Assembly: GCF_041248615.1 (NCBI RefSeq) | Contig: NZ_CP158426.1 | From: Escherichia coli | GTDB lineage: Bacteria > Pseudomonadota > Gammaproteobacteria > Enterobacterales > Enterobacteriaceae | Length of the DNA stretch: 64,000 nucleotides | Direction: 5' to 3' (one strand) | Shown here: positions 1-64,000 of the stretch, in pieces | How positions within the stretch are numbered: the stretch's first letter is position 1 | How the letters are laid out: every line of letters starts with the position of its first letter | Notes under the pieces: model-generated | Told to the model about the DNA's origin: nothing | The model's input: only the letters and a program-made list of their open reading frames with translations | Database searches by the model: none | Position numbers and translations under genes: made by a program

Positions 1-856
1 GCACGGCGCTTTCCGTTTGCGGGAAGCGCGACATGCCGTCGATCAACTGCCGCGCCTTTTCCTGCTGTACCGCCATCTGCACACGCTGCTGATTAATGCT
101 TTCTAACGTCTGAGAAATCCCCGCTCCGCCCTGTTGCAGGCTTTGCACTAAGCGGTCCGCCTGCGACGGTTCGGCAAAGGTTTTTAGTGGCATAAACGCT
201 GATTTATCACCATCGGTGCGCACGCTTAGGGTGCTTTCAATGTTGGGCCACTGTTTTTCAGTGGTGGAGAAACTTATACCATCGGCGTTTTGATGCATCT
301 GCACGCCCACGCGGCGCAGGGCGTTGGTCAGCCGCGTTTGATACTGCGCGGCGCTGTCATCCTCAGACAGCATCACCGCCGAAAGCTGAGTCTGCCGCCC
401 GTCAGAGACGCTGAACATCCGCGTTCCCGGCGTGGGATTGTGTACCAGATTCGCCAGATCCGGCGAGTGAAAGCTCACCCGCGCTTCCCCCTGCAACACT
501 GGCTGCAACTGGCGGTCCACCGCACCGCCGGAAAGCGCGGTGCGTTTGTCCAGCATCTGCATCAGCGCCGTACTCTGCGCCTGCCCGCCCTTACGCTGGC
601 TGTGACGGTAATCGAGCAACTGCTGCTCCAGTTGCCCGAGATAATGATCCGCCTGCTGCAACGTGGTGAGCTGGTCGTTAAGCTGCACGCTGTAACGCTG
701 CGGGCGAGTGGTAATCAGCGGCGAGGCCGGATATTCACTCGCCGTCGCCGGGAGTTTTTGCCGCACCGCCTGAGTGGGCGCAACGGTTGACGACGATACC
801 GCAGCGCTATGCGCGCCGCCGGTGGTGAGTGACGAAGAAGTAAGTCCGACCTGCAT
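1..856 (-). CDS. Flag-2 cluster protein, partial (5' part only; gene continues past window start); family not recognised
   Basis: My own translation of the minus strand gives an open frame from ATG at 856 (AGGAG 4 nt upstream, directly after the lfgL stop) to position 1; absent from ORF track because no stop lies in the window; Gln-rich product. Confidence 0.45.
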   Translation of the reverse strand, partial: MQVGLTSSSLTTGGAHSAAVSSSTVAPTQAVRQKLPATASEYPASPLITTRPQRYSVQLNDQLTTLQQADHYLGQLEQQLLDYRHSQRKGGQAQSTALMQMLDKRTALSGGAVDRQLQPVLQGEARVSFHSPDLANLVHNPTPGTRMFSVSDGRQTQLSAVMLSEDDSAAQYQTRLTNALRRVGVQMHQNADGISFSTTEKQWPNIESTLSVRTDGDKSAFMPLKTFAEPSQADRLVQSLQQGGAGISQTLESINQQRVQMAVQQEKARQLIDGMSRFPQTESAV

Positions 857-872
857 ACTGCTCCTGAAAGAG

Positions 873-1802
873 TTAGAGAACGCTGAATAAATTCAACTCA
901 CTCACTTTCGAGTAAGTCTTGAGGGTAGCTTCCATTGCTACTTCCAGTCCGGTAAAGGTGATCGACGCCGGGCCGTAATCGAGATCCTGTAATGAACCAA
1001 TCAACTCATCATTAGAAGTAGAGATATCGGTCTGCGCATCGCTCAGCATCGACATGGTGTTCTGCGTCTCGCCGAGCGACGCAATCGAGGCGTTGAGGTC
1101 GTCCGAGGCGGTGTCCACCACGTTAACTGCGTTCTGAATATCGCTCTGCACCTGCGGATCGGCCGGGTCAACGTTTGGGTCTTGCAACTCCTGCGACAGG
1201 GTATTCAGTGTGTTGAGCACATCTAAATTGCTGCCGAAGAAATCGCTCGCCGCCACGTTGGTATCCACTTCCACGCCGTTCGACACCGTGGTCTGGCGGT
1301 GGTCGCTGTTGCCCTGATAGCTGTAGCTGTCGGTCACGCCATCGCCGTCATCGTCCACCGCCACAATCGGCGGCTGATCGTTGATGGTACCGCCAAACAC
1401 GTAATGCCCGTCTTCGTCCTGATAGTTCAGCGCCGCGACCATTGATTCGGTGAGCGACTCAATATCCTGCCCGAGACTTGCGAGCGAATCGGCGGTATTG
1501 GTACCATTCGCCGCTTCCAGCAGGTCGTCGCGCACCGCCAGCAGGCTGTTGTTGACGCCATCAAGAATTGATTCCTGCTGACTTAACCCCGCCGACGCGG
1601 AGTCGATATTGCTCTGATACTGCTCAATCGCCGACTGTTGGCGGTTCAACTGGGTGATGCGCGTGGCGGCGATCGGGTCATCCGACGGCTGCAAAATCTG
1701 CTTGCCGGTTGCCATCTGCTCGACCACATGCGCCAGATCGCCGGAGAGATTATTAAAACTTTGCGTCATCGAGACGTAGGTTTGTTGGGTGGTTACTCGC
1801 AT
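873..1802 (-). CDS. lfgL: Flagellar hook-filament junction protein FlgL-like (hook-associated protein 3)
   Basis: N-terminus MRVTTQQTY..PSDDPIAA matches FlgL/flagellin N-domain pattern; start moved to ATG at 1802 (GGGAG 9 nt upstream), ORF-track start 1826 would overlap flgK. Confidence 0.85.
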   Translation of the reverse strand: MRVTTQQTYVSMTQSFNNLSGDLAHVVEQMATGKQILQPSDDPIAATRITQLNRQQSAIEQYQSNIDSASAGLSQQESILDGVNNSLLAVRDDLLEAANGTNTADSLASLGQDIESLTESMVAALNYQDEDGHYVFGGTINDQPPIVAVDDDGDGVTDSYSYQGNSDHRQTTVSNGVEVDTNVAASDFFGSNLDVLNTLNTLSQELQDPNVDPADPQVQSDIQNAVNVVDTASDDLNASIASLGETQNTMSMLSDAQTDISTSNDELIGSLQDLDYGPASITFTGLEVAMEATLKTYSKVSELNLFSVL

Positions 1803-1816
1803 TTTCGCGCTCCCGC

Positions 1817-3193
1817 TTAGCTGCACATTTCCAGCACCGAATCGAAAATCTCGGCCCCGGCGGAAATGACTTTCAGATTGGCTTCATAAATTTGTTGATA
1901 GGTGATCAGGTTAACCGCCTCTTCGTCCATGCTGACGCCGCTGACGCTGCTCTGCTGGTTTTGCGCTGCGGAATAGACATTGGACGCGGCATCGACTTCC
2001 GTCTGGTTTTGCTGGCTGTAAATGCCGATATTGCTGATGATTGACGAGCACGCCTGCCCGACCGTCACGCTGCCGAGGTTGGCTATTTCCAGCGGTTCGG
2101 TGGAGATATTGATCAGCGCCTGGAGGTTGTCGCTGTTGCCGCTTTCGTCCGGCGAACTGGAGAACGCCAGCTCATCGGCGGTGATATCCGGGTTAACGGT
2201 CAGCGGGCCATCGGCGTTGCTGGCGTCATAAATAAACAGCGGCTCGCCGGGGTTACCGTTGAGATCGTAGCCCTGCGCCAGCTGGTTGTTAACCGCATCG
2301 GCGAACTGCGACGCCATACTGTTGATGGTGTCGGTCAGCGGCGTCAGCACGTCGTTTTGATAATCAAACAGTGCGCCTAATGAACCGCCGGTGTCGGTAG
2401 TCATCGTCGAGGTGGTGCCAGCGAAAGTCAGCGACATGGTCGGCGTGCCGTCGGCGTTGGTTTCCAGCGCGATGGTCGAGCTTTGCTGCCCGCTCACCAG
2501 CGGTTGACCGTTTTTCAGGGTAACGTTGTAGTTGCCCTGGTCGTCGATATTGACCTGCACATCCATCATCCCGCTGAGTTCTTCCACCATCTGGTCGCGG
2601 GCGTCGTACAGCGCGGAGGCGTTATCGCCGTTGGCTTCGGCCTGAGCGATTTGCTGGTTATAGCTGGCGATGCCGCTGGTGAGCGTGTTGATTTGCGACA
2701 CCATCGCCTGCTGCTGGCTGATGATTTCCGTGCTTTGCGAGTCGATGTAATCCAGCGTGTTGTCGATACGCAGCGACAGCGCCCCGGCTTCGCTGATCAC
2801 CTGCTCGCGCAGGGCGGAATCATCAGGGCTGGTGGTCGCTTCGTTAAGGGCGGCGAAGAAGTTATCGAACCCGCCGCTCAGGCTGCTGTTATCGTCGCTC
2901 AGTACCGCTTCCAGTTGCGTGAGATACCCCTGCTGGGTGCTGTAATAGCCGTAATCGCTGGCGGCATACCACACCTGATTCACCTGATACTGGTTAGAGA
3001 CGCGGCGAATGCTGTCGACCTGCACGCCGTTACCGGCGCTGTTTGGCGAACCGCCGCTGGCACCGATGGTGCTGATCTCCGCCACCTGACGGGTGTAGCC
3101 CGTGGTCATGGCGTTGGCGGTGTTTTGCGCCGTGACGTTCAGCTCCACCTGCGCGGTTGATGCCCCGCTGTAGCCGATGTTAATCATGTCCAT
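1817..3193 (-). CDS. lfgK: Flagellar hook-associated protein 1 FlgK-like
   Basis: 458 aa; conserved FlgK N-terminus (NTANAMTTGYTRQ) and C-terminus (SGVSMDEEAVNLITYQQIYEANLKVI). Confidence 0.9.
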   Translation of the reverse strand: MDMINIGYSGASTAQVELNVTAQNTANAMTTGYTRQVAEISTIGASGGSPNSAGNGVQVDSIRRVSNQYQVNQVWYAASDYGYYSTQQGYLTQLEAVLSDDNSSLSGGFDNFFAALNEATTSPDDSALREQVISEAGALSLRIDNTLDYIDSQSTEIISQQQAMVSQINTLTSGIASYNQQIAQAEANGDNASALYDARDQMVEELSGMMDVQVNIDDQGNYNVTLKNGQPLVSGQQSSTIALETNADGTPTMSLTFAGTTSTMTTDTGGSLGALFDYQNDVLTPLTDTINSMASQFADAVNNQLAQGYDLNGNPGEPLFIYDASNADGPLTVNPDITADELAFSSSPDESGNSDNLQALINISTEPLEIANLGSVTVGQACSSIISNIGIYSQQNQTEVDAASNVYSAAQNQQSSVSGVSMDEEAVNLITYQQIYEANLKVISAGAEIFDSVLEMCS

Positions 3194-3269
3194 GTTGGAT
3201 CCTTACCGGTAAATCGTGCCGGTTAAAAGCGGCGTTAGGTTGGGGATTCTTAAGTTCCTTAAACCGGGT

Positions 3270-3352
3270 GCCGGATGCGGCGTGAACGCCTTATCCGGCC
3301 TACATATGGGCGACTCGTAGGCCTGATAAGACGCGCCAGCATCGCATCAGGC
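3270..3352. repeat. REP/BIME element (two inverted REP units)
   Basis: gccggatgcggcgtgaacgccttatccggcctaca followed by inverted copy gtaggcctgataagacgcgccagcatcgcatcaggc in the flgK-flgJ intergenic. Confidence 0.7.
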
Positions 3353-3368
3353 ACCGAACGTCGGAGCC

Positions 3369-3668
3369 TCATTTATGCTTCGGCGATAACTGCTTCACAA
3401 TCATCGCCGCGATCCCAATCCCGTGCTGCTGCGCTAGGGTGTTACACAACTCATCGTCATAAAACCCCTGCATCATGCGCACCGAATCGCTGTTAAATGG
3501 GTTATCTTTCGAATCAAACAACTCGTTGGTTTTACGCATCTCTTTGAGCATGTTGCGTAAAAAAATCGCCTCAAACTGTTCCGCGGCCTGCCTGATATCA
3601 TTGGCCTGAACCTTCGGCCCCATTAACGCATCGCTGCCGTCAATCCCGCCACTGGCATTCACTTTCAT
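3369..3668 (-). CDS. lfgJ: FlgJ-like rod-binding protein (short, N-terminal rod-binding domain only; no muramidase domain)
   Basis: 99 aa; AAEQFEAIFLRNMLKEMRKT motif typical of FlgJ N-domain; ATGA overlap with flgI. Confidence 0.7.
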   Translation of the reverse strand: MKVNASGGIDGSDALMGPKVQANDIRQAAEQFEAIFLRNMLKEMRKTNELFDSKDNPFNSDSVRMMQGFYDDELCNTLAQQHGIGIAAMIVKQLSPKHK

Positions 3669-4783
3669 CAGATCACCTCCAGGTCGGCATCCAGCGCGCC
3701 CGCTTCATGCAGCGCCTGCAAAATCGACATAATGTCGTCCGGCGTCGCGCCTAAACTGTTCAGCGCATTGACCAGCGTTTTCAGGCTGCTCGACTCCGGC
3801 AAACTCACCACGCCAGGGCGCGCATGATTCACCGCGATATTACTCTGCGGCGTTACCGCCGTGCGCCCGCCCGCAAAGGCATTCGGCTGGCTGACGTTGC
3901 TGGTTTCGTTAATCGAAACGGTCAAACTACCGTGCGACACCGCCGCCGCGTGTAGCGCAACGCCATCGCCCATCACCACCGTGCCGGTACGCGAGTTAAA
4001 CACCACGCGAGCGCGGATTTTCTCCGCCTGCACCTGCACATCGTCCAGTTGCGACATAAACGCCACCCGCGCACCGGGGCTGGTAGGCGCGCGCACGGTG
4101 ACGTTGGTGGAACTCTGCGCCGTGGCAATGCCGCCAAACGAGGCGTTGATCGCCGCTGCAATATTATTGGCATCTTTAAACGACGGGCGTTTCAGATTGA
4201 GCGTGATGGTATCGCCCATCTGAAAATCGCTGGGGATCTCACGCTCCACCGTTGCGCCGTTGGGAATTAACCCGGCGGTCGGCGTGTTAACCGTCACGCT
4301 GGAACCGCTGGCCCCGGTGGCGTTCATCCCGCCCACCACCACGCTGCCCTGCGCGAGGGCATAAACTTCGCCATCCGCGCCGTGCAACTGCGTCAGCAAC
4401 AAAGTGCCGCCACGAATACTTTTCGCATCGCCAATCGACGAAACGGTGACATCAATGGTCTGCCCGCGCGAGTACATCGGCGGCAGCGTGGCGCTCACCG
4501 CCACCGCGGCGACGTTTTTCACCTTCGGGTCGATTTTATTCGGCAACTGCACGCCAAACTGGCGCAGCATATTGGTGATGGTCTGGTTAGTGAATTTGAC
4601 CTGGTTTTTATCGCCCGTACCGTCGAGGCCTACCACCAGGCTGTAGCCCACCAGTTGGTTTTCACGCACGCCCTGTACGTTGACCAACGACTCCAGCGAT
4701 TGCGCCAGCGCCACACCGGGCAGCGCCAGGCTTACGGCGATCGCTGCGGCCTTTATCCAGTTTTGCATTGCACTCTCCGGCAT
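3668..4783 (-). CDS. lfgI: Flagellar P-ring protein FlgI
   Basis: 371 aa, signal peptide, strong FlgI pattern ([12 protein letters not shown]...). Confidence 0.9.
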
Positions 4784-5448
4784 TAAATCGGGAACAGAGG
4801 ATGGTTAAACAGCCGCGTCAGCCAGCCTGCGGCGTTGGCGTCGCTTAACGCGCCGCGTCCGGCATAGGAGATACGGGCGTCGGCGATCCGCTGGGAGGAA
4901 ACCGAGTTGTCGTTCTGAATATCGTCGGCGCGTACCAGGCCGCTTAAGCGGATGTACTCATCGCCCTGGTTGAGGGTCAGCCATTTTTCGCCGCGAATTT
5001 CCAGGATGCCGTTGGGCTGCACCGCATGGACGGAAACGGTGATCTCCCCGCGCAGGCTGTTCTGCTGCTGGGAAGTGGCGCTGCCGTCAAAGTCGCGGTT
5101 GGCATCGATGGAGCCGGAAAGCTTATCTTTGGTGTGACCAAAAATGGTCGGTGCGCCGATGTCGACGGTGTTGTTTTTACCGAAGTTGGTTTTCGCCTGT
5201 TTGCTCGACTGGGTGGATTCTTCGAGGATCACCGTCAGGATATCGCCCACGCGGTAAGCCCGCCGATCGGCGGTGAGCGACCAGTTGTAGCCGGTTTCAA
5301 ACACGCCCCCGGCACGCCCGTCTGCCGGAGGCGGTGCTTCGGTTTTCGGTGGCGCAAAGTATGCGTCGTCTTTTTTGACCAGAATGGCCTGCGATTCACA
5401 CCCGCTAAGCAGGGGAAGCAGCGCCACCAGCCAGAGATAATTTTTCAC
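4783..5448 (-). CDS. lfgH: Flagellar L-ring lipoprotein FlgH
   Basis: Lipobox LLSGC; start moved to GTG at 5448 ([17 protein letters not shown]); the ORF-track N-terminal extension runs into a REP repeat. Confidence 0.85.
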
Positions 5449-5484
5449 GTTCTGCCTGTTTAAATACAGTGAGTTATGCGCTTT

Positions 5485-5530
5485 TGTAGGTCGGATAAGA
5501 CGCGTCAGCGTCGCATCCGACATTTCGGCC
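5485..5530. repeat. REP element
   Basis: tgtaggtcggataagacgcgtcagcgtcgcatccgac, REP-like palindrome between flgG and flgH. Confidence 0.6.
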
Positions 5531-6316
5531 TTACAGCGTCTGGCTGATGTACTGCAACATATCGTCCGCCGCCGACACCATTTTGGCGTTCATCTCGTAA
5601 GCGCGTTGCACCGTAATCATCGCCACCATTTCGTTGACGATATCCACGTTCGAGCCTTCCAGCGCATTGTCCTGCAAGGTGCCAAGCCCATCTTCGCCCG
5701 GTACGCCTTCGGTCGGCTGACCGCTGGCAGCGGTTTCCAGATAGAGGTTGTCGCCTTCAGCGGAAAGCCCCGCCGGGTTGGCGAAGTTCACCAGCGTCAG
5801 TTGCCCTAACTCAGTCACGTCGCTGTCGCCGGGTAAGATCGCTGTCACCGTGCCGTCCTCACCAAACGCAACATTCGTCGCCCCCGCCGGAACGTCGATT
5901 TCCGGCTGTAACGGCAAGCCTTGCGAGTTGGTCAGCACGCCGTCGGCGTTCACCTGCAAGTTGCCGTCGCGGGTATAGGCGATATCGCCGTTGGCCTTTT
6001 GCACCTGCAAAAACCCCTGCCCCATAATGGCGACATTCATCGCGTTGTCGGTGGTTTCGACGTTGCCTTCGGTGAAGGTTTTCTGAGTGCCAACAATGCG
6101 CACGCCGCTACCGAATTGCAGCCCGGTCGGCATGATGTTGTTCTGGTCGAGCATCGCGCCCGGCGCTTCCTGGGTCTGGTAGAACAGATCCTGAAACATC
6201 ACCCGGTCGCGCTTGAAGCCGGTGGTGTTAACGTTGGCGATGTTGTTGGCAATCGCGCTCATTTCAGCATCCTGCGCCGAGAGGCCGGTTTTGCTGATCC
6301 ATAATGCTGCGTTCAT
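5531..6316 (-). CDS. lfgG: Flagellar distal rod protein FlgG
   Basis: 261 aa; conserved rod N-terminus (ANNIANVNTTGFKRDR) and C-terminus (LEGSNVDIVNEMVAMITVQRAYEMNAK). Confidence 0.9.
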   Translation of the reverse strand: MNAALWISKTGLSAQDAEMSAIANNIANVNTTGFKRDRVMFQDLFYQTQEAPGAMLDQNNIMPTGLQFGSGVRIVGTQKTFTEGNVETTDNAMNVAIMGQGFLQVQKANGDIAYTRDGNLQVNADGVLTNSQGLPLQPEIDVPAGATNVAFGEDGTVTAILPGDSDVTELGQLTLVNFANPAGLSAEGDNLYLETAASGQPTEGVPGEDGLGTLQDNALEGSNVDIVNEMVAMITVQRAYEMNAKMVSAADDMLQYISQTL

Positions 6317-6342
6317 GGTGGTTTATTCCCTGGTGTCTGTTA

Positions 6343-7080
6343 TCACGAGCCGCGCAATAAGCGGTTGCCCGCGTCGCTGATATCTTCGGCGGTTTTCATC
6401 ATCTTGATCTGCGCTTCAAACTGGCGGTTCATGGCGATGGACGACATCATCTCGCTCACCGCCGAGACGTTACTGCCCTCCAGAAAACCGCCGCTAACTT
6501 TGATGTTTTCATCACGCTGGGCCGGAACGCCGTCGGCAGTTATCAGCATCCCTTCAGGATTTTTCGCCAGGTTAGCGACAGGAATATCCACCAGCTTCAG
6601 GCGGTCGATATCCATGGTTGCAGTCACGTCGCCGTCATCGGGCGTCACCGACAGCGTGCCGTCGCTGCCAAACGAAGCAATGGCGTTCGGCGGCAGAATG
6701 ATCGGGCCGTTATCCCCCAGCACCAGATTGCCGTCGATGGTCAGTTGCCCCTGGTCGTCCTGCTGAATGTTGCCGTTGCGGGTATACACTTCGTTGCCGT
6801 TTTTATCCTGCACCGCAATGTAACCCGCGCCCTGAATCGCCACGTCCAGCGGGCGTTCGGTTTTCTCCGCTACACCCGTGCTGTCGTTCACGCCGCTGGC
6901 CCCTTCCTGCGCCATATAGCGCGTGTCGAAGCCGCCGCCTTTCACCTTGTCGTTGGTCGCCATCGCCATGTCGGCGCGAAAACCGTTGGTGTTGACGTTC
7001 GCCAGGTTGTTGGCGCTAATCTGCTGCTCGTACAGGGTCTGAGAAGCACCGCTCAGGGCGGTATAAATCAGGCGGTCCAT
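6343..7080 (-). CDS. lfgF: Flagellar proximal rod protein FlgF
   Basis: 245 aa; rod-family N- and C-terminal motifs; gene order flgE-flgF-flgG. Confidence 0.85.
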   Translation of the reverse strand: MDRLIYTALSGASQTLYEQQISANNLANVNTNGFRADMAMATNDKVKGGGFDTRYMAQEGASGVNDSTGVAEKTERPLDVAIQGAGYIAVQDKNGNEVYTRNGNIQQDDQGQLTIDGNLVLGDNGPIILPPNAIASFGSDGTLSVTPDDGDVTATMDIDRLKLVDIPVANLAKNPEGMLITADGVPAQRDENIKVSGGFLEGSNVSAVSEMMSSIAMNRQFEAQIKMMKTAEDISDAGNRLLRGS

Positions 7081-8282
7081 TACATTGCCTGGAACAGCGC
7101 GTCATCGAGCTGCGTGCTGGTGGCGATAACTTTGGTGTTGGCCTGATAGTTACGCTGGGCGGTCATCAGGTTGACCAGTTCGCTGGTGATATCGACGTTA
7201 GAGCTTTCGAGCACGCCCGACGATAGCGTGCCGCAGGTGCCGGAGCCGGGAACGCCAATCAGCGGGGTGCCGGATTCCCCGGTTTGTACCCACGCGGTGC
7301 CGCTCACCGCTTCGAGTCCGTTTTCATTCGGGAAAGTCGCCAGCACCACCTGGCCCTGCAACATGCGCTCGCCGTTGCTGTAGGTGGCGTAAACTTTGCC
7401 ATCGTCATCGACCTGCACACCGTTTTGCGTTGCGGAGGCGTAGCCGTTGGCGGCGTTGGTGGTGACCGAAAATTCAGAGCCGTATTGCGTACAGGTGGAG
7501 TAATCGACGGTTAAGTCGATGGGTGCGGCGGCGTCGGTCTGAAACTCAATGGTCTGTGGCGTGGTTGGCGAGGTCAGCTTCCCGGTGTTCGGGTCGAAGG
7601 TTAATGTCGTCGCCGGAACGCCAGTCTGCTGCTGACCGTCGAAGGTGTACTGCACTTCCCAGGTGTTGTCGCTGGTTTTGGTGAAATACTGGCATACCGA
7701 GTGTTCGTTACCTAATGAGTCATATACCGTGGTGGTGTAGCTGTCGGTATACGAGCTGCTGTTGGTCGCGTCGAACGGTACGGTTGTACGGTCTATAGCC
7801 GCATCGCTGGCATCGAAGTTAGCGGTAAAGGTCAGGCTGCTGCTGGCCTGCGCCGGGATATTGCCGGTTTTGATCTGGATATCGGTGACCGTACCGGTTT
7901 GCAGAGTGCCCGTGTCATCGACCGGATAACCCTGTAAATAAGCGCCCGAGGCGTTGACAATATAGCCGTTTTTGTCGGTTTCAAACGATCCGGCGCGGGT
8001 ATAAGAAATGTTGCCCGCGCTGTCGCAGGTAACAAAAAAGCCGTCGTTGTTAATCGCCAGATCCAGCGCGTTACCGGTGGAGACCAGCGAACCGCCGCGC
8101 GAAATACTTTGCGCGGTGCCTGCCACGCTGACGCCCATCGCCTGACTTCCGGCATACATGGCTGAAAACTGGGTGGTCATCGACTTATAGCCTACCGTTC
8201 CGGCGTTGGCGATGTTGTTACTGATCCCGTCGAGCTGTTCGTTAACGGCATTCAGCCCCGTTGCGGCAATTTCATAACTCAT
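7080..8282 (-). CDS. lfgE: Flagellar hook protein FlgE
   Basis: 400 aa; hook-family termini (ISNNIANAGTVGYK ... LESSNVDITSELVNLMTAQRNYQANTKVI). Confidence 0.9.
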   Translation of the reverse strand: MSYEIAATGLNAVNEQLDGISNNIANAGTVGYKSMTTQFSAMYAGSQAMGVSVAGTAQSISRGGSLVSTGNALDLAINNDGFFVTCDSAGNISYTRAGSFETDKNGYIVNASGAYLQGYPVDDTGTLQTGTVTDIQIKTGNIPAQASSSLTFTANFDASDAAIDRTTVPFDATNSSSYTDSYTTTVYDSLGNEHSVCQYFTKTSDNTWEVQYTFDGQQQTGVPATTLTFDPNTGKLTSPTTPQTIEFQTDAAAPIDLTVDYSTCTQYGSEFSVTTNAANGYASATQNGVQVDDDGKVYATYSNGERMLQGQVVLATFPNENGLEAVSGTAWVQTGESGTPLIGVPGSGTCGTLSSGVLESSNVDITSELVNLMTAQRNYQANTKVIATSTQLDDALFQAM

Positions 8283-8329
8283 TGTTTCTTCCTGTTAATT
8301 CAAATTTTGACAGCGTGCCCGTTGTTTTG

Positions 8330-8410
8330 CCGGATGCGGCGTGAACGCCTTATCCGGCCTACAAAACCATGCAGTTTCATGTAGGCCTGATAAGCGAAGC
8401 GCATCAGGCA
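8330..8410. repeat. REP/BIME element (two inverted REP units)
   Basis: gccggatgcggcgtgaacgccttatccggcctaca ... tgtaggcctgataagcgaagcgcatcaggc between flgE and flgD. Confidence 0.7.
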
Positions 8411-8425
8411 ATTTGGCACCGGACA

Positions 8426-9139
8426 TCACGCCACATCACTGTCGGCATCGGGTACGCCAAACTGGCTAATCATGGTGAACGGCACTTCGCCCACGCCTGC
8501 AACATTGAGCACCGGAGAGCTGCCGTCGAGCGGGATGCGCACATCTTCCACTTCGCCGGAGACTTCAATCGGCACCTCTTCTTCCCCGGTGTTGGTGACC
8601 ACCGAGACGTCGTAATCGCCCGGCGGGATACCGTAATCCGCCGGATTAATCGAGAAATCGACCTGGCCTGGCCCGACGGACGAACTGCCTTCCGGGATCA
8701 GCGACACCGTATAGTCATCGCCTGCGGCATCGGTAAAGTGGAGATCGGCGGTGGTACAGGCGTCGTCAAGCGTGGCGCGACCATTAATGGTCTGGTCGCT
8801 CACCTGCAAGGCGGTGGTCTGCACCATAATGTCGTCACCCACCAGGTTGCCGAGCGCCATCACCTGAATGTTGCTCATCAGCACCGCGTTGGTGTTGGCC
8901 TGCACACTCATCTCTTCCATCATCGCCACCTGCGCCATCGAAGAAAGCTGGTCGATATATTCGGTGGCGTCAGTCGGGTCGGTCGGGTCCTGGTTTTGGA
9001 TCTCAGCGACAAACAGCGTCAGGAAAGTATCAACGGGCGAGCTATCGCTGCTACTTTGCGTGTCGCTGGCCGCCACGTTGTTGCTTTCCGCCGTGGCGGT
9101 CGGCTGCGGCGATTGCGCATTCAGCGCCAGGGTATTCAT
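8426..9139 (-). CDS. lfgD: Flagellar hook assembly/capping protein FlgD
   Basis: 237 aa; FlgD-like central motif (FLTLFVAEIQNQDPTDP); position between flgC and flgE. Confidence 0.85.
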   Translation of the reverse strand: MNTLALNAQSPQPTATAESNNVAASDTQSSSDSSPVDTFLTLFVAEIQNQDPTDPTDATEYIDQLSSMAQVAMMEEMSVQANTNAVLMSNIQVMALGNLVGDDIMVQTTALQVSDQTINGRATLDDACTTADLHFTDAAGDDYTVSLIPEGSSSVGPGQVDFSINPADYGIPPGDYDVSVVTNTGEEEVPIEVSGEVEDVRIPLDGSSPVLNVAGVGEVPFTMISQFGVPDADSDVA

Positions 9140-9570
9140 CAGGCTTCTCCCAGTTTCAGCAGGCTTTGCTGCATACTTTTCACGTTGTTGAGCACATCGA
9201 CATTGGTTTCAAAATCGCGCGAGGCCGACATCATGTCCGCCATCTGTTCCACCACGTTGACGTCGGGATACCAGACATCCCCGTTAGCATCGGCGAGCGG
9301 CGAATGCGGTTCATAGCGTTTCACCGCCCCGCCGGTTTGCAGCACGTCCTGCACCTGCACGCTGGCACCATCAATGGCATGGCGATGCGTTCCCGCCAGC
9401 AAGCTGTGGTGATACACCGCCGCAAACACCGGGCTGCGCGCTTTATACGCCTGCGCCTCGCTGCCGGCAGGTGCATTGGCATTCGCCAGGTTACTGGCAA
9501 CGGTATTCAGACGTAGCGTTTGCGCCGTCATCGCCGAGCCGGAAATCTGATAGATATCAGTAAATGACAT
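9139..9570 (-). CDS. lfgC: Flagellar rod protein FlgC
   Basis: 143 aa; MSFTDIYQISGSAMTAQ..NLANANA.. typical FlgC. Confidence 0.9.
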   Translation of the reverse strand: MSFTDIYQISGSAMTAQTLRLNTVASNLANANAPAGSEAQAYKARSPVFAAVYHHSLLAGTHRHAIDGASVQVQDVLQTGGAVKRYEPHSPLADANGDVWYPDVNVVEQMADMMSASRDFETNVDVLNNVKSMQQSLLKLGEA

Positions 9571-9572
9571 GC

Positions 9573-9908
9573 TTATTTCCCTTCAATGGCCTCTCTGATG
9601 CCGCTGATTTGCAGATTCAGAAAGGTCAGACTGCTTTGATAATCCATACTATTTTGTGAAAACCGCGCCTGTTCGCTGTTTAGTTCCACGGTGTTGCCAT
9701 CTTCCGACGGCTGCATCGGCACGCGGTACTGGACATCCACCGCCGCGTTATTTGCCCGTTGCATCTCCCTGGCAAAATCAATATCTTTAGCCTTGAAATT
9801 TGGCGTATCGACGTTCGCCAGATTCGCAGTCAGTAGCTCGGTCCTCTCAAGACGTAACTTCACTGCCTGCGGATGCACTCCCAATGCCTGTTGAAAACTG
9901 ATCCCCAT
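9573..9908 (-). CDS. lfgB: Flagellar rod protein FlgB
   Basis: FlgB motif LLTANLANVDTPNFKAKDIDF; start moved to ATG at 9908 because the ORF-track start 9938 lies upstream of the transcription start implied by the sigma-54 promoter. Confidence 0.85.
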   Translation of the reverse strand: MGISFQQALGVHPQAVKLRLERTELLTANLANVDTPNFKAKDIDFAREMQRANNAAVDVQYRVPMQPSEDGNTVELNSEQARFSQNSMDYQSSLTFLNLQISGIREAIEGK

Positions 9909-9944
9909 TTCCTGCGTCACTCCTGCTTCAATCCGCATACGCTA

Positions 9945-9960
9945 AGCAATCGCCGTGCCA
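9945..9960 (-). promoter_or_regulatory. sigma-54 (-24/-12) promoter for the lfgB operon
   Basis: Minus strand reads TGGCACGGCGATTGCT, a full match to TGGCACG-N4-TTGCW. Confidence 0.6.
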
Positions 9961-9989
9961 TTTTTTAAGTCACTGATGAGAAAGGGTTT

Positions 9990-10727
9990 ATGAGTTTTCA
10001 ATTTTGCAGGCGGAAGTTGTTCTTCCTCCTGGTGCTGGCCTTACCGGGCTACGCCGCCGTCCACCCCGTGCAACACAGCGCGCGGGAACAAGTCAACGCC
10101 CAGGTGCTGAATGCCGCGAGCCAGGAAATTGAATCGATGGCGCAGCAACGGCAGTGGCATGACTATCGCTACACCTTTAAGGTCTACATTCCCTCGCAGA
10201 TTGCGACCGCCGCCCCCTGTGCGACAACACCCGGCGTTACGCTCACTTCGCCTGCGGACATCGCCCTCAACCGGATGAACTTCACCGTCAGTTGCCCGCA
10301 AAGCTGGCAGATGAACGTGGCGGTGCGCCCGGATGTACTGGTGCCCGTGGTGATGACAAAGTCACTGGTTGCCCGCGATACGCCGCTCACGGCGAATGAT
10401 GTGGAGTTGAAGCCCTACAACTTCAGCGCCCAGCGGCGGGATGTGTTGATGGAGCTCGATGACGCAATTGGTTTAAGCAGTAAGCACGCGTTGCAACCGG
10501 GCAGGCCCATCACCAAAGAAGAGCTGGTTTCGCCAGTGCTGGTCGAACGCGATCAGCCGGTGATGATTGTTTACCAGAGCGCGGGGATCACCGCCTCGAT
10601 GCCCGGCGTGGCGCTGAAAAATGGCCGCAAAGGCGAGATGGTGAAAGTACGTAACGCAAGCAGCCAGCGGGTCATCAGCGCGATGGTGGCAGAAAGCGGC
10701 GTGGTGACGACGGTAAGCGCGGAGTAA
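9990..10727 (+). CDS. lfgA: Flagellar P-ring assembly chaperone FlgA-like
   Basis: 245 aa, signal peptide, divergent from flgB as in flagellar loci; moderate family resemblance. Confidence 0.75.
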   Translation: MSFQFCRRKLFFLLVLALPGYAAVHPVQHSAREQVNAQVLNAASQEIESMAQQRQWHDYRYTFKVYIPSQIATAAPCATTPGVTLTSPADIALNRMNFTVSCPQSWQMNVAVRPDVLVPVVMTKSLVARDTPLTANDVELKPYNFSAQRRDVLMELDDAIGLSSKHALQPGRPITKEELVSPVLVERDQPVMIVYQSAGITASMPGVALKNGRKGEMVKVRNASSQRVISAMVAESGVVTTVSAE

Positions 10728-10914
10728 TTTGCTGTAATACCGCGTAGCATATGTATGACTAGCTCCCAATATTCTGACTTTCTGACAAATTTCATTGTGT
10801 ATTTTGGATAATTATTGAGCACTCAATCACTACTGTTTAAATATCCAGATGATAACTATTTCATCTGGGTCAAATGAGTGATATTGTATCACCAATAAGA
10901 CCTACGGGGGTGCT

Positions 10915-12339
10915 ATGTCTGAATTTGAATTGCTCGTGAAAGATCTTCTTTTAAAATCAGAAGAAGACGAGAAAAAGCGACAAGAAAAAGATCGAGAATT
11001 AATTTCAAAGGTTCTTGAAATCTATGATCAAAAATATGTTGCAGAACTCCTACGAAAAGTAGGAAAAAATGAATGGAGCAGAGAAACACTTAACCGTTGG
11101 ATAAATGGTAAGTGTAACCCTAAACAATTAACTTCTGCTGAGGAAACTTTACTTCGAAAGATGCTCCCAGAACCTCCCGAACATCATCCTAACTATACAT
11201 TTCGTTTTATTGATTTATTCGCAGGGATTGGTGGTATTCGTAAAGGCTTCGAAAATATTGGTGGGCAGTGTGTTTTTACTAGCGAATGGAATAAAGAAGC
11301 GGTAAGAACCTACAAAGCTAATTGGTTTAATGATGAACTAAATCATAAATTTAATCTTGATATACGAGAAGTCACTTTAAGTGATAGAGATGATGTTTCC
11401 GAAATGGAAGCCTATAATCATATAGACAAAAATATTCCAGATCATGATGTCCTTCTGGCCGGTTTTCCATGTCAACCCTTTAGTCTGGCTGGGGTAAGCA
11501 AGAAAAATTCTCTGGGGCGTGCACATGGTTTTGAATGTGAGGCACAAGGAACACTATTTTTTGATGTCGCTCGAATTATTAAATCAAAAAAACCAGCTAT
11601 TTTTGTGCTTGAGAATGTGAAGAACCTTAAAAGTCATGATAAAGGTAAGACTTTTAAAGTCATCATGGAAACACTCAATGAATTAGGGTATGAAGTCGCC
11701 GATGCTGGTGTGACTGGCTCAGATGATCCTAAAATTATAGATGGAAAACATTTTTTACCCCAACATCGTGAGCGTATAGTGTTGGTAGGATTTCGTAGGG
11801 ATCTAAATATTCACAAGGATTTCACGTTACGAAATATTAACCGCTTTTACCCTCAAAACAGGCCAACATTTGGTGAATTATTAGATCATGATGTTGACGA
11901 CAAATATATTTTGACTCCAAGGTTATGGGAATATCTTTACAATTATGCAAAAAAACATGCAGCAAAAGGAAATGGATTTGGTTTTGGTTTAGTGGATCCT
12001 AAAAATCCAGATAGTATCGCACGAACGCTGTCTGCTCGTTACCATAAAGATGGCTCTGAAATACTGATCGATCGTGGCTGGGATAAGGCTGTCGGTGAAA
12101 TCGATTTTAGTAATCCAGCGAATCAAGAGAATCGACCAAGAAGACTGACACCTCATGAATGTGCCAGGTTAATGGGTTTTGAAAAACCAGGGGGAAGACC
12201 TTTTAGAATACCTGTATCAGATACTCAAGCTTATAGACAATTTGGGAACTCAGTTGTTGTGCCAGTATTTGAAGCTGTAGCAAGATTACTAGAACCGTAC
12301 ATACAAAAGGCTGTCAGCATGCAAGTTATTAACGATTAA
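10915..12339 (+). CDS. DNA cytosine-5 methyltransferase, Dcm/M.EcoRII family (predicted CCWGG specificity)
   Basis: 474 aa; motif I FAGIGG, motif IV PCQPFS, ENV, QFGNSV; near-collinear with M.EcoRII/Dcm as recalled; gene is AT-rich unlike flanks. Confidence 0.9.
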
Positions 12340-12362
12340 TAATAATTAACTTTCACTATTGT

Positions 12363-12386
12363 GAGGCCTTTTTTATTAAAGGCCTC
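12363..12386. terminator. Hairpin between convergent methyltransferase and endonuclease genes (candidate bidirectional terminator)
   Basis: gaggccttt-tttatt-aaaggcctc perfect 9-bp stem in AT-rich context. Confidence 0.4.
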
Positions 12387-12426
12387 TAAATATATAATCA
12401 TAAGTTATTATAAGTATACTTTTATA

Positions 12427-13632
12427 TTATACAAAATCTTCATACAGCGTTATTAACTGTGTGATAAAACCCTCTAACGTTAATAATCCCTCCCTGATTT
12501 CCTCCGGATATTTTTTATGAAGAGGGGAAGGTACAACCAAGGTGACACCTTCAGCTCTCATTTCGTTAAATTGAGCAACTGAGACACCCTCTTGTAAGGT
12601 AAACAAATATATTTTGTTGATTTTATTTGCTTCATTGAGTGCCTGACGCCACCGATCCTTACATGTTGTTTTTACAGCAAGCATACGGAGTTTTTCTCTT
12701 GGAAAGTGATCATCATGGTAAGCTGCCGCTGATGGAAAAAGAAAATCGGGTTTCTTTTTTCCTTCAGTAATACATTGAGTAGCAAAATGATGCAGTCCAT
12801 GCTCAATAAAAATTTGCTCAAGATGTAGCTCCAGTGATTTCCCGGCTCGAGATTTTCTTCGATTACTAACAGAGTTAGCCATAGCTATAAAATCATCTAC
12901 AGAACCAAACCCTTGACGGATGATGTCCAGTACGTGAATTTCTTCAACCATTAGAAAGAGATCATATTCAATACGGCGGCGTTCTAAAAGTTGGTCATCT
13001 GGACTGGTTACGCCTGTTGGGTAATAACCCGCAGCATATTGAATAATCTCTAAGCCAGAAGGAAAGCTATGTTTCCAGCTTTCCGGAATAACATATTCCT
13101 TTTGAGAGATTTTTGGCCTTGATGCGAGTACACCAAGTATTTCACTGGCAGGCCCAAACATTAAAGTTCCAGGAATGATCTCCCCAATAGCTGATTCCAG
13201 TACATCCTCTTCTTCTGGGCTAACACAAACCCATACATCAACACTTTTGCTGTCTCTCCCTGGCTCATGTTCAAACGCAAGCACAGACAAAGCACCTGTA
13301 TTTTCCGGATCCTGTAGGGGACTGCCAGCCCCCCACCGAGTGATGCGTTTTTCATTTCTTGTTTGCCCGAAATACTTATTATTGTAGTAAATAGCGCGAA
13401 CCTCACTGTCTACACATTCATGAGAGGAATAAGTTGCGCGCAATAAAACCGAAGGATTTTTTTCTGACGTATGATCTATAGATGGGAAAAGTTCAGCGAC
13501 GATACCAGAAGGGATATATACCCCCACTTGATGCCCTCCTGTTGCACCAGTGTCGTTTGCTGAAAGACGTTTAATATAGAGATAGTTGTTACCACCGACC
13601 TTATCAAGCAGCCAATCTTGTAATCCTGACAT
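12427..13632 (-). CDS. Type II restriction endonuclease, EcoRII-like
   Basis: 401 aa; N-terminal YIKRLSANDTGATGGHQVGVYIPSGI and overall layout match EcoRII as recalled; convergent with the MTase; AT-rich. Confidence 0.75.
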   Translation of the reverse strand: MSGLQDWLLDKVGGNNYLYIKRLSANDTGATGGHQVGVYIPSGIVAELFPSIDHTSEKNPSVLLRATYSSHECVDSEVRAIYYNNKYFGQTRNEKRITRWGAGSPLQDPENTGALSVLAFEHEPGRDSKSVDVWVCVSPEEEDVLESAIGEIIPGTLMFGPASEILGVLASRPKISQKEYVIPESWKHSFPSGLEIIQYAAGYYPTGVTSPDDQLLERRRIEYDLFLMVEEIHVLDIIRQGFGSVDDFIAMANSVSNRRKSRAGKSLELHLEQIFIEHGLHHFATQCITEGKKKPDFLFPSAAAYHDDHFPREKLRMLAVKTTCKDRWRQALNEANKINKIYLFTLQEGVSVAQFNEMRAEGVTLVVPSPLHKKYPEEIREGLLTLEGFITQLITLYEDFV

Positions 13633-13804
13633 AAGACATCCTTATTTTTGCATAGTATCCGATTCAGATTTTTCCACATATCCATCAGAACGACCAGAAC
13701 CAACATATCTGAACAAAAAGTAAATATGCGATAACGATTAAAGTTTTGCCGCCTGTTAACCGCTTTACCGGAGTAACCCACCTAAATACCGAGACGAGGT
13801 TGCG

Positions 13805-14080
13805 ATGAAAATCACCCCGACTATGCCAGGCAATCGCCCGACAGTCACAACGGCAGGCTCCAGCCAGCCGCGCAAAGGCACGGCGACCACCACGACGCTA
13901 AGCGCCGACGACATTACCCAGGCGGGATTGCAGTCTGCCCAGCAAACACTGAACGACCAGCAAGAGAGCGATATCGACAGCGATAAAGTGGCGCAAATGC
14001 AGGCGATGCTGGCCTCCGGCAGCCTGCAAGTGGACACCGAACAGTTAGCCAGCGACATGCTGAGTTTTTTCCAGAACTAA
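13805..14080 (+). CDS. lfgM: Anti-sigma-28 factor FlgM-like
   Basis: 91 aa; C-terminal pattern (IDSDKVAQMQAMLASGSLQVDTEQLASDML) typical of FlgM. Confidence 0.8.
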   Translation: MKITPTMPGNRPTVTTAGSSQPRKGTATTTTLSADDITQAGLQSAQQTLNDQQESDIDSDKVAQMQAMLASGSLQVDTEQLASDMLSFFQN

Positions 14081-14092
14081 GAGGCCGATGAA

Positions 14093-14521
14093 GTGAGTAT
14101 CCGGTTACAACAGGTGAAGGCGTTGTTGCAGGGAATTCGTGACGATGACGCGCTGTATGATTCCCTGCGCGAACTTCTCCAGCGTCAGCGGATCTGCATG
14201 ATTCGCCGCGCCAGCGAAGAGCTGCTGGCGGTAAACGAGGAGATAACCCATCACTATGAGCAGTTGCATGGGCATAGCCATCAGCGGCACAGCCTGCTGA
14301 AAATGCTTAATGTCAGTGTAAATCGTGACGGTCTGGCGCAGGTTTTTGCCTGGCTTCCGGCGGTACAAAAAGCGGCAGCACAACAGTTGTGGCAACGCCT
14401 TGAGCAAAAAGCGGAACGCTGCAAAGCCTACAACGACAAAAACGGCGAGCTGTTGATTCGCCAGTATGAATTTATTCAGTCTTTTTTAGGTAGCGAAGCA
14501 GATTTTCTCTATCAGGAATAA
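14093..14521 (+). CDS. lfgN: Flagellar export chaperone FlgN-like
   Basis: 142 aa helical protein directly downstream of flgM; weak but consistent family resemblance. Confidence 0.65.
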   Translation: MSIRLQQVKALLQGIRDDDALYDSLRELLQRQRICMIRRASEELLAVNEEITHHYEQLHGHSHQRHSLLKMLNVSVNRDGLAQVFAWLPAVQKAAAQQLWQRLEQKAERCKAYNDKNGELLIRQYEFIQSFLGSEADFLYQE

Positions 14522-14597
14522 CGCGAATACCTTCCCCATAGCGGAAATGGATTTTCCGCCTGATTCACAATCCTTTGTTTTTGATTATAAAAATTCC

Positions 14598-14613
14598 CGG
14601 CACGCTTATTGCA
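14598..14613 (+). promoter_or_regulatory. sigma-54 (-24/-12) promoter upstream of hypothetical/glycosyltransferase operon
   Basis: cGGCACGcttaTTGCA, 15/16 match to TGGCACG-N4-TTGCA, 35 nt upstream of ATG at 14648. Confidence 0.55.
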
Positions 14614-14647
14614 CATTCCGCAAAGTAATAAAGACTGGAAGCCACCT

Positions 14648-15580
14648 ATGAGTTTTATTGAATGTTACGAACCGGAATACGTGCGCAATTTTATGACGCA
14701 ATATCCCGATTCGCCTTTGTACATCCGCAAGGTGTGGAAAAACGAGATTCGCCAGAGCCTGATGCTGACAGAGCCAGAAAGCTGCGAAGCGGTGCTCAAC
14801 GATGCCAGGGCCTTTGATTTACAGCTCACCTACCGCCCGGCGGAAGATAATGCCGCAGAACTCTCCGCGCGCGATGCGATAGTAAACCAGGTCATTTTGA
14901 GCACCCTTACGCTCCCCGATTTACCCCCGGAGCTTTCACTGTACGCCGTCGGGATTTTGCTCTCCCGCGCCAGCAAAATGCCGGGCAGAGACGGAGATAT
15001 TCTTGCCCGCTTGACGACGCTGCCACAGGCGCTGGCCGATCATGCACAAAAAGGCACGCTACAGGCACAGTTCGCCCAGCTGCCGCCCGTGCCACAGCTG
15101 GCGCGCCAGTTGATGACGCTGCTCGGCAGTTGTGCGTTTGACTGGTCGATTCTGCCGGAAAGCCCGCGCAAAACTTCGCTGCCGTTGCAGATGCCTTTGC
15201 TGGCGCTACATGACGCCAACAGCGAAGCCCTGTTACAACAGCAGCTTCAGGCACAGTGGCAAACCACCTGGCAACAGCATTTTGCCACCGCGCCCTGGAT
15301 GATGCGTAACTGGCTGATTTACCGCGTTTACCATGAGGTGATTGGGCAGGCAGACGGAGCAGATTATTGCCCGCTGGTGTGCGATTTTTATCTTATCCGC
15401 ACGTTAATCAGTTTATGGACGCTGGATGGTTCTCCGCTGCGACAGGAGGATATTTTCGCCCTCTTTGCCATGTTTGAACGCTGGCGAGCCAGTGAAAATG
15501 CTGTGCTGATTCGCCAACAAATTCAGGCTGAACGTTCCGCAGATCCCCTGCTTTATGCGTTTTCACTGCTGTCTTGCTAA
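14648..15580 (+). CDS. Hypothetical protein (Flag-2 associated, family not recognised)
   Basis: Long ORF with ATG at 14648 downstream of the sigma-54 promoter; ORF-track start 14609 is a TTG inside the promoter. Confidence 0.6.
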   Translation: MSFIECYEPEYVRNFMTQYPDSPLYIRKVWKNEIRQSLMLTEPESCEAVLNDARAFDLQLTYRPAEDNAAELSARDAIVNQVILSTLTLPDLPPELSLYAVGILLSRASKMPGRDGDILARLTTLPQALADHAQKGTLQAQFAQLPPVPQLARQLMTLLGSCAFDWSILPESPRKTSLPLQMPLLALHDANSEALLQQQLQAQWQTTWQQHFATAPWMMRNWLIYRVYHEVIGQADGADYCPLVCDFYLIRTLISLWTLDGSPLRQEDIFALFAMFERWRASENAVLIRQQIQAERSADPLLYAFSLLSC

Positions 15581-15626
15581 CGCTTTTTGGCCGGTTTTCC
15601 CGGCCTTATCGACTTCGTAAACTATC

Positions 15627-18092
15627 ATGCAAACCCTCATCAAAACACTCGCCACCCAGCGCGAAAAACCGTTCGTCAGCGTCGTCACGCCCACATGGAA
15701 CCGTAGCGCATTCCTGCCGTACCTGCTCTATATGTACCGCTATCAGGACTACCCGGCAGACCGCCGCGAACTGGTCATCCTCGACGACTCGCCGCAAAGC
15801 CATCAGCACATCATCGACCGTTTGACCGATGGCACGCCGGAAGCCTTTAACATCCGCTACATCCATCATCAGGAAAGACTGCCGCTGGGCAAAAAACGCA
15901 ACATGCTCAATGAACTGGCAGTGGGGGAATATATCCTCTGCATGGATGACGACGACTACTACCCGGCAGATAAAATCTCTTACACCATCGCCATAATGCA
16001 AAAACACCGGGCGCTCATCTCCGGTTCCGACCAGATCCCCATCTGGTACAGCCACATCAATCGCATCTTCCAAAGCCGCAGCTTTGGCTCACATAACATC
16101 CTCAACGGCACCTTTTGCTATCACCGTAACTACCTGAAAAAGCACCGTTACGACGATGATTGTAATTTAGGCGAAGAGAAAAGTTTCACCAACAATTTCA
16201 GCGTTAACCCGCTACAACTGCCCGGCGAGCGCACGATTTTGTGTATCTCGCATAGCCACAACACCTTTGATAAAGACTTTATTCTCGGGGCCAGCACGCC
16301 AGTAAACGCGGCGCTTACGGATATCGTCCGCGATCCGCTGCTCCGCAACGCCTATCTGAGTCTGCATAACGCCACTCATCACCAGGCGATCAACCATCAG
16401 GCGATCGATCAGGTCGTACTGATCAATCTGGATAAACGCCCGGATCGCTTACAACAGATCCGTGAAGAACTGGCATTGCTGCATATTCCACCTGAGAAGA
16501 TCACCCGCCTTGCCGCCAGTGAAGATCAAAACGGCCAACGGGGACGACGCCAGTCGCACTTGCAGGCGCTGCGCCTGGCGCAACAGCACGGCTGGCAAAA
16601 CTACCTGCTGCTGGAAGATGACGCGGTTATTCTCAAGCAGGAAAAACATATTCAGGTACTGAACACGCTGCTGGCGAGCCTGGCGAAAATTCCCTGGCAG
16701 GTGATGATCCTTGGCGGCGAAATTTCGCAGGGAACGATGCTAAAAAGTTTGCCGGGGCTGGTGCACGCGCGGGACTGCCGCAAGGTGTGCGCTTATCTGG
16801 TGAACAGCCGCTACTACCCGCAACTGGCGCAGCAGATGAGCAACGATGAGCACTCGCTGGAAGAGTGCTGGCAGCCGCTGCTACACGCCGACAAATGGCT
16901 GGCCTGTTACCCGAGCCTTTGTTACCAGCGACCGGGCTTTAGTGATATCGAGAAAAAAACGACTGACAACATTGCTCACTATTTCAATAAGTTACCCGTA
17001 GCCACCAAGCCATCTACATTACCCATCGCCGATACCATCGGCTTTTTTATGGAAACCTCATTCCACTACGCGCTCTACCGCCCAATCATCACCGCTCTGC
17101 AGGCGCAGGGGCAGAGCTGTACGCTGGTGATCAATGACCGCGTATTTAAACCATTTCTGGATGAAATGCTGGCGACGCTAAAAAGCATTGACGATCCGCA
17201 GCTCAAAGGTATGCGCTTATCTGAAATGCAGGCGCACGGTCAGCGGGTAAAATGCCTGGTCAGCCCCTATCACACGCCCGCGCTCAGTGGCCTGGCAGCG
17301 GTGAACGTCCGCGCCATGTACGGCTTAGCCAAAGAGGCGTGGAACCACGCCGACTGGAATCGTTTTTACCAACGCATTTTGTGTTATAGCCACTACAGCC
17401 AGCAGACACTGGCGCATTTCGGTAGCGCAAAAGTGGTCGGCAATCCACGTTTCGACGCCTGGCATAACGGCACGTTTGCCCGCACTCTGCCGGAAAATAT
17501 TCAACCCGATTCCCGTAAACCTACGGTGCTCTACGCCCCCACGTTTGGCGCATTAAGCTCCCTGCCCCACTGGGCAGAAAAATTGGGGCGCTTAAGCGGT
17601 GATGTGAACCTGATTTGCAAACTGCACCACGGCACCTGCTCGCGCCCGGAAGAAGCTGCATCGCTGGCACTGGCGCGCAGGCATTTAAAACAGCGCACCG
17701 ACTCCGCCCGCCACACGCTGGCGCTACTGGCAAAGGCCGATTACGTGCTGACCGATAACAGCGGCTTTATTTTCGATGCTATCCACGTTGATAAGCGGGT
17801 GATCCTGCTCGACTTTCCGGGCATGAGTGAATTACTCGAAGGCGAGAAAAGCTACTCCACGCCGGAGAGCGCCGATCAGCAAATCCGCGAAATATTGCCG
17901 GTGGCTCATGATATGGCAGAGTTGCGTTACTTGTTGTCAGAGGCGTTTGACTGGGGGGCGGTGCAGGCGCGGCTTACGAAGATTCGTCATCACTATTGCG
18001 ATGCGTTTATGGATGGCAAGGCGGGAGAACGGGCGGCGATGGTGATTGTGGAGGCGCTGGCGGACAAGGAATCGTCAGGGATATGTCGATAA
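15627..18092 (+). CDS. Multidomain glycosyltransferase: N-terminal GT2-like, central GT25-like, C-terminal CDP-glycerol glycerophosphotransferase (TagB/TagF)-like
   Basis: 821 aa; GT2-type start (VSVVTPTWNRSAF..DD..DDDD), GT25-like VLINLDKRPDRL, TagF-like VLYAPTFG and LHHGT motifs. Confidence 0.75.
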   Translation: MQTLIKTLATQREKPFVSVVTPTWNRSAFLPYLLYMYRYQDYPADRRELVILDDSPQSHQHIIDRLTDGTPEAFNIRYIHHQERLPLGKKRNMLNELAVGEYILCMDDDDYYPADKISYTIAIMQKHRALISGSDQIPIWYSHINRIFQSRSFGSHNILNGTFCYHRNYLKKHRYDDDCNLGEEKSFTNNFSVNPLQLPGERTILCISHSHNTFDKDFILGASTPVNAALTDIVRDPLLRNAYLSLHNATHHQAINHQAIDQVVLINLDKRPDRLQQIREELALLHIPPEKITRLAASEDQNGQRGRRQSHLQALRLAQQHGWQNYLLLEDDAVILKQEKHIQVLNTLLASLAKIPWQVMILGGEISQGTMLKSLPGLVHARDCRKVCAYLVNSRYYPQLAQQMSNDEHSLEECWQPLLHADKWLACYPSLCYQRPGFSDIEKKTTDNIAHYFNKLPVATKPSTLPIADTIGFFMETSFHYALYRPIITALQAQGQSCTLVINDRVFKPFLDEMLATLKSIDDPQLKGMRLSEMQAHGQRVKCLVSPYHTPALSGLAAVNVRAMYGLAKEAWNHADWNRFYQRILCYSHYSQQTLAHFGSAKVVGNPRFDAWHNGTFARTLPENIQPDSRKPTVLYAPTFGALSSLPHWAEKLGRLSGDVNLICKLHHGTCSRPEEAASLALARRHLKQRTDSARHTLALLAKADYVLTDNSGFIFDAIHVDKRVILLDFPGMSELLEGEKSYSTPESADQQIREILPVAHDMAELRYLLSEAFDWGAVQARLTKIRHHYCDAFMDGKAGERAAMVIVEALADKESSGICR

Positions 18093-18184
18093 AATTCGAT
18101 TTTTTAAACATGTCGTTGGAATACGTTTATGCCATCGACATGTTTTAGGGATATGTCGAAAAAACGCGATTATTTAAACATATT
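18078..18184. repeat. Imperfect direct repeat pair (~38 bp) with internal hairpin at a convergent gene junction
   Basis: gggatatgtcga(t/a)aaaa..cgatt.tttaaacat twice; inverted arms aaacatgtcg / cgacatgttt. Confidence 0.3.
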
Positions 18185-18236
18185 TAACATAGCCAAACGG
18201 CAGACGGCATCATCTTCTCTCACTACGGGAATTAAA

Positions 18237-18641
18237 TCAGTAGGTGGCTGATTTACCCCTAATCACCTCAATAATCCCCGTCGTCGATACCGACGGCGTA
18301 CGGGGAAAATAGACCACCTCACAGACACACGAGAAATCGTCAAACTTCCCTGCCCAGTCATCACCCATCACTAAAATATCCGCACCGTACCCCCGCAAAT
18401 ACTCCGCTTTCTGCTCCAGCGATTCCTCCAGAAATACGCCATCCACGCACGCCAGCCCGGCGATAATCGCCATGCGGTCATCCTGATGGTAAACCGGTGC
18501 CCTGCCCTTTTTGGCGATGTTCAGGGCGTCGGACGATACGCCGACCAGCAGCCGCTCGCCCAGCTTGCGGGCGCGTTGTAAAAGGCGCAGATGACCGACG
18601 TGAAACACATCGAAGGTGCCGAAGGTGATGACCGTTTTCAT
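18237..18641 (-). CDS. Glycerol-3-phosphate cytidylyltransferase (TagD-like)
   Basis: MKTVITFGTFDVFHVGHLRLL (HxGH), DDWAG, EVVYFPRTPSVSTT, near-collinear with TagD as recalled; start set to ATG 18641 (GGAG upstream, abuts fliJ stop). Confidence 0.8.
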   Translation of the reverse strand: MKTVITFGTFDVFHVGHLRLLQRARKLGERLLVGVSSDALNIAKKGRAPVYHQDDRMAIIAGLACVDGVFLEESLEQKAEYLRGYGADILVMGDDWAGKFDDFSCVCEVVYFPRTPSVSTTGIIEVIRGKSATY

Positions 18642-18643
18642 CG

Positions 18644-19078
18644 CTACTCCGCTAATTTGTGCCGCAACCAGCACTGAACGGCGATGTCATCCACCGCTTT
18701 CTGCGCTTTCGCCGTGGCGCTTTCCTGCTGCTCGCGGCGTTTGTCGTCCAGCGTCAGGGCCACCACTTTCTCTTCGCACGCCGCCGCCGTCAGGTTTTTC
18801 TGCATTCGCGTGGCTTTGATGTTAGCCAGCGTTTTTTCCTGTTCCTGCCAGGCGATTACCTTGCGCAAAGTACCTTTGTAGCCGCTGACATTTTTCAGCG
18901 ATTCCACCGATGCCGCCGCGCCCGCAGACGTTTTCTCCACCAGGTAGCCTAATGCTTTGATATTGTTGTCATAGCCCGCACAAATCTGTTTTTGCTTTGC
19001 CAGCTCGACGGTTTTGTCTTTGACCGATTTATCCCGCAGGCGCTGCAACTGCGCCAGGGTGTCGATGATTTGTCGCAT
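18644..19078 (-). CDS. lfiJ: Flagellar export protein FliJ-like
   Basis: 144 aa coiled-coil protein immediately downstream of fliI. Confidence 0.7.
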   Translation of the reverse strand: MRQIIDTLAQLQRLRDKSVKDKTVELAKQKQICAGYDNNIKALGYLVEKTSAGAAASVESLKNVSGYKGTLRKVIAWQEQEKTLANIKATRMQKNLTAAACEEKVVALTLDDKRREQQESATAKAQKAVDDIAVQCWLRHKLAE

Positions 19079-19080
19079 AG

Positions 19081-20418
19081 TTACTGTTCTGCCTTTTTGG
19101 CACCAGGAAAGAGAATTTGCAGGCGGCTTTGCACCAGTTCCAGGGAGGCGGGTTCGCGCATCTCCTGGCGCAAAAACCGCTCGATAGCCGGGAACATTTT
19201 CACCGCTTTGTCGACGCTGGCGTCGGCACCTGCCACGTAGCCGCCGAGTGGGATCAGCGGTTTGATCTCCATATAGGCGACGTAGTTTTGCTTTAACGCG
19301 CGGGCAGATTGCTGATGTTCCAGGCTGGTCACCTGGTTCATGCAGCGGCTGATCGACTGGCCGATATCAATGGCCGGATAGAGCCCCGCTTCCGCCAGTT
19401 TGCGGGTTAATACGATATGCCCGTCCAGCACCGCACGGGCGCAGTCGACAATCGGATCTTGCTGGTCGTCGCCTTCCGCCAGCACGGTGTAGATAGCGGT
19501 CATCGATCCCGCGCTTTCGCTGTTGCCTGCGCTCTCGACCAGTTTGGGGATCATGCCGAATGCCGATGGCGGATAGCCTTTGGTGGCGGGTGGTTCGCCG
19601 AGCGAGAGGGCGATTTCCCGCTGCGCCATCGCGTAGCGGGTCAGGGAATCCACCAGCAGTAAAACGTGATGCCCGCGGTCGCGAAACCAGGCGGCGATGG
19701 AGTGGCACAGTTCGGTGGCTTTCAGGCGCATCAGCGGCGATTCATCGGCGGGGGCGACAACGACGATAGACTTCGCCAGCCCGTCCGCGCCCAGCGAGTG
19801 GTCGATAAACTCTTTCACTTCGCGCCCGCGTTCGCCAATCAGCCCAACCACCACGATATCGGCTTTGGTCTGGCGGGTGATCATCCCCAGCAGCACGCTT
19901 TTCCCGACGCCGCTGCCCGCCATCAGCCCGACGCGCTGGCCTTTGCCGATGGTCAGTAGGCCGTTGATCGCTTTCACGCCCACGTCCAGCGGTTCGTCCA
20001 CTGAACGGCGGGTTAAGGGATTGACCGACGGCGGCAGCGGCGGCAGAAGGTCGTTGCCGTTCAGGCGGCCTTTGCCATCCAGCGGTTCGCCGAGGCCATT
20101 CACCACGCGGCCTAACCAGCTTTCGCCAATCAGGATGTCGTGGGCTTTTTCTTCCGGGAAGACGCGCGCCCCCGCCATCAGGCCGACCGGCTGTTTAAAG
20201 GGCATTAAGTAGGTGATGTCGCGGTTAAAGCCCACGGCCTGCGCGTCGATAAGCGTGTGATTGGCGCTTTCGATGCGGCACAGCTGCCCGGTCATTAGCG
20301 GGCAGCCGACACTCTCCAGCAGGATGCCGTTTAGGCGCACCAGCCGCCCGGCGACGCGGGCCAGCGGGATCGACTCCAGCGAGCGCAGCGCGTTATCGAA
20401 AGCGGAAAAATCACTCAC
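19081..20418 (-). CDS. lfiI: Flagellum-specific ATPase FliI
   Basis: 445 aa; Walker A GSGVGKS, F1/FliI-type ATPase core. Confidence 0.95.
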   Translation of the reverse strand: MSDFSAFDNALRSLESIPLARVAGRLVRLNGILLESVGCPLMTGQLCRIESANHTLIDAQAVGFNRDITYLMPFKQPVGLMAGARVFPEEKAHDILIGESWLGRVVNGLGEPLDGKGRLNGNDLLPPLPPSVNPLTRRSVDEPLDVGVKAINGLLTIGKGQRVGLMAGSGVGKSVLLGMITRQTKADIVVVGLIGERGREVKEFIDHSLGADGLAKSIVVVAPADESPLMRLKATELCHSIAAWFRDRGHHVLLLVDSLTRYAMAQREIALSLGEPPATKGYPPSAFGMIPKLVESAGNSESAGSMTAIYTVLAEGDDQQDPIVDCARAVLDGHIVLTRKLAEAGLYPAIDIGQSISRCMNQVTSLEHQQSARALKQNYVAYMEIKPLIPLGGYVAGADASVDKAVKMFPAIERFLRQEMREPASLELVQSRLQILFPGAKKAEQ

Positions 20419-21121
20419 CCTGAGACTCCGGCGTGAGTGTTTCTTTCAGTGCGGTCATGCATTGTTCCAGGCGATGCTCGCAGCCGATATCCAGTTCAGA
20501 TTTGTCGGTGATCACCCGGCATTCGCCCGGCGGCAGATCCGGCGTAGGCGTCAGCCCCCATTCACTGACCTTTTCCGGTACCGCGTCGCGCAGGCGGTTA
20601 AACTCTTCTGTACTCAGCATCACTCGCAGGGTCTCCGGCATCGCCGGGAAGGCCGCCAGCGCCTCTTCCACCAGCGCCAGTAACTGCGTCGGTTGCAGCG
20701 CCAGTTCGCAGCGGATCACCTGGCGGGTGACTTTTTCCACCAGTTGCAGCAAATCTTCCCGCTGTTTACGTTCGATATGGGCGAGGAAATCGTTCACTTT
20801 ACCGGTGATGGCTTCCAGCGGCTGCGCCGCCTCAACAAACTGTTTGCGCCCTTCCTGCTGCCCGGCGAGGCTGCCTTCGGTGTAACCCTGGCGTCGCCCC
20901 TCGGCAAAACCTTGCTGATGACCTTCGCTAAAGCCCTGTTCCTGGCCTTCGGTCATTCCCTGAGCAAACCCTTTTTGCAGCCCTTCCTGAAAACCGTCCA
21001 TCAGCTGGCGCTGGTAATCGGCGGCGCTAATGCTGGCGGTGAGCGGTTCTCCGGTCACCGCACGCTGGCGCGGCGGAAAACGGTGCAGGCGATAGCGCCC
21101 GCGCAGTGTTTCAATGGTCAT
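20411..21121 (-). CDS. lfiH: Flagellar assembly protein FliH
   Basis: 236 aa; Gln/Glu-rich repeat region and position between fliG and fliI. Confidence 0.8.
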   Translation of the reverse strand: MTIETLRGRYRLHRFPPRQRAVTGEPLTASISAADYQRQLMDGFQEGLQKGFAQGMTEGQEQGFSEGHQQGFAEGRRQGYTEGSLAGQQEGRKQFVEAAQPLEAITGKVNDFLAHIERKQREDLLQLVEKVTRQVIRCELALQPTQLLALVEEALAAFPAMPETLRVMLSTEEFNRLRDAVPEKVSEWGLTPTPDLPPGECRVITDKSELDIGCEHRLEQCMTALKETLTPESQGE

Positions 21122-21124
21122 GGG

Positions 21125-22135
21125 TTACTCCGCCGTCTGTTCCGCAAAGAGCTGTAGCTGAATTTCGCCCGCCTCTTCCAGTTCACGGGCGATGCCCATG
21201 ATTTCGCGGCGGATCTGTTCGATACGGCTGACCGGCACCGGCCCCAGGCGCGCGGTGATCGCTTCCAGTTGCTGCGCCTGACGTTTTGGCATTACCGCGT
21301 AAATCGAGCGGCGCAACAGGGCTTCGGTGCCTTTCAGCGCCACCGCCCAGTCTTCCATCGGCACTTCGTCGAGCAGACGTCGACGCACCTCTTCGTTCTG
21401 GCGGCTGAGGATAAAGAAGTCGTACATCTCATCCTGAAGCTGCTCCAGCACGTCCTCGTCGCGCTCGCGCATCTGGTCGAGGATCACCTGCTGGTTACCC
21501 TGGAAGCGGTTGACGATATCCGCCGCCTGTTTGATGCCTTTCACCTTCGAGCCGTGTTCAGAGAGCACCGACAGACCGCGTTCGATCAGCCTGTCCAGTT
21601 CATCCACCACGTCGCGGTTGACGTCGTTGAGTTTCGCCACCCGATAGAGAATTTCGTTTTGCACTGATTCGTTGAGATACGAGAGCACCGCCGCCGAGAT
21701 TTCCGGCGTCAGAAACGCGAGGAACACCGCCTGCAATTGCAGATGTTCTTCGGAGATCAGCATCGCCAGCTGGCGTGGTTCCACCCATTGCAGGCGCGCC
21801 ATCCGCGAGCGGATCTCATCGCCATAAATGCCGTTGATCACGCTGCTGGCGATCTCGGTGCCGAGGGCTTTGTTGAGAATGCCCTGCAACATGGATCGCG
21901 ACGCACCGTTGATCCCGCTCTGCTCCCTGAATTCATCAAAGAAGTTGTTGATCACTTTGCGCGCCATGCTGGTTTTAACGCCGGAAAGCCGCGCCATGTT
22001 TTCGCTCAGGCGCACCACTTCTTCGCGGCTGAGTTTTTGCATCACCGTCGCCGCCGCTTCTTCGCCAAGGCACAGCAGCAGGATCGCCGCCTGTTCCAGG
22101 TAGCTGTTGCTCTTATTTGTTGTCAATTCGCTCAT
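21125..22135 (-). CDS. lfiG: Flagellar motor switch protein FliG
   Basis: 336 aa; FliG family pattern throughout. Confidence 0.9.
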   Translation of the reverse strand: MSELTTNKSNSYLEQAAILLLCLGEEAAATVMQKLSREEVVRLSENMARLSGVKTSMARKVINNFFDEFREQSGINGASRSMLQGILNKALGTEIASSVINGIYGDEIRSRMARLQWVEPRQLAMLISEEHLQLQAVFLAFLTPEISAAVLSYLNESVQNEILYRVAKLNDVNRDVVDELDRLIERGLSVLSEHGSKVKGIKQAADIVNRFQGNQQVILDQMRERDEDVLEQLQDEMYDFFILSRQNEEVRRRLLDEVPMEDWAVALKGTEALLRRSIYAVMPKRQAQQLEAITARLGPVPVSRIEQIRREIMGIARELEEAGEIQLQLFAEQTAE

Positions 22136-23759
22136 TGCTGGTGATCCATTGTCTGAGAACTTCGGCTACGCGATCGGTGTCGCTCATGGCCAGTTTTTGC
22201 AGGAACTCGAGTTTTACTTCCAGGCCGGAACTCTGAGACGGCAGGCTGTCATCGCCGGGCAGCGACGGCAGATCGACGTTTTTGCGCTCCTCTTCCGGCA
22301 TGGCAATCCACGGTTCGCTGACGGCTTCCGGTTCTGGTGTGATAACCGGCGCACGCACCGCCATCAGGCGTTTCATTACCGGGCGCACCACAAAGAACAG
22401 CAACAACAGAGCCAGCAGGCCGCAACCAATCAGCCGCACCCAGGCCAGCACGCTGTCATCTTTCCACAGCGGGATCACCGGTTCGACCGGAGCCACCTGC
22501 GGCACAAAGTTCAGCAGCGATAAGGTGAGATTGTCTCCACGTTGCACGTCGATCCCGGCAGCATTGTTCAGCAATGCGGTAAGCTGCGTGGTCTGCTCCG
22601 GCTTCCAGTTTTTCAGCGCCGGAGCGTTTTGATTGAGCACCACCGCCACGTTAAGGCGTTTCACCGCAAATCCGGGATGCTGAATATGCTGGACGCTGCG
22701 GTCGTAAGAGTAATCGCGCTTGCTTTCGCTGTGTTTGGATAACGCTTCCGGCGAGCGATTTTCTTCCGTACCGTTGGTCATCTGATTCGCCGCAACGGGC
22801 GGACGGTTGCTGAGCGAGCCGGGTACGCCCATCGCCACCTGATTAGTGTCGCTGTCCAGCACGTTTTCTTCGCGGTTGATTTTCGGCGTGTCGCCGTAGT
22901 GTTCCTGGGTTTCGTCGATGGTGCTGAGATCGAGATCCGGCATCACGCTGACGCGGTAATTCCCGCTGCCGACCAGCGAATCCAGCACGTTCGCCACGCT
23001 GGCGCGGGTTTTGTCCTGGATGTCTTTGAGGATCTGATCGCGTTTACGGGTTGCGGCAGAAACCGCCTCGCCTGCGCCAATGCCGTCGGTCAGCAGATTT
23101 CCCGCCTGATCGACGACGCTAACTTTGCTGGCGTGCAGCCCCGGAATGCTGCCGGACACCAGATGCACAATGGCGTTCACCTGGTCCATATTCAGCTTCG
23201 CGCCGTAGTGCAGGCGCACCACCACCGAGGCGCTGTTTTGCGGCTCATCGCTGACCACAAACGAACTTTCTTCGTTAAGCGCCAGATGCACCCGCGCACT
23301 CTCCACCGCGTCCAGCGACATAATGCTCTGCGCCAGCTCCCCTTCGAGGCTGCGTTTGTAGCGCACGTTCTGCACGAACTGGCTGCTGCCGAGCACTTCG
23401 TCTTTGTCCATCAGCTCGTAGCCGCTGGGCAATATCGCCTGCACGCCTTTGGCGGCAAGGGTCATGCGCGTTTTCGACAGTTCATCTTCCGGCACCAGAA
23501 TTTGCCCGCTCTGCGGGTCAATGCGGTAGCTGAGCTTTTCACCGTCCAGCACGGTGACAATCTGCGACACGGGCAGATTTTCCTGGCGTCCGTAGAGCGA
23601 GACGTAGCCGCGATTACCGGTCCACAGCACACTAACGATAATCGCCGTCGCCGCAACGGCAAGCCCCACTCCCGCCATCAATGCCCAGCGTTTGTTATCT
23701 GCAAGACGCAGTCGAAACGCCGGAAACGCCTGGGTTAACTTCTTTATTTGTGCATTCAT
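22113..23759 (-). CDS. lfiF: Flagellar MS-ring protein FliF
   Basis: 548 aa with N- and C-proximal transmembrane segments. Confidence 0.9.
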   Translation of the reverse strand: MNAQIKKLTQAFPAFRLRLADNKRWALMAGVGLAVAATAIIVSVLWTGNRGYVSLYGRQENLPVSQIVTVLDGEKLSYRIDPQSGQILVPEDELSKTRMTLAAKGVQAILPSGYELMDKDEVLGSSQFVQNVRYKRSLEGELAQSIMSLDAVESARVHLALNEESSFVVSDEPQNSASVVVRLHYGAKLNMDQVNAIVHLVSGSIPGLHASKVSVVDQAGNLLTDGIGAGEAVSAATRKRDQILKDIQDKTRASVANVLDSLVGSGNYRVSVMPDLDLSTIDETQEHYGDTPKINREENVLDSDTNQVAMGVPGSLSNRPPVAANQMTNGTEENRSPEALSKHSESKRDYSYDRSVQHIQHPGFAVKRLNVAVVLNQNAPALKNWKPEQTTQLTALLNNAAGIDVQRGDNLTLSLLNFVPQVAPVEPVIPLWKDDSVLAWVRLIGCGLLALLLLFFVVRPVMKRLMAVRAPVITPEPEAVSEPWIAMPEEERKNVDLPSLPGDDSLPSQSSGLEVKLEFLQKLAMSDTDRVAEVLRQWITSNERIDNK

Positions 23760-23763
23760 AGGG

Positions 23764-24105
23764 TTAGATCGACATACTCATCAGATCGTTAAATCCGGTG
23801 GCGATTTTGTTGCGCACCTGCACCAGCGCGGAGAAAGAGAGCGACGCCTGCTGGCTGGCGATCATCGCACCTGCTAAATCATCACTTTTGCCCGTGTCGA
23901 TAGCTGTTTGCTGCTGCTCCGCCACCTGCTGGAACTGGTCAACGTGACCGAGCGCGCCGGACATAATGCGGTTAAACGAAACGTCCGGGTCGGTGGAACT
24001 GAAGGCCATGGCGGGCAGCACCGGTGCCTGGGCGTTGGCCTGCATCCGCTGCACGTCCTGCATGATTTGCGCCTGCATGGTGCTGTTGATTGTGGTAATG
24101 CTCAT
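23764..24105 (-). CDS. lfiE: Flagellar hook-basal body protein FliE
   Basis: 113 aa; C-terminal ASLSFSALVQVRNK typical of FliE. Confidence 0.75.
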   Translation of the reverse strand: MSITTINSTMQAQIMQDVQRMQANAQAPVLPAMAFSSTDPDVSFNRIMSGALGHVDQFQQVAEQQQTAIDTGKSDDLAGAMIASQQASLSFSALVQVRNKIATGFNDLMSMSI

Positions 24106-24119
24106 TTTTAACTTCCGGG

Positions 24120-25106
24120 TCAGGAGAAAACTTCGATACCTTGCTTGCGCATGGAGGCCAGTCGATAGCGCAGTGCGCGCGGGGTAATGCCTAACAGGTC
24201 GGCAATTTTGCTGCGGTTGCCCTGATATTTACGCATCAGGTCGGCGATATATTGATACTGGGCGCTACGTCCGGCCTGGCCTAAATCGCTGGTTTCCGCA
24301 ACAGATACGGAGGGCTGAACAGGCCATTGCAGTTCACTGTGATCGGCAACGTCTATTTCCGGCAGGCCTAAGGCATCCGGGAAAATCACGCCGTCGCGAT
24401 TTAAAATCATTCCACGCTGAATGGCGTTCTCCAGCTGGCGCACGTTGCCGGGCCAGCGGTAATTGAGCAGCGCCCGGCGAGTAGATTCTGAAAGGGTGAT
24501 ATTTTTCACCAGCACTGTGGAGTATTTTTTAATAAATGACTCTGCCAGCGGGATAATATCGTTCAGGCGTTCACGCAGCGGCGGCATGGTAATAGGAATA
24601 ACCGCCAGACGATAATAGAGATCTTCACGAAAACGCCCGGCGGCGACTTCCTGCTCAAGGTTTTTATTGGTGCAGGCAATCAGGCGAAAATTGAGTTTAA
24701 TTTGTCGGTTACTGCCTAATCGCTCAACCTGCTGTTCCTGCAATACGCGTAATATTTTGGCCTGTAGCGCCAGCGGCATATCGCCAATTTCATCGAGCAA
24801 TAAGGTGCCGTTATTCGCCAGTTCCATTTTTCCTGGCACGCTGGCAATTGCGCCGGTAAATGCGCCTTTGTCGTAGCCAAATAAGGTAGATTCCAGCATG
24901 TTTTCCGGGATCGCCGCGCAGTTCACGCCGATATAGGGCGCGTTATCATTTTCACCAAAGGCTACGGTGTGAATATATTTCGCCACGCATTCTTTGCCCG
25001 CGCCGGTTTCGCCCTGAATGAGCACCGGCACGTTAAATGCGGCGACACGCTTTGCCAGAGTAAAAGCGTTAATGCTGGAAGCGGCAGTTGCAATAAGTTC
25101 AGACAT
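24120..25106 (-). CDS. lafK: sigma-54-dependent transcriptional activator (LafK-like), no N-terminal receiver domain
   Basis: 328 aa; Walker A GETGAGKE, GAFTGA sigma-54 contact motif, C-terminal HTH. Confidence 0.9.
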   Translation of the reverse strand: MSELIATAASSINAFTLAKRVAAFNVPVLIQGETGAGKECVAKYIHTVAFGENDNAPYIGVNCAAIPENMLESTLFGYDKGAFTGAIASVPGKMELANNGTLLLDEIGDMPLALQAKILRVLQEQQVERLGSNRQIKLNFRLIACTNKNLEQEVAAGRFREDLYYRLAVIPITMPPLRERLNDIIPLAESFIKKYSTVLVKNITLSESTRRALLNYRWPGNVRQLENAIQRGMILNRDGVIFPDALGLPEIDVADHSELQWPVQPSVSVAETSDLGQAGRSAQYQYIADLMRKYQGNRSKIADLLGITPRALRYRLASMRKQGIEVFS

Positions 25107-25261
25107 AGGGTGAACGATATAAGTAGCGACAGAAAACAGGATGTTCTGAAGCGTATCACCGGCGGGATTAACAAGTTCGAATTAAACGATAATAAAAATA
25201 TTATTTGATGGTAAACAATTAGTTAGATATTAATACTGTTAATTTGGACATCTGTGATGCC

Positions 25262-25303
25262 CCCTCACCCTAACCCTCTCCCCGGATGGGGCGAGGGGAC
25301 AGA
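25262..25303. repeat. GC-rich imperfect palindromic intergenic repeat (copy A)
   Basis: cccctcaccctaaccctctccccggatggggcgaggggacag; reverse complement shares ctgtcccctcgcccc..ggggagaggg with the copy at 31735. Confidence 0.35.
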
Positions 25304-25478
25304 CCGCAGACTGATTGGCGAAAATCACTCCCATTAAGCAATTAATCGATTAATTATTTTTTCATCCTATTAATAATTTGCCCCTTTCACTCCCCCTCTA
25401 TTTAATACCTCACCTTGTGTCACTGCCTGATTTGCGTGCACAAAATCGCCCATACCATTACAGCAGAGAAAGTAAGCC

Positions 25479-26330
25479 ATGCTGAAGTACAGTAAAACGC
25501 CAGGCATCTTTAAATTAGAAGGTAATCGGCTCGGACGCCCCTACCATCGCCTGCCGACCCTGTTCACGGGGAATTTTGACGTGATTGATTCGCATCTTGG
25601 CAGCTACTTTCTCAAAAAGCATCGCAGCAATATCACCTTAAAAAAGATTGGCTGCGAAATGGATATCATTAATAAAAACGCCGAGCTGATGGTTTCCCAG
25701 GTCGGGCATCTGGCGTTTGATATTGATCGCTCCTTGCTGTTAATGCTGCTGGGCAATTTTTATGGTCTGGAGTCGTCTCTTGAAGAGGCGAAAGACCATA
25801 ATGGCCTGCCGACCAAAACCGAAACGCGGTTAAAGAACCGCCTCGCGCTGGATATCTGTACGCTGATTTTTAATCTGCAAACCTCCGGTATTGCGCTGAA
25901 ATTAAAGCTGGATAGCAGCACGGTGATTACCCACTGGGCGTATCAATTAACCTTTACCCTCGCGGGTGATGAAGAGAGCAGTTTTCGTATTTTGCTCGAC
26001 GACGCCCATACCGATTTTATTTTAAATCTGATCCGCCACAGCGAGCACAGTAAACCGCAGCAGGTGGCGAAATCCGTTAATAAACCGGCCCTGATTAAAG
26101 AAATCATCCGCTCCCTGCCGTTGACTCTGAACGTCAAAATCGCCGAGCTGTCGCTGAATGTCGCGGATCTCACGCAGATAAAAGCCGGGGATATTTTACC
26201 CATCTCGCTGGGAGAAACGTTCCCGGTGGCGATTGGGCAATCTGAATTATTTAGCGCCCTGATTGTGGAAGACAAAGACAAACTGTTTTTGTCGGAGCTG
26301 GCGGGCAAAAATGAGAATAGCCATGAGTAA
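25479..26330 (+). CDS. lfiM: Flagellar motor switch protein FliM-like
   Basis: 283 aa; position upstream of fliN; moderate family resemblance. Confidence 0.75.
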   Translation: MLKYSKTPGIFKLEGNRLGRPYHRLPTLFTGNFDVIDSHLGSYFLKKHRSNITLKKIGCEMDIINKNAELMVSQVGHLAFDIDRSLLLMLLGNFYGLESSLEEAKDHNGLPTKTETRLKNRLALDICTLIFNLQTSGIALKLKLDSSTVITHWAYQLTFTLAGDEESSFRILLDDAHTDFILNLIRHSEHSKPQQVAKSVNKPALIKEIIRSLPLTLNVKIAELSLNVADLTQIKAGDILPISLGETFPVAIGQSELFSALIVEDKDKLFLSELAGKNENSHE

Positions 26331-26694
26331 GCAAGAAGATATTTTAGCCGGGGATTTTGGCCTCACCGATGAAGTTGCGCCTGTCGCGAAATCCGCCGAC
26401 GCTGAAACGCTGGTCACCCGCCTGGAAGACCGCTTTTCCGACTCGATGACGCTGCTGAAACGCATTCCGGTGACCTTAACGCTGGAAGTGTCGTCGGTGG
26501 AAATTATGTTAGCCGACCTGCTTAACATCGACGACGACACGGTGATTGAGCTGGATAAGCTCGCCGGGGAGCCGCTGGATATCAAAGTGAACAATATCCT
26601 GCTGGGCAAAGCGGAAGTGGTGGTGGTCAACGAGAAGTACGGCCTGCGCGTGCTGGAGTTTAACACCCGCGATATCAACGACCTGGCACCATGA
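26323..26694 (+). CDS. lfiN: Flagellar motor switch protein FliN
   Basis: SpoA-type C-terminus (LDIKVNNILLGKAEVVVVNEKYGLRVLE); ATG at 26323 overlaps fliM stop; alternative start 26311. Confidence 0.85.
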   Translation: MSKQEDILAGDFGLTDEVAPVAKSADAETLVTRLEDRFSDSMTLLKRIPVTLTLEVSSVEIMLADLLNIDDDTVIELDKLAGEPLDIKVNNILLGKAEVVVVNEKYGLRVLEFNTRDINDLAP

Positions 26695-27443
26695 AACGCC
26701 GCACTCAACTGACGCTGGGCCTTGGGCTGCTGGCGCTTGCGCCGCTGGCGTTGGCCCAGGGGGGCGATATTGCGCTGCTTAACGTGGTCACCCACGGCAA
26801 CACTCAGGAGTACAGCGTCAAAATCCAGGTTCTGATTCTGATGACCCTCGTCGGTTTGCTGCCGACGATGGTGCTGATGATGACCTGCTTTACGCGCTTT
26901 ATTATCGTGCTGTCGCTGCTGCGCCAGGCGCTGGGGCTGCAACAAACGCCGCCAAACCGTATTCTGATTGGCATTGCGCTCTCCCTCACCATGCTGGTGA
27001 TGCGCCCTATCTGGCTCAATATTTACGACCACGCGGTGGTGCCGTTCGAAAACGATCGGATTACGCTGACCGATGCGTTAAGCACCGCCGCGACGCCGCT
27101 GAAACGCTTTATGCTGGCGCAGACCGACAAAAAAGCGATGGCGCAAATCATGACCATCGGCGGCGCAAAGGGCAATGCCGCCGACCAGGATCTCTCGATT
27201 GTGGTGCCCGCCTATGTGTTGAGCGAGCTGAAAACGGCCTTCCAGATTGGCTTTATGATTTACATCCCGTTTCTGGTTATCGACCTGATTGTCGCCAGCG
27301 TATTGATGGCGATGGGGATGATGATGCTGTCGCCGCTGATTGTTTCGCTGCCCTTTAAACTGATGCTGTTTGTGCTGATCGACGGCTGGTCGCTGACAAT
27401 CGGTACGCTCACCACCAGCATTCGCGGGCTGGGGCTGGGCTGA
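26691..27443 (+). CDS. lfiP: Flagellar export apparatus protein FliP
   Basis: 250 aa; signal peptide plus conserved FliP membrane core. Confidence 0.9.
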   Translation: MKRRTQLTLGLGLLALAPLALAQGGDIALLNVVTHGNTQEYSVKIQVLILMTLVGLLPTMVLMMTCFTRFIIVLSLLRQALGLQQTPPNRILIGIALSLTMLVMRPIWLNIYDHAVVPFENDRITLTDALSTAATPLKRFMLAQTDKKAMAQIMTIGGAKGNAADQDLSIVVPAYVLSELKTAFQIGFMIYIPFLVIDLIVASVLMAMGMMMLSPLIVSLPFKLMLFVLIDGWSLTIGTLTTSIRGLGLG

Positions 27444-27445
27444 TT

Positions 27446-27718
27446 ATGTTGACCGTAGACGTAGCCGCCGACATTGTCGCCAGCGGCATTAAAGTGGTGA
27501 TTTTACTGGTTTCGGTACTGGTAGTGCCAAGCTTGCTGGTTGGCCTGCTGGTGAGCGTGTTCCAGGCGGTGACGCAGATTAACGAACAGACCCTGAGTTT
27601 TTTGCCGAGGCTGATTGTCACGCTGGTGGTGCTGGGCGTGTGCGGTAAATGGATGATTATCCAGTTGCATGATCTGTGCATTCATCTGTTTACCCAGGCC
27701 GCCCTGCTGGTGCATTAA
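27446..27718 (+). CDS. lfiQ: Flagellar export apparatus protein FliQ
   Basis: 90 aa, two-TM FliQ pattern. Confidence 0.9.
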   Translation: MLTVDVAADIVASGIKVVILLVSVLVVPSLLVGLLVSVFQAVTQINEQTLSFLPRLIVTLVVLGVCGKWMIIQLHDLCIHLFTQAALLVH

Positions 27719-27719
27719 G

Positions 27720-28502
27720 ATGCGCACAAGCGACGTTACGCAACTGATGGATCTGGCGCTGGGGCTGTGGTTTCCCTTCGTGCGCATTATGGCGTTTCTG
27801 CGCTATGTGCCGGTGCTGGATAACAGCGCCCTGACCGTGCGCGTGCGGATTATTTTGTCGCTGGCGCTGGCAATCATCATCACGCCGTTGATCCCCCATC
27901 CCATTCCCCACGATCTGCTTTCACTCAACAGCCTGATCCTGACGGTGGAGCAAATTTTATGGGGCATGTTGTTCGGGCTGATGTTTCAGTTTCTGTTTCT
28001 CGCGCTACAACTGGCCGGACAAATTCTCTCGTTCAATATGGGGATGAGCATGGCGGTGATGAACGACCCGAGCAGCGGCGCATCGACCACCGTGCTGGCG
28101 GAGTTAATCAACGTCTATGCGATCCTGCTGTTTTTTGCCATGGACGGGCATCTGCTGCTGGTAAGCGTGCTGTATAAGGGCTTCACCTACTGGCCGATTG
28201 GCAACGCGCTGCATCCGCAAACCCTGCGCACCATCGCGCTGGCCTTTAGCTGGGTGCTGGCGTCCGCATCACTGCTGGCGCTGCCGACCACCTTCATCAT
28301 GCTGATTGTGCAGGGCTGCTTTGGCCTGCTCAACCGCATCGCGCCGCCGCTGAACCTCTTTTCGCTCGGCTTTCCCATCAACATGCTGGCGGGGCTGGTT
28401 TGCTTTGCCACCCTGCTCTACAACCTGCCGGATCACTATCTGCATCTGGCGAATTTTGTGTTGCAGCAACTCGACGCGCTGAAAGGTCACTATGGCGGAT
28501 AG
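27720..28502 (+). CDS. lfiR: Flagellar export apparatus protein FliR
   Basis: Multi-TM; start set to ATG 27720 immediately after fliQ stop. Confidence 0.85.
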   Translation: MRTSDVTQLMDLALGLWFPFVRIMAFLRYVPVLDNSALTVRVRIILSLALAIIITPLIPHPIPHDLLSLNSLILTVEQILWGMLFGLMFQFLFLALQLAGQILSFNMGMSMAVMNDPSSGASTTVLAELINVYAILLFFAMDGHLLLVSVLYKGFTYWPIGNALHPQTLRTIALAFSWVLASASLLALPTTFIMLIVQGCFGLLNRIAPPLNLFSLGFPINMLAGLVCFATLLYNLPDHYLHLANFVLQQLDALKGHYGG

Positions 28503-29631
28503 CAGCAGCGAAGAAAAAACAGAGAAACCCTCGGCGCAAAAGCTGCGTAAAGCGCGTGAAGAGGGGCAACTGCCGCGCTCGAAGGATATGGGGCTGGCAG
28601 CGAGCCTGTTTGCGGCGTTTGTGGTGATCTCCAGCAGCTTCCCGTGGTATGCCGATTTTGTGCGCGAGAGTTTTATCAGCGTGCATCAGTACGCGCAGGA
28701 GATTAATAACCCGCAGGTGATCGGTCAGTTTCTGCGCCACCACCTGTTAATTCTCGGCAAGTTTATCCTTACGTTGCTGCCGATGCCCGCCGCCGCGCTG
28801 CTCTCTTCGCTGGTGCCGGGCGGCTGGCTGTTTCTGCCGAAAAAAATCCTCCCGGATTTCAGCAAAATTAGCCCGTTAAAAGGCATTGGGCGTCTGTTTT
28901 CCAGTGAACATCTGGCGGAAACGGGAAAGATGACGGTGAAGTCTGCCGTGGTGCTGGTGATGCTGTGGGTAAGCCTGCGCAATAACTTTGCCGCCTTTCT
29001 CGGCCTGCAGGCGCTGCCGTTCAAACTGGCGATGAATGACGGTTTGTCGCTCTACGCCAGCGTGATGCGCAACTTTGTCATCCTGTTTATTTTCTTTGCG
29101 CTTCTCGACGTGCCGCTGGCGAAAGCCCTGTTCACCAAAGGGCTGAAGATGACCAAACAAGAACTGAAAGAAGAGTACAAAAATCAGGAAGGCAAGCCGG
29201 AAGTGAAGGCGCGCGTGCGGCGGCTGCAACGGCAGCTGGCGATGGGGCAAATTCGCAAAGTGGTGCCAAAGGCCAACGTGGTGATCACCAACCCGACCCA
29301 CTACGCCGTGGCGTTGCAGTATGACCAGTCGCGTGCCGCCGCGCCGTTTGTGGTGGCGAAAGGCACCGATGAAATCGCCCTCTATATTCGCCAGGTCGCT
29401 GCTGAAAGTCAGGTGGAAGTGGTCGAGTTCCCGCGGCTGGCGCGCTCGGTTTACTACACCACTCAGGTGAATCAGCAAATTCCTTTTCAGCTTTACCGGG
29501 CTATCGCCCACGTTCTGACCTACGTCCTGCAAATGAAACACTGGCGCGAGGGCGCACAGCCGCGCCCGGCCCTGAACAGACATATTTCCATTCCCAAAGA
29601 GGTGCTTAAACTGGATGGCGAAAACAACTAA
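28492..29631 (+). CDS. lfhB: Flagellar export apparatus protein FlhB
   Basis: 379 aa; N-terminus EKTEKPSAQKLRKAREEGQLPRS typical of FlhB; NPTH autocleavage motif present. Confidence 0.9.
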   Translation: MADSSSEEKTEKPSAQKLRKAREEGQLPRSKDMGLAASLFAAFVVISSSFPWYADFVRESFISVHQYAQEINNPQVIGQFLRHHLLILGKFILTLLPMPAAALLSSLVPGGWLFLPKKILPDFSKISPLKGIGRLFSSEHLAETGKMTVKSAVVLVMLWVSLRNNFAAFLGLQALPFKLAMNDGLSLYASVMRNFVILFIFFALLDVPLAKALFTKGLKMTKQELKEEYKNQEGKPEVKARVRRLQRQLAMGQIRKVVPKANVVITNPTHYAVALQYDQSRAAAPFVVAKGTDEIALYIRQVAAESQVEVVEFPRLARSVYYTTQVNQQIPFQLYRAIAHVLTYVLQMKHWREGAQPRPALNRHISIPKEVLKLDGENN

Positions 29632-31708
29632 ATCGTTCCTCGCGCTGCTGCGCGGCGGCAATCTCGGCGTGCCGCTGGTGATCCTGTGTATTCTGGCGAT
29701 GGTTATTCTGCCGCTGCCGCCTGCGTTGCTGGATATTCTGTTCACCTTCAACATTGTGCTGGCGGTGATGGTGCTGCTGGTGGCCGTGTCGGCGAAACGT
29801 CCGCTGGAATTCAGCCTGTTCCCGACCATTTTGCTGATCACCACCTTAATGCGCCTGACGCTCAACGTTGCTTCTACGCGCGTGGTGTTGCTGCACGGGC
29901 ATCTCGGCGCGGGCGCGGCGGGTAAGGTGATTGAGTCATTTGGTCAGGTGGTGATTGGCGGCAACTTTGTCGTCGGCTTCGTGGTGTTTATCATCCTGAT
30001 GATCATCAACTTTATCGTCGTCACCAAAGGGGCCGAGCGTATTTCCGAGGTTTCTGCCCGCTTTACCCTGGACGCGATGCCCGGCAAACAGATGGCGATT
30101 GACGCCGATCTTAACGCCGGGTTGATCAACCAGGCGCAGGCGCAAACCCGGCGTAAAGATGTTGCCAGCGAGGCCGATTTCTACGGCGCAATGGACGGGG
30201 CATCGAAGTTTGTGCGCGGGGATGCCATCGCCGGGATGATGATTCTGGCGATCAACCTGATCGGCGGCGTCTGTATCGGGATCTTCAAATACAACCTGAG
30301 CGCCGATGCCGCCTTCCAGCAATATGTGCTGATGACCATCGGCGACGGCCTGGTGGCGCAGATCCCGTCCCTGCTGCTTTCCACCGCGGCGGCGATTATC
30401 GTCACCCGCGTCAGCGACAACGGCGATATTGCCCATGACGTGCGTAACCAGTTGCTGGCAAGCCCGTCGGTGCTCTACACCGCCACCGGGATCATGTTTG
30501 TGCTGGCGGTTGTGCCGGGGATGCCGCATCTGCCGTTTTTGCTGTTCAGCGCCCTGCTTGGTTTTACCGGCTGGCGGATGAGCAAACGCCCGCAGGCGGC
30601 GGAGGCGGAAGAGAAAAGCCTCGAAACACTGACCCGAACCATCACCGAAACCAGCGAGCAACAGGTCAGTTGGGAAACTATTCCGCTGATCGAGCCCATC
30701 AGCTTAAGCCTCGGCTACAAGCTGGTGGCGCTGGTGGACAAAGCACAGGGTAACCCGCTCACCCAGCGGATTCGCGGCGTGCGGCAGGTGATTTCTGACG
30801 GTAACGGCGTGCTGCTGCCGGAGATCCGCATTCGGGAAAACTTCCGCCTCAAGCCCAGCCAGTACGCCATTTTCATCAATGGCATTAAGGCTGATGAAGC
30901 GGATATTCCGGCGGATAAACTGATGGCCCTGCCCTCCAGCGAAACCTACGGCGAGATTGACGGCGTGCTGGGGAACGACCCGGCGTACGGGATGCCGGTG
31001 ACCTGGATCCAGCCCGCGCAGAAAGCGAAAGCGCTGAATATGGGGTATCAGGTGATCGACAGCGCCAGCGTGATTGCCACCCATGTGAACAAGATTGTCC
31101 GCAGCTATATTCCTGATTTGTTTAACTATGATGACATCACGCAGTTGCATAACCGTTTGTCGTCGATGGCACCGCGCCTGGCGGAAGATTTGAGCGCGGC
31201 GCTCAATTACAGCCAATTGCTGAAAGTGTACCGGGCGCTGCTGACCGAAGGCGTTTCCCTGCGCGATATTGTCACCATCGCCACCGTGCTGGTCGCCAGT
31301 AGCACAGTGACCAAAGATCATATCCTGCTGGCGGCCGATGTGCGCCTGGCATTGCGGCGCAGCATTACCCATCCGTTCGTTCGCAAGCAGGAGCTGACGG
31401 TGTATACGCTGAATAATGAGCTGGAAAATCTGCTCACCAACGTGGTGAATCAGGCGCAACAGGGCGGGAAAGTGATGCTCGACAGCGTGCCGGTCGATCC
31501 GAATATGCTCAACCAGTTCCAGAGTACGATGCCGCAGGTAAAAGAGCAGATGAAAGCGGCGGGGAAAGACCCGGTGCTGCTGGTGCCGCCGCAGTTGCGT
31601 CCTTTGCTGGCGCGTTATGCAAGGTTGTTTGCGCCGGGGCTGCATGTGCTGTCGTATAACGAAGTGCCGGACGAGCTGGAGTTGAAGATTATGGGGGCGT
31701 TGAGTTGA
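29615..31708 (+). CDS. lfhA: Flagellar export apparatus protein FlhA
   Basis: 697 aa; FlhA N-terminal TM domain and FHIPEP motif region. Confidence 0.95.
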   Translation: MAKTTKSFLALLRGGNLGVPLVILCILAMVILPLPPALLDILFTFNIVLAVMVLLVAVSAKRPLEFSLFPTILLITTLMRLTLNVASTRVVLLHGHLGAGAAGKVIESFGQVVIGGNFVVGFVVFIILMIINFIVVTKGAERISEVSARFTLDAMPGKQMAIDADLNAGLINQAQAQTRRKDVASEADFYGAMDGASKFVRGDAIAGMMILAINLIGGVCIGIFKYNLSADAAFQQYVLMTIGDGLVAQIPSLLLSTAAAIIVTRVSDNGDIAHDVRNQLLASPSVLYTATGIMFVLAVVPGMPHLPFLLFSALLGFTGWRMSKRPQAAEAEEKSLETLTRTITETSEQQVSWETIPLIEPISLSLGYKLVALVDKAQGNPLTQRIRGVRQVISDGNGVLLPEIRIRENFRLKPSQYAIFINGIKADEADIPADKLMALPSSETYGEIDGVLGNDPAYGMPVTWIQPAQKAKALNMGYQVIDSASVIATHVNKIVRSYIPDLFNYDDITQLHNRLSSMAPRLAEDLSAALNYSQLLKVYRALLTEGVSLRDIVTIATVLVASSTVTKDHILLAADVRLALRRSITHPFVRKQELTVYTLNNELENLLTNVVNQAQQGGKVMLDSVPVDPNMLNQFQSTMPQVKEQMKAAGKDPVLLVPPQLRPLLARYARLFAPGLHVLSYNEVPDELELKIMGALS

Positions 31709-31734
31709 TGGGGGAGACTATATAAGGTCTCGGA

Positions 31735-31764
31735 CTGTCCCCTCGCCCCTTTGGGGAGAGGGAG
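31735..31764. repeat. GC-rich imperfect palindromic intergenic repeat (copy B, inverted relative to copy A)
   Basis: ctgtcccctcgcccctttggggagagggag downstream of lfhA. Confidence 0.35.
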
Positions 31765-31805
31765 AAAAACGTGTACGACTTTAACTTTTTCGCAGTATTG
31801 CCGTC

Positions 31806-32564
31806 CTACAAAATCGTCTCTTCCGTCAAAATCCTGCGCGCGCCTAAAAAATGATCCTGCCAGAAAGGTTCAGCTAACCGACTTACCCGAATGGTTTCCC
31901 CGGTGCGCGGCGACTCGATAAACTGACCGTCTCCCAGATACACGCCCATATGATCGGCAATCTCGCGGCTGTGGATATGGAAAAACAGCAAATCTCCCCG
32001 GCGCAGGTCGTTGTTCGCCACAATCGTTGCCCGATGGTAGTGATACATCTCATTGGCCGTGCGCGGGAGCTTCGCCTCGAGGATCTTGTTGTAGGCATAA
32101 AAAACCAACCCGCTACAGTCGAAGCCTTGATCGGGCCGCGTGCCGCCCCAGACGTAAGGCTTGCCAAGCTGCTGCTCCAGGCGGTGAATCGCCACTTCGG
32201 TGATGTTGTGTAGATGGTCGCTGCTTAAGAAATGGTTGTTCTCCGCCAGCGCCTGCCAGCGTCTGTCACTTGCCTTGAGCGGCGCAGGAAACCATTCTGG
32301 ATGCTGTTTTATCTGTTCGCGGTTGTGCTGGCGCAGCGCCTTTCTGCTTTCGGCATTGCCTTCCACAATATAGCTGGCCTGTTTTTTCAGATGGGTTTGG
32401 TACTGTTTTAATAAACGCGCACGGTTTTGCATCCGCTGGCGGGCGGCGTAGCTGAAAGAGATATGTGATGTGGTGGCGCTGGCGAGTAAAGGGAGCAAAA
32501 CGCATAACGAAAACACGCCTGGATGCAGAAATCTGCCGTGAAAGAACGAAGACATGAAGGACAT
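31806..32564 (-). CDS. yafL: NlpC/P60 family peptidase YafL
   Basis: 252 aa; catalytic Cys context GFDCSGLV; near-identical to E. coli YafL as recalled. Confidence 0.85.
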   Translation of the reverse strand: MSFMSSFFHGRFLHPGVFSLCVLLPLLASATTSHISFSYAARQRMQNRARLLKQYQTHLKKQASYIVEGNAESRKALRQHNREQIKQHPEWFPAPLKASDRRWQALAENNHFLSSDHLHNITEVAIHRLEQQLGKPYVWGGTRPDQGFDCSGLVFYAYNKILEAKLPRTANEMYHYHRATIVANNDLRRGDLLFFHIHSREIADHMGVYLGDGQFIESPRTGETIRVSRLAEPFWQDHFLGARRILTEETIL

Positions 32565-32855
32565 AAACCGGCTGAATGAAGGTGAGAATTTTAAAAGACC
32601 AGAGGAGTAAACGGGATTATTAATTGCTTATTTGCATATTACTATTGAGGTTTCATAATCTTAGGAAATAAATGATACATGCGCTTTTCGGACTAATGAA
32701 AACTGCCCCTGTGCTAAATTTGTAAACCCTGCGCCGACAGGCTTGCGTAAAACTCTTTTGGTGATAATGTGAGCCTTCCAAATCCAGACTATTCCGATTT
32801 GGGATCCATTTTGCCGTCCTGGCGTGTGTAACCGTTTTATCAAGGAATAAGCAGT

Positions 32856-33596
32856 ATGCGTAAAATCGCATTAATTCTTGCGATGTTGTTGATCCCGTGC
32901 GTTTCGTTTGCCGGTTTGCTGGGCAGCAGTAGCTCGACCACGCCAGTGAGCAAAGAGTATAAGCAGCAGTTGATGGGATCCCCTGTCTACATCCAGATCT
33001 TCAAGGAAGAACGTACGCTCGATCTCTACGTCAAAATGGGCGAGCAATATCAACTGCTCGACAGCTATAAAATCTGTAAATATTCCGGCGGCTTGGGGCC
33101 AAAACAGCGTCAGGGCGATTTCAAAAGCCCGGAAGGGTTTTATAGCGTCCAGCGTAATCAGTTAAAACCAGACAGCCGTTACTACAAAGCGATTAATATT
33201 GGATTCCCCAATGCCTATGACCGTGCGCATGGTTATGAAGGGAAATACCTGATGATCCACGGTGATTGTGTTTCCATCGGCTGCTACGCAATGACCAATC
33301 AGGGTATTGATGAGATCTTCCAGTTCGTTACTGGTGCGCTGGTGTTTGGTCAGCCGAGCGTGCAAGTGAGTATTTACCCGTTCCGCATGACCGACGCCAA
33401 TATGAAGCGCCATAAATATTCCAACTTTAAGGACTTCTGGGAGCAGCTGAAGCCAGGTTACGACTACTTTGAGCAAACCCGTAAGCCACCGACCGTTTCT
33501 GTGGTCAATGGTCGTTACGTGGTCAGCAAGCCGTTAAGCCACGAAGTTGTGCAACCACAGCTGGCATCAAACTACACGCTCCCCGAGGCAAAATAA
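32856..33596 (+). CDS. yafK: L,D-transpeptidase family protein YafK
   Basis: 246 aa; YkuD-type [14 protein letters not shown]; matches E. coli YafK; 30-bp convergent overlap with yafJ as in K-12. Confidence 0.9.
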
Positions 33597-34334
33597 GCGC
33601 CATTCGCCTGGCATAATCTTTTGCCAGGTTTCATTGCCCGTCAGCGGCTGTGTCGCAATCACCGTGACCACATCATTCGGTGTGGTCTGCGAGCTGAAGT
33701 CGATTTCCACATCCTGATCCAGCAACGTTGCCACGCCAAACGGCGCACGACGGGTGATCCAGTGTAAATTAGTCGAGCAATACGCCATCACATAGCGCCC
33801 GTCAGAAAGCAACATGTTGAAAACGCCCTTCTGCCGCAGTTCATCCGCCAGTGAGGCGATATATTTAAATACCGCCGCCATATTGCCCGGTGTGCGCGGG
33901 TAACGCTGCGTTAATTTATGCAGGAGCCAGCAGAAGGCTTTTTCGCTATCGGTTTCACCGACCGGGCGGAAGTTGCCGGTTTCCAGTGATTTGTACCCCG
34001 TCAGTTGCCCGTTATGGGCATAAGTCCAGTTGCGTCCCCATAACTCGCGGGTAAACGGGTGAGTATTTTCCAGCGCCACCTCGCCCCGATTCGCCTGGCG
34101 AATATGAGCCACCACCGAACAGGATTTTATCGGGTAGTCCTGGACAAGTTTGGCGATGGGGGAATTAAAGCTGGGTTGTGGATCTTTAAATGTGCGACAG
34201 CCTTTACCTTCGTAAAAGGTAATGCCCCAGCCATCTTTATGTGGCCCGGTTCCACCACCACGCTGCACCAGACCGGTGAAACTAAAGCAGATATCGGTAG
34301 GGACGTTGGCGCTCATCCCGAGCAATTCGCACAT
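33567..34334 (-). CDS. yafJ: Class II glutamine amidotransferase YafJ
   Basis: Start set to MCELLGM (Cys2 nucleophile), matching E. coli YafJ; ORF-track start is 27 nt upstream. Confidence 0.9.
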
Positions 34335-34411
34335 GGGTAACCTCCACAACAGCGGGAGCACATGGCCCCCGGCGAAGATTGATTTAAGAATTTTCAGGCC
34401 GGATGCGGCGT

Positions 34412-35168
<757 letters not shown>

Positions 35169-35272
35169 ATCAGCATACTTGTCCTTAGCCTTCTGCAGTG
35201 ACAGCTGGTAGTACAGCGTGCTTCTGGCCAGCCCTGCAGCCTTTAACAGGTCAGACTGGCAGTGTCCGCACC

Positions 35273-35803
35273 TCAGGCTCCGGATGACTTTCGTTTTTTC
35301 TCCAGCTCCTGGCGCTTTTTTTCCAGGAGATGCTCCTGCATGGCTTTCAGATATGCATTTTCTGCGCGAAGATAACGCAGCTCATTCTTCATCTCTTCCG
35401 GCGTCATGTTTGCCTCGTTTTCATGGGTATCATCAGAACGGGTCATGCTTTTCTCCTTCCTGCGCCTGATAAAGGCCTCATTACCAGATTTGCGGTAGCC
35501 TTTTATCCAGTTTTTAACCGTGTTGTGGCTGGGAATGTTAAACCGGGCAGCTACCCGGGGTAGAGACTCAGAATGCCCGAGAGCATAAAGAACCACGCAA
35601 AGTTTATCTTCAGGAGAATAGCTACGCTTGTGTCTGCAATCCAGTGCCCGAGGACCGTGAAGAAGAAAAAGATTAATCCAGTGTGAGAGGCTGGTGTGAG
35701 AAAGTTGAAAGAGTTTTGCCGTAGAAATGATGCCTGCATGACCAGCCAGGTAATGATTTACAGCGGCAAGTTTTACTTCAAATGAATGTTTCATAAACTG
35801 CAC
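35273..35803 (-). CDS. IS3-family transposase OrfA (HTH/leucine zipper)
   Basis: 176 aa; HTH and C-terminal leucine zipper typical of IS3 OrfA. Confidence 0.85.
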   Translation of the reverse strand: MQFMKHSFEVKLAAVNHYLAGHAGIISTAKLFQLSHTSLSHWINLFLLHGPRALDCRHKRSYSPEDKLCVVLYALGHSESLPRVAARFNIPSHNTVKNWIKGYRKSGNEAFIRRRKEKSMTRSDDTHENEANMTPEEMKNELRYLRAENAYLKAMQEHLLEKKRQELEKKRKSSGA

Positions 35804-35874
35804 CTTCAGATGTCAGATTATGTCCAACATTTGGGGTGCAGTTCAGTAAACGTCTTATCCGGCCTACGCCAGAC

Positions 35875-36453
35875 TTACTTAACCATCTCTTTTTCAATCA
35901 ACTGGATCAGGATATGGATCACTTTAATGTGAATCTCCTGAATGCGGTCGGCATAACCAAAGTGCGGTACGCGAATTTCGATATCCGCCGTGCCAGCCAT
36001 TTTGCCGCCATCTTTACCGGTCAAGGTGATCACTTTCATCCCCTTCTCACGCGCCGCTGCGATCGCTTTGATCACGTTTGCAGAGTTACCGGAGGTAGAG
36101 ATCCCCAGCAGTACATCGCCTTCGCGACCTACCGCTTCAACGTAACGGGAGAAAATATCATTGAAACCAAAATCGTTACCGACGCAGGAAATATGACTAA
36201 CGTCAGAAATGGCAATCGCCGGGTAGCCCGGACGGTTTTCACGGTAGCGACCGGTCAACTCTTCGGCAAAGTGCATAGCGTCGCAATGGGAGCCGCCGTT
36301 GCCGCAGGAAAGCACTTTGCCACCAGCTTTAAAGCTGTCTGCTAACAGGACCGCCGCGCGCTGAATGGCGTGAATATTGGCGTCATCTTTTAAAAAGTTA
36401 GCCAGCGTTTCCGCCGCTTCGTTCAGTTCGTTACGAATAAGATCCTGGTACAT
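35875..36453 (-). CDS. gmhA: Phosphoheptose isomerase GmhA
   Basis: [17 protein letters not shown]... identical in pattern to E. coli GmhA (192 aa); ORF-track start 36615 is a spurious upstream extension. Confidence 0.95.
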
Positions 36454-36692
36454 GAGGATATCCTTCAGCATAAATGTAATAGACAAAATGCAGTGTACCG
36501 GATACCGCCAAAAGCGAGAAGTACGGGCAGGTGCTATGACCAGGACTTTTTGACCTGAAGTGCGGATAAAAACAGCAACAATGTGAGCTTTGTTGTAATT
36601 ATATTGTAAACACATTGCTAAATGTTTTTACATCCACTACAACCATATCATCACAAGTGGTCAGACCTCCTACAAGTAAGGGGCTTTTCGTT

Positions 36693-39137
36693 ATGATGAT
36701 TTTGAGTATTCTCGCTACGGTTGTCCTGCTCGGCGCGTTGTTCTATCACCGCGTGAGCTTATTTATCAGCAGTCTGATTTTGCTCGCCTGGACAGCCGCC
36801 CTCGGCGTTGCTGGTCTGTGGTCGGCGTGGGTACTGGTGCCTCTGGCCATTATCCTCGTGCCATTTAACCTTACGCCTATGCGTAAGTCGATGATTTCCG
36901 CGCCGGTATTTCGCGGTTTCCGTAAGGTGATGCCGCCGATGTCGCGCACTGAGAAAGAAGCGATTGATGCGGGCACCACCTGGTGGGAAGGCGATTTGTT
37001 CCAGGGCAAGCCGGACTGGAAAAAGCTGCATAACTATCCGCAGCCGCGCCTGACCGCAGAAGAGCAAGCGTTTCTCGACGGCCCGGTAGAAGAAGCCTGC
37101 CGGATGGCGAATGATTTCCAGATTACTCATGAGCTGGCTGATTTGCCGCCGGAGTTGTGGGCGTACCTTAAAGAGCATCGTTTCTTCGCGATGATCATCA
37201 AAAAAGAGTACGGCGGGCTGGAGTTCTCGGCTTATGCCCAGTCTCGCGTGCTGCAAAAACTCTCCGGCGTGAGCGGGATCCTGGCGATTACCGTCGGCGT
37301 GCCAAACTCATTAGGCCCGGGTGAGCTACTGCAACATTACGGCACTGACGAGCAGAAAGATCACTATCTGCCGCGTCTGGCGCGTGGTCAGGAAATCCCT
37401 TGCTTTGCACTGACCAGCCCGGAAGCGGGTTCCGATGCGGGCGCGATTCCGGATACCGGGATTGTCTGCATGGGCGAATGGCTGGGCCAGCAGGTGCTGG
37501 GCATGCGTCTGACCTGGAACAAGCGTTACATTACGCTGGCACCGATTGCGACTGTGCTTGGCCTGGCGTTTAAACTCTCCGACCCGGAAAAACTGCTGGG
37601 TGGCGCAGAAGATTTAGGTATTACCTGTGCGCTGATCCCGACCACCACGCCGGGCGTGGAAATTGGTCGTCGCCATTTCCCGCTGAACGTACCGTTCCAG
37701 AACGGACCGACGCGCGGTAAAGATGTCTTCGTACCGATCGATTACATTATCGGCGGACCAAAAATGGCCGGGCAAGGCTGGCGGATGCTGGTGGAGTGCC
37801 TCTCGGTAGGCCGCGGTATCACCCTGCCTTCCAACTCAACCGGCGGCGTGAAATCGGTAGCGCTGGCAACGGGTGCGTATGCGCACATCCGCCGTCAGTT
37901 CAAAATCTCTATTGGTAAGATGGAAGGGATTGAAGAGCCGCTGGCGCGTATTGCCGGAAACGCTTATGTAATGGATGCTGCGGCATCGCTGATTACCTAC
38001 GGCATTATGCTCGGTGAAAAACCTGCCGTGCTGTCGGCTATCGTTAAGTATCACTGTACCCACCGCGGGCAGCAGTCGATTATTGATGCGATGGATATCA
38101 CTGGTGGTAAAGGCATTATGCTCGGGCAAAGCAACTTCCTGGCCCGTGCTTACCAGGGCGCACCGATTGCCATCACCGTTGAAGGGGCCAACATTCTGAC
38201 CCGTAGCATGATGATCTTCGGTCAGGGGGCGATTCGTTGCCATCCGTACGTGCTGGAAGAGATGGAAGCGGCGAAGAACAATGACGTAAACGCGTTCGAT
38301 AAACTGCTGTTCAAACATATCGGTCACGTCGGTAGCAACAAAGTTCGCAGCTTCTGGCTGGGCCTGACGCGCGGTTTAACCAGCAGCACGCCAACCGGCG
38401 ATGCCACTAAACGCTACTATCAGCACCTGAACCGCCTGAGCGCCAACCTCGCCCTGCTTTCTGATGTCTCGATGGCTGTGCTGGGCGGCAGCCTGAAACG
38501 TCGCGAGCGTATCTCGGCACGTCTGGGGGATATTTTAAGCCAGCTTTACCTCGCCTCTGCCGTTCTGAAGCGTTATGACGACGAAGGCCGTAATGAAGCC
38601 GACCTGCCGCTGGTGCACTGGGGCGTACAGGATGCGCTGTATCAGGCAGAACAGGCGATGGACGATTTACTGCAAAACTTCCCGAACCGCGTGGTTGCCG
38701 GGCTGCTGAATGTGGTGATCTTCCCGACCGGACGTCATTATCTGGCACCGTCTGACAAGCTGGATCATAAAGTGGCGAAGATTTTACAAGTGCCGAACGC
38801 CACTCGTTCACGTATTGGTCGCGGTCAGTACCTGACGCCAAGCGAGCATAACCCGGTTGGTTTACTGGAAGAGGCGCTGGTGGATGTGATTGCCGCCGAC
38901 CCGATTCATCAGCGGATCTGTAAAGAGCTGGGTAAAAATCTGCCATTTACCCGTCTGGATGAACTGGCGCACAACGCGCTGGCGAAGGGGCTGATTGATA
39001 AAGATGAAGCCGCTATTCTGGTGAAAGCTGAAGAAAGCCGTCTGCGCAGTATTAACGTTGATGACTTTGATCCGGAAGAGCTGGCGACGAAGCCGGTAAA
39101 GTTGCCGGAGAAAGTGCGGAAAGTTGAAGCCGCGTAA
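36693..39137 (+). CDS. fadE: Acyl-CoA dehydrogenase FadE
   Basis: 814 aa from [20 protein letters not shown], matching E. coli FadE. Confidence 0.95.
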
Positions 39138-39144
39138 TTGAATA

Positions 39145-39170
39145 ACGGAGCCGAAAGGCTCCGTTTCTTT
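39145..39170 (+). terminator. Rho-independent terminator after fadE (may also serve convergent ivy)
   Basis: acggagcc-gaaa-ggctccgt hairpin followed by TTCTTT. Confidence 0.6.
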
Positions 39171-39179
39171 ATCCGCTAA

Positions 39180-39653
39180 TTATTTAAAATTAAAGCCATC
39201 CGGATGGTTTTCCAGGCTGCCGGTCAACGCCGCGAACAGCACCGTTTTACCATCAATCGAAAGCGCATCGTTCACATTCAACCAGGTGAGTTTCTCTTGC
39301 GACGTTTTCTCATCAATAGTCGAGAATAGCCCCGTCATCTGATTAGATTTCGCGGACCACATCACAGCGATACGTTGCGAGCCACAATCATGCGGTTTGC
39401 ACGCGCTCATCACCTGATACGTCTCATCTCCCAACGTTACGGTTTGTGCGGGAGTATAAGTACCGCCTTTCATCACCCATGCAGGTAGCTTATGCCCTTG
39501 CACCATCTGATTAAACGCAGCTTTGGTGGTTTCGCCCTTTGCAAGGCTGCTAATGGTTAAATCATCCTGCGCCATTGCACTGGTGGCGATGACCAGAGCG
39601 GCAACTGTCGTTATTGCCTTAAACATCATTCCTCCCGAGCTTATCCTGCCCAT
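39180..39653 (-). CDS. ivy: Inhibitor of vertebrate lysozyme Ivy
   Basis: 157 aa; MGRISSGGMMFKAITTVAALVIATSAMA signal and CKPHDC motif, matches E. coli Ivy. Confidence 0.95.
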   Translation of the reverse strand: MGRISSGGMMFKAITTVAALVIATSAMAQDDLTISSLAKGETTKAAFNQMVQGHKLPAWVMKGGTYTPAQTVTLGDETYQVMSACKPHDCGSQRIAVMWSAKSNQMTGLFSTIDEKTSQEKLTWLNVNDALSIDGKTVLFAALTGSLENHPDGFNFK

Positions 39654-39806
39654 GTTATTAACCTCCTAAAGCCTGGCGATAACACGATAATTTGCAAATC
39701 AGATATTTCCAATATCAGCATTTGTTATCAATTTATTCTGCGCTAAGGCAACTGCCTGATAAGGTGTTAGAGTTATAAAACCCTTCGCATAAAGGAGTTG
39801 TACACC

Positions 39807-40577
39807 GTGTCTGGTTTGAAGATTACGCTTTTACAGCAACCACTGGTGTGGATGGATGGTCCTGCCAACCTGCGTCATTTTGATCGTCAACTGGAAGGTA
39901 TTACCGGACGCGATGTGATCGTTCTACCGGAGATGTTTACCAGCGGCTTTGCCATGGAAGCGGCAGCTTCGTCGCTAGCACAAGATGACGTAGTGAACTG
40001 GATGACAGCCAAAGCGCAGCAGTGCAATGCGCTGATTGCAGGCAGTGTTGCATTACAAACGGAGTCTGGTTCGGTTAACCGCTTTTTGCTGGTTGAGCCG
40101 GGCGGCACGGTACATTTTTATGATAAGCGTCATCTGTTCCGCATGGCAGATGAGCATCTACATTATAAAGCGGGCAATGCGCGAGTGATTGTGGAATGGC
40201 GCGGCTGGCGTATTTTGCCGCTGGTGTGCTACGACTTACGTTTTCCGGTGTGGTCGCGCAATCTCAACGATTATGACCTCGCCATCTACGTTGCCAACTG
40301 GCCTGCTCCGCGCTCTCTGCACTGGCAGGCATTGCTGACGGCCCGCGCGATTGAGAATCAGGCGTATGTGGCGGGATGCAATCGCGTCGGCAGCGATGGC
40401 AACGGCTGCCATTATCGCGGTGACAGCCGGGTGATTAATCCACAGGGCGAGATTATCGCTACTGCCGACGCGCATCAGGCAACGCGCATTGATGCGGAGC
40501 TGTCGATGGTGGCATTGCGGGAATATAGAGAAAAGTTTCCGGCATGGCGGGATGCGGATGAGTTTAGGTTGTGGTGA
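39807..40577 (+). CDS. yafV: Nitrilase-superfamily omega-amidase YafV
   Basis: Start set to GTG 39807 (AAGGAG 9 nt upstream); catalytic Cys context LPLVCYDLRFP; matches E. coli YafV. Confidence 0.9.
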   Translation: MSGLKITLLQQPLVWMDGPANLRHFDRQLEGITGRDVIVLPEMFTSGFAMEAAASSLAQDDVVNWMTAKAQQCNALIAGSVALQTESGSVNRFLLVEPGGTVHFYDKRHLFRMADEHLHYKAGNARVIVEWRGWRILPLVCYDLRFPVWSRNLNDYDLAIYVANWPAPRSLHWQALLTARAIENQAYVAGCNRVGSDGNGCHYRGDSRVINPQGEIIATADAHQATRIDAELSMVALREYREKFPAWRDADEFRLW

Positions 40578-40671
40578 GTGGGTGTTGTGTTTAGGGGCGG
40601 GGTAAGACTACGGGTCAGGGCAAGATTACGAAAGCCCGGAGCCTGTCCATCATTCTGTGTAAATGCCTTTC

Positions 40672-40990
40672 TCAGAAGTGACCGTCAAGGCGGTCACCGA
40701 ACTCGATAATAAAGCGACTCTTCCCTATCCGCCAGTCCTGAAGTGGCATCGTCCATTTTTGCGACGCTGACTGGAAAGCCAGCCACACCACTTTTTTCAC
40801 CGACTCATCTGTCGGGAACACTTTCCGTTTCTTTATCGCATGTGTGATGATGCTATTCAGCGATTCGATTGCGTTAGTGGTGTAGATAACCTTGCGGATC
40901 GCCTCCGGGTACACGAAGAATGTGGCAACATTCGGCCAGTTTGCCCGCCAGCTGCGACTTATCTGCGGGTACCGTGCATCCCATTCCTTC
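40672..40990 (-). pseudogene. IS256-family (mutator-type) transposase, C-terminal fragment only
   Basis: Encodes ..ANWPNVATFFVYPEAIRKVIYTTNAIESLN...KWTMPLQDWR.. which matches only the last ~105 aa of IS256-like transposases. Confidence 0.6.
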
Positions 40991-41001
40991 CCAGGGAAAG
41001 A

Positions 41002-42119
41002 TTACGAAAGCCCGCTCCCCGCAAGGACTGACGCCAGATAGTTTCTGTCCATGGCTGCTTTTCGCATCTTACGTCTTAACCCTGCCTTGAATACCTTATC
41101 ATTCGTCAAAATATTAATAGCGATGTGCCGTATCCCTGAAAATAATTCTGCTGCATTTCCTCTTCTTATTTTGCAGTCGTCTTCATTCATTACCACGTCC
41201 AGACGCCAGTGCAGCTTATTCTCCACGTGCCAGTGGTTTCGGATTGCTGTGGCGAACTTCTCTGCGGTTAAATCAGCAGAACTAATATAATATCTGACCG
41301 TCATTTCTGGCTCTTTCTTTTGTTCTGCTATTATTGACCGAAAGGAGACTGCCACGCATAATTTCTTCAGACCTTTCCATTCAAACGTGAAATCAATAAG
41401 TTCATCAGGGACATCGCAAACAATGTGAAGACGGATTTCTTCTCTGCCGTGACTCTTTTCACTCATTGCGTAACTGTCATGCTCTGGATTATTTAATTCT
41501 TTCAGCGGAAATTCTCGAAGGCTTTATTTAGCCGCCCCTGGTTTCCTTTTACAGCGAATAAATAATCACCTCCCTGTTTTTGTATCTTCTCTGCAATATC
41601 TTTCTGGCAACCCATCGCATCAGTTGTGATGATTTTTCCTTTAATATCCAGCATGTTAAGAAGTTCTGGGATAGCTGTAATTTCATTGGATTTCTCATCC
41701 GTCCTGATCTGTCCGATGACCAGACTGTGCATTGTTGAGAACGCACTAATGACATGAATCGCTCCCTTGCGGCGACTCTTGTCATAAGAATGCCGGAGTG
41801 TTTTTCCATCAATTGCGATGACGTCTTTATCATCTGAAGTATGGCAATCTCGCATCCAGTTAATAAAGCACTCGTGAAATTTTGCAGGACTGATACAGGA
41901 TACAACTCTGGCGATGGTATCGTGAACAGGAATACCATTTTCAAAATCACCGTATTGTTTTAAAAAATCGAGATGTGTTTCCCCAAAATCCTCTATATCT
42001 TCCCAACCTTCCGCACCCGAAATAACAGCACAAATAGTCAACAGTAGAATATCCGATAATTTATGTTCCACTTTCCAGGCTTGTCTGTAATCGGGGATAA
42101 TAGAAATATGCCCCATCAA
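41002..42119 (-). pseudogene. ISAs1-family (H-repeat-associated) transposase, frameshifted
   Basis: Two ORFs (41502-42119 and 41002-41466) cover N- and C-terminal parts; reading continues in another frame across 41466-41505 ([15 protein letters not shown]), showing a small deletion near KAFE|NF. Confidence 0.75.
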
Positions 42120-42306
42120 TTTTTTAAGTTCTATTTTGTTCTCCTTAATTATGTAAGGAGTATTTGATCATGTATAAGCAATAAAAAACAGCTTTAGGTA
42201 ATGAGGAATATCTCAATTTTTAAGCATAAAATGCGAATTGTTTAGTACAAAAAAGCAGCGTTACGTGATCTTTCCCTGCACTTCACCCTAACTTTAATTT
42301 AACTTC

Positions 42307-42346
42307 AAGAAGTATTAAGGCCTCAATAGCGAACTTAATACTTCTT
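42307..42346 (-). terminator. AT-rich hairpin downstream of Rhs immunity gene (weak terminator candidate)
   Basis: aagaagtattaag-N14-cttaatacttctt perfect 13-bp inverted repeat. Confidence 0.3.
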
Positions 42347-42354
42347 AAAGAATA

Positions 42355-42732
42355 TCACTCCTGACCAAAATCTTTCCACACTAATGCATGAGACTTTGAT
42401 TTATCACCCAAAAATTTACTTACATCTTTCCAAAGTAAAGAATTGCTATCGGTCGCAGTGACTATTGCCTCTATAAGCCCTGTAGCTACAACTGTGGCCA
42501 ATTCATCATCAATCGAGACCATACCATCTTCGACATGTTTAAATATTTTTTCTCTTTCAATATCACCCATTTCATAAAAATTTTTTACAATCGTTTTTCC
42601 AATCTGAGAGAACAACATAACCACCGGTGGAGTTTCTGGATGCCAGTATTCATTAGCTAATGAGACTGTCTCAGACAAAACAGTGGAAAACGATGCCATT
42701 TTTTCTATATAATTAGCAATATATTGGTTCAT
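42355..42732 (-). CDS. Putative immunity protein for the Rhs C-terminal toxin
   Basis: 125 aa AT-rich ORF immediately downstream of the rhs stop; family not recognised. Confidence 0.55.
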   Translation of the reverse strand: MNQYIANYIEKMASFSTVLSETVSLANEYWHPETPPVVMLFSQIGKTIVKNFYEMGDIEREKIFKHVEDGMVSIDDELATVVATGLIEAIVTATDSNSLLWKDVSKFLGDKSKSHALVWKDFGQE

Positions 42733-45700
42733 TACTTGCCTCCCAAAGCATTCTGTAAATCCTGAAGAACGTTTTCTGCTGCTGCTCGATCCCCTGGAGA
42801 TGCTGTTGGATTCTTATCCAACCAATCCTGTAAAGCCCTTGTATAATCCTGTGCTTTCAATACATGTCCTCTACCACCAACTTTTTCACCTGTGGCCAAT
42901 TCATAACGAACAGCATCTGCTGTGCTTCCACTTCCTACTTTTGCATTTGGCCGATAAAGATCGTCTATAATATTTTTCAAATTTGAATCTGTAACGTCAG
43001 GTTTTCCCATCTTCTGTCGCAATTCATCTTTATACCGTTCATGCTGCATACGATCTCTTGCGCTATTCTCATCTTCTGGTCCCCATCCTCCCGGGCTTCC
43101 CGTACTGCCACCACCCAGGCAGTTCTTCTCTTCCTCCGTCAAATCCTTCCCGACATTTGGATTCTCTTTTGATGAATCATCATTTCCAAACACGCTGGAA
43201 AAAGCACCATAGGGATCTCGCCAGAATTCCATTTGACTTTGTGCATTTAATAATTCGGCTTCACCCTGCATCTCCATACTTTTCTCAATCGCGTCCCCAA
43301 CAGCCTCGCGATTGTTGTATATTATTATACCACCACCAATAACCACCGTACCGACTGCCGCACCGACTAACATCCCCGGAGGGCCTCCTACCGAACCGAT
43401 CTCTGTACCTACTTCAGAACCAGTTCCCATGGCAGTTAATGCTCCTGCGCCCAACGCCGCACTTAATCCCAGCGGATCCAGCCGTTGCACCGGGTTCAGT
43501 GGATACGCATACAGGTTCCATCCCCCCTTCAGCCCAATCGGATCCTGGGTGATATACCTCCCCTGTAGCGGGTCATAGTACCGGTGACGGTTGTAGTACA
43601 GCCCCGACTCCTCATCATACTGCTGCCCCGGCAGACGGAGTGACTGTTGAAGGTGCTGCGTGCTTTCCTCTCCCAGCAGGTTTCCCCACTCGTCATACTC
43701 CCCGCGCCACGCCGTTTCCCCTTCCGGGCTGATAAGCGCCTGCGGCAGCCCACGGTGGTCACAGTGGTAAAGATGAAGTTTCCTCTCCGGGATGTATTCC
43801 GCCTCCAGTTGCGCCGCCATCTGTTCCGCCGTCAACCCACACTGTGCAAGCCACTGCTGGCTTTCTTCACTCACGCTGCCCTGCCGCAGTTCCCGCTCCA
43901 GCCTCCCCAGCATCACCGCCAGCTCCGCCGGTAGCGTCACACCCGTGTCCTCCTGCAACACCTCCGCCAGGCTACGGTGCCGCGCCTTCGCCTGTTCGCC
44001 ATTCTCTGTTTCGATTCTCAGGAGCGGCGTGAAGCTCCCCGGCTGGTATACCGTCTGGATACGCGTGGTGTCGGTCTGTACCGTCGTCAGCCTGTCGCCG
44101 TCCCACCCGTACCAGGTCACCTCCGGTTTACGCGACAGCGACATCCACCCCGTCAGGTCACGCTCCCGCCGCCACACCCGTTTTCCCGTCCGGCGGCCCA
44201 GCGGGTCATAGAGGTAGCGGCTCTCCACCTGTGGCTCGCCGTGCTGTATCCGCGTGTAGAACACCAGGCGGTGCTGGCTGTCGTAATGGTAGTGGTGCGT
44301 CCGCTCGTCGTGCATCCGTATCACCCCTTCCGGGATACGGTCCGTCTTCTCCGCCAGCCTGCCGTATTCATCGTAGCGGTAGACATAGTGCGCATCTTCC
44401 GTGATGCGGTTATCCGGCCACGCCGTGAAGGTGCTGTCCGGGTGCAGTTCCGGGTCCGGCAGCCGGTTTCCTGCCGGGTCCGTCGCATACGGGATATCAA
44501 TGTCCAGGTTCGCTGCCGTGGTGTGGACGCCCGTCAGCCTTCCCGTGTCGCTGTAACGGTACTCCCGGCTCTCCTGCGGGCCGCTGATGCGAATTAGCTG
44601 TCCGTTGTCGTTCCAGTCGTAGTCACGGTCAAGCTGCGGAAGGTTCAGGTGCCTGCTCCGGAGCTGGCCGCTGGTATTCCAGGCGGTGGCAAGCTCATAT
44701 GCCTCCCCGCCGAAGCTGCGGGCCGTCTCACGGTGCAGCCGGTCCCGCGTGTACTCGACCAGTGGCGTACCACCCAGCTTCATTCCCGCAAGATAACCGC
44801 TGCCATACGTCAGCCACTCCACCGGCGGCAGACCGTCCGGCTCCTGACGGGTCGCCAGCCCCTGTTCGCTGTACGCGTGCTTCGTCTCATGCTCCCACAG
44901 CATCTCCCCCGTCTCCGGGTTCTCCACCGTCTGCCGTTCGCCCGTCAGGCGGCCTTTATCGTCGTGGCCGTAGTGGACCGCCACACGGTGGCCTTCGCTG
45001 ATATGGCTGATTTCTGTCAGCCAGCCGTGCTCATCATACTGCCACTGCTCCGCCGGGTCGCCGTTCACCGTCCGGTGCGTGATGCGGTCCGACGCATCGT
45101 AATGCCAGAGGGTGATAAGCCCCTCATCTTCACTCTGCGTGAGTTTTCCGGTCAGGTCATAGTGGTAACGTTGCGTCCGCCCGTCAAAGCCGCGCTGCTC
45201 CGTCAGCCTGTCCACCGGGTCATACCGGAACGTGGACTGGCTGCCGTTCTCGTTGGTCAGCACGGTGGTGCGACCGGCGGCGTCATACCCCATGCTGCGC
45301 GTCAGTCCGCCTTCCGTCACACTCACCGGACGCCCGCGTTTATCATATTCGATGGTGCTGCGTTTACCGTCCGGTGATATCGTCGCTGTCAGGTCGCCTG
45401 CGGTGCTGTACTCATAACGGGTTTCACGCCCCTGCGCATCCTTCTGACTGACCAGTTGGCCACGCGGGTTATAACTGCTGTAAGTGCTGATGCCTTCTTC
45501 CCGGTGAACGGCGATTTGTTGACCGTACCGGTCATACTCATACCGCGTCGTGTACCCCGAGCAGTCCGTAAACGCCTGAAGCTGACCGTACCGGTTTCGC
45601 GTTATTCTCCGCATCACCCCGGTTCCGTCTTCCACCGCGCCGGGCAGGCTACTGCGGGGGGAGTCATAAAACCAGCGCGTAATGTTACCGTTGCGCGAGA

Positions 45701-47231
45701 TCTCTTCCGCCAGCCTGCCCTGACGGTCATATTTCCGGCTGCTGCGCAGCCCGTCCGGGTACGTCACTGACGTCAGTTGCAACTGGTTGTTGTAACCATA
45801 CCGTACCGTCCTGCCGTCCGGAAGTATCACTGAAGTCAGCTTTCCAGACGCCATATGCAGCCGATACTCCGTCCGCCGTCCCGCCGCATCCGTCTGCGCC
45901 TTCAGCCTCCCCGCCTCATCATACTCGCTGCGGGTGATGCTCCCGTCCGCATGTTCCTTCTTCACCACCCGCTTCAGGCCACCTTCGCCTTCCGTGTACA
46001 GCACCTCCCGCCTGTTCAGGCTGTCCGTGATGATTACCCGGCTCTCTCCGTACTCAAAGCGGTAGTCCAGCCCCTCCGGGTTGACCTGCTCCGTCACCCG
46101 GCCGGTATCATCATACCGGTAGCGGCTCTCCGGCCTCCCCGCATAATGGTGCGCCACCATCCGCCCGGCGTGCGCCACATCATAAGTAACCCCGCGCACC
46201 TGCGTCCCGCTGCGGTCATACACCGCCCGCAGTTCTCCGCTGGCCGTGTACGTGTAGCGCGCCAGCGGCGCAGTCGGCTGTTCATCCGGGTATGCCGGGT
46301 CGTGTGTCAGCCACACCGCCTCCAGCCGGATACCGTTATCGGCACCGTATTCTGTACCGACGGGCAGCGTATCGGGGAAAACCTGAGAAGAGGAAACAGA
46401 ACGGGGACCGGCAGGGGAAGATAAGGAAGACTCGCGCTGTTTACGGGACGCTTCCGCCCGCTGTGACTGTGTGGTCAGCGCCAGGTGAAAACAGCGGCCC
46501 GCGCCGTCCGTCACCCTGGTGATTTCACCAGCCAGTTCGCCTGCGGCCTCGCGGTGGAAAGTCAGTGAACGCCCGAAGCCGTCCACCACGCCCGTCAGCA
46601 CCCGGTATGCGGGTGGCTCCGGCGGCAACACCTCGTCCACCCCCGGCACCCGCTCCGGCCAGCCGAGTACCAGCCACTGCCCGGTTGTGCTGACAGCCAT
46701 CATATAGGTGTGTGGACTCAGGCGGACCGCTTCCGGCAACGCCCGCCAGAGCCGGGCCAGCGGGTGGCCTTTCTGCTGTTTCAGCACCCCGCCCCGCGCC
46801 AGCCAGAACGACTCGCTGCGGCTGTAGCTTATCTCGCCGGGAAACAGCGGCTCAAAGTGAATGCTCCTGCCGCCGCTGTCGTTGAGTATCAGGCCTTCAT
46901 CGCGTATCTGTAAGCGGATATCGAAGGGGGCTTTCCAGCCGGGACCAAACACCCCCACCGGCGCGGGCGTCCTGGTCCGGTAGCTGCTGTAGGCGCGGAA
47001 AAGAACAAACGGCAGCGGGCCGGACAGTGCCAGGTCGGTTTCAGCAGGCAGCACCTTCGCTCCCAGCAGCGGGTTTACCGGATTACCCTTCTGCTCCTCT
47101 ATCGGGCTGTTGGGACATACCGAACAGGCCACACCGGTTGGCGCACCTATCAGCACCCCTGCTGAACCCTGCACAATATCCAGTCCCTTGCGGGTCATGT
47201 CACCCTGCCGCGCCGCCGGTTTTCCACCCAT
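42732..47231 (-). CDS. rhs: PAAR-domain Rhs repeat protein with polymorphic C-terminal toxin domain (T6SS effector)
   Basis: 1499 aa; N-terminal [15 protein letters not shown] motif, YD repeats, DPxGL demarcation (RLDPLGL) then ~243-aa tip; tip (42735-43463) is markedly AT-rich relative to the core. Confidence 0.9.
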
Positions 47232-47306
47232 GAATCAATTCCTTCTGCTTTTAATATGGTTTATCTGGTCACTGCACCAGTTCCGTTTTAATTTTTTGCA
47301 CCTGAC

Positions 47307-49448
47307 TCAAAATTGCCGCATATCCGGCATTCCGGGGGGTAAATCTTTCGGCACAGGCGCATCCGGTACAGGTTGTGTGGCACCACAGTTCCAGTTAATC
47401 ACCGGCGCATCACCGTTCACATCCGACTCTCCTTCCAGATGAATGTGCGTACCATTGAGAAATATGCTTCCGTCCTTCGTCAGCACCAACCTTGCCTTAC
47501 CGCAGCAGAGTTCCAGATGCTCACCGGCAGAATAAACTGCTGTTTGTCCGGTGTTTTCCTTCATCGTCTTGCCCACCGAGAAGGTGACGTTATTCCCTAC
47601 ATTGACGCTGTAGCCCATTCCCACCATCAGTGATTTATGCAGCCCTACCTGTGAGGACTGCAACAACGCCACCGAGGTATTCATGATGCCGCCTACCGTC
47701 GTCTGGTAAGCCACGCCCACCGTCAGCGCACGAATGATCCCCACCTTTTCAACCTGGTTTGAACCCACTTTGACAATCTGGTTGCTGCCTACCGTTTCCA
47801 CCTGGTTGACACCAACCGTCTGTATCTGATTAACGCCAATGTTCTGGATCTGGTTATTGGTAACGGTGATCGCCTGGTTGTTACCTATTTTTTCGGCATG
47901 GTTGTTTATCACATCCGTGGTGCGGTTATTCAGCACCTCGGTGTTCATGTTCTTCTGCGCGTGGATGTAGACCTGTTCTTTCCCTGTCGCATCGTCAAAC
48001 TTCAGTTCATTAAACCCGCTGCCCTTATAGGTTTTCGAACGAATGGTCATCTGCGTCTTTGTTCCCGGCAGGCTGCCGGGGGTGCGGTTTTCCTGGTGGT
48101 AGGTACGCCCCATAATAATCGGCTGGTCCGGATCGCCGTTGAGGAAGTCCACAATGACTTCCTGACCCACACGCGGTATCGCCAGGTTGCCAAAGCCGGT
48201 GCCTGCCCACGCCTGTGCCACACGGATCCAGCATGAACTGTCCTGGTTTGACGGGTTATAGCGGTCCCAGTTAAATTTCACCCGCACGCGGCCATGTTCA
48301 TCACAGAAGATTTCTTCTCCTGCCGGTCCCGTCACGACGGCGCTCTGCGGGCCGTCCACCAGCGGTTTCAGCAACGGCTGTGGCCGCCATGTTCTGTCTG
48401 CCGGTATTACCGCAAAGTGGTTATTCAGCGTGGTACCTGAACCCCTGCGTCCCGGCACCGCCTGCGGCTGCTCGCCGTGCAGTTCACTTGCCACCACCTG
48501 CCATTCCCGGTTCAGGTTCGCCTGCGGATGCCCCGTCAGCGCAATTCGCCGTCCCGGCCATATCTCCGGCGAACGGCTTGTTCCGCGCGCCACTTCTGCG
48601 TTGTTTCGCCAGCCATCCATCTGCCAGCAGGCAAAGTTCTGCCCGTGGGCACCCTTGAAACGTCCGGGGTAGTCATACACTTCATACTGTGTGCGCTGGT
48701 AATCCTGGTGCTGGCCTTCCTGATCAAAACGCCCTGCCCAGCCGGGTCGTTTAAAGGTGTAGTCTTTGGTCACCACGGAAGATGGGCGGATTTGTGCGCT
48801 GTAGAGGAACTGGCTGATGCATAGGGTGCTCACCTCGGTACGGGTGTTCGGATTCCAGGGGATCTCAAAGGACTCCGGCAGATAACGCACGGTGTCGCAC
48901 AGGACCAGGCTCTGGTCGGTACTTTTTTGCGCGTGCTCCTCATAAAAGAAGATGCCTTCCTCCGCCGCCATCCGGCACAGGAAATCGTAATCGGTTTCGC
49001 CGTACTGGACACAAAACTCACGGGAAGGATGCGGCTCGCTGAACAGCGGACTCCACTCGGTCACCCCGTTTTCTTTCAGGATCGTCGCGAGTATGCTTTC
49101 GATGTCCTCATTCTGGAAGATACGGAAGTTCTGGCGCAGCCCTGTGCGCCACAGCGGTGGGCACACCTTCATGCTGTACAGCATCTGGTTTTTGTCGTTC
49201 TCCCCCAGTTCAAACCAGGTCACCACACCTTTCACCCGGCGCTGTACGTCATCGCCCTGCCATACCGTCAGGTAGGCCATTTTGTCCAGCACCTGCGCAA
49301 ATTCAAGGGAGAGAAACTGCTGGCTGACCAGAGAGAGATCGAGGGAAAAGAGCGAAGAGAGTGACTGGTTCAGATGAAAGGAGACCACCGCAAACGCGTC
49401 CGGTGGCAGGCCGTCCACTTCCAGCGTGAAACGTAATCCGGTTGACAT
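47307..49448 (-). CDS. vgrG: T6SS spike protein VgrG (TssI)
   Basis: 713 aa; gp27/gp5-like VgrG pattern, position between hcp and PAAR-rhs; GGAGG RBS. Confidence 0.9.
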   Translation of the reverse strand: MSTGLRFTLEVDGLPPDAFAVVSFHLNQSLSSLFSLDLSLVSQQFLSLEFAQVLDKMAYLTVWQGDDVQRRVKGVVTWFELGENDKNQMLYSMKVCPPLWRTGLRQNFRIFQNEDIESILATILKENGVTEWSPLFSEPHPSREFCVQYGETDYDFLCRMAAEEGIFFYEEHAQKSTDQSLVLCDTVRYLPESFEIPWNPNTRTEVSTLCISQFLYSAQIRPSSVVTKDYTFKRPGWAGRFDQEGQHQDYQRTQYEVYDYPGRFKGAHGQNFACWQMDGWRNNAEVARGTSRSPEIWPGRRIALTGHPQANLNREWQVVASELHGEQPQAVPGRRGSGTTLNNHFAVIPADRTWRPQPLLKPLVDGPQSAVVTGPAGEEIFCDEHGRVRVKFNWDRYNPSNQDSSCWIRVAQAWAGTGFGNLAIPRVGQEVIVDFLNGDPDQPIIMGRTYHQENRTPGSLPGTKTQMTIRSKTYKGSGFNELKFDDATGKEQVYIHAQKNMNTEVLNNRTTDVINNHAEKIGNNQAITVTNNQIQNIGVNQIQTVGVNQVETVGSNQIVKVGSNQVEKVGIIRALTVGVAYQTTVGGIMNTSVALLQSSQVGLHKSLMVGMGYSVNVGNNVTFSVGKTMKENTGQTAVYSAGEHLELCCGKARLVLTKDGSIFLNGTHIHLEGESDVNGDAPVINWNCGATQPVPDAPVPKDLPPGMPDMRQF

Positions 49449-49607
49449 AGCAACCTCCGGGTTTAAGGAAAAACAGACAGTTCGCTGTTAAAGCGGCTGT
49501 AACAGTACAGTGTTACGCTTGCGTTCAGGCACGCTACCGCCGAAGTTTCCGGCATCCGCCATCTCCCGTGAACGTAACCCCTTACTGACAACCTTTCTTT
49601 TTACGGC

Positions 49608-49647
49608 GTAATACAAAAACAGCATCCGGCCTAATAGCCGGATGCTG
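49608..49647 (-). terminator. Rho-independent terminator/attenuator just downstream of hcp
   Basis: GC-rich hairpin cagcatccggc-ctaata-gccggatgctg followed on the minus strand by TTTTTGTATT, about 10 nt after the hcp stop. Confidence 0.6.
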
Positions 49648-49657
49648 TTGGCTTAAC

Positions 49658-50176
49658 TTATGCTTCCAGCGGTGCGCGCCAGTCGTCGGCACCGGAGGTG
49701 CCAGACTTGACGTGTTCCCACTCTATTTTGCGGTAGGCCAGTGAAACTTCGAGCAACTGGGTGAACTCGCGTTTCGCCGGATCCTGGCAATGCGGCATAT
49801 GCAGTTTCATATCGACAATCGTCGAATCGGTCAGGCGGGTGGTGAAATAATGCTCCTGTTTGCCTTCCACAGAGGTACGCCACCAGTGAAGTTCAGTGGT
49901 TGGCAGCATTTCGCCGGAGGCCAGTGCGTTGTACATCAGCGGAACAGCTTTGTTCAGCGCCACGGTAAAAATGAACGGCTTGTGAGCACGCTGACCCGCA
50001 GGCTGGCCGGACTGAGGATCGGTCGGGACAGTAACGTTATGCAGGAATTCCTGCACCAGCATCTCGTCTTCGTGCCCCTGCACATAGATGTTGCCGACAG
50101 AATCAGCGGTAAATGCACCTGCAGTAATATTTCCCTGGGTCTGACCAGTGATGGAGATATAACACGGTGTTGGCAT
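49658..50176 (-). CDS. hcp: T6SS tube protein Hcp (TssD)
   Basis: 172 aa; Hcp family pattern. Confidence 0.9.
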   Translation of the reverse strand: MPTPCYISITGQTQGNITAGAFTADSVGNIYVQGHEDEMLVQEFLHNVTVPTDPQSGQPAGQRAHKPFIFTVALNKAVPLMYNALASGEMLPTTELHWWRTSVEGKQEHYFTTRLTDSTIVDMKLHMPHCQDPAKREFTQLLEVSLAYRKIEWEHVKSGTSGADDWRAPLEA

Positions 50177-50474
50177 TTGTAAACTCCTTGTTAACGTGGT
50201 TAATTACTACTTACAATGACCTGCCGTTAATCCCAGACAGGCAGATGCAGCTCACTTCACGGAACCGCATCATTTTTCAGTATTTTTTACATACAAACCG
50301 AGCTAGAATTTACGGTTGTCGTAAAAACTATTTTTAAAATCATTAAATCTCTTATTCAGCAATAAGTTAATAATATATATCTGGATAACCATACCCAACT
50401 ATTCAAAGTCCGTATTGCCTCCATAAAATGGCCAAAGCTGAATCATGAATAAATATTGTATTTATCCTTTCTGA

Positions 50475-50491
50475 ATTATCATTTTGATAAT
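50475..50491. promoter_or_regulatory. Candidate Fur-like palindrome in T6SS divergent control region
   Basis: ATTATCATTTTGATAAT perfect palindrome containing GATAAT/ATTATC hexamers; spacing is non-canonical. Confidence 0.25.
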
Positions 50492-50872
50492 TTTTGAGAT
50501 ATTCCTTAAAAATACCCACTTAATCAATCACAAAACAAATATATAAACAAGCAATCATCAGATTAGCTTATGTTTAATGAAATTATTATATAATTCAATA
50601 AGTTACATAAAAACTCTATATTTAAATTATTGCCATAATACACCTGACGCGAATTTCGAAGGTTCACACAATCTATTTAACGCTTGCAGAATACCTCTCT
50701 TTACGATCGATAAAAAGTCCTTTTCTTATTTATTTTGAAGCGTAGAATGCGGGGTGATGAAGGAGTGGTGATTTTATTTTCACCGCCATTAGGGCGGCAT
50801 TGCCGATATTTTTTTGCGGTACAAATATGCCGTGTTCATGGCCTGTACGAGATAACATGACGGATCACTTTT

Positions 50873-51373
50873 ATGAGCAAAAAATTTGAAGGCAGCGTCG
50901 CGCCTCGCGAGCGTATAAATATATCCTATGTCCCGAAGACGGACGGCCAGACGGCTGAAGTGGAGCTTCCGCTTAACATGCTCGTTGTCGGCGATACCGG
51001 AAATACGCAGGAGACATCCCCACTGGATGAACGTCAGGCAGTTTCCGTTAACAAGCACAATTTCGGTGCGGTGATGGCTGAAGCAGCCATTGGCCTCAAT
51101 TTTACCGTCCCCGCCACGCTGAAGGGAAGCACAACGGACGATGAACTGAATGTGGCGCTGAATATCAAGTCACTGGATGATTTTTCACCGGACAGCGTGG
51201 CCCGGCAGGTTCCGGAAGTTAATAAATTGCTGGAATTGCGTGAAGCACTGACTGCGCTGAAGGGGCCGATGGGCAACCTTCCGGCATTCCGTACCCAGCT
51301 CCAGGCATTGCTGGAAAATGAGGAGTCCCGCGAGCAGTTGCTCAAAGAAATCGGCCAAGTGAGTGGGAAATAA
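50873..51373 (+). CDS. tssB: T6SS sheath small subunit TssB
   Basis: 166 aa; TssB/VipA family pattern; first gene after the AT-rich region. Confidence 0.9.
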   Translation: MSKKFEGSVAPRERINISYVPKTDGQTAEVELPLNMLVVGDTGNTQETSPLDERQAVSVNKHNFGAVMAEAAIGLNFTVPATLKGSTTDDELNVALNIKSLDDFSPDSVARQVPEVNKLLELREALTALKGPMGNLPAFRTQLQALLENEESREQLLKEIGQVSGK

Positions 51374-51407
51374 CCACCACTATTTCATTAAACAGGGTTA
51401 TCCAGAC

Positions 51408-51632
51408 ATGGCGGCACACAAAAATATCTCCGGGAAAAACCCCCTCTCTGACGAAGACATTTTGCAGGCGGTTTACCGGGTATGTTTCAGCCCGTCCGGT
51501 GAAATCAACCGGGATGGCGTGGATGCGCTGATTACAACACTGGATCGCCGTATCAGTGATCTATTGGATGAGATTATCCATTTTTGTGAGTTTCAGCAGA
51601 GCGCGTCGCACTGGCAGCGCGTACTTCACTGA
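51408..51632 (+). CDS. Short ORF resembling a diverged N-terminal segment of TssC (paralogous fragment)
   Basis: 74 aa from ATG 51408; VDALITTLDRRISDLLDEIIHFCEFQQSASHWQ aligns with VDSMIADIDERISRQMDVIIHAPAFQQVESFWR of the adjacent full-length TssC. Confidence 0.45.
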   Translation: MAAHKNISGKNPLSDEDILQAVYRVCFSPSGEINRDGVDALITTLDRRISDLLDEIIHFCEFQQSASHWQRVLH

Positions 51633-51682
51633 TGGCGAAAAGCCGGTTTCAGAAACACAGCTAAAACAGAAGGATTTTCAGT

Positions 51683-53158
51683 ATGTCTTTACAGGAAGAG
51701 GAACTCGTTTCCAGTCATGCCGGGCAGCCTGAGCAGGCATCGTCGCTGCTTGATCAAATCATGGCACAGACCCGTATTCAGCCCGGTTCGGAAGGTTATG
51801 ACGTTGCCCGCCAGGGTGTGACAGCCTTTATTGCCAGCATCCTGCAATCCACTGCATCTGCCGAACCGGTCAATAAACTGGCCGTGGACAGCATGATTGC
51901 AGATATTGATGAACGCATCAGCCGCCAGATGGATGTCATCATCCATGCGCCTGCCTTTCAGCAGGTCGAGTCGTTCTGGCGCTCACTGAAAACCATGGTG
52001 GATCGCGTTGATTTCCGTGAAAACATCAAGGTCAACGTGCTTCATGTCACCAAGCAGGAACTTCTGGAAGACTTTGAGTTTGCGCCAGAAATTATTCAGT
52101 CCGGATTTTATAAGCACGTTTATTCGTCCGGTTTCGGACAGTTTGGCGGTGAACCCATCGCTGCCGTGCTGGGCGCTTATGAGTTCAAAAATACCGCGCC
52201 TGACATGAAACTGCTGCAATACGTCAGTGCCGTGGGCGCAATGGCGCACGCACCGTTCCTGTCCTCCGTTTCCCCGGAGTTTATGGGGCTGAACTCGTGG
52301 ACCGAACTGCCTAATATCAAAGATCTTTATGCCATCTTTGAAGGTCCGGCCTACACCAAATGGCGCGCCCTGCGAGACTCGGAAGATTCGCGCTATATAG
52401 GGCTTACGGCACCCCGCTTCCTGCTTCGCCAGCCTTATTCACCAACAGATAACCCTGTTAAGAACTTTAACTATCACGAAGATGTCAGCCGGAACCACGA
52501 AGATTATCTGTGGGGTAATACGGCCTGGATGCTGGCGTGCAATGTCGCAGACAGTTTTGCCAAATACCGCTGGTGTCCAAATATCATCGGTCCGCAAAGC
52601 GGCGGCGCAGTGAAAGATCTGCCGGTGCATCTGTTCGAAACGATGGGTCAGATTCAGGCCAAAATCCCAACCGAGGTGCTGGTCACCGATCGCCGCGAAT
52701 TTGAACTGGCTGAAGAGGGTTTTATCACCCTTACCATGCGTAAAGACTCTGATAATGCAGCCTTTTTCTCTGCAAACTCGGTACAAAAACCGAAGCACTT
52801 TCCGGGCAAAGACGCAGAAACCAACTATAAGTTGGGTACGCAGCTTCCTTATCTCTTCATCATCAATCGGTTAGCGCACTACATCAAGGTGTTGCAGCGT
52901 GAACAACTGGGGTCATGGAAAGAAAGGAGCGACTTAGAGAGGGAGCTTAATACCTGGATCCGTCAGTATGTTGCCGACCAGGAAAACCCGCCTGCGGACG
53001 TGCGCAGCCGCAAGCCTCTGCGTGCTGCCAGAGTTGAGGTTATGGATGTGGAAGGCGAACCCGGCTGGTACCAGGTCGCGCTGAGCGTGCGGCCCCATTT
53101 TAAATTTATGGGGGCAAACTTTGAGCTTTCCCTGGTTGGCCGGTTAGACAGGGAGTAA
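51683..53158 (+). CDS. tssC: T6SS sheath large subunit TssC
   Basis: 491 aa; TssC/VipB pattern throughout. Confidence 0.95.
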   Translation: MSLQEEELVSSHAGQPEQASSLLDQIMAQTRIQPGSEGYDVARQGVTAFIASILQSTASAEPVNKLAVDSMIADIDERISRQMDVIIHAPAFQQVESFWRSLKTMVDRVDFRENIKVNVLHVTKQELLEDFEFAPEIIQSGFYKHVYSSGFGQFGGEPIAAVLGAYEFKNTAPDMKLLQYVSAVGAMAHAPFLSSVSPEFMGLNSWTELPNIKDLYAIFEGPAYTKWRALRDSEDSRYIGLTAPRFLLRQPYSPTDNPVKNFNYHEDVSRNHEDYLWGNTAWMLACNVADSFAKYRWCPNIIGPQSGGAVKDLPVHLFETMGQIQAKIPTEVLVTDRREFELAEEGFITLTMRKDSDNAAFFSANSVQKPKHFPGKDAETNYKLGTQLPYLFIINRLAHYIKVLQREQLGSWKERSDLERELNTWIRQYVADQENPPADVRSRKPLRAARVEVMDVEGEPGWYQVALSVRPHFKFMGANFELSLVGRLDRE

Positions 53159-53164
53159 CACGCC

Positions 53165-53578
53165 ATGATACCGGATCGGGAAAGAACCACAGGTTCTCTT
53201 TTTGAGCGTATGGAAGCCTCACCGGCCAGAAACTGGCAAGGAAGCAGTATTCATGCGCTCAGGCAGTCCATTCGCCAGAACCTGCGAAACATTCTTAATA
53301 CCCGATCCGGTAGTTGCCGGGGTGCGCCTGAACTGGGCATTGATGAACCTGAAGGGGCTGAAAACTTCCGCGAATCAATGAGTCTGGCCATCGCGCAATG
53401 TATAGAACGCTATGAACCCCGGATCTCACACGCTGAAGTGCAGGCTGTGGTTTCATCCGCCGCCAGCCCGCTGGATATGACGTTTCGTATTACAGCCTGG
53501 GTGACATTTAACGAAACGCATGAGGTGCTTGAATTTGATATGGCACCGAATGGCAGCCAGCATTACCGGGTGGACTGA
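53165..53578 (+). CDS. tssE: T6SS baseplate protein TssE (gp25-like)
   Basis: 137 aa; position and gp25-like pattern. Confidence 0.85.
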   Translation: MIPDRERTTGSLFERMEASPARNWQGSSIHALRQSIRQNLRNILNTRSGSCRGAPELGIDEPEGAENFRESMSLAIAQCIERYEPRISHAEVQAVVSSAASPLDMTFRITAWVTFNETHEVLEFDMAPNGSQHYRVD

Positions 53579-53581
53579 CAA

Positions 53582-55432
53582 ATGGAATTTGAAGAACGCT
53601 ATTTCCGGGAAGAACTCGATTACCTGCGCCAGCTTAGCAAGCTGCTGGCAACGGAAAAACCCCATCTGGCCCGCTTCCTGGCCGAAAAAGATGCAGATCC
53701 GGATATTGAACGCCTGCTGGAAGGGGTGGCTTTTCTTACCGGCAATCTCCGCCAGAAAATTGAGGATGAATTCCCAGAACTGACGCACGGGCTTATTAAG
53801 ATGCTATGGCCTAATTACCTGCGTCCGGTTCCGGCAATGACCCTTATTGAATATACGCCGGATATGGATAAGTCTTCTGTACCGGTGTTAATCCCCCGTA
53901 ATGAGCAGTTTACAACCAACGCCGGGGAAATCAGAGTTGATGAAGTGCTGCCCTCTGATGCTAAAAAGGAGGAGCCTCCTCCCTGTACCTTCACCCTCTG
54001 CCGGGATATCTGGCTGCTGCCCGTTCGCCTGGAGCAGATTGAAAACCGCAGTACGACCCGTAATGGTGTTATCAACATCACCTTTTCGGTCGCACCGGGA
54101 ACGGACTTCCGCACGCTGGATCTGAACAAACTTCGCTTCTGGCTCGGCAATGACGACAACTATACCCGTGACCAGCTTTATTTATGGTTCTGTGAATACT
54201 TGCAGGGTGCCGACCTGACTGTGGGTGAACAGCATATTCGCCTGCCTGAGTTTATGCTGAAAGCTGTCGGTTTTGAGCCGCAGGATGCCATGCTGCCCTG
54301 GCCGAAAAACGTCCACAGCGGCTACCGGATCCTTCAGGAGTATTTCTGTTACCCCGATGCGTTTCTCTTTTTTGATCTTTGTGGTTGTCCGGCTTTGCCT
54401 GACGGATTGCAGGCGGAATTCTTTACCCTGCAACTGCGTTTTTCGCGCCCTTTGCCCGTGGACATCCGGCTGCGCCGCGATTCCCTGCGCCTGTATTGCG
54501 CACCTGCCATTAATTTATTTATCCACCATGCAGAAGCCATCACGCTGGACAACCGGCGGGCAGACTATCCGCTGGTTCCCAGCCGCCATTACCCACAACA
54601 TTACGATGTATTTTCCGTTAACAGTGTGGTGAGCCAGGTCCAGGATATGTTCAGGAAAAAAGATCTGGGGCGTCCTGTTTCGACGCAGGCCGCGCGCCAG
54701 TGGCCAGCCTTTGAAAGTTTCAGCCATCAGATGGAATACAGCCGGAAGCGGGAAGTGGTGTACTGGCATCACCGGACCAAAACATCCCTGTTCCATCGCG
54801 GCTTTGATCATACTCTTGCCTTTATACATGCTGATGGCAGTTATCCGTCAGATGAATCTCTGCTCAGTAATGAAGTGGTTTCGGTATCGCTGACCTGTAC
54901 CAACCGTGAGCTTCCGTCACAAATTCGTTCCGGCGATATCACCGGCACAACCGGTAAAAATGCGGCTGTTGCTTCATTTCGCAACATTACCCGCCCGACG
55001 CAACCACTCTGGCCGGTCATTGATGGCAGCCTGCACTGGTCCCTACTCTCCGCCATGAACCTGAATTATCTGTCATTACTGGATACGGACGCGCTGAAGC
55101 AGGTCATCGCCAACTTTGATCGCCACGCAATCCATCATCCGCAGACGGCGCGGCTGTCACAACAAAAGCTGGATGCCATTGAGCGTCTGGAGACTCGCCC
55201 TGTCGACCGCCTGTTTACGGGCATTCCCGTCCGGGGGCTGGCCTCCACGCTGTATCTGCACCCGGAGCCGTTTGTCTGTGAAGGGGAAATGTATCTGCTC
55301 GGTACGGTGCTTTCGCATTTTCTGTCGCTGTACGCCAGCGTTAACTCATTCCACATGCTGACCGTTGTGAACACAGAAAGCCAGGAGACATGGAAATGGA
55401 CGGAAAGAACCGGGCAGCATCCTCTTATCTGA
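53582..55432 (+). CDS. tssF: T6SS baseplate protein TssF
   Basis: 616 aa; N-terminus MEFEERYFREELDYLRQL typical of TssF. Confidence 0.9.
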   Translation: MEFEERYFREELDYLRQLSKLLATEKPHLARFLAEKDADPDIERLLEGVAFLTGNLRQKIEDEFPELTHGLIKMLWPNYLRPVPAMTLIEYTPDMDKSSVPVLIPRNEQFTTNAGEIRVDEVLPSDAKKEEPPPCTFTLCRDIWLLPVRLEQIENRSTTRNGVINITFSVAPGTDFRTLDLNKLRFWLGNDDNYTRDQLYLWFCEYLQGADLTVGEQHIRLPEFMLKAVGFEPQDAMLPWPKNVHSGYRILQEYFCYPDAFLFFDLCGCPALPDGLQAEFFTLQLRFSRPLPVDIRLRRDSLRLYCAPAINLFIHHAEAITLDNRRADYPLVPSRHYPQHYDVFSVNSVVSQVQDMFRKKDLGRPVSTQAARQWPAFESFSHQMEYSRKREVVYWHHRTKTSLFHRGFDHTLAFIHADGSYPSDESLLSNEVVSVSLTCTNRELPSQIRSGDITGTTGKNAAVASFRNITRPTQPLWPVIDGSLHWSLLSAMNLNYLSLLDTDALKQVIANFDRHAIHHPQTARLSQQKLDAIERLETRPVDRLFTGIPVRGLASTLYLHPEPFVCEGEMYLLGTVLSHFLSLYASVNSFHMLTVVNTESQETWKWTERTGQHPLI

Positions 55433-56478
55433 GTCCGGGAAATCCCCCGGCAGATAAAGAGCAGAATGATCCGCTGGCACAGGTTTTTCATAACGCCTGC
55501 TCTTACAATTTTTTTGCGATGGCGGAGCTGTTGCACCGCCTGGCACAGGGTGAAAAGGGGACGCCGGAATTATCCCTGCGCGACGATCCGGCACAGGAAA
55601 CCCTGCGTTTCAGCGCCGATGCCAGCCTTGCGTTTCCCCTGAGTGATATCAGTGCGCTGAAACGGGATACGTCAGGGGCATTCAGGATGACCACTACCTT
55701 TATGGGGTTACAGGGGAGCCAGTCGCCTCTCCCCGGTTATTACCTCGATCACCTGGCCTGGAAAGCGGTACATGAACAAAGTCCGGTAGGTGATTTTCTG
55801 GATATGTTCAGCCACCGCCTGACCCAGTTTGTCTGGCATATCTGGCGTAAGTACCGCTATCACATCAGTTTTCGTAACGGCGGTGTGGATGCGTTCTCGC
55901 AGCGCATGTACTCCCTTGTTGGGCTGGGCCACCGCCAGCTTCGCGATAAGCTGGCGATTAATCACAGCAAAATGCTGGCGTATTCCGGGATCCTGGCAAA
56001 TCCGGGACGATCCCCGGAAATAATCTGCGGTCTGGTGTCCCACTGTTTTGATTTGTCAGACGTGACGCTGCAAAACTGGCAACGTCGCAAGGTGGATATT
56101 GAACCGGATCAGCAAAATAGCCTGGGGAGTTATTCACTTAAAAATGGCGAAAAACTGGCAGGAAGATCGGTACTGGGCAACTTTGTTCTGGGTACACGGG
56201 TGCCCGATCTCAGCGGAAAATTCCAGCTCAGTATTACCAGCCTGACCCGAAAACAGTTCCTCTCTTTTCTGCCGTCCGGCGAAAACTTCCTGCCACTGAC
56301 GATGTTTGTGTCCTTCATCCTGCGCGATCAGCTTGCCTGGGACTTACATCTGGGGCTGGCGCCGGAGCAGGTGGGCGCAATGCGCCTGGGCGATAACAAA
56401 AGTGCGCTGCTGGGCTGGACCAGCTTCCTCGGCACACCGGAAGAACGACCTTCAGTCACCATCAGGGTACGGTCGTAA
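55396..56478 (+). CDS. tssG: T6SS baseplate protein TssG
   Basis: Overlaps tssF end; ATG 55396 preferred (AGGAG 8 nt upstream). Confidence 0.85.
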   Translation: MDGKNRAASSYLSPGNPPADKEQNDPLAQVFHNACSYNFFAMAELLHRLAQGEKGTPELSLRDDPAQETLRFSADASLAFPLSDISALKRDTSGAFRMTTTFMGLQGSQSPLPGYYLDHLAWKAVHEQSPVGDFLDMFSHRLTQFVWHIWRKYRYHISFRNGGVDAFSQRMYSLVGLGHRQLRDKLAINHSKMLAYSGILANPGRSPEIICGLVSHCFDLSDVTLQNWQRRKVDIEPDQQNSLGSYSLKNGEKLAGRSVLGNFVLGTRVPDLSGKFQLSITSLTRKQFLSFLPSGENFLPLTMFVSFILRDQLAWDLHLGLAPEQVGAMRLGDNKSALLGWTSFLGTPEERPSVTIRVRS

Positions 56479-56481
56479 ATT

Positions 56482-57783
56482 ATGATAATCACGGAGCAGA
56501 ATATGCCGGAAGAGAAACTACAGACGCTTTCATTGCAGGTCATTAACGGCAGTGAGCTGGAAAGCGGGCGGGCGGCGCGCTGTCTGTTCACACAGCAGGG
56601 AAATGTCGGCCATGGCCCCGAATGCCACTGGTCGGTACAGGATCGTCAGCAGAGCATTCCGGCTCAGGCTTTTACCGTTATCCTGCACGATGGCACATTT
56701 TGTCTGCGCCCGCAGACGGCACAACTGTGGCTGAACCAAGCAAAAGTCACAGCAACATCAGACCTGATACAGCTGCGCCAGGGCGATGAGATCCAGATAG
56801 GGCGTCTGATGGTGAGGGTTCATCTGAACCGGGGAGATATCCCCCATTACGATGAGGAAATGGCCACTCCCGAAACCATCGTCACCAATCGCGATATGCT
56901 CACGGATACCCTGCTGTCAACGGAGGGTGCGCCACACTATCCGGGAATGACTCACCGGCATCAGCTTGCAGACACCGTGGTAAACGGTTTTTCTGCCGAT
57001 CCACTCCAGGCTCTTCAGTCCGAAAGCCTGATTACCACGGGCGATCCGCTTTCAGGCATTGCGGCTGTCCGGCCATCGGCACCGCTGTCCGATCCGGCAA
57101 GTAATGGGGGGATCAATACGCCGTTTATGGATCTGCCGCCCATTTATGCCAGCCCCGGCGATCGTAATGATGACGTCTCTGTGGCAGAAATGGCGCAACG
57201 CCACCTTGCGGTCACCCCCTTACTGCGCGGTCTCGGCGGTTCGCTTACCGTGAGCAATTCCGACGATGCGGATGATTTTCTGGAAGAGGCCGGACGAACG
57301 TTACAGGCCGCAATAAAAGGTCTGCTCGATTTGCAGCAACAGCGTAACAGCCTCTCAGACAAACATTTGCGCCCGCTGGAAGATAACCCGCTGCGCCTGA
57401 ACATGGATTACGCCACCGCGCTCGACGTGATGTTTGCCGAAGGTAAAAGTCCGGTACATCTGGCGGCTCCCGCCGCTGTCAGTGAAAGCCTGCGCAATGT
57501 CCGCCACCACGAAGAAGCTAACCGGGCAGCGATTGTGGAGTCGCTTCGTGTCCTGCTGGATGCTTTCTCACCACAAAATCTGCTGCGCCGCTTTGTGCAG
57601 TACCGCCGCAGCCATGAACTGCGCCAGCCGCTGGATGATGCCGGAGCATGGCAAATGTACAGCCATTATTACGAAGAACTGGCCTCCGATCGCCAGCAGG
57701 GGTTTGAGATGCTGTTTAACGAGGTCTACGCCCAGGTCTATGACCGGGTGCTTCGTGAAAAACAGCGGGAGCCGGAAGCATGA
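56482..57783 (+). CDS. tagH: T6SS FHA-domain protein TagH
   Basis: 433 aa; N-terminal FHA-like domain, long low-complexity C-terminal region. Confidence 0.8.
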   Translation: MIITEQNMPEEKLQTLSLQVINGSELESGRAARCLFTQQGNVGHGPECHWSVQDRQQSIPAQAFTVILHDGTFCLRPQTAQLWLNQAKVTATSDLIQLRQGDEIQIGRLMVRVHLNRGDIPHYDEEMATPETIVTNRDMLTDTLLSTEGAPHYPGMTHRHQLADTVVNGFSADPLQALQSESLITTGDPLSGIAAVRPSAPLSDPASNGGINTPFMDLPPIYASPGDRNDDVSVAEMAQRHLAVTPLLRGLGGSLTVSNSDDADDFLEEAGRTLQAAIKGLLDLQQQRNSLSDKHLRPLEDNPLRLNMDYATALDVMFAEGKSPVHLAAPAAVSESLRNVRHHEEANRAAIVESLRVLLDAFSPQNLLRRFVQYRRSHELRQPLDDAGAWQMYSHYYEELASDRQQGFEMLFNEVYAQVYDRVLREKQREPEA

Positions 57784-58304
57784 ACAGGAAGGCGTTTCTG
57801 GCCTGCGTGCTGATGTGCGTCATATTAACCGGCTGCGAAACGGCGAAAAAAATCAGCGAGGTGATCAAAAACCCGGATATCCAGGTCGGGAGCCTGAAGG
57901 AGCAACCTTCGGAAATAACCGTCACCCTGCTGACCGAACCGGACACAAATACCAATGCGGAGGGTGAATCAGCCGCCGTGGATGTGCAACTGGTGTACCT
58001 GACTGACGACTCAAAATTGCTGGCAGCCGACTATGACCAGATAGCCAGTACGCCGCTACCGGATGTGCTGGGTAAAAACTATATCGACCACCAGGATTTC
58101 AACCTGTTGCCGGACACCATCAAAACCCTGCCGCCGGTAAAGCTGGATGAGAAAACGCAGTTTATTGGTGTCGTGGCCTATTTCTCCGATGACCAGGCCA
58201 CTGAATGGAAACAAATCGAGACGGTGGAAGGAACCGGCCACCATTACCGCCTGCTGGTGCATGTACGTCAAAGCAGCATCGAAATGAAAAAAGAGGATGA
58301 ATAA
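57780..58304 (+). CDS. tssJ: T6SS outer-membrane lipoprotein TssJ
   Basis: 174 aa; lipobox LTGC. Confidence 0.85.
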   Translation: MNRKAFLACVLMCVILTGCETAKKISEVIKNPDIQVGSLKEQPSEITVTLLTEPDTNTNAEGESAAVDVQLVYLTDDSKLLAADYDQIASTPLPDVLGKNYIDHQDFNLLPDTIKTLPPVKLDEKTQFIGVVAYFSDDQATEWKQIETVEGTGHHYRLLVHVRQSSIEMKKEDE

Positions 58305-58306
58305 TT

Positions 58307-59638
58307 ATGGCAACCACCCGCAACAAGGTGATGTGGCAGGAAGGGATGCTGATGCGCCCACACCATTTCCAGCAACAGCAGCGTTACAACGACTACCTGG
58401 ATAACCAGCGTTTCCGGGCCATGAATGATTTATCCTGGGGATTTACCGAACTCACCCTCAACAATGAACTGCTGGCGCAGGGTAAGATCATGATTGACAG
58501 CGCGTCAGGCACACTGCCCGACGGCACCGTCTTTTCTATCCCCGACCAGGACGCACTGCCCGATCCGCTGCACCCGCAACATTTTCCGGACGAAAGAAGC
58601 CGCAATATTTACCTCGCTCTGCCGGTCGCCAGTGATGTGAGAAATGAAATCAGCGACGGGCGGCGAATCGGGCGTTACCGGCTGAATTATGCCGATGTCC
58701 GGGATCTGCATTCAGAAGAAGGTGACGCGCGAACACTGACGCTGGGTCAACTGACGCCGCGCATTATGAGCGGTGCAGAAGATATGAGCGCCTATATTAC
58801 GCTCCCGCTTTGCCGTATCAGCGATCGCCATGCCGACGGCTCCCTGACGCTGGATGACGATTTTATCCCCTCCTGCCAGAATATTCAGGTCAGTAAGAAA
58901 CTGCGTGTTTATCTCAAAGAGGTACAGGGGGCCATTGGCGGACGGGCAAGCGATCTGGCAAACCGCATTGGCTCTCCGGCGCAGAGCGGCATCGCGGATG
59001 TGGCGGAATTTATGATGTTGCAGTTACTTAACCGTAACCAGACCCGGTTTACCCATCGCGCTCGTCGATCCCAGCTCCACCCAGAAGATTTCTACCTTGA
59101 TCTTGCCGGGTTGCTGGGTGAACTGATGACCTTTACCGAGCCGTCGCGCCTGCCCTGCCCGCTTGATGTGTATGATCATCATGACCTGACCAAAACATTT
59201 AAAACGCTGTTACCGGAAGTCAAACGGGCGCTGCATACCGTACTGTCGCCAAGAGCCGTTAATCTGCCGCTGCATCTGCGTGACGGTATCTGGCAGGCCG
59301 ATATCCATGACACAGAACTGCTGCAATCTGCCACCTTTGTGCTGGCCGTGGCGGCAAACATGCCGGTCGATCAGATCCAGCGCCAGTTTATCCAGCAGTC
59401 GAAAATTTCCTCGCCGGAAAAAATCCGCAATATGGTCAGTGTGCAGATACCCGGCATTCCATTGCGTGCCCTGATGGTGGCTCCCCGCCAGCTTCCTTAC
59501 CATTCCGGGTTCAGCTATTTCGAACTCGACAAGAGCGGCCAGGCCTGGACAGAAATGGCTGCCGCCGGGGCCGTTGCACTGCATGTATCCGGCAGTTTCC
59601 CGGATCTGAACATGCAACTGTGGGCGATAAGAGGGTAA
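58307..59638 (+). CDS. tssK: T6SS baseplate protein TssK
   Basis: 443 aa; N-terminus KVMWQEGMLMRPHHFQQQQRY typical of TssK. Confidence 0.9.
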   Translation: MATTRNKVMWQEGMLMRPHHFQQQQRYNDYLDNQRFRAMNDLSWGFTELTLNNELLAQGKIMIDSASGTLPDGTVFSIPDQDALPDPLHPQHFPDERSRNIYLALPVASDVRNEISDGRRIGRYRLNYADVRDLHSEEGDARTLTLGQLTPRIMSGAEDMSAYITLPLCRISDRHADGSLTLDDDFIPSCQNIQVSKKLRVYLKEVQGAIGGRASDLANRIGSPAQSGIADVAEFMMLQLLNRNQTRFTHRARRSQLHPEDFYLDLAGLLGELMTFTEPSRLPCPLDVYDHHDLTKTFKTLLPEVKRALHTVLSPRAVNLPLHLRDGIWQADIHDTELLQSATFVLAVAANMPVDQIQRQFIQQSKISSPEKIRNMVSVQIPGIPLRALMVAPRQLPYHSGFSYFELDKSGQAWTEMAAAGAVALHVSGSFPDLNMQLWAIRG

Positions 59639-59642
59639 GACG

Positions 59643-60404
59643 ATGGATGAGGGGTCACTGTCTCTGCCACCATTTACCGGACACCACGAAAAAAGCCAGC
59701 GCGACTATCATCTCGCGCTTCGTGGCAACAGCCTGAATCCGATGATCGACGCAGCCACGCCGCTCCTCGGTATGGTGATGCGCCTTTCAACCATGAACAG
59801 TCAGACGATGCCGGAGCATCTTTTTGCTCAGGTGGTGACGGATGTTCAGGCCGTGGAGCAACTGCTTCAGGAGCAGGGCTACGAACCGGGCGTGATTATC
59901 TCGTTTCGCTACATCCTCTGCACGTTTATTGATGAAGCGGCGCTCGGTAACGGCTGGTCGAACAAGAACGAGTGGATCAAGCAGTCATTGCTGGTCCATT
60001 TCCACAACGAAGCCTGGGGTGGAGAGAAAGTTTTCATCCTGCTGGAGCGCCTGATCCGTGAACCCAAACGTTACCAGGATCTGCTGGAATTTCTCTGGCT
60101 CTGTTTTTCTCTGGGATTTCGCGGGCGCTACAAAGTGGCAGCACAGGATCAGGGGGAATTTGAGCAGATCTACCGCCGCCTGTACCACGTCCTGCATAAA
60201 CTACGCGGCGATGCCCCTTTCCCGCTGTTACACCAGGACAAAAAAACCCAGGGCGGGCGTTATCAGCTCATCAGTCGCCTGACCATTAAACATATTTTTT
60301 GTGGTGGCGTTGTCGTGCTGGCGTTGTTTTACCTGTTCTATCTGTTGCGGTTGGACAGCCAGACGCAGGACATCCTGCACCAGCTAAACAAATTACTTCG
60401 ATAA
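59643..60404 (+). CDS. tssL: T6SS membrane protein TssL (DotU-like, no peptidoglycan-binding extension)
   Basis: 253 aa; cytoplasmic DotU-like domain plus single C-terminal TM helix. Confidence 0.85.
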   Translation: MDEGSLSLPPFTGHHEKSQRDYHLALRGNSLNPMIDAATPLLGMVMRLSTMNSQTMPEHLFAQVVTDVQAVEQLLQEQGYEPGVIISFRYILCTFIDEAALGNGWSNKNEWIKQSLLVHFHNEAWGGEKVFILLERLIREPKRYQDLLEFLWLCFSLGFRGRYKVAAQDQGEFEQIYRRLYHVLHKLRGDAPFPLLHQDKKTQGGRYQLISRLTIKHIFCGGVVVLALFYLFYLLRLDSQTQDILHQLNKLLR

Positions 60405-60412
60405 GGACGTTT

Positions 60413-63232
60413 ATGATCCAGATTGATCTTCCCACGCTGGTAAAACGGCTTAACCTGTTCTCCCGCCAGGCGCTGGAGATGGCCGCCTCTGAATGTATGA
60501 GCCAGCAGGCAGCGGAAATTACCGTCAGCCATGTGCTTATTCAGATGCTCGCCATGCCACGCAGCGACCTGCGGGTTATTACCCGCCAGGGCGATATTGG
60601 CATGGAAGAGTTGCGCCAGGCGCTGACGGTGGAGAACTACACAACTGCCCGTTCTGCGGACAGCTACCCGGCATTTTCCCCGATGCTGGTTGAGTGGCTG
60701 AAAGAGGGCTGGCTGCTGGCGTCGGCTGAGATGCAGCACAGCGAATTGCGTGGCGGCGTGTTGCTGCTGGCCCTGCTGCATTCGCCGCTGCGTTATATAC
60801 CGCCTGCTGCCGCCCGGTTGTTGACCGGCATTAACCGTGACCGTCTGCAACAGGACTTTGTACAGTGGACACAGGAGTCGGCGGAATCAGTCGTGCCGGA
60901 TGCAGACGGTAAAGTCGCAGGCACACTGACGGACGCTGCTGACACCCTGCTTGCCCGCTACGCCAAAAACATGACCGCAGACGCCCGTAACGGCAGGCTT
61001 GACCCGGTACTGTGCCGCGACCACGAAATCGACCTGATGATCGACATTCTCTGCCGCCGCCGCAAGAACAACCCGGTGGTGGTGGGCGAAGCAGGCGTGG
61101 GTAAAAGTGCCTTAATCGAAGGGCTGGCGCTGCGCATCGTGGCAGGCCAGGTGCCGGACAAACTGAAAAACACCGATATCATGACCCTTGACCTAGGCGC
61201 ATTGCAGGCCGGGGCGTCGGTGAAGGGCGAATTCGAAAAACGCTTCAAGGGGCTGATGGCGGAGGTCATTTCCTCTCCGGTGCCGGTCATTCTGTTTATT
61301 GACGAAGCACATACCCTGATTGGCGCGGGCAACCAGCAGGGCGGGCTGGATATCTCCAACCTGCTCAAACCGGCGCTGGCGCGCGGCGAACTGAAAACCA
61401 TCGCCGCCACCACCTGGAGCGAATACAAAAAATACTTCGAGAAAGATGCCGCCCTGTCGCGCCGCTTCCAGCTGGTGAAGGTCAGCGAACCCAACGCCGC
61501 CGAAGCCACCATTATTCTGCGTGGTCTGTCGGCGGTCTATGAACAGTCTCACGGCGTGCTGATTGATGATGACGCCTTGCAGGCCGCAGCAACGCTGAGC
61601 GAACGTTATCTCTCCGGGCGTCAGTTGCCGGACAAAGCCATTGATGTGCTGGATACCGCCTGCGCCCGCGTCGCCATTAACCTTTCCTCGCCGCCGAAGC
61701 AAATCTCGGCGCTGACCACTCTGAGCCACCAGCAGGAGGCGGAAATTCGCCAGCTTGAGCGCGAGCTTCGCATCGGGCTGCGTACCAACACCTCACGGAT
61801 GACCGAGGTGCTGGTGCAGTACGATGAAACGCTGACGGCGCTGGATGAACTGGAAGCGGCCTGGCATCAGCAGCAGGCGCTGGTCCGGGAGATTATCGCG
61901 CTGCGCCAGCAGTTGCTGGGCGTGGCAGAAGACGATGCGGCGTCGTTGCCGGACGCAGATGCCGCGGAGGATACGCCGCCAGAGTCAGAGTCAGAGTCAG
62001 AGTCAGAGTCAGAGTCAGAGTCAGAGTCAGAGTCAGAGTCAGAGTCAGAACAGGATAATACCGGTGCCGTACCGGCTGATGAGGCCGACAGAGAACAGCC
62101 GGAAGAGACCGCTGAAACAGTTTCCCCGGTACAGCGGCTGGCCCAGCTCACTGCCGAACTGGACGCCCTGCATAACGACCGGTTGCTGGTCTCCCCGCAC
62201 GTCGATAAAAAACAGATTGCGGCGGTGATTGCCGAATGGACCGGCGTGCCGCTCAACCGCCTGTCGCAGAATGAAATGTCGGTCATCACCGACCTGCCGA
62301 AATTGCTGGGCGACACCATCAAAGGCCAAGACCTGGCGATTGCCAGCCTGCATAAGCATCTACTGACCGCACGCGCCGACCTGCGTCTTCCGGGACGCCC
62401 GCTCGGTGCGTTCCTGCTGGCTGGCCCCAGCGGTGTGGGTAAAACCGAAACCGTCCTGCAACTGGCAGAGCTGCTCTACGGCGGTCGCCAGTACCTGACC
62501 ACCATCAATATGTCCGAATTCCAGGAGAAACACACCGTCTCGCGGCTGATTGGTTCGCCTCCGGGCTACGTTGGCTACGGTGAAGGCGGCGTACTGACCG
62601 AAGCGATTCGCCAGAAACCCTACTCGGTAGTACTGCTCGATGAAGTGGAAAAAGCGCACCCGGATGTGCTCAACCTGTTCTACCAGTCGTTCGATAAGGG
62701 CGAAATGGCAGACGGTGAAGGCCGCCTGATTGACTGCAAAAATATCGTCTTCTTCCTGACGTCCAACCTCGGCTACCAGGTAATAGTCGAGCACGCCGAT
62801 GACCCGGAAACCATGCAGGAAGAACTGTATCCGGTGCTGGCCGACTTCTTCAAACCTGCCCTGCTGGCGCGTATGGAAGTGGTGCCGTATCTGCCGCTGT
62901 CGAAAGAGACGCTCGCCACCATTATCGCCGGAAAACTGGCCCGTCTGGATAACGTGCTGCGCAGTCGCTTTGGTGCAGAAGTGGTCATTGAACCGGAAGT
63001 GACGGACGAAATCATGAGCCGCGTCACCCGCGCGGAAAACGGCGCGAGGATGCTGGAATCGGTCATCGATGGCGACATGCTACCGCCGCTCTCGCTGCTG
63101 CTGTTGCAGAAAATGGCGGCTAACACGGCGATTGCCCGGATTCGGTTGTCGGCGGTGGACGACGCATTTACGGCAGACGTGGAAGATGCTCAGAACGACG
63201 AGTCCGTCACAAAGGATGAAACGGTTTTATGA
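60413..63232 (+). CDS. clpV: T6SS AAA+ ATPase ClpV (TssH) carrying an internal (Glu-Ser)11 repeat
   Basis: Two AAA+ modules (GEAGVGKS, GPSGVGKT Walker A); start set to ATG 60413 (AAGGA upstream, just after tssL stop). Confidence 0.95.
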   Translation: MIQIDLPTLVKRLNLFSRQALEMAASECMSQQAAEITVSHVLIQMLAMPRSDLRVITRQGDIGMEELRQALTVENYTTARSADSYPAFSPMLVEWLKEGWLLASAEMQHSELRGGVLLLALLHSPLRYIPPAAARLLTGINRDRLQQDFVQWTQESAESVVPDADGKVAGTLTDAADTLLARYAKNMTADARNGRLDPVLCRDHEIDLMIDILCRRRKNNPVVVGEAGVGKSALIEGLALRIVAGQVPDKLKNTDIMTLDLGALQAGASVKGEFEKRFKGLMAEVISSPVPVILFIDEAHTLIGAGNQQGGLDISNLLKPALARGELKTIAATTWSEYKKYFEKDAALSRRFQLVKVSEPNAAEATIILRGLSAVYEQSHGVLIDDDALQAAATLSERYLSGRQLPDKAIDVLDTACARVAINLSSPPKQISALTTLSHQQEAEIRQLERELRIGLRTNTSRMTEVLVQYDETLTALDELEAAWHQQQALVREIIALRQQLLGVAEDDAASLPDADAAEDTPPESESESESESESESESESESESEQDNTGAVPADEADREQPEETAETVSPVQRLAQLTAELDALHNDRLLVSPHVDKKQIAAVIAEWTGVPLNRLSQNEMSVITDLPKLLGDTIKGQDLAIASLHKHLLTARADLRLPGRPLGAFLLAGPSGVGKTETVLQLAELLYGGRQYLTTINMSEFQEKHTVSRLIGSPPGYVGYGEGGVLTEAIRQKPYSVVLLDEVEKAHPDVLNLFYQSFDKGEMADGEGRLIDCKNIVFFLTSNLGYQVIVEHADDPETMQEELYPVLADFFKPALLARMEVVPYLPLSKETLATIIAGKLARLDNVLRSRFGAEVVIEPEVTDEIMSRVTRAENGARMLESVIDGDMLPPLSLLLLQKMAANTAIARIRLSAVDDAFTADVEDAQNDESVTKDETVL
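61982..62047 (+). repeat. Perfect hexanucleotide tandem repeat (GAGTCA)x11, in frame within clpV
   Basis: Eleven consecutive GAGTCA units counted directly; translated as ESESES... Confidence 0.95.
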
Positions 63233-63972
63233 GCAGGTTGCGCGTTTTCCGGCAGACAGGATGGTTTATCGCGGGCCTGATGACGGGCTTACCCGCCACT
63301 GCCGCGCCCGCAGAAACATCGTCAATGGCCGGTGTGGCGGTCGCCGTCGCCACCACGACCCCGCCGGATGCGACAGCCACGTCACAGGCCATGCAGTCCT
63401 GTCAGCGGGAGTCCGCGGCGCTGGAGCGGCTTGACTGCTATGACCGCCTGCTGGCACCGCTGTCCCCGTCAGGGTTTGACGGGGCGCTGGTCAAAGCCGG
63501 TTTTGTGGGCGAGGCCTGGACCCGCGCCACAGAGCAGGAAAAACGCCGCGAGGGCAACACCACAGAACTGCTGGTGACGCAGGTGCCGGGGGAGCGCCCG
63601 ACGGTGGTGATAACCACCCCGGCTATCGGCCATGTTCCGCCGCGCCCGGTGCTGATGTTCAGTTGCGTGGACAATATCACCCGGATGCAGGTGGCGCTGA
63701 TGCACCCTCTGGATGTCCATGATATCGCCGTCACTCTGAATGCCGACAGCCGGGCATTGCGTAGCCACTGGTTTGTGCGCGAGAACGGCACCCTGCTGGA
63801 GTCCAGCCGGGGGCTGTCCGGGATTGATGAAATTAAGCAACTGTTCGGCGCAAAAACGCTGACAGTGGATACCGGCGCAGATAACGCCGCAGGAAAGCTG
63901 ACCTTTAACATTGACGGGCTGGCAAGGGCGATTGCCCCCCTGCGCGTTGCCTGCCACTGGGCGGGAGAATAA
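63229..63972 (+). CDS. T6SS-associated exported protein (family not firmly assigned)
   Basis: 247 aa; start overlaps clpV stop (ATGA); N-terminal hydrophobic signal-like segment. Confidence 0.5.
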   Translation: MSRLRVFRQTGWFIAGLMTGLPATAAPAETSSMAGVAVAVATTTPPDATATSQAMQSCQRESAALERLDCYDRLLAPLSPSGFDGALVKAGFVGEAWTRATEQEKRREGNTTELLVTQVPGERPTVVITTPAIGHVPPRPVLMFSCVDNITRMQVALMHPLDVHDIAVTLNADSRALRSHWFVRENGTLLESSRGLSGIDEIKQLFGAKTLTVDTGADNAAGKLTFNIDGLARAIAPLRVACHWAGE

Positions 63973-64000
63973 AAATATGGCAATGGACTTACGCGATCCG

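Follow-up and report, generated by a model that had tools for sequence, protein, structure and literature searches.

The closest described system to the one analyzed here is the hcp3-vgrG3 intergenic region of EHEC O157:H7 strain EDL933, which was named h3R and was reported to function as a terminator that also stabilizes the hcp3 mRNA (Vazquez-Lopez et al., Microbiol Spectr April 2026, PMC13141884). In wild-type EDL933, the transcript spanning the hcp3-vgrG3 junction was undetected by RT-PCR. Deletion of region I of h3R resulted in more junction RNA and in a doubling of the downstream mCherry reporter, and the hcp3 mRNA and the Hcp3/GFP protein were diminished to 6% and to one-half, respectively. 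The VgrG3 protein was seen only after the joint deletion of regions I and II. When an inducible promoter was swapped in upstream of hcp3, the vgrG3 mRNA increased, and the junction RNA was described as "slightly present" upon expression from a plasmid. The h3R-mCherry reporters exhibited little promoter activity, and no tested condition induced them more than 2-fold. The RT-PCR result was interpreted by the authors as evidence for two separate operons, with a promoter predicted by software in region II. No comparative or covariation analysis was included, and neither RfaH nor ops was mentioned (PMC13141884).

Two further systems are relevant. In the sci-1 cluster of EAEC, a consensus ops element is located directly downstream of hcp, and both ops and RfaH are needed for the genes behind it (bioRxiv 10.1101/2025.02.08.637259). 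For the EDL933 cluster, this preprint states only that it "carries ops elements"; terminators and hairpins are not mentioned there. In the T6SS4 of Yersinia pseudotuberculosis, mutation of a stem-loop after hcp4 lowered only the hcp4 mRNA and left the downstream transcripts unchanged, and the authors regarded it as a protective 3′ loop and not as a terminator (PMC12503267).

The DNA analyzed here is a stretch of 64,000 nucleotides from E. coli, denoted as the window, and all coordinates refer to it. The window contains the T6SS-2 cluster, in which tssB is divergent from hcp, vgrG, and rhs. It is 100% identical to strain 7/2 over 1 kb, and the T6SS-2 locus is present in 2169 of the 5426 complete E. 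coli genomes. The gene for the T6SS tube protein, hcp (tssD), is found at 50176..49658 on the minus strand and encodes 172 residues (Pfam PF05638, E = 5e-31), with the TAA stop codon at 49660..49658 on the same strand. The Hcp protein is annotated in RefSeq as WP_001142958.1 and is identical in strain 7/2 and EDL933. The initial annotation had placed vgrG and rhs downstream of hcp in the same orientation, and both genes are indeed on the minus strand. The gene for the spike protein, vgrG (tssI), extends over 49448..47307 and encodes 713 residues (Pfam PF05954, PF04717, and PF22178). The rhs effector gene downstream of it extends over 47231..42732 and encodes 1499 residues (Pfam RHS_repeat, RHS, and DUF6531); its product is labeled "RHS element core protein" in RefSeq. 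A Shine-Dalgarno sequence, GGAGG, was read directly at 49454..49458 on the minus strand, 5 nt ahead of the ATG of vgrG at 49448, and either AGGAGG or GGGAGG is kept ahead of vgrG in the orthologous loci. On the other side of hcp, tssB (50873..51373) and tssC are encoded on the plus strand. The divergent intergenic region between hcp and tssB (50177..50872) comprises 696 nt and is AT-rich, with 29% GC at 50200-50599. The transcripts that arrive at the terminator described below originate in this region, which in EDL933 is described as a bidirectional promoter repressed by H-NS (PMC13141884).

The initial annotation had proposed a strong terminator within 49605-49660, composed of an 11-bp GC-rich stem and a U-run approximately 10 nt after the hcp stop codon. 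A hairpin is present within these limits at 49649..49618 on the minus strand, which also carries hcp, vgrG, and rhs. The GC-rich stem, the U-run, and the position directly after the stop codon were borne out, and two of the numbers have to be revised: the stem has 14 pairs and not 11, and it begins 8 nt past the hcp TAA, in untranslated RNA. The hairpin is 32 nt long and corresponds to the published region I of h3R. Its sequence on the minus strand is AACAGCAUCCGGCU-AUUA-GGCCGGAUGCUGUU, where AUUA is the tetraloop, followed by UUUGUAUUAC. The stem contains 13 Watson-Crick pairs and one apical U·G pair, and 8 of the 14 pairs are G-C. The U-tract was read directly at 49619..49610 on the minus strand; its first two U residues belong to the stem, where they close the base by pairing with AA, and with these two A-U pairs counted in the run reads UUUUUGUAUU. 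In the opposite direction, the plus strand has GGCTTAACTT and not a run of T's after the stem, and no plus-strand gene converges on the hairpin. The signal is therefore one-directional and acts on the hcp transcript.

The stability of the hairpin was evaluated with RNAfold. The folding energy is −28 kcal/mol, compared with −13.95 ± 3.02 kcal/mol for 200 dinucleotide shuffles (z = −4.65), none of which folds as stably. When both strands of the whole 64 kb were scanned, this was the strongest combination of hairpin and T-tract, with a ΔG of −22.6 for the G/C-closed part of the stem versus −14.0 for the runner-up site. Sites that conform to a lenient terminator consensus are not enriched in the surrounding 11 kb (16 found versus 11.8 ± 3.3 expected), and the hairpin between hcp and vgrG ranks first among the 16. 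A search of 5 kb against Rfam at E ≤ 1 returned no match, and a search of 251 nt at E ≤ 10 returned sub-threshold matches only.

The hairpin and its surroundings were compared with h3R of EDL933. Both are found at the same locus, a T6SS-2 cluster adjoining yafV-ivy-fadE; the genes are syntenic and the Hcp proteins are identical. The 14-pair stem, its start at +8 after the stop codon, and its length of 32 nt are also identical. The two sequences differ at 6 of the 231 intergenic positions, and the sole change in the hairpin is in the loop (AUCA in EDL933 and AUUA in the window). Since the loci are nearly identical, the experiments conducted with EDL933 apply to the hairpin in the window. Termination and mRNA stabilization by the hairpin region have thus been shown in the literature for EDL933, and the terminator reported here for the window confirms a result that is already known for this locus. 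The initial annotation had also expected the hairpin to lower transcription into vgrG and rhs. This expectation is upheld by EDL933, where there is no RT-PCR product for the junction and where deletion of the hairpin region produced more junction RNA and twice the mCherry signal (PMC13141884). The downstream gain from deletion of the hairpin alone is only approximately 2-fold, which indicates that regions II and III also limit vgrG. Two features were unforeseen by the initial annotation: the stabilization of the upstream mRNA and a conserved ops element approximately 70 nt further on. The contributions that are new here are the covariation, the generality across Hcp loci, and the ops element.

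Conservation of the hairpin was first considered within the species. The intergenic region is single-copy: each of the 2762 matching E. coli genomes has it at exactly one place. Approximately 550 genomes carry a second allele, 75% identical to the first. In two stem pairs of this allele, both partners are substituted (G-C to A-U and G-C to U-A), and the T-tract is unchanged. The comparison was then extended by a scan for the Hcp protein in one genome per species, which provided 80 loci with Hcp sequences that are 81-100% identical, from the Enterobacterales, Vibrionaceae, Aeromonas, Halomonadaceae, and others. In 55 of the 80 loci, vgrG is directly downstream of hcp. Using strict terminator criteria (ΔG ≤ −8, at least 5 T in 8, and no more than 100 nt from the stop codon), a terminator-like site was detected on the hcp strand of 44 of the 80 loci. 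The opposite strand has one in 2 of the 80 loci, and shuffled sequences have one in 11 of 2400 cases. Of the 55 loci with vgrG directly downstream, 29 have such a site on the hcp strand. The comparative data show hcp followed by a predicted terminator to be a general design across the Gammaproteobacteria.

A homologous hairpin of the form CAGC...GCUG UUUUU was identified in 26 distinct sequences from approximately 12 enterobacterial genera. When these sequences were aligned on the 14-pair structure, 93.4% of the cells were paired, compared with 36-59% for slid controls. Compensatory changes are observed in 8 of the 14 pairs, and the covariation score was reached by none of 500 shuffles. The number of G·U cells exceeds that of A·C cells (28 versus 6), which argues that selection has acted on the RNA of the hcp sense strand and not on a DNA palindrome. 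All 26 sequences have 5-8 T among the 9 nt that follow GCUG. The published work is without covariation support of this kind, and the result is new but confirmatory. The initial annotation had regarded the element as a Rho-independent terminator. That assignment is sustained by the canonical anatomy (a G+C-rich stem-loop with a short loop, a U-tract on the sense strand, and a position after the stop codon), by the compensatory changes in the stem, and by a T-tract that is kept and is strand-specific across the 80 Hcp loci.

Alignment of the whole intergenic region revealed a conserved non-coding block of approximately 90 nt downstream of the hairpin, at 49591..49503 on the minus strand, that extends from TTGTCAGTAAGGGGTTACG to CGTAACACTGTACTG. 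The block is 67-95% identical to the window across approximately 12 genera. The corresponding values are 53-73% for the third codon positions of hcp and 16-55% for the flanking spacer and the vgrG-proximal leader, and thus the block is more conserved than the synonymous sites of hcp. It is present after hcp even where the next gene differs from vgrG. The block probably corresponds to region II of h3R. A 24-codon frame led by an ATG within the block was considered and rejected, since Buttiauxella lacks its ATG and its frame is disrupted by indels of 2, 4, and 8 nt. Indels that are not multiples of 3, together with the loss of the ATG in some genera, indicate that the block is not a conserved open reading frame. 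A second candidate, the 45-residue open reading frame at 49625..49488, is the only one that overlaps the hairpin; in the second E. coli allele, it is interrupted after 6 codons.

A conserved secondary structure was also sought in the block. The RNAalifold energy is −12.1 kcal/mol and the covariation term is −0.31, and the block is too conserved for covariation to show. For the same reason, a four-helix model drawn by hand is uninformative with respect to covariation, pairing 89.8% of the cells versus 89.2% in shuffles. A consensus scan for sigma-70 promoters on the minus strand from 49617 to 49449 returned none. Inspected by eye, the intergenic region does not fit the spacing of a sigma-54 promoter (TGGCAC-N5-TTGC) or of a LexA box.

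A permissive Rfam search provided the connection to ops. The JUMPstart family (RF01707) aligns with the block just on 12 nt at its center, GGCGGUAGCGUG, with a score of 12.7 bits (E = 1.9) that is below the gathering score of 35 bits. This sub-threshold match led to the ops element, the recruitment and loading site for RfaH, for which the 12-nt consensus on the non-template strand is GGCGGTAGNNTG. The sequence GGCGGTAGCGTG at 49541..49530 on the minus strand, in the center of the block, agrees with this consensus at every position and has the sense (non-template) orientation with respect to vgrG. The window contains no other exact match, and 0.43 matches with no more than one mismatch are expected by chance. 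The element follows the terminator by approximately 70 nt and precedes the vgrG ATG by 81 nt, with approximately 6.7 kb of vgrG-rhs beyond it and no conserved open reading frame across it. Among the 80 Hcp loci, GGCGGTAGNNTG is found 115-133 nt past the hcp stop codon in 16, and one further locus has it at +332. The 463 kb of these loci outside that interval, used as background, contain none. In Dickeya, Pectobacterium, and Siccibacter, the place of ops is occupied by a different covarying stem-loop.

Other T6SS loci were examined for the same combination of elements. In the sci-1 cluster of EAEC 042, there is a 10-bp GC hairpin with a T-run 9 nt past the hcp stop codon and upstream of ops, and ops1 is 30 nt ahead of clpV. 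The order of hcp, terminator, and ops is therefore the same as in the T6SS-2 cluster, but sci-1 belongs to another T6SS family, its hcp and hairpin are non-homologous to those described here, and the downstream gene is clpV and not vgrG. The order hcp-terminator-ops thus recurs in two T6SS families with non-homologous hcp genes and hairpins. The link between terminator and ops was made neither in the h3R paper nor in the EAEC preprint. In CFT073, a ChIP signal for RfaH was detected at the T6SS and PAAR-vgrG loci once H-NS and StpA were removed (PMC9765446). The leader of the CFT073 PAAR-vgrG locus contains GGCGGTAGCGTA. The RfaH-bound genes c1882-c1889 were considered as a homologue of the block and rejected, since they constitute a PAAR-vgrG island with a leader of its own that carries this sequence. 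By analogy with these T6SS loci, and from the exact match to the consensus, RfaH would be expected to load at the ops element at 49541..49530.

An intra-operon Rho-independent terminator is also found in hlyCABD, a virulence operon controlled by RfaH, in which the genes upstream and downstream of the terminator are differentially expressed. In that operon, ops is upstream of the terminator, and so the RfaH-modified polymerase passes it. Here, in contrast, ops is downstream of the terminator, and RfaH would act only on those polymerases that are already past. With ops in this position, RfaH cannot account for the read-through itself. The control of vgrG-rhs probably has two parts, the terminator and the ops element beyond it.

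The reading that we favor, and consider likely, is that the 3′ UTR of hcp contains, in this hairpin and its U-tract, a leaky intrinsic (Rho-independent) terminator and that the polymerases that read through it load RfaH for the expression of vgrG and rhs. RNA polymerase would start in the AT-rich divergent promoter region between hcp and tssB and transcribe hcp. The 14-bp hairpin would form 8 nt past the stop codon, and the U-tract would release most of the transcripts. The outcome would be an abundant monocistronic hcp mRNA that is shielded by its 3′ hairpin from 3′-to-5′ decay. A minority of the polymerases would read through and, approximately 70 nt later, reach the perfect ops element, pause, and load RfaH. 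These polymerases would then be carried by RfaH through the long vgrG-rhs operon, which would be prone to H-NS and Rho. The net effect would be a high ratio of Hcp (tube) to VgrG and Rhs (spike and effector), with expression of the spike and effector being additionally conditional on RfaH.

The principal alternative is the one adopted by the EHEC authors, according to which the hairpin is a complete operon boundary that ends essentially all hcp transcripts, and vgrG-rhs is transcribed from an intergenic promoter of its own. This would agree with the undetected hcp3-vgrG3 junction product in wild-type EHEC and with the promoter predicted by software in region II (PMC13141884), and the conservation of approximately 60 nt upstream of ops is also compatible with it. 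However, the consensus scan of the minus strand from 49617 to 49449 provided no sigma-70 promoter for such a transcript, and the h3R-mCherry reporters had little promoter activity and were never induced more than 2-fold (PMC13141884). The vgrG3 mRNA rose upon induction of a promoter upstream of hcp3, and a trace of junction RNA was present upon plasmid expression, both of which argue for read-through (PMC13141884). The same conclusion is suggested by the spacer, which has no recognizable promoter, and by sci-1, where essential genes behind an equivalent hairpin depend on the upstream promoter. We therefore regard a complete boundary as unlikely. In the favored reading, leakiness of the terminator would be the main route to vgrG.

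A second alternative is that the hairpin does not terminate transcription and functions only as a 3′ stabilizer, or decay barrier, for a processed hcp mRNA, as for hcp4 of Yersinia. The loss of only the hcp4 mRNA upon mutation of the Yersinia stem (PMC12503267) and the decrease of hcp3 mRNA to 6% upon deletion of region I in EHEC (PMC13141884) are both consistent with this function, as is the presence of a hairpin without a T-tract in several Hcp loci with short hcp-vgrG spacers (L021, L023, L026-L029, and L031). A pure barrier has no need of a T-tract, yet the T-tract is kept in all 26 homologous sequences and is strand-specific in the larger sample (44 versus 2 of the 80 loci). Deletion of the region in EHEC also raised the junction RNA and doubled the downstream reporter (PMC13141884). 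The T6SS-2 stem thus differs from that of Yersinia hcp4 both in its conserved U-tract and in the read-through that follows its deletion, and a role confined to stabilization is quite improbable. The perfect 14-bp inverted repeat in an intergenic position might also suggest a dispersed palindrome (REP/BIME-like), a protein-bound DNA palindrome, or a chance inverted repeat, but these are effectively excluded by the finding of exactly one copy per genome in 2762 E. coli genomes where REP/BIME elements have many, by compensatory substitutions with a G·U to A·C count of 28 to 6 that fits RNA pairing on one strand, by the failure of any shuffle to fold as well, and by the absence of a match in Rfam.

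The leaky terminator with ops beyond it may represent a more general arrangement. We propose, as a possibility that we consider evenly balanced, that the hcp genes of enterobacteria are followed by a two-part module, in which a leaky terminator sets the tube-to-spike ratio and the stability of the hcp mRNA and an ops element for RfaH is located approximately 70 nt further on. The module is seen in two non-homologous forms, in the T6SS-2 cluster described here and in the T6SS-1 of sci-1. If the proposal is correct, expression of the spike and effector genes would be low and processive and would require available RfaH. The inhibitory region II of h3R, which probably contains ops, would then be the ops pause and RfaH-loading site. 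Such a pause in region II would explain the failure of strong promoters alone to switch on VgrG3.

The terminator offers an explanation of how a single promoter can supply Hcp subunits in the hundreds for each VgrG trimer. The T6SS-2 of EHEC resists activation in vitro, and strong promoters yield Hcp and no VgrG or Rhs. The presence of a perfect, deeply conserved ops element between the terminator and vgrG suggests that the supply or loading of RfaH may be the missing requirement. The coupling of terminator and ops may thus explain why replacement of the promoter alone fails to activate the T6SS-2 of EHEC.

A conserved non-coding block of approximately 90 nt lies downstream of the hcp terminator on the minus strand (window 49503-49591). 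In a comparison over approximately 12 genera, this block is more strongly conserved than the synonymous sites of hcp. A perfect ops element, GGCGGTAGCGTG, is located at its center (49530-49541, minus strand) and, as judged from its sequence, is a putative RfaH-loading site. The flanks of the ops element within the block are likewise conserved, over approximately 60 nt upstream (TTGTCAGTAAGGGGTTACG...GGGAGATGGCGGATGCCGGAAAC) and 35 nt downstream. A 45-aa ORF is found at 49488-49625 (minus strand), with its ATG within the 3' arm of the terminator hairpin. The hypothetical gene EDL933_0238 is cited for EHEC strain EDL933 (PMC13141884), and this ORF is probably its counterpart. The hcp-vgrG intergenic region has a second allele in E. 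coli (75% identical), in which a stop cuts this ORF off after 6 codons, so that it very probably does not represent a gene.

Other ops-like sites were also identified. In the second E. coli allele (strains N96, PS1Phumofeces1, and 95-3322) the block carries a one-mismatch variant of ops, GGCGGTAGCGTA, and the same variant appears in Pseudocitrobacter. It is also the sole ops-like site in the leader of the CFT073 PAAR-vgrG island (c1882-c1889; L092:15750-15765), which is RfaH-ChIP-positive (PMC9765446). Within the window, GGCGGTAGCATG at 63076-63087 (minus strand) matches the ops pattern GGCGGTAGNNTG. This match is antisense within a plus-strand T6SS gene (ORF 60299..63232) and is probably a chance occurrence.

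The ops element is absent from loci of Dickeya, Pectobacterium, Siccibacter, and Symbiopectobacterium and from one Enterobacter locus (L041, L045, L046, L050, L063, L065, L076, L080, L082, L084, and L087). These loci contain an additional stem-loop between the hcp terminator and vgrG, approximately +30 to +90 past the hcp stop, which is bordered by CTGAG...CTGAGYRCA. The stem consists of 15 pairs, 8 of which show compensatory changes (alignment A6), and no Rfam family was matched. A third architecture is found in L021, L023, L026-L029, and L031, where the hcp-vgrG spacer of 72-83 nt lacks both the T-tract and ops. A strong hairpin immediately 3' of hcp is followed by the vgrG start approximately 30-40 nt further on, and this hairpin is similar to the "protective loop" of the Yersinia T6SS4 (PMC12503267).

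The GC content falls to 29% in the divergent hcp/tssB intergenic region (window 50200-50599), a value characteristic of the bidirectional promoter bound by H-NS that has been reported in EDL933 (PMC13141884). AT-rich DNA also occurs at the 3' tip of rhs and in the next ORF (42200-43000, minus strand), with 33-40% GC compared with 58-66% in the rhs core. This ORF encodes 125 aa (42732..42355, minus strand), and an AT-rich tip with such an ORF is usually seen where a toxin tip and an immunity gene have been swapped. Beyond both, strain 7/2 carries ISAs1 remnants.

The hcp-clpV intergenic region of sci-1, the T6SS-1 of E. coli 042, spans L090:1673-1840. A 10-bp GC hairpin with ATTTTTATTTTTT begins 9 nt past the hcp stop and is absent from the text of the preprint that defined ops1 (bioRxiv 10.1101/2025.02.08.637259). 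Another long hairpin separates it from an ops element identical to that of the window (L090:1800-1811), 30 nt upstream of clpV. The order of elements in this unrelated cluster thus equals that in the T6SS-2 of the window.

Follow-up and report, generated by a model that had tools for sequence, protein, structure and literature searches.

The window, that is the whole 64-kb stretch of Escherichia coli DNA analysed here, contains a type VI secretion system (T6SS) locus in which two divergent genes, hcp and tssB, are separated by a gap of exactly 696 bp (50177-50872). The hcp gene (tssD; 49658-50176, minus strand) matches the TIGR03344 profile (Hcp/TssD) with an E-value of 1.7e-61 and is the first gene of a leftward unit, hcp-vgrG-Rhs, with VgrG and an Rhs protein encoded downstream of it; in the annotation of the 100%-identical record NZ_LT599825 its product is named "Hcp family effector". 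The tssB gene (50873-51373, plus strand) matches TIGR03358 (TssB) with an E-value of 1.1e-50 and opens the rightward structural operon, with TssC, TssE and TssF encoded 3' of it. Profile matches in the window were obtained for Hcp, TssB, TssC, TssE and VgrG. The order in NZ_LT599825 is yafV/ivy, followed by Rhs-VgrG-Hcp and, divergently, TssB-TssC-TssE-F-G-TagH-TssJ-K-L-ClpV-VasI-TssA-TssM-VasL-Hcp, and APEC O1 shows the same organisation, placed between tRNA-Asp and yafV. The locus is the aspV-island cluster, which is named E. coli T6SS-2 in the literature.

The gap corresponds to 't6sP', the published AT-rich control and promoter region of E. coli T6SS-2: in the aspV-island cluster it separates the divergent hcp and tssB, and it can be aligned from end to end with the EDL933/Sakai region. 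Of 5426 complete E. coli genomes, 2235 carry it, each in one copy and at 95-100% identity. Against O157:H7 Sakai the identity is 96.8% over all 696 bp, and both palindromes and both GATC sites described below are unchanged. The t6sP of EHEC O157:H7 and Shigella sonnei (z0264-z0266 / ECs0233-ECs0234) shares locus, arrangement, palindromes and GATC sites with the window, from which it differs by allelic SNPs only: the window shows a -10 hexamer TAGAAT where most strains show TAAAAT, and the T-run at 50809 has seven T in the window and six in the t6sP alleles. Furthermore, the primers used for the S. sonnei reporters, TAACATGACGGATCACTTTT and CGTTAACAAGGAGTTTACAA, match both ends of the gap. An Rfam scan of 49400-51500 gave no match at E<=1. 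Three small open reading frames in the gap (38-56 amino acids) were rejected as genes: one carries a 4-bp insertion in Escherichia albertii, the frame of the second is shifted by the T-run indel at 50809, and the third sits in the segment richest in SNPs and indels.

The gap has a GC content of 0.328, compared with 0.542 for the whole window (67% AT overall and 77% in its core). Windows of 200 nt within it fall to 0.245-0.275, whereas the flanking genes show 0.50-0.57, and the lowest value among the 300-nt windows of all 64 kb (0.23, start 50329) lies inside the gap. TpA steps reach 10.3 per 100 nt in the gap versus 3.8, and 18 A/T tracts of at least four nucleotides are present. The H-NS high-affinity motif TCGATAAATT, allowing up to two mismatches, has four matches in the 0.7-kb gap and 59 in the other 63 kb, an enrichment that is no more than AT-richness alone predicts. 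A match to this motif in 8 of 10 positions is shown by each of two elements discussed below, namely TTGATAATTT, which forms the right arm of palindrome 50474-50492, and TCGATAAAAA, which overlaps a CGATCG site. An interpretation as H-NS-type sequence is thus equally open for the palindrome and the GATC site, both flagged earlier.

Published work on the same promoter agrees with silencing. EHEC T6SS-2 is nearly silent in vitro, and salt, pH, temperature and DMEM do not induce it; deletion of hns raised the z0264 transcript about 60-fold and complementation reversed the effect (Wan et al. 2017, PMC5363993). In that study z0264 is named 'hcp-2', and it was later equated with tssB (PMC13141884). 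H-NS binding between hcp3 and tssB is stated in the latter paper, which cites Wan 2017 and Kim 2022, names the bidirectional promoter t6sP and reports that its replacement by Ptac/ParaBAD increased the transcripts (Vazquez-Lopez et al. 2026, PMC13141884). Deletion of hns raised T6SS-2 mRNA, yet it was insufficient for full expression; DMEM or modified M9 further raised Hcp3, TssB and ClpV in the hns mutant only, and the authors concluded that an activating signal is needed beyond the removal of H-NS (PMC13141884). Their in-silico scan of t6sP predicted sites for ArgP, CysB, CytR, Fis, LeuO and NarL/NarP, and Fur is unmentioned (PMC13141884). The same gap was cloned from S. sonnei in both orientations, and the reporters were not induced by M9, temperature, glucose or polymyxin (Leung et al. 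2024). Loss of hns likewise derepresses the B2 allele of T6SS-2 (Ma et al. 2018, PMC5874247). H-NS xenogeneic silencing of an AT-rich promoter region is also found in Salmonella SPI-6 and other T6SS loci, whose cluster and promoter sequences differ from those of T6SS-2.

Three claims of the sequence-only reading are borne out by these data: that a divergent control region of about 700 bp lies between hcp and tssB, that it is far more AT-rich than the flanking genes, and that this fits H-NS-type silencing, which is supported by the published hns derepression on a 96.8%-identical allele, where the transcripts of both divergent units rise, and on the B2 allele. The gap and its control by H-NS were already known, and our analysis adds no new biology to them. 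The extreme AT-richness would provide a platform for nucleation and spreading of H-NS filaments, which would cover both divergent promoters. Silencing would be only part of the mechanism, because deletion of hns is insufficient for full expression.

Two perfect palindromes lie close together in the gap. The one recorded in the sequence-only reading, ATTATCATTTTGATAAT, was confirmed at 50475-50491 and proved slightly longer, as it extends by one base on each side to a perfect 8+3+8 palindrome (palindrome 2, 'Fur-like'; 50474-50492, AATTATCA-TTT-TGATAATT) that contains two GATAAT hexamers placed tail to tail. Palindrome 1, absent from that reading, is a perfect 7+3+7 palindrome (ATAAATATTGTATTTAT, 50449-50465) located 9 bp to the left, with the two centres 26 bp apart, and it includes a -10-like TACAAT on the minus strand. 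Chance expectations were estimated with dinucleotide-preserving shuffles of the gap, with tests that were chosen after the sequence was seen: at least one palindrome with arms of 8 bp or longer and a spacer of up to 5 bp appeared in 13.5% of shuffles, a palindrome with 7-bp arms in 39%, two palindromes with arms of at least 7 bp within 40 bp in 1.9%, and two exact GATAAT hexamers in inverted orientation, separated by 0-6 bp, in 0.4%. The palindrome at 50474-50492 is moderately, not overwhelmingly, unusual. No convincing match of the palindromes or the conserved blocks to Sigma-54, IHF, FNR, CRP, PhoP, CpxR, RcsB, LexA or HipB sites was seen by eye.

Both palindromes are contained in a central block (50434-50506) with 87-90% identity between E. 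coli and E. albertii, whereas most of the central gap shows 40-70%; measured over 50447-50506, this is the best conserved central stretch. The palindrome at 50474-50492 is intact in seven of eight sampled E. coli alleles. In E. albertii its left arm is broken and a 4-bp insertion is present, while the palindrome at 50449-50465 is identical. Yokenella, C. youngae and the APEC O1 (B2) allele have the divergent arrangement of hcp and tssB but lack the GATAAT palindrome. Among complete E. coli genomes, the segment 50445-50504, which spans both palindromes, is exact in 1981 of 2153 matching genomes, compared with 139 of 691 for a control segment (50580-50639). The eight alleles have their SNPs clustered in 50577-50676 and 50777-50826, and 50177-50526 is nearly invariant; since the whole left half is poor in SNPs, the conservation is not specific to the palindromes. 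The search for TssB in genome contigs gave four loci, which limits the breadth of the phylogenetic footprinting.

A second conserved segment, at 50687-50749 on the plus strand, is found in all lineages and, judged by its conservation, is the strongest candidate for a core tssB promoter. E. coli, APEC O1, E. albertii, Yokenella and C. youngae all share the elements GAATACC..CTCTTT, A(A/T)AGTnCTT(T/C)T and GTA(G/A)AAT, the last of which would supply the -10 hexamer (TAGAAT/TAAAAT, 50743-50748). Its -35 region is poor, which would fit dependence on an activator. The segment 50690-50749 is exact in only 245 of 2223 matching complete genomes, because the window has two minority SNPs there; nearly all the others are 95-99% identical. 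A sigma-70 consensus scan of the gap was uninformative (five sites versus 4.3 in shuffles). Several start sites in the T6SS-2 promoter were reportedly mapped by Kim et al. in 2022. A NarL-type heptamer (TACCTCT) is also seen at 50692 in the conserved block, without a 7-2-7 partner.

Judging by conservation, transcription from this promoter would produce a structured tssB leader of about 120 nt (50752-50872, plus strand), with its putative main hairpin at about 50785-50842. The predicted fold of the leader RNA has -40.2 kcal/mol (z=-2.93), and none of 200 shuffles was as stable. However, where alleles differ at paired positions, pairing mostly survives through G-U pairs or a change on one side only, covariation contributes negligibly, and the leader is not claimed as an RNA element in spite of its unusual thermodynamics. 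The palindromes would lie about 250-270 bp upstream of the -10 hexamer at 50743-50748, in the block conserved in Escherichia, and they would most likely be either an operator for a dimeric regulator, as a counter-silencer or a second-layer repressor, or part of distal promoters.

The sequence-only reading had also pointed to control by iron through Fur and by Dam methylation, as described for enterobacterial T6SS promoters, while calling the spacing in the gap non-canonical. A Fur/Dam switch has been published for sci1 (T6SS-1) of EAEC and not for T6SS-2. The sci1 promoter is likewise AT-rich upstream of tssB (36% GC) and its Fur boxes are weak by consensus (11-13 of 19 positions), comparable to the palindrome of the window with 12 of 19; however, sci1 is a different T6SS cluster with a promoter that is not homologous to the gap (Brunet et al. 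2011, PMC3145626). A blastn comparison of the gap with the sci1 promoter at word size 7 gave chance words only, the best of 19 nt at E=0.04. In sci1, three GATC sites lie within 53 bp and the fur1 box overlaps both the -10 and GATC-I, whereas the palindrome of the window is 214 bp from the nearer GATC.

The analysis of Fur sites was based on a symmetric 19-bp matrix, built from the best sites of 13 K-12 promoters (fepA-fes, fepD-entS, fepB-entC, fur, gpmA, tonB, sufA, cirA, ryhB, sodA, fecA, fecI and fhuF) that were footprinted, gel-shifted or predicted strong, with site coordinates from Chen et al. 2007 and the resulting consensus GATAATGATAATCATTATC. True Fur sites scored 9.4-22.4 bits (median 16) in leave-one-out tests. 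The palindrome at 50474-50492 scored 6.8 bits, below every one of them, and 88% of shuffled gaps reach this value; the best site in the gap (50329) scored 9.2 bits, reached by 53% of shuffles. When consensus positions were counted over the gap, the best stretch was 50448-50466 with 13 of 19, and 43% of shuffles reach at least 13. The matrix is unable to exclude a weak Fur site, because the validated fur1 box of sci1 (TATAATGATCAAAATTAAA; EAEC 042, coordinates from PMC3145626) scores only 7.1 bits with 13 of 19 consensus positions; fur1 is not separated from the background by score, and the case thus rests on geometry, position, comparative data and ChIP-exo.

With regard to geometry, the hexamers are everted (ATTATC-N5-GATAAT, with a 5-bp gap), a layout that is the reverse of 9-1-9, 7-1-7 and F-F-x-R; neither a 9-1-9 repeat nor at least three adjacent NATWAT hexamers, with a score in the footprinted range, was found in the palindrome. 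With regard to position, it lies about 250 bp from 50743-50748, the sole -10-like hexamer conserved in every lineage, and the promoters that the scan builds on the palindrome arms, taken as -35 hexamers, do not exceed chance. The list of Fur ChIP-exo peaks in Sakai, from iron-replete and iron-starved cells, has no entry from 193,075 to 288,115, a span that includes the gap (263,438-264,133), so that the nearest listed peak is about 24 kb or more away; furthermore, ECs0233 and ECs0234 are absent from the available part of the supplementary tables, Fur pan-regulon included (PMC10164565). In strain 042, the same study placed one Fur peak some 770 bp upstream of the tssB gene of sci1 and another inside that cluster (PMC10164565), which indicates that T6SS-linked Fur regions are detectable, if imprecisely; Fur binding has been shown for sci1 and none was detected at the T6SS-2 gap in Sakai. 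In APEC, T6SS-2 transcripts were unchanged by fur deletion or iron limitation, although that allele is without the palindrome, which makes the observation indirect (Ma et al. 2018, PMC5874247).

A Fur operator would mean that Fe-Fur binds the GATAAT palindrome, perhaps together with the hexamers at 50461-50466 and 50498-50503, and represses one or both of the divergent promoters under iron-replete conditions beneath H-NS. The rarity of the exact inverted GATAAT pair in shuffles (0.4%), the strong conservation of the block in E. coli and the example of fur1, which illustrates that weak-looking sites can be real, argue for it, and a second repressor masked by H-NS would give the effect of low-iron DMEM and modified M9 on Hcp3, TssB and ClpV that is confined to the hns mutant and not seen in the wild type (PMC13141884). 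Nevertheless, the score, the everted half-sites, the distance from the conserved -10, the broken left arm in E. albertii, the wild-type reporters and transcripts uninduced in M9 or DMEM, the indifference of APEC T6SS-2 to fur and iron and the Sakai ChIP-exo data all stand against this reading, which we regard as very unlikely. The proposal of iron control is therefore unsupported. The sequence-only reading had named a lack of Fur binding in vitro and of any iron or fur effect on tssB or hcp reporters as evidence against it, and published data, which come from strains with hns intact, go largely in this direction.

The case for Dam methylation starts from the two GATC sites of the gap. The CGATCG noted earlier at 50705-50710 is present, but its true position is 50704-50709, one base off; its GATC occupies 50705-50708 and it overlaps TCGATAAAAA within a feature at 50704-50716. 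The second GATC (50863-50866) occupies the positions 7-10 nt ahead of the ATG of tssB, within its ribosome-binding region ACGGATCAC. The shuffle mean for 696 bp is 1.8, so two sites represent no enrichment; the first lies 214 bp and the second 372 bp away from the palindrome at 50474-50492. GATC 50705, some 35 bp ahead of the conserved -10, is confined to this type of E. coli allele and kept in all eight that were sampled; E. albertii shows GTTC in its place, whereas ATAAAAAGT next to it is shared by every lineage. GATC 50863 is kept in E. coli and E. albertii and replaced by GGATTA or GGAACA in other lineages. Methylation of GATC 50705 could steer the binding of a regulator and produce ON/OFF heterogeneity as at sci1, for which its constancy and position in E. 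coli and an 8-mer (CGATCGAT) common to the gap and the sci1 promoter could be cited. This is extremely improbable: the number of sites is at chance level, neither overlaps a Fur-like site, whereas sci1 has one of its three clustered GATC inside fur1 next to the -10, the site is lost in E. albertii while its flanking bases stay, and the sequence shared with sci1 amounts to chance words only. The gap shows neither clustered GATC nor a GATC within a Fur box at the -10, as sci1 does, and Dam control as proposed in the sequence-only reading is left unsupported, with GATC at chance frequency and 214 bp away from the palindrome. The GATC sites are incidental, one overlapping the H-NS-like TCGATAAAAA and the other lying in the ribosome-binding region.

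The comparison with the APEC/ExPEC B2 allele (vipA2...hcp2A / hcp2B-vgrG2; Ma et al. 2018, PMC5874247) bears on what else the palindromes could be. This allele occupies the same site between tRNA-Asp and yafV, has the same divergent layout of hcp and tssB with an AT-rich gap of 705 bp (31% GC), and is repressed by H-NS and independent of Fur and iron (PMC5874247). It differs from the window in that no small open reading frame lies between tssB and tssC and in that the central gap is unalignable beyond the two ends and a 17-mer. Instead of the GATAAT palindrome, APEC O1 has a perfect 7-1-7 palindrome of its own, ATTCCTTAAAGGAAT, at the equivalent position; a 14-mer common to both alleles, AGATATTCCTTAAA, adjoins this position on its right. 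The position may be that of an operator with an allele-specific sequence.

Two further readings of the palindromes were weighed. It is quite conceivable, though short of probable, that they are chance palindromes or promoter-like AT-rich DNA coated by H-NS, without a specific ligand, in which TTGATA/ATGATA are divergent -35-like hexamers. The frequencies of single palindromes in shuffles (13.5 and 39%) agree with this, as do the resemblance of TTGATAATTT itself to the H-NS motif, the -35-like hexamers that the scan places on both arms, and the loss of the palindrome in four other lineages with the same gene arrangement; the rarity of the exact inverted pair and of twin palindromes (0.4 and 1.9%) and the strong invariance at the population level do not. 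Alternatively, the twin palindromes (7-3-7 and 8-3-8) may be a candidate operator at which a dimeric regulator counter-silences or represses T6SS-2, which we consider possible but less likely than not. The low frequency of two perfect palindromes within 40 bp, the identity of the block with E. albertii, its exact presence in 1981 of 2153 genomes, the palindrome of APEC O1 at the equivalent position and the published need for an activating signal beyond H-NS removal (PMC13141884) favour it. However, no known motif could be assigned to the palindromes, the scarcity of SNPs extends across 50177-50526, E. albertii keeps palindrome 1 and loses the left arm of palindrome 2, and the statistics were chosen after the sequence was seen. 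A more specific version, which we find rather unlikely, would make the 73-bp block 50434-50506 the operator of a dedicated regulator responsible for the missing activation or for second-layer repression, or, as a variant, an everted site that Fur could bind only after H-NS has been displaced.

Taken as a whole, the gap is very probably the bidirectional T6SS-2 promoter silenced by H-NS, with a palindrome that is no demonstrable Fur box and GATC sites that are incidental. No other type VI system is as widespread in E. coli as T6SS-2, which is present in EHEC, S. sonnei and many commensals. To our knowledge, no activating signal has been found for T6SS-2 and no laboratory condition has switched the system on; deletion of hns and promoter swapping each give only partial activation. 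The popular analogy with the Fur/Dam switch of sci1 should not be carried over to T6SS-2. As a practical pointer, 50687-50749, conserved in all lineages, is the probable core tssB promoter, and the invariant block 50434-50506 is the most rewarding target for mutation or for use as bait, within a gap that is the place where the activating signal of T6SS-2 must act.

The upstream block common to all lineages (50687-50749) contains a NarL/NarP-type heptamer, TACCTCT (50692-50698), roughly 50 bp upstream of the conserved -10 element. Most E. coli alleles show TACCCCT in this position; Yokenella and C. youngae retain the heptamer, whereas APEC O1 and E. albertii do not. NarL/NarP sites are likewise among the predictions of the 2026 paper on the bidirectional promoter of this system (PMC13141884).

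Folding of the presumed tssB 5' leader (50752-50872, plus strand) gave −40.2 kcal/mol with a z-score of −2.93, a fold much stronger than those of shuffled sequences. Of the 41 positions that carry SNPs in the E. coli alleles, eight lie in its main hairpin, the changes being mostly G-U or one-sided, and no convincing covariation was found. The hcp leader shows a short hairpin in the minus-strand RNA, CUGCC...GGCAG (50220-50245), which lies approximately 45-70 nt ahead of the start of hcp. APEC O1, Yokenella and C. youngae keep its stem with an altered sequence (CTGCCG...CGGCAG). Another hairpin, with an 11-bp stem (CAGCATCCGGC-CTAATA-GCCGGATGCTG; 49620-49647), is located in the hcp-vgrG gap (49449-49657) and begins, on the minus strand, 11 nt past the stop codon of hcp; it is the counterpart of the published "h3R" region I terminator/mRNA-stabilizing hairpin (PMC13141884).

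Between tssB and tssC there is a small ORF (51363-51632, or 51408-51632 in the annotation of NZ_LT599825, the record identical to the window, which labels it "hypothetical protein"). Its product shows a weak resemblance to the TssC N-terminus (TIGR03355, E = 4.9e-4), with residues 47-85 aligned to profile positions 44-82. This insert is missing from the APEC O1 allele, where 22 bp separate tssB from tssC. According to published work, tssB and tssC of EHEC are separate transcription units.

The window shows two further AT-rich stretches, 10693-12905 and 41837-42848, both with 300-nt GC minima of 0.30. The latter spans the 3' end of the minus-strand Rhs gene (42732-47231) and the sequence downstream of it, as would suit a variable toxin/immunity module.

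The diverged T6SS-2 gap of APEC O1 (phylogroup B2) contains a perfect 7-1-7 palindrome of its own, ATTCCTTAAAGGAAT (L016:38365-38383, minus strand), which overlaps a 14-mer, AGATATTCCTTAAA, also present at window positions 50497-50510, and lies at an equivalent distance from hcp. Across genera, Hcp protein identity with the window is 97-99% in Yokenella regensburgei (L004) and Citrobacter youngae (L005), whereas the neighbouring TssB reaches only 77-78% and the hcp-tssB gap is mostly unalignable. This is a striking change in divergence within a few hundred bases. In strain ET245 (NZ_CP100978), an IS1B near hcp and the gap splits the match to window positions 49877-51172 into two pieces; therefore, the control region is an insertion target in some isolates.

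Follow-up and report, generated by a model that had tools for sequence, protein, structure and literature searches.

A small TssC-related open reading frame between tssB and tssC in the T6SS-2 cluster of Escherichia coli

In the T6SS-2 cluster of Escherichia coli, a small open reading frame (ORF) of 74 codons lies between tssB and tssC, the genes for the small and large sheath subunits, and is homologous to an N-terminal segment of the TssC encoded directly downstream. The ORF is restricted to one T6SS sub-lineage, was constrained as a protein in the past, now evolves under relaxed constraint, and has been broken repeatedly. The explanation that we favor, with moderate confidence, is that it is a formerly selected and now drifting gene for a TssC-derived mini-protein, which arose through a single duplication or displacement of the 5' end of tssC. 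Present evidence points to a dispensable element, and the copy described here reads best as a gene remnant, still intact but drifting, that the T6SS does not need. The finding is instructive but modest, a curiosity and no new system. It offers an identity for the hypothetical protein ECs_0232/Z0263, which about 40% of complete E. coli genomes carry and which has been counted in virulence-gene lists without a known identity. It would also provide a clean, datable case in which a fragment of a structural protein became a small ORF, was long selected, and is now decaying, and it thus bears on the origins of small proteins.

The small ORF and its similarity to TssC

The window, a 64,000-nucleotide stretch of the E. 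coli chromosome, is 100% identical to strain TUM14771 over positions 50800 to 51800. Its T6SS cluster adjoins yafV/ivy/fadE, goes by the name T6SS-2 in the literature, and has the gene order hcp, tssB, small ORF, tssC, and tssE. The features of this region are as follows.

49658 to 50176, minus strand: hcp
50873 to 51373, plus strand: tssB (sheath small subunit), 166 aa, matching PF05591 (E = 1e-51) and annotated as tssB in TUM14771
51371 to 51373: tssB stop codon, TAA
51374 to 51407, plus strand: leader of the small ORF, 34 nt, with a Shine-Dalgarno (SD)-like AGGG at 51394 to 51397
51408 to 51632, plus strand: small ORF, 74 codons plus TGA, corresponding to ECs_0232 and WP_000718848.1
51363 to 51632, plus strand: alternative form of the small ORF with a GTG start, 89 aa; this start is not conserved
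51489 to 51623, plus strand: TssC-like segment, ORF residues 28 to 72, homologous to TssC residues 58 to 102
51516 to 51581, plus strand: most constrained core, ORF residues 37 to 58, GVDALITTLDRRISDLLDEIIH, with the lowest between-lineage pN/pS
51633 to 51682, plus strand: tssC leader, with an SD/CsrA-type AAGGA at 51670 to 51674, 8 nt 5' of the ATG
51683 to 53158, plus strand: complete tssC (sheath large subunit), 491 aa
from 53165: tssE

The gap between tssB and tssC measures 309 nt in the window, with tssC starting 50 nt past the stop codon of the small ORF. All lineages show high conservation of the 3' part of the tssC leader, some 45 nt that begin at about 51640. An earlier note on this DNA, made from the sequence alone, had described tssC as complete with its own N terminus, and this holds. 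The gene encodes both PF05943 and PF18945, scores 704 bits with TIGR03355, and aligns to Vibrio cholerae VipB (PDB code 5MXN) over residues 21 to 488; its own N terminus includes the ClpV-helix region SLLDQIMAQTR.

The same note had suggested that the ORF might be an unannotated small protein, which is not the case: PGAP annotates the 74-codon form as a hypothetical protein, and it is a CDS in each E. coli genome sampled. In O157:H7 Sakai, ECs_0232 is flanked by impB (ECs_0233) and impC (ECs_0231). The counterpart in EDL933 should be Z0263, judging by its number between those of TssB (Z0264) and TssC (Z0262) in that strain (PMC6730261). A literature search for ECs0232 or Z0263 returned a single gene list and nothing else, and it found no account of an ORF between tssB and tssC or of the origin of such an ORF. 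Only the 74-codon form with the ATG start is conserved, and in the majority E. coli allele no start codon precedes that ATG. Fusion to, or read-through from or into, tssB or tssC was considered and rejected, as the three genes are in different frames; database products of 98 to 107 aa that reach into the tssC leader are frameshifted or stop-loss variants.

The ORF had been described in the earlier note as a diverged copy of the TssC N-terminal region, and both the pairwise and the profile alignment that it proposed revealed significant similarity. BLASTP aligned residues 48 to 87 of the 89-aa form, the stretch quoted in that note, with residues 63 to 102 of the adjacent TssC, with 17 of 40 positions identical (43%; 38.5 bits; pairwise E = 6e-9). 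When a profile of eight ORF sequences was compared with one of twenty TssC N termini using hhalign, ORF residues 28 to 72 matched TssC residues 58 to 102 (97.7% probability; E = 2e-12; 45 columns). The same TssC segment was matched by tblastn with the ORF in dozens of diverged tssC genes. Single-sequence scans pointed to the same place at scores below the family cut-offs. The Pfam VipB model (PF05943) matched at 17.6 bits (E = 0.002; cut-off, 27) over profile positions 1 to 33 of 301, with no PF18945 in the ORF, and TIGR03355 matched at 19.7 bits (E = 3e-4; cut-off, 271.5) over approximately positions 38 to 84, which were also matched independently by the diverged ORFs of two other lineages (E = 0.028 and 0.011). 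Equivalents of the TssC family invariants D69, D76, H88, and W99 are kept in the ORF, and the core LDxRIxxLxDxIIH is conserved across lineages.

Because BLASTP, the profile matches, tblastn, and hhalign agree on one TssC segment, we take the similarity, as read from these alignments, to be real homology. That the ORF is unrelated to TssC and resembles it by chance is so improbable as to be negligible. This reading could draw on the subthreshold single-sequence scores, on a library-wide search that returned no TssC at E < 0.001, and on the DNA-level comparison, in which the best local alignment between the ORF and the 5' end of tssC (51 nt, at the homologous place) did not outscore the best of 300 shuffles. 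However, the profile-profile match over 45 columns effectively refutes it, and it would also leave the independent matches of three ORF lineages, the recurrence of one segment among diverged TssC genes, the retained invariants, and the position of the ORF directly upstream of tssC to coincidence.

The homology is old, since it cannot be detected in the DNA, the N-terminal 27 residues do not resemble the TssC N terminus, and the protein library contains no closer TssC. When the ORF was run with HMMER against 1.84 billion representative proteins, the neighboring TssC remained the closest one; besides the ORF family, the matches were WD40-repeat proteins, found through a chance motif, AVYRVCFSPSGE. 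ORF residues 1 to 27 showed no significant similarity to TssC residues 1 to 57, and the profiles of ORF residues 1 to 33 and TssC residues 1 to 60 gave no meaningful alignment (E = 0.08, local; E = 0.25, global). A ClpV-binding helix in the ORF N terminus, for which the reference was VipB residues 15 to 28 (SLLDxIMxQT in this subfamily), was also considered and rejected; LSDEDILQA resembles LLDQIMAQ by eye only, and the profile comparison gave no support.

The ORF thus shares with TssC/VipB the segment at the start of PF05943, which is a long helix in TssC (PMC5807055) and is predicted to be one in the ORF. In other respects the two differ. The ORF has 74 residues, compared with about 490 in TssC, and lacks the strands of domains 1 and 2 and the gpW/gp25-like domain; its N-terminal 27 residues resemble neither the TssC N terminus nor the ClpV-binding helix. 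The full architecture is found in the adjacent gene, at 51683 to 53158, and not in the ORF.

Distribution and origin of the insert

The locus is present in 2,253 to 2,269 of the 5,426 complete E. coli genomes, among them those of EHEC O157:H7, and at least 80% of the ORF is covered in 2,240 of the 2,253 genomes with the locus. Among 60 evenly spaced E. coli matches, 59 contain the ORF from end to end, gapless and annotated as a CDS, and the remaining one is a partial match of 74 nt only. The allele found in the window is rare: 11 genomes match it at 99% identity or more.

A TssC scan with one genome per species returned 68 loci. A tssB-tssC gap of about 290 to 310 nt with an ORF-like match occurred only where TssC was at least 87% identical to that of the window, namely, in E. 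coli-type loci, Escherichia albertii, Citrobacter youngae, Atlantibacter subterranea, and Yokenella regensburgei. Profile searches added many intact versions of 70 aa, in Salmonella enterica, Citrobacter portucalensis, and metagenomes, as well as a third insert lineage that consists of two loci, L071 and L072; TssC in Salmonella, C. portucalensis, and L071/L072 also reaches the 87% level. The carriers thus fall into three lineages, the first being Escherichia, the second Salmonella, Citrobacter, Atlantibacter, and Yokenella, and the third L071 and L072. Every locus with a TssC of 81% identity or less lacks the ORF, and its spacer measures a few tens of nucleotides; these relatives include Lonsdalea, Rahnella, Buttiauxella, Trabulsiella, and Yersinia nurmii and extend to Halomonas, Photobacterium, and Helicobacter.

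Across lineages the inserts can be aligned over their whole length, and in all three lineages the ORF starts 29 to 34 nt past the tssB stop codon. In the relatives that lack the ORF, tssC itself starts at that short distance after tssB, and the leader of the ORF resembles that of tssC in these relatives, as judged by eye. Because the insert is confined to one tight T6SS sub-lineage and the relatives have a short spacer, we infer that one ancient event, in the ancestor of this sub-lineage, partially duplicated the tssC 5' end or displaced it. The ORF would then be the truncated 5' end of the ancestral tssC, and what the event left behind would be a short copy where tssC originally began, followed downstream by a complete tssC that has a leader of its own. 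In the simplest version, the tssC leader and roughly the first 100 codons were duplicated in tandem; alternatively, an incoming tssC displaced the rest of the gene, which would be expected to give the same outcome, so that the two versions look alike today. The upstream copy would have kept the start codon and the SD-like sequence and then lost about 30 N-terminal codons.

The earlier note had proposed a relic of recombination between tssBC alleles. Duplication or recombination does give the best account of the ORF as a relic, but the event was not a recent one between present-day alleles, because a library of 1.8 billion proteins holds no closer TssC and the insert is common to three deeply diverged lineages.

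Gene remnants can arise from partial tandem duplication or as displaced gene ends, as in the "orphan" fragments of rhs and cdiA loci. Like these, the ORF is a truncated copy of an adjacent complete gene in the same orientation, is restricted to a sub-lineage, is decaying in several of its members, and evolves neutrally within lineages. Unlike them, it is a 5' fragment with its own start signals instead of a displaced 3' tip, and it bears the clear mark of purifying selection that once acted on it as a protein, which plain remnants lack.

Past constraint, present relaxation, and breakage of the frame

Between lineages, the raw pN/pS in the ORF frame was 0.45 to 0.65 (Fisher P = 8e-7 to 5e-4 for seven of eight pairs and 0.023 for the other), and the other two frames of the same alignment gave about 0.9 to 1.5. 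A pairwise maximum likelihood codon model (GY94-type, F3x4, written for this analysis) gave omega values of 0.19 to 0.45 between lineages, which are rough because the synonymous sites of the ORF are saturated at this depth, as they are in tssB and tssC; two pairs gave runaway estimates for the same reason. A likelihood ratio test rejected an omega of 1 in six of seven between-lineage pairs (P = 6e-6 to 2e-3). Constraint was strongest in ORF residues 37 to 58 (raw between-lineage pN/pS of 0.23 to 0.46), and D46 to H58 are invariant across the Escherichia sequences. In a simulation that counted substitutions only, a neutral 74-codon ORF kept its start codon and frame with a probability of 0.011 per lineage at the synonymous distance of the flanking genes and 0.14 per lineage at the ORF's own distance. 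Because neutral retention is this low, the three open lineages are unlikely to be the product of drift. For most of its history, then, the ORF would have been under moderate purifying selection as a protein.

This signal bears on the idea that the ORF has been junk all along, that is, a pseudogene since the duplication, with its open frame in E. coli a matter of luck and youth and its deep coding signature an artefact of saturation, alignment, or base composition. Within lineages the data agree with this idea, in that omega is near 1, differences are spread flat across codon positions, copies are broken in several lineages, and disruptions in the Salmonella/Citrobacter group occur at what we estimate to be roughly the rate of neutral drift. 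We nevertheless consider it improbable. The pN/pS deficit is confined to the ORF frame and missing from the two control frames, an omega of 1 is rejected in most between-lineage pairs, and the constraint is concentrated in one helix. Retention of start and frame in three lineages, moreover, has a probability of about 1e-6 to 3e-3 under neutrality (the per-lineage simulated values multiplied over the three), even when indels are ignored.

Within lineages the picture is one of relaxation. The ORF omega was 1.35 to 1.84 within Escherichia, 0.74 to 0.89 within the Salmonella/Citrobacter group, and 0.55 within the third lineage, none of them different from 1, and differences were distributed evenly over codon positions. 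In the pooled within-lineage data, an omega of 0.25 was rejected (P = 7e-6), as was 0.35 (P = 0.0014), and 0.5 was not (P = 0.066); these comparisons rest on 14 to 29 substitutions per pair, and weak ongoing selection, at an omega of about 0.5, stays compatible with them. In the same pairs, pN/pS was 0.03 to 0.19 for tssB and 0.01 to 0.07 for tssC, and overall the ORF evolves under 5 to 50 times less constraint than tssC. Recombination has made the locus a mosaic, so that its rates are harder to compare with those of the flanking genes. It is also somewhat unparsimonious that all three lineages should have relaxed at once.

The frame has also been lost repeatedly among relatives, as follows.

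E. albertii NBRC 107761: ATG lost, several indels, and an 18-nt deletion
C. youngae: in-frame TGA at codon 21
Y. regensburgei: +1 frameshift and a TAG
L072: early stop codon
L071: stop codon lost

Database entries from E. coli and Salmonella likewise include truncated or frameshifted variants, some of which may be assembly errors. The earlier note had asked whether the ORF is conserved as a frame in closely related loci, and the answer is mixed: it is kept in most of them and destroyed in the first three listed above. Start and frame are intact in E. coli, other E. albertii isolates, Atlantibacter, Salmonella, C. portucalensis, and several metagenomic loci, with an intact ORF in about 99% of locus-bearing E. 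coli genomes and in most Salmonella/Citrobacter-type clusters; the copy in the window carries no lesion. Where the ORF is broken, tssB and tssC are still conserved, and the sheath genes are therefore maintained without it. Present-day lineages, E. coli included, would thus combine neutral-like evolution and repeated inactivation of the ORF with strong constraint on tssB and tssC.

Predicted product and possible roles

An AlphaFold2 model of the ORF, built from the eight-sequence alignment, is helical (mean pLDDT, 79), with a short helix at residues 15 to 26 and a long one at residues 35 to 73; the ORF thus probably encodes a small two-helix protein. A Foldseek search of the PDB with this model returned generic helical hairpins only, none at E ≤ 0.001. 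Through the alignment of the window's TssC to PDB code 5N8N, ORF residues 37 to 57 correspond to S66 to M86 of Pseudomonas aeruginosa TssC1. That helix bundles with TssB1 D117 to L133 in the three-helix bundle of domain 3 in the sheath (PMC5807055), and TssB-TssC binding is mediated by a TssB helix at about residues 100 to 130 together with the TssC N-terminal region (PMC3840085). The earlier note had pointed to this part of TssC as the segment that interlocks with TssB, and the homologous stretch does include the helix in question. On this alignment, the ORF core would correspond to the domain-3 helix of TssC that bundles with the TssB C-terminal helix, and the long helix of the putative product would be equivalent to TssC residues 58 to 102, including the part that packs on TssB. 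Because the ORF was under purifying selection at the protein level, a past sheath-related role is probable, with TssB binding its most plausible form. If the fragment still binds TssB, it could serve as a natural tool for, or regulator of, sheath assembly.

A role that continues today can be conceived in two ways. The ORF could encode a small T6SS accessory protein that is currently functional in E. coli. It would mimic the domain-3 helix of TssC in free form, bind the TssB C-terminal helix, and act as a holding chaperone for TssB or as an assembly brake. The near-universal retention and annotation of the ORF among locus-bearing E. coli genomes (59 of the 60 sampled), its conserved core, the kept start codon and SD-like sequence, a fairly confident helical prediction, and the contact of the homologous TssC region with an essential TssB helix (PMC5807055, PMC3840085) are all in keeping with such an activity. 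However, the omega values of the ORF within Escherichia stand against 0.03 to 0.16 for the two sheath genes in the same pairs, E. albertii NBRC 107761, C. youngae, and Yokenella have a destroyed ORF next to a conserved tssB and tssC, and several Citrobacter-group variants carry a helix-breaking Leu-to-Pro change in the core. We therefore regard a current function in E. coli as unlikely, and neutral evolution within lineages argues against any important current role, such as the interference with sheath assembly that the earlier note had raised in principle. The broader form of the idea, in which the ORF encodes a genuine and hitherto unrecognized T6SS accessory protein that arose from the tssC 5' end, binds the C-terminal helix of TssB, and is specific to, and still weakly selected in, the T6SS-2 lineage of Escherichia, Salmonella, and Citrobacter, seems to us doubtful to the same degree; if it were true, the protein might hold TssB before assembly or limit sheath polymerization.

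Small cluster-encoded proteins that act on sheath subunits have precedents: TagJ/HsiE1 binds the TssB N terminus and ClpV, and the ClpV N domain binds VipB residues 15 to 28 (PMC4632598). A functional ORF product would likewise be small, nonessential, lineage restricted, encoded in the cluster, and active on a sheath subunit. It differs from these in that it has no sequence relationship to them and derives from the sheath protein itself, and its binding is putative. Pfam and NCBIfam scans of the ORF at E values up to 1 returned TssC models only and no TagJ/HsiE1-type family.

In a last alternative, the amino acid sequence would not matter, and the insert of about 300 nt would act in cis, either as a spacer uncoupling the expression of tssC from that of tssB or through its translation, which would guard against Rho-dependent polarity or tune the TssB:TssC ratio. 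Such a role predicts an open frame in which amino acids change freely, as is seen within lineages, and the highly conserved tssC leader would suit it. Published work is also divided over whether tssB and tssC are co-transcribed in EHEC: PMC13141884, which cites Kim 2022 and Wang 2017, reports as its own finding that tssB and tssC form one polycistronic operon and cites a report of them as separate transcription units. It further notes an AGGA motif 5' of tssC and refers to repression of tssC by CsrA. Even so, we think a purely cis-acting or translation-only role is quite improbable, slightly more so than junk from the outset. The amino acid sequence is constrained between lineages, and unevenly along the ORF, and early stops and frameshifts are tolerated where tssC is still conserved. 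RNAalifold gave a consensus over 351 columns of -17.2 kcal/mol with a covariation term of -1.56 and no convincing structure, an Rfam search of the insert at E values up to 1 returned no match, and the tssB-tssC spacer showed no site resembling a promoter or terminator.

A formerly selected and now drifting mini-protein gene therefore remains our preferred account of the insert. Whatever the past role of the ORF, the 309-nt gap is unusual and worth controlling for in expression constructs, and it is the very place where the published reports on EHEC T6SS transcription disagree.

Recombination across tssB, the small ORF and tssC

We compared the tssB-ORF-tssC locus of the window (50873-53158) with the majority E. 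coli allele (L002). The pS value for tssB was 0.195, whereas that for tssC was only 0.066 and that for the first 110 codons of tssC was 0.013. The TssC-like small ORF between the two genes carries 11 amino acid differences between these alleles, and all 11 fall within codons 1 to 39. This clustering, together with the contrast in pS between tssB and tssC, places a breakpoint inside the small ORF, near position 51520; the locus is a recombination mosaic. The window's allele of the small ORF (51400-51640) is rare: among 2,253 E. coli genomes, 11 matched it at ≥99% identity, 286 at 95 to 99%, and 1,954 at 90 to 95%.

In a separate observation, residues 21 to 32 of the ORF (51468-51503) form the motif AVYRVCFSPSGE, which gave weak multirepeat matches to WD40-type repeat proteins (P0037 and P0042) in the library-wide search. 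This resemblance looks like a chance match to the repeat consensus.

The tssB-tssC gap

The gap between tssB and tssC in the window is unusual, at 309 nt (51374-51682), and it includes or overlaps the following features:

51556-51732, + strand, 58-codon ORF in a different frame from the small ORF, running from the end of the small ORF through the tssC leader into the beginning of tssC
51670-51674, conserved AAGGA of the tssC leader

The 58-codon ORF was rejected as an independent conserved product, because the databases contain it solely as the terminal part of small-ORF variants that are frameshifted or have lost their stop codon (P0005, P0010, P0028, and P0038). Published accounts of tssB/tssC cotranscription in EHEC conflict (Kim 2022, as cited, versus PMC13141884), and repression of tssC by CsrA has been reported; both matters concern this gap and its AAGGA leader.

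The small ORF beside decayed T6SS genes

In O157:H7 Sakai, tssC (ECs_0231, annotated as impC; L082 3237-4628) has an annotated length of only 1,392 nt, versus 1,476 nt in the window. This is consistent with a published account of O157:H7 (PMC12981562), in which vipB (Z0262) is reported to carry a nonsense mutation and the T6SS to have degenerated. The adjoining small ORF is intact. In a metagenomic contig (L073, 1767-2653), tssC is cut to 234 amino acids and is followed by a YafT-like gene, and the T6SS cluster has decayed; upstream of this tssC, a 70-amino-acid small ORF is still open.

The effector end of the cluster

Annotation of the identical reference strain (L001 4869-13649, shifted by an offset of 35799) placed the following upstream of hcp:

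about 40668-49448, vgrG, RHS core gene, small ORF, ISEc1 transposase, and transposase fragment

The RHS core protein gene in L001 spans 4.5 kb, with the small ORF of this region downstream of it.

What the first reader, a model, noticed from the sequence alone, without database searches (positions are those of the whole stretch)
61982..62047. In-frame (GAGTCA)11 microsatellite encoding an (ES)11 tract inside clpV
A perfect 66-bp hexanucleotide repeat sits between the two AAA+ modules of ClpV in an acidic linker. Slippage would change length in 6-bp steps, keeping the frame but altering linker length, so this is a likely hypervariable site and an easy source of assembly error. Such a low-complexity insertion is unusual for a conserved Clp-family ATPase.
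Basis: seen in the sequence. Interest (0 to 1): 0.5.

Follow-up and report, generated by a model that had tools for sequence, protein, structure and literature searches.

The report
Known variable repeat inside E. coli ClpV
The perfect (GAGTCA)11 repeat is real and varies from 0 to 40 copies between E. coli strains, but it is an ordinary slippage-prone repeat already used for strain typing, sitting in a floppy loop of the type VI secretion ATPase ClpV where length changes seem to be tolerated.

Summary
Window 61982-62047 is a perfect (GAGTCA)11, in frame, encoding (ES)11 at residues 524-545 of a 939-aa TssH/ClpV (60413-63232) inside a complete type VI secretion cluster.

The hypervariability prediction is strongly supported. 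This tssH is present in 2736 of 5426 complete E. coli genomes. Copy number, read directly or from amplicon size, runs from 0 to 40, always in 6-bp steps and always in frame. Flanks that are at least 99.8% identical carry 14 different lengths.

The locus is already known. Published primers of the generic E. coli MLVA scheme (GECM-10) match the window exactly and bracket the repeat. It is almost certainly locus CVN016: (amplicon - 478)/6 returns the copy number exactly. Two papers print this primer pair as CVN017, apparently because their table is shifted by one row.

Structurally the tract is not in a linker between the AAA+ modules. It lies in a disordered acidic loop (pLDDT below 50) at the motif-2 end of the coiled-coil middle domain. 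Across ClpVs this site ranges from 5 to 72 residues.

Best explanation: slipped-strand mispairing in a structurally permissive loop, near neutral. A functional tuning role is untested. Interest is low.

The parts
61982..62047 (+). Perfect (GAGTCA)11 hexanucleotide VNTR, encoding (ES)11 = ClpV residues 524-545
   Evidence: TRF gives 61980-62049, period 6, 11.7 copies, 100% matches.
60413..63232 (+). tssH/clpV coding sequence (939 aa plus stop). The mechanical ORF starts at the TTG at 60299.
   Evidence: NCBIfam TIGR03345 TssH scores 1119 bits against a cutoff of 885, covering 16-913. Pfam finds AAA 223-334, AAA_lid_9 363-453, AAA_2 662-823 and ClpB_D2-small 829-904. RefSeq orthologues are annotated tssH.
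61697..62173 (+). Middle (M) domain coiled coil, residues about 429-587 (helices 429-453, 460-502, 572-587)
   Evidence: DSSP on the AF2 model, mean pLDDT 90.1. Alignment to ClpB 1QVR covers query 178-500 and 576-898.
61919..62125 (+). Acidic, proline-containing low-complexity insertion (residues about 503-571) that hosts the repeat. Residues 520-563 are predicted disordered.
   Evidence: pLDDT below 50 for 520-563. No ClpB counterpart: 75 query residues against about 27 in ClpB. The equivalent segment has a median of 19 aa in 122 ClpV representatives.
61689..61707 (+). Exact binding site of published MLVA primer CGCCGCCGAAGCAAATCTC
   Evidence: 0 mismatches. Primer printed in PMC8143711 and PMC8261245.
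62211..62232 (-). Exact binding site of published MLVA primer GCAATCACCGCCGCAATCTGTT. The amplicon 61689-62232 is 544 bp = 478 + 11 x 6.
50873..60404 (+). Upstream T6SS genes in the same orientation: tssB, tssC, tssE, tssF, tssG, tagH (FHA), tssJ, tssK, tssL
   Evidence: NCBIfam equivalog hits, all above cutoff.
63229..63972 (+). vasI, immediately downstream and overlapping the clpV stop codon
   Evidence: TIGR03360, 254 bits. Annotated vasI in L019.

Best explanation
This is an ordinary bacterial coding-region VNTR. A proto-repeat (CCA GAG TCA GAA CAG, a single ES in E. albertii and many E. coli, or GAGGCA = EA in B2-type alleles) expanded in some E. coli lineages by slipped-strand mispairing during replication. 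The unit is 6 bp, so every gain or loss keeps the clpV reading frame and only adds or removes Glu-Ser pairs. The tract is tolerated because it lies in a long, acidic, intrinsically disordered loop at the motif-2 end of the ClpV middle-domain coiled coil. In ClpB this region docks Hsp70/DnaK. In ClpVs it is free to vary in length and sequence. Instability rises with the length of the uninterrupted tract, so alleles with 1-2 copies are stable across lineages while alleles with 11 or more copies differ between close relatives. The locus is already exploited as a typing marker (generic E. coli MLVA, locus CVN016). Shown here: the repeat, the frame, the population polymorphism, the primer identity, the position in the protein and the predicted disorder. 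Inferred: slippage as the mutational mechanism, and near-neutrality of length changes.
For: Repeat and frame.
Polymorphism read directly in 18 alleles: 0, 1, 2, 4, 6, 8, 11, 12, 15, 18, 31 and 40 units, with no stop codons in the 15 allele fragments that were translated (L001-L015); L018 and L020 were read at the DNA level only.
Evenly spaced sample of 54 genomes: 20 amplicon sizes, differing from 478 bp by multiples of 6 apart from two deletion backgrounds (481 and 463 bp), and Nei diversity about 0.85 by my calculation.
Flanks at least 99.8% identical carry 14 sizes from 544 to 718 bp, i.e. 11-40 copies. Sister isolates PEC1020 and PEC1021 have 30 and 32 copies.
Length dependence: all 14 sampled genomes of the 97%-identity group have 2 copies, and about 96 E. 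albertii clusters all have a single ES.
Polarity: L003 is 12 + GAATCA + 18 and L018 is 12 + GAATCA + 27, so only the longer pure block changed.
Known marker: exact primer matches, and (amplicon - 478)/6 equals the copy number in every standard allele. CVN016 is described as highly polymorphic and often absent in PMC3519732, PMC3877011 and PMC5217547.
Slippage and copy-number dependence of E. coli VNTR mutation: PMC3777172.
Permissive site: AF2 pLDDT is below 50 for 520-563 while the rest of the model is above 90. The ClpB alignment skips query 501-575. The equivalent segment is 5-72 aa (median 19) in 122 ClpV representatives.
Against: No functional data exist for any allele, so near-neutrality is only inferred. 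Very long alleles (30-40 copies) persist in what looks like one successful clone, which could equally reflect drift or selection. The M domain regulates ATPase activity in ClpB (PMC7182274), so an 80-residue acidic tail at its tip need not be inert. Large jumps (for example 11 to 18 to 30 or more) could involve recombination rather than simple slippage. The CVN016 label rests on amplicon arithmetic and on my detection of a row shift in two papers. The original paper (Lobersli et al. 2012) could not be read.
Confidence: 0.8

Rival explanations
1. Adaptive tuning knob. The length of the acidic ES tract at the motif-2 tip of the M domain modulates ClpV hexamer repression or activation, or its access to contracted sheaths. 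The VNTR would then generate heritable, reversible variation in T6SS recycling or firing rate on which selection acts.
For: In ClpB the M domain, and motif 2 in particular, negatively regulates ATPase activity, and single substitutions such as Y503A/D give hyperactive enzymes (PMC7182274; PDB 4d2x title). The tract sits immediately N-terminal of the position equivalent to ClpB Tyr503 / T. thermophilus Tyr494, which by my reading of the alignment is Val573 in ClpV. Long alleles are kept intact and in frame in many genomes.
Against: The unit length guarantees the reading frame, so intactness says nothing about selection. The site is length-variable and unconserved across ClpVs, and the loop is predicted disordered. 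Copy number behaves like other neutral MLVA markers. In Francisella, M-domain motif-2 mutations in ClpB did not affect T6S (PMC7182274). No experiment links the ES length to any phenotype.
Confidence: 0.12
2. Assembly or sequencing artefact. The 11-copy count in this window is a collapsed or mis-assembled repeat rather than the true allele.
For: Tandem repeats can be collapsed by short-read assemblers. Strain 746 has identical flanks but 18 copies.
Against: A 66-bp tract is spanned by ordinary reads. Twenty-two independent complete genomes carry the identical 544-bp amplicon with 11 copies. PCR-based MLVA sees the same kind of length variation experimentally (PMC3407997, PMC3877011).
Confidence: 0.03
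3. Recombination-driven variation. Unequal RecA-dependent exchange or horizontal replacement of clpV alleles, rather than replication slippage, produces the different lengths.
For: Multi-unit changes occur (11, 18, 23, 30-40 copies in near-identical flanks). Large-step events are reported for long E. coli VNTR alleles, and recombination is discussed as a contributor (PMC3777172).
Against: Flanks stay at least 99.8% identical while the length changes, which argues against allele replacement. Neighbouring sizes differ by 1-2 units (30, 31, 32, 33, 34, 35). The 5' block of 12 units and the GAATCA interruption are preserved while only the 3' block changes. Slippage is regarded as the predominant mechanism (PMC3777172).
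Confidence: 0.08
4. Regulatory phosphorylation tract. The (ES)n serines are phosphorylated, for example by a T6SS-associated kinase, and link ClpV to the FHA protein TagH encoded four genes upstream.
For: TagH (FHA domain) is in the cluster, and the tract is Ser-rich in an acidic context.
Against: From general knowledge, FHA domains bind phosphothreonine, not phosphoserine. No kinase was looked for or found. Many strains with the same cluster have 0 or 1 ES, so the tract cannot be required.
Confidence: 0.02

Closest known systems
Generic E. coli MLVA locus CVN016 (GECM-10 scheme; Lobersli, Haugum and Lindstedt 2012, as used in PMC3407997, PMC3877011, PMC5217547, PMC3519732)
   Same: Both primers match the window exactly and bracket the repeat. 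The unit is 6 bp. The published sizing formula (PS - 478)/6 reproduces the copy number of every standard allele. The reported behaviour also fits: highly polymorphic, absent or null in many isolates including ST131, and a roughly 475-bp product scored as '0 repeats'. This tssH is present in 50% of genomes, and B2-type alleles have no repeat plus 2-3 primer mismatches.
   Different: Two papers from one group print this pair as 'CVN017'. I conclude that their table is shifted by one row, because the pair they call 'CVN016' amplifies a CRISPR remnant between clpA and serW in K-12 (279 bp, repeats 60 bp apart), which makes it the CRISPR locus CCR001. The original paper could not be read. None of the typing papers I read mentions that the locus is inside clpV.
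E. coli O157:H7 hexanucleotide VNTRs (for example O157-10) studied for mutation dynamics (PMC3777172; Vogler et al. 2006)
   Same: 6-bp units, whole-unit gains and losses, single- and multi-unit steps, and higher instability of long alleles. O157:H7 genomes also vary at this clpV locus (3, 4 and 6 copies).
   Different: I did not test whether the clpV repeat is one of the numbered O157 loci. No mutation rate has been measured for it here.
ClpB/Hsp104 middle domain, motif 2 (the Hsp70/DnaK docking site)
   Same: ClpV has the same class-1 Hsp100 architecture. The M domain is inserted after the AAA-1 lid, with a long helix followed by a return helix. The ES tract lies at the position of the ClpB L2-L3 turn.
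   Different: ClpB has a short, ordered, conserved turn of about 27 residues that carries Tyr503. ClpV here has 75 residues, mostly disordered and acidic, with Val at the Tyr-equivalent position. From general knowledge, ClpV is not known to work with DnaK.
Phase-variable contingency loci (simple-sequence repeats that switch genes on and off)
   Same: Both depend on slippage of a simple repeat inside a gene involved in interaction with other cells.
   Different: The unit is a multiple of 3, so there is no frameshift. All 15 allele fragments that were translated remain open. At most this changes the length of a protein loop and it is not an on/off switch.

Membership tests
VNTR / microsatellite typing locus (MLVA CVN016) | Head-to-tail tandem copies of a short unit | tested here: met
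   TRF: period 6, 11.7 copies, 100% matches.
VNTR / microsatellite typing locus (MLVA CVN016) | Copy number differs between strains by whole units while the flanks are conserved | tested here: met
   0-40 units. Flanks at least 99.8% identical carry 14 sizes, all 478 + 6n bp.
VNTR / microsatellite typing locus (MLVA CVN016) | Published primer pair flanks the repeat | tested here: met
   0 mismatches at 61689-61707 and 62211-62232.
VNTR / microsatellite typing locus (MLVA CVN016) | Published offset and unit reproduce the allele call | tested here: met
   (amplicon - 478)/6 is a whole number equal to the counted units in the window and in L001-L010. The formula is printed in PMC8143711.
VNTR / microsatellite typing locus (MLVA CVN016) | Locus name in the original description (Lobersli et al. 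2012) | tested here: inconclusive
   Two secondary tables call the pair CVN017. Arithmetic, published behaviour and the CRISPR identity of the pair printed as 'CVN016' indicate a one-row shift. The original paper is not held.
TssH / ClpV (T6SS sheath-recycling AAA+ ATPase) | Equivalog HMM above the curated cutoff | tested here: met
   TIGR03345 scores 1119 bits against 885. ClpB and ClpA models score below their cutoffs.
TssH / ClpV (T6SS sheath-recycling AAA+ ATPase) | Two AAA+ modules, N domain, M domain, class-1 Hsp100 fold | tested here: met
   Pfam domains. AF2 model pLDDT 90.1. Foldseek top hits are ClpC, ClpB and Hsp104 with E down to 1e-62.
TssH / ClpV (T6SS sheath-recycling AAA+ ATPase) | Encoded within a T6SS core gene cluster | tested here: met
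   tssB, C, E, F, G, tagH, tssJ, K, L upstream and vasI downstream.
TssH / ClpV (T6SS sheath-recycling AAA+ ATPase) | Binds and disassembles contracted TssB/C sheaths | not testable with these tools
   Needs biochemistry or live imaging.
Phase-variable (on/off) contingency locus | Repeat-number change shifts the reading frame or alters promoter spacing | tested here: not met
   The unit is 6 bp and lies inside the CDS. The 15 allele fragments that were translated (L001-L015, 0-31 units) have no stop codons; L018 (40 units) and L020 (15 units) were read as DNA only, and a 6-bp unit cannot shift the frame.
ClpB-type M-domain motif 2 (Hsp70 docking) | Short conserved L2-L3 turn with the docking tyrosine (E. 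coli Tyr503 / T. thermophilus Tyr494) | tested here: not met
   The ClpB alignment breaks at query 500 and resumes at 576. The Tyr-equivalent position is Val573, and 75 mostly disordered residues replace about 27. The role of Tyr503 is taken from PMC7182274.

The most novel reading that the evidence does not exclude
The ES-tract VNTR is a heritable 'rheostat' for type VI secretion. By lengthening an acidic, disordered tail at the regulatory motif-2 tip of the ClpV middle domain, slippage changes hexamer repression or sheath engagement. It would thereby change the rate of sheath recycling, giving E. coli clones rapidly evolvable differences in T6SS firing. This would be a quantitative, in-frame analogue of phase variation.
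Probability: 0.1. Interest if true: 0.6.

Novelty: already known. Interest (0 to 1): 0.22.

Why it matters
In practice, the repeat is a ready-made high-resolution strain marker: 0-40 copies, with diversity of about 0.85 in a spread sample of complete genomes. The typing literature gives it inconsistent labels, and that can now be corrected: the pair printed 'CVN017' in two papers is CVN016, and the pair printed 'CVN016' is the CRISPR locus CCR001. The repeat also degrades automatic annotation, because most long alleles lose the TssH name. Tracts above about 150-250 bp will challenge short-read assemblies of a T6SS core gene. Biologically, it marks the motif-2 tip of the ClpV middle domain as a site that tolerates up to about 137 residues of disordered insertion. 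That is useful for engineering tags into ClpV. It is also consistent with ClpV having lost the Hsp70-docking function that constrains this site in ClpB. If tract length affected ClpV activity it would be a new kind of quantitative contingency locus, but nothing here requires that.

Tried and rejected
(1) Literature searches for clpV + VNTR and for MLVA + type VI secretion + E. coli found nothing relevant. The link came only from testing printed MLVA primers on the window.
(2) The original MLVA paper (doi 10.1016/j.mimet.2011.11.003) and Vogler et al. 2006 (PMC1482962) are not held. The locus name and any O157 locus number therefore could not be checked at source.
(3) The search for homologous proteins with the whole protein returned only E. 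coli and E. albertii relatives in its top 120. That was useful for the ancestral single-ES state but not for distant ClpVs. The representative search was used for those instead.
(4) Allele numbers in PMC3407997 (ST405 at 21-47, ST38 at 10-20, ST131 at 0) rank in the same order as the in-silico copy numbers of what look like the same clones. I could not verify the sequence types or the numbering convention, so I do not use this as evidence.
(5) On/off phase variation was rejected because of the 6-bp unit and the open reading frames.
(6) A structured-DNA role was rejected. The single strand folds only into a weak imperfect hairpin (-8.7 kcal/mol, centroid unfolded). This may assist slippage but gives no sign of a functional element.
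(7) ORFs on the opposite strand across the repeat (61867-62322 and 62045-62359) were treated as mechanical by-products of a high-GC coding region and not pursued.
Its position is inferred from the secondary-structure order and the ClpB alignment.
Full report
**1. The observation**

The window holds a perfect hexanucleotide array. Tandem Repeats Finder gives 61980-62049, period 6, 11.7 copies, 100% matches and score 140, against 49 for the next best array in the 64 kb. In the GAGTCA register it is exactly 61982-62047, 11 units. It lies in frame in the + strand ORF 60299-63232 and reads (ES)11.

The biologically sensible start is the ATG at 60413 (MIQIDLPTLV...). This is 9 bp after the stop of the upstream tssL and gives 939 aa, consistent with the RefSeq CDS lengths of orthologues (for example 925 aa with 4 copies). 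With that start the tract is residues 524-545.

**2. The gene and its context**

The protein is TssH/ClpV. NCBIfam TIGR03345 scores 1119 bits against a cutoff of 885 over residues 16-913, while the ClpB and ClpA models fall below their cutoffs. Pfam finds AAA (223-334), AAA_lid_9 (363-453), AAA_2 (662-823) and ClpB_D2-small (829-904).

Upstream, in the same orientation, are tssB, tssC, tssE, tssF, tssG, tagH (FHA), tssJ, tssK and tssL. Downstream is vasI.

**3. Is it hypervariable? Yes**

The window is E. coli. The 1-kb segment around the repeat is found in 2736 of 5426 complete E. coli genomes, nearly always once per chromosome. The aligned span differs between genomes in 6-bp steps.

I fetched 18 alleles and read the tract directly:

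- 0 units: GAGGCA = EA, in B2-like alleles.
- 1 unit, in a background with a 21-bp deletion upstream.
- 2, 4, 6, 8, 11, 12, 15 and 18 units.
- 31 units: 12 + GAATCA + 18.
- 40 units: 12 + GAATCA + 27.

None of the 15 allele fragments that were translated (L001-L015) has a stop codon; L018 and L020 were read at the DNA level only.

In an evenly spaced sample of the ranking, 54 genomes covering the full amplicon gave 20 different lengths. Seventeen had 1 unit or fewer, 14 had 2, and 23 had 3-30. By my calculation Nei's diversity is about 0.85. O157:H7 genomes alone show 3, 4 and 6 copies.

Among the 60 best hits, with flanks at least 99.8% identical to the window, there are 14 lengths from 544 to 718 bp, i.e. 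11-40 copies. The exact 11-copy amplicon is shared by 22 genomes. Sister isolates PEC1020 and PEC1021 carry 30 and 32 copies.

Short alleles, by contrast, are stable. All 14 sampled genomes of the 97%-identity group have 2 copies, and about 96 E. albertii protein clusters all have a single ES.

In the two long alleles read, the 5' block of 12 units and the GAATCA interruption are conserved, and only the longer pure 3' block differs (18 against 27 units). This is what length-dependent slippage in the longest uninterrupted tract predicts.

**4. It is a known typing marker**

I tested the ten primer pairs of the generic E. coli MLVA scheme (GECM-10), as printed in PMC8143711, on the window. One pair matches exactly, at 61689-61707 (+) and 62211-62232 (-), giving a 544-bp product.

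That paper and PMC8261245, from the same group, label the pair CVN017. However, the repeat-free amplicon is 478 bp, and 478 is the offset the same paper gives for CVN016. The formula (amplicon - 478)/6 returns the counted copy number for the window and for every standard allele.

Published behaviour also fits CVN016:

- CVN016 is among the most diverse loci, with null alleles (PMC3519732).
- It gives a roughly 475-bp product scored as '0 repeats' in some ST131 isolates (PMC3877011).
- It is absent in 59% of ESBL isolates, whereas CVN017 was never detected there (PMC5217547).

To resolve the conflict I located the pair printed as 'CVN016' in K-12. It lies between clpA and serW and gives 279 bp, which is shorter than 478. 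It brackets two GTTCACTGCCGTACAG... repeats 60 bp apart, i.e. a CRISPR remnant. That pair is therefore the CRISPR locus CCR001 (offset 131, period 59).

The printed table is evidently shifted by one row, and the clpV pair is the true CVN016. The original description (Lobersli et al. 2012) is not held, so the name remains an inference. That the locus is a published MLVA marker is not in doubt.

B2-type alleles carry 2-3 mismatches in one primer and 1 in the other, and have no repeat. This explains the null or '0' calls.

**5. Where the tract sits in the protein**

phmmer against PDB sequences aligns T. thermophilus ClpB (1QVR) to query 178-500 and 576-898. It skips query 501-575, against ClpB 470-496.

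An AlphaFold2 model built on 108 diverse ClpVs is confident overall (mean pLDDT 90.1, pTM 0.77). It shows helices at 429-453 and 460-502, then a stretch with pLDDT below 50 at 520-563, then a helix at 572-587. Foldseek confirms the class-1 Hsp100 fold, with ClpC, ClpB and Hsp104 hits at E down to 1e-62.

The tract is therefore not in a linker between the two AAA+ modules. It is in the loop at the motif-2 end of the coiled-coil middle domain, which is inserted in AAA-1. Reading the alignment, ClpB Leu497 pairs with query Leu576. The ClpB docking tyrosine (T. thermophilus Tyr494, E. coli Tyr503) then corresponds to Val573.

In ClpB this motif docks DnaK and represses the ATPase (PMC7182274). ClpV lacks the conserved turn and has 75 mostly disordered, acidic residues in its place.

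**6. Is such an insertion unusual?**

I aligned 122 full-length ClpV representatives, each under 50% identical to the others, and measured the segment equivalent to query 499-577. The median is 19 residues and the range 5-72. Fourteen of the 122 have 40 or more residues. These inserts are unrelated to each other in sequence but uniformly low in complexity (rich in D, E, A, P, G).

The query has 79 residues, or 57 without the ES tract, and is the longest. None of the 122 representatives has a dipeptide repeated three or more times. The site is thus a recurrent hot spot for disordered insertions in ClpVs, and the microsatellite is the only unusual part.

The roughly 52-57-residue acidic insert with a single ES is shared by E. 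albertii and E. coli. It is therefore ancestral to this cluster, and the expansion is specific to certain E. coli lineages.

**7. Mechanism**

Shown: a perfect repeat, whole-unit in-frame polymorphism, length-dependent instability, polarity towards the longest pure block, and location in a predicted disordered and evolutionarily unconstrained loop.

Inferred: slipped-strand mispairing is the mutational mechanism. This is the accepted mechanism for E. coli VNTRs, with rates that rise with copy number (PMC3777172 and the Vogler et al. 2006 work cited there). From general knowledge, not tested here, E. coli MutS-dependent repair handles loops of only up to about 4 nt, so 6-nt slippage loops largely escape correction. 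That would help explain why so many E. coli VNTRs have 6-bp units. The single strand can form only a weak imperfect hairpin (-8.7 kcal/mol).

Also inferred: length changes are near neutral, because the loop is disordered, the site tolerates 5-72 residues across ClpVs, and 0-40 ES units all occur in intact genes.

**8. Rival readings**

- Tuning knob: ES length modulating M-domain regulation of ClpV. This cannot be excluded, because motif 2 is regulatory in ClpB, but nothing supports it. M-domain motif-2 mutations did not affect T6S in Francisella ClpB. I give it about 0.1.
- Assembly artefact: contradicted by 22 identical complete genomes.
- Recombination as the main driver: disfavoured by the identical flanks, the 1-2-unit neighbours and the conserved 5' block.
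- Phosphorylation tract: speculative, and not required, since many strains have 0 or 1 ES.

**9. Verdict**

What this analysis adds is:

- its exact placement at the motif-2 tip of the ClpV middle domain;
- the range in complete genomes, 0-40 copies;
- the demonstration that this site is a general insertion hot spot in ClpVs;
- a correction of a primer-label shift in two papers.

Interest is low.

Noticed in passing
window 61826-61857 (inside tssH, about 125 bp upstream of the repeat); L021 1201-1232: A 32-nt spacer in a type I-E CRISPR array of E. coli strain MS 21-1 is 100% identical to this stretch of tssH. The array is next to ygcE and has 18 repeats with period 61. That strain otherwise has no megablast match to the gene. 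This suggests CRISPR immunity was acquired against DNA carrying this T6SS cluster. By my reading the target-side flank is GCC, not the canonical AAG PAM.
   Followed up: partly
orthologues of window 60413-63232 in RefSeq E. coli genomes (e.g. L002, L003, L018): PGAP names most long-repeat alleles (about 14 copies or more in the window's background) 'AAA family ATPase' instead of 'type VI secretion system ATPase TssH'. Synthetic 18-copy and roughly 40-copy versions of the window protein still score 1122-1125 bits on TIGR03345 (cutoff 885), but the match splits into two stretches at the repeat. That split may be what breaks the naming rule. Two 14-15-copy alleles in a more divergent background keep the tssH name.
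   Followed up: partly
primer tables of PMC8143711 and PMC8261245; L016 894-1172 (K-12 clpA-serW intergenic): The printed GECM-10 primer table appears shifted by one row. The pair labelled CVN016 amplifies a 279-bp CRISPR remnant in K-12 (two repeats 60 bp apart), so it is CCR001. The pair labelled CVN017 is the clpV VNTR with the CVN016 offset of 478. By elimination, the pair labelled CCR001 would be CVN017; this last step was not tested.
   Followed up: yes
L019 1192-2503 (strain NZRM4169): In this strain tssH is split by an IS3-family IS1203 insertion upstream of a 4-copy repeat and is annotated as two partial pseudogenes. Its T6SS ATPase is therefore inactivated.
   Followed up: no
L014 (strain XH990): tssH is annotated as a pseudogene with an internal stop. 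This allele class also has a 21-bp deletion just upstream of a single GAGTCA.
   Followed up: no
L003 and L018, unit 13 of the tract: A synonymous GAATCA interruption sits at the same position (unit 13) in a 31-unit and a 40-unit allele. The 12-unit 5' block is identical and all the length difference is in the 3' pure block. It is a lineage marker and a sign of polarity in repeat turnover.
   Followed up: partly
window 42732-50176, minus strand: Large ORFs upstream of the T6SS core genes on the opposite strand (1499 aa, 713 aa, 172 aa) have the sizes expected for Rhs, VgrG and Hcp. They were not annotated here.
   Followed up: no
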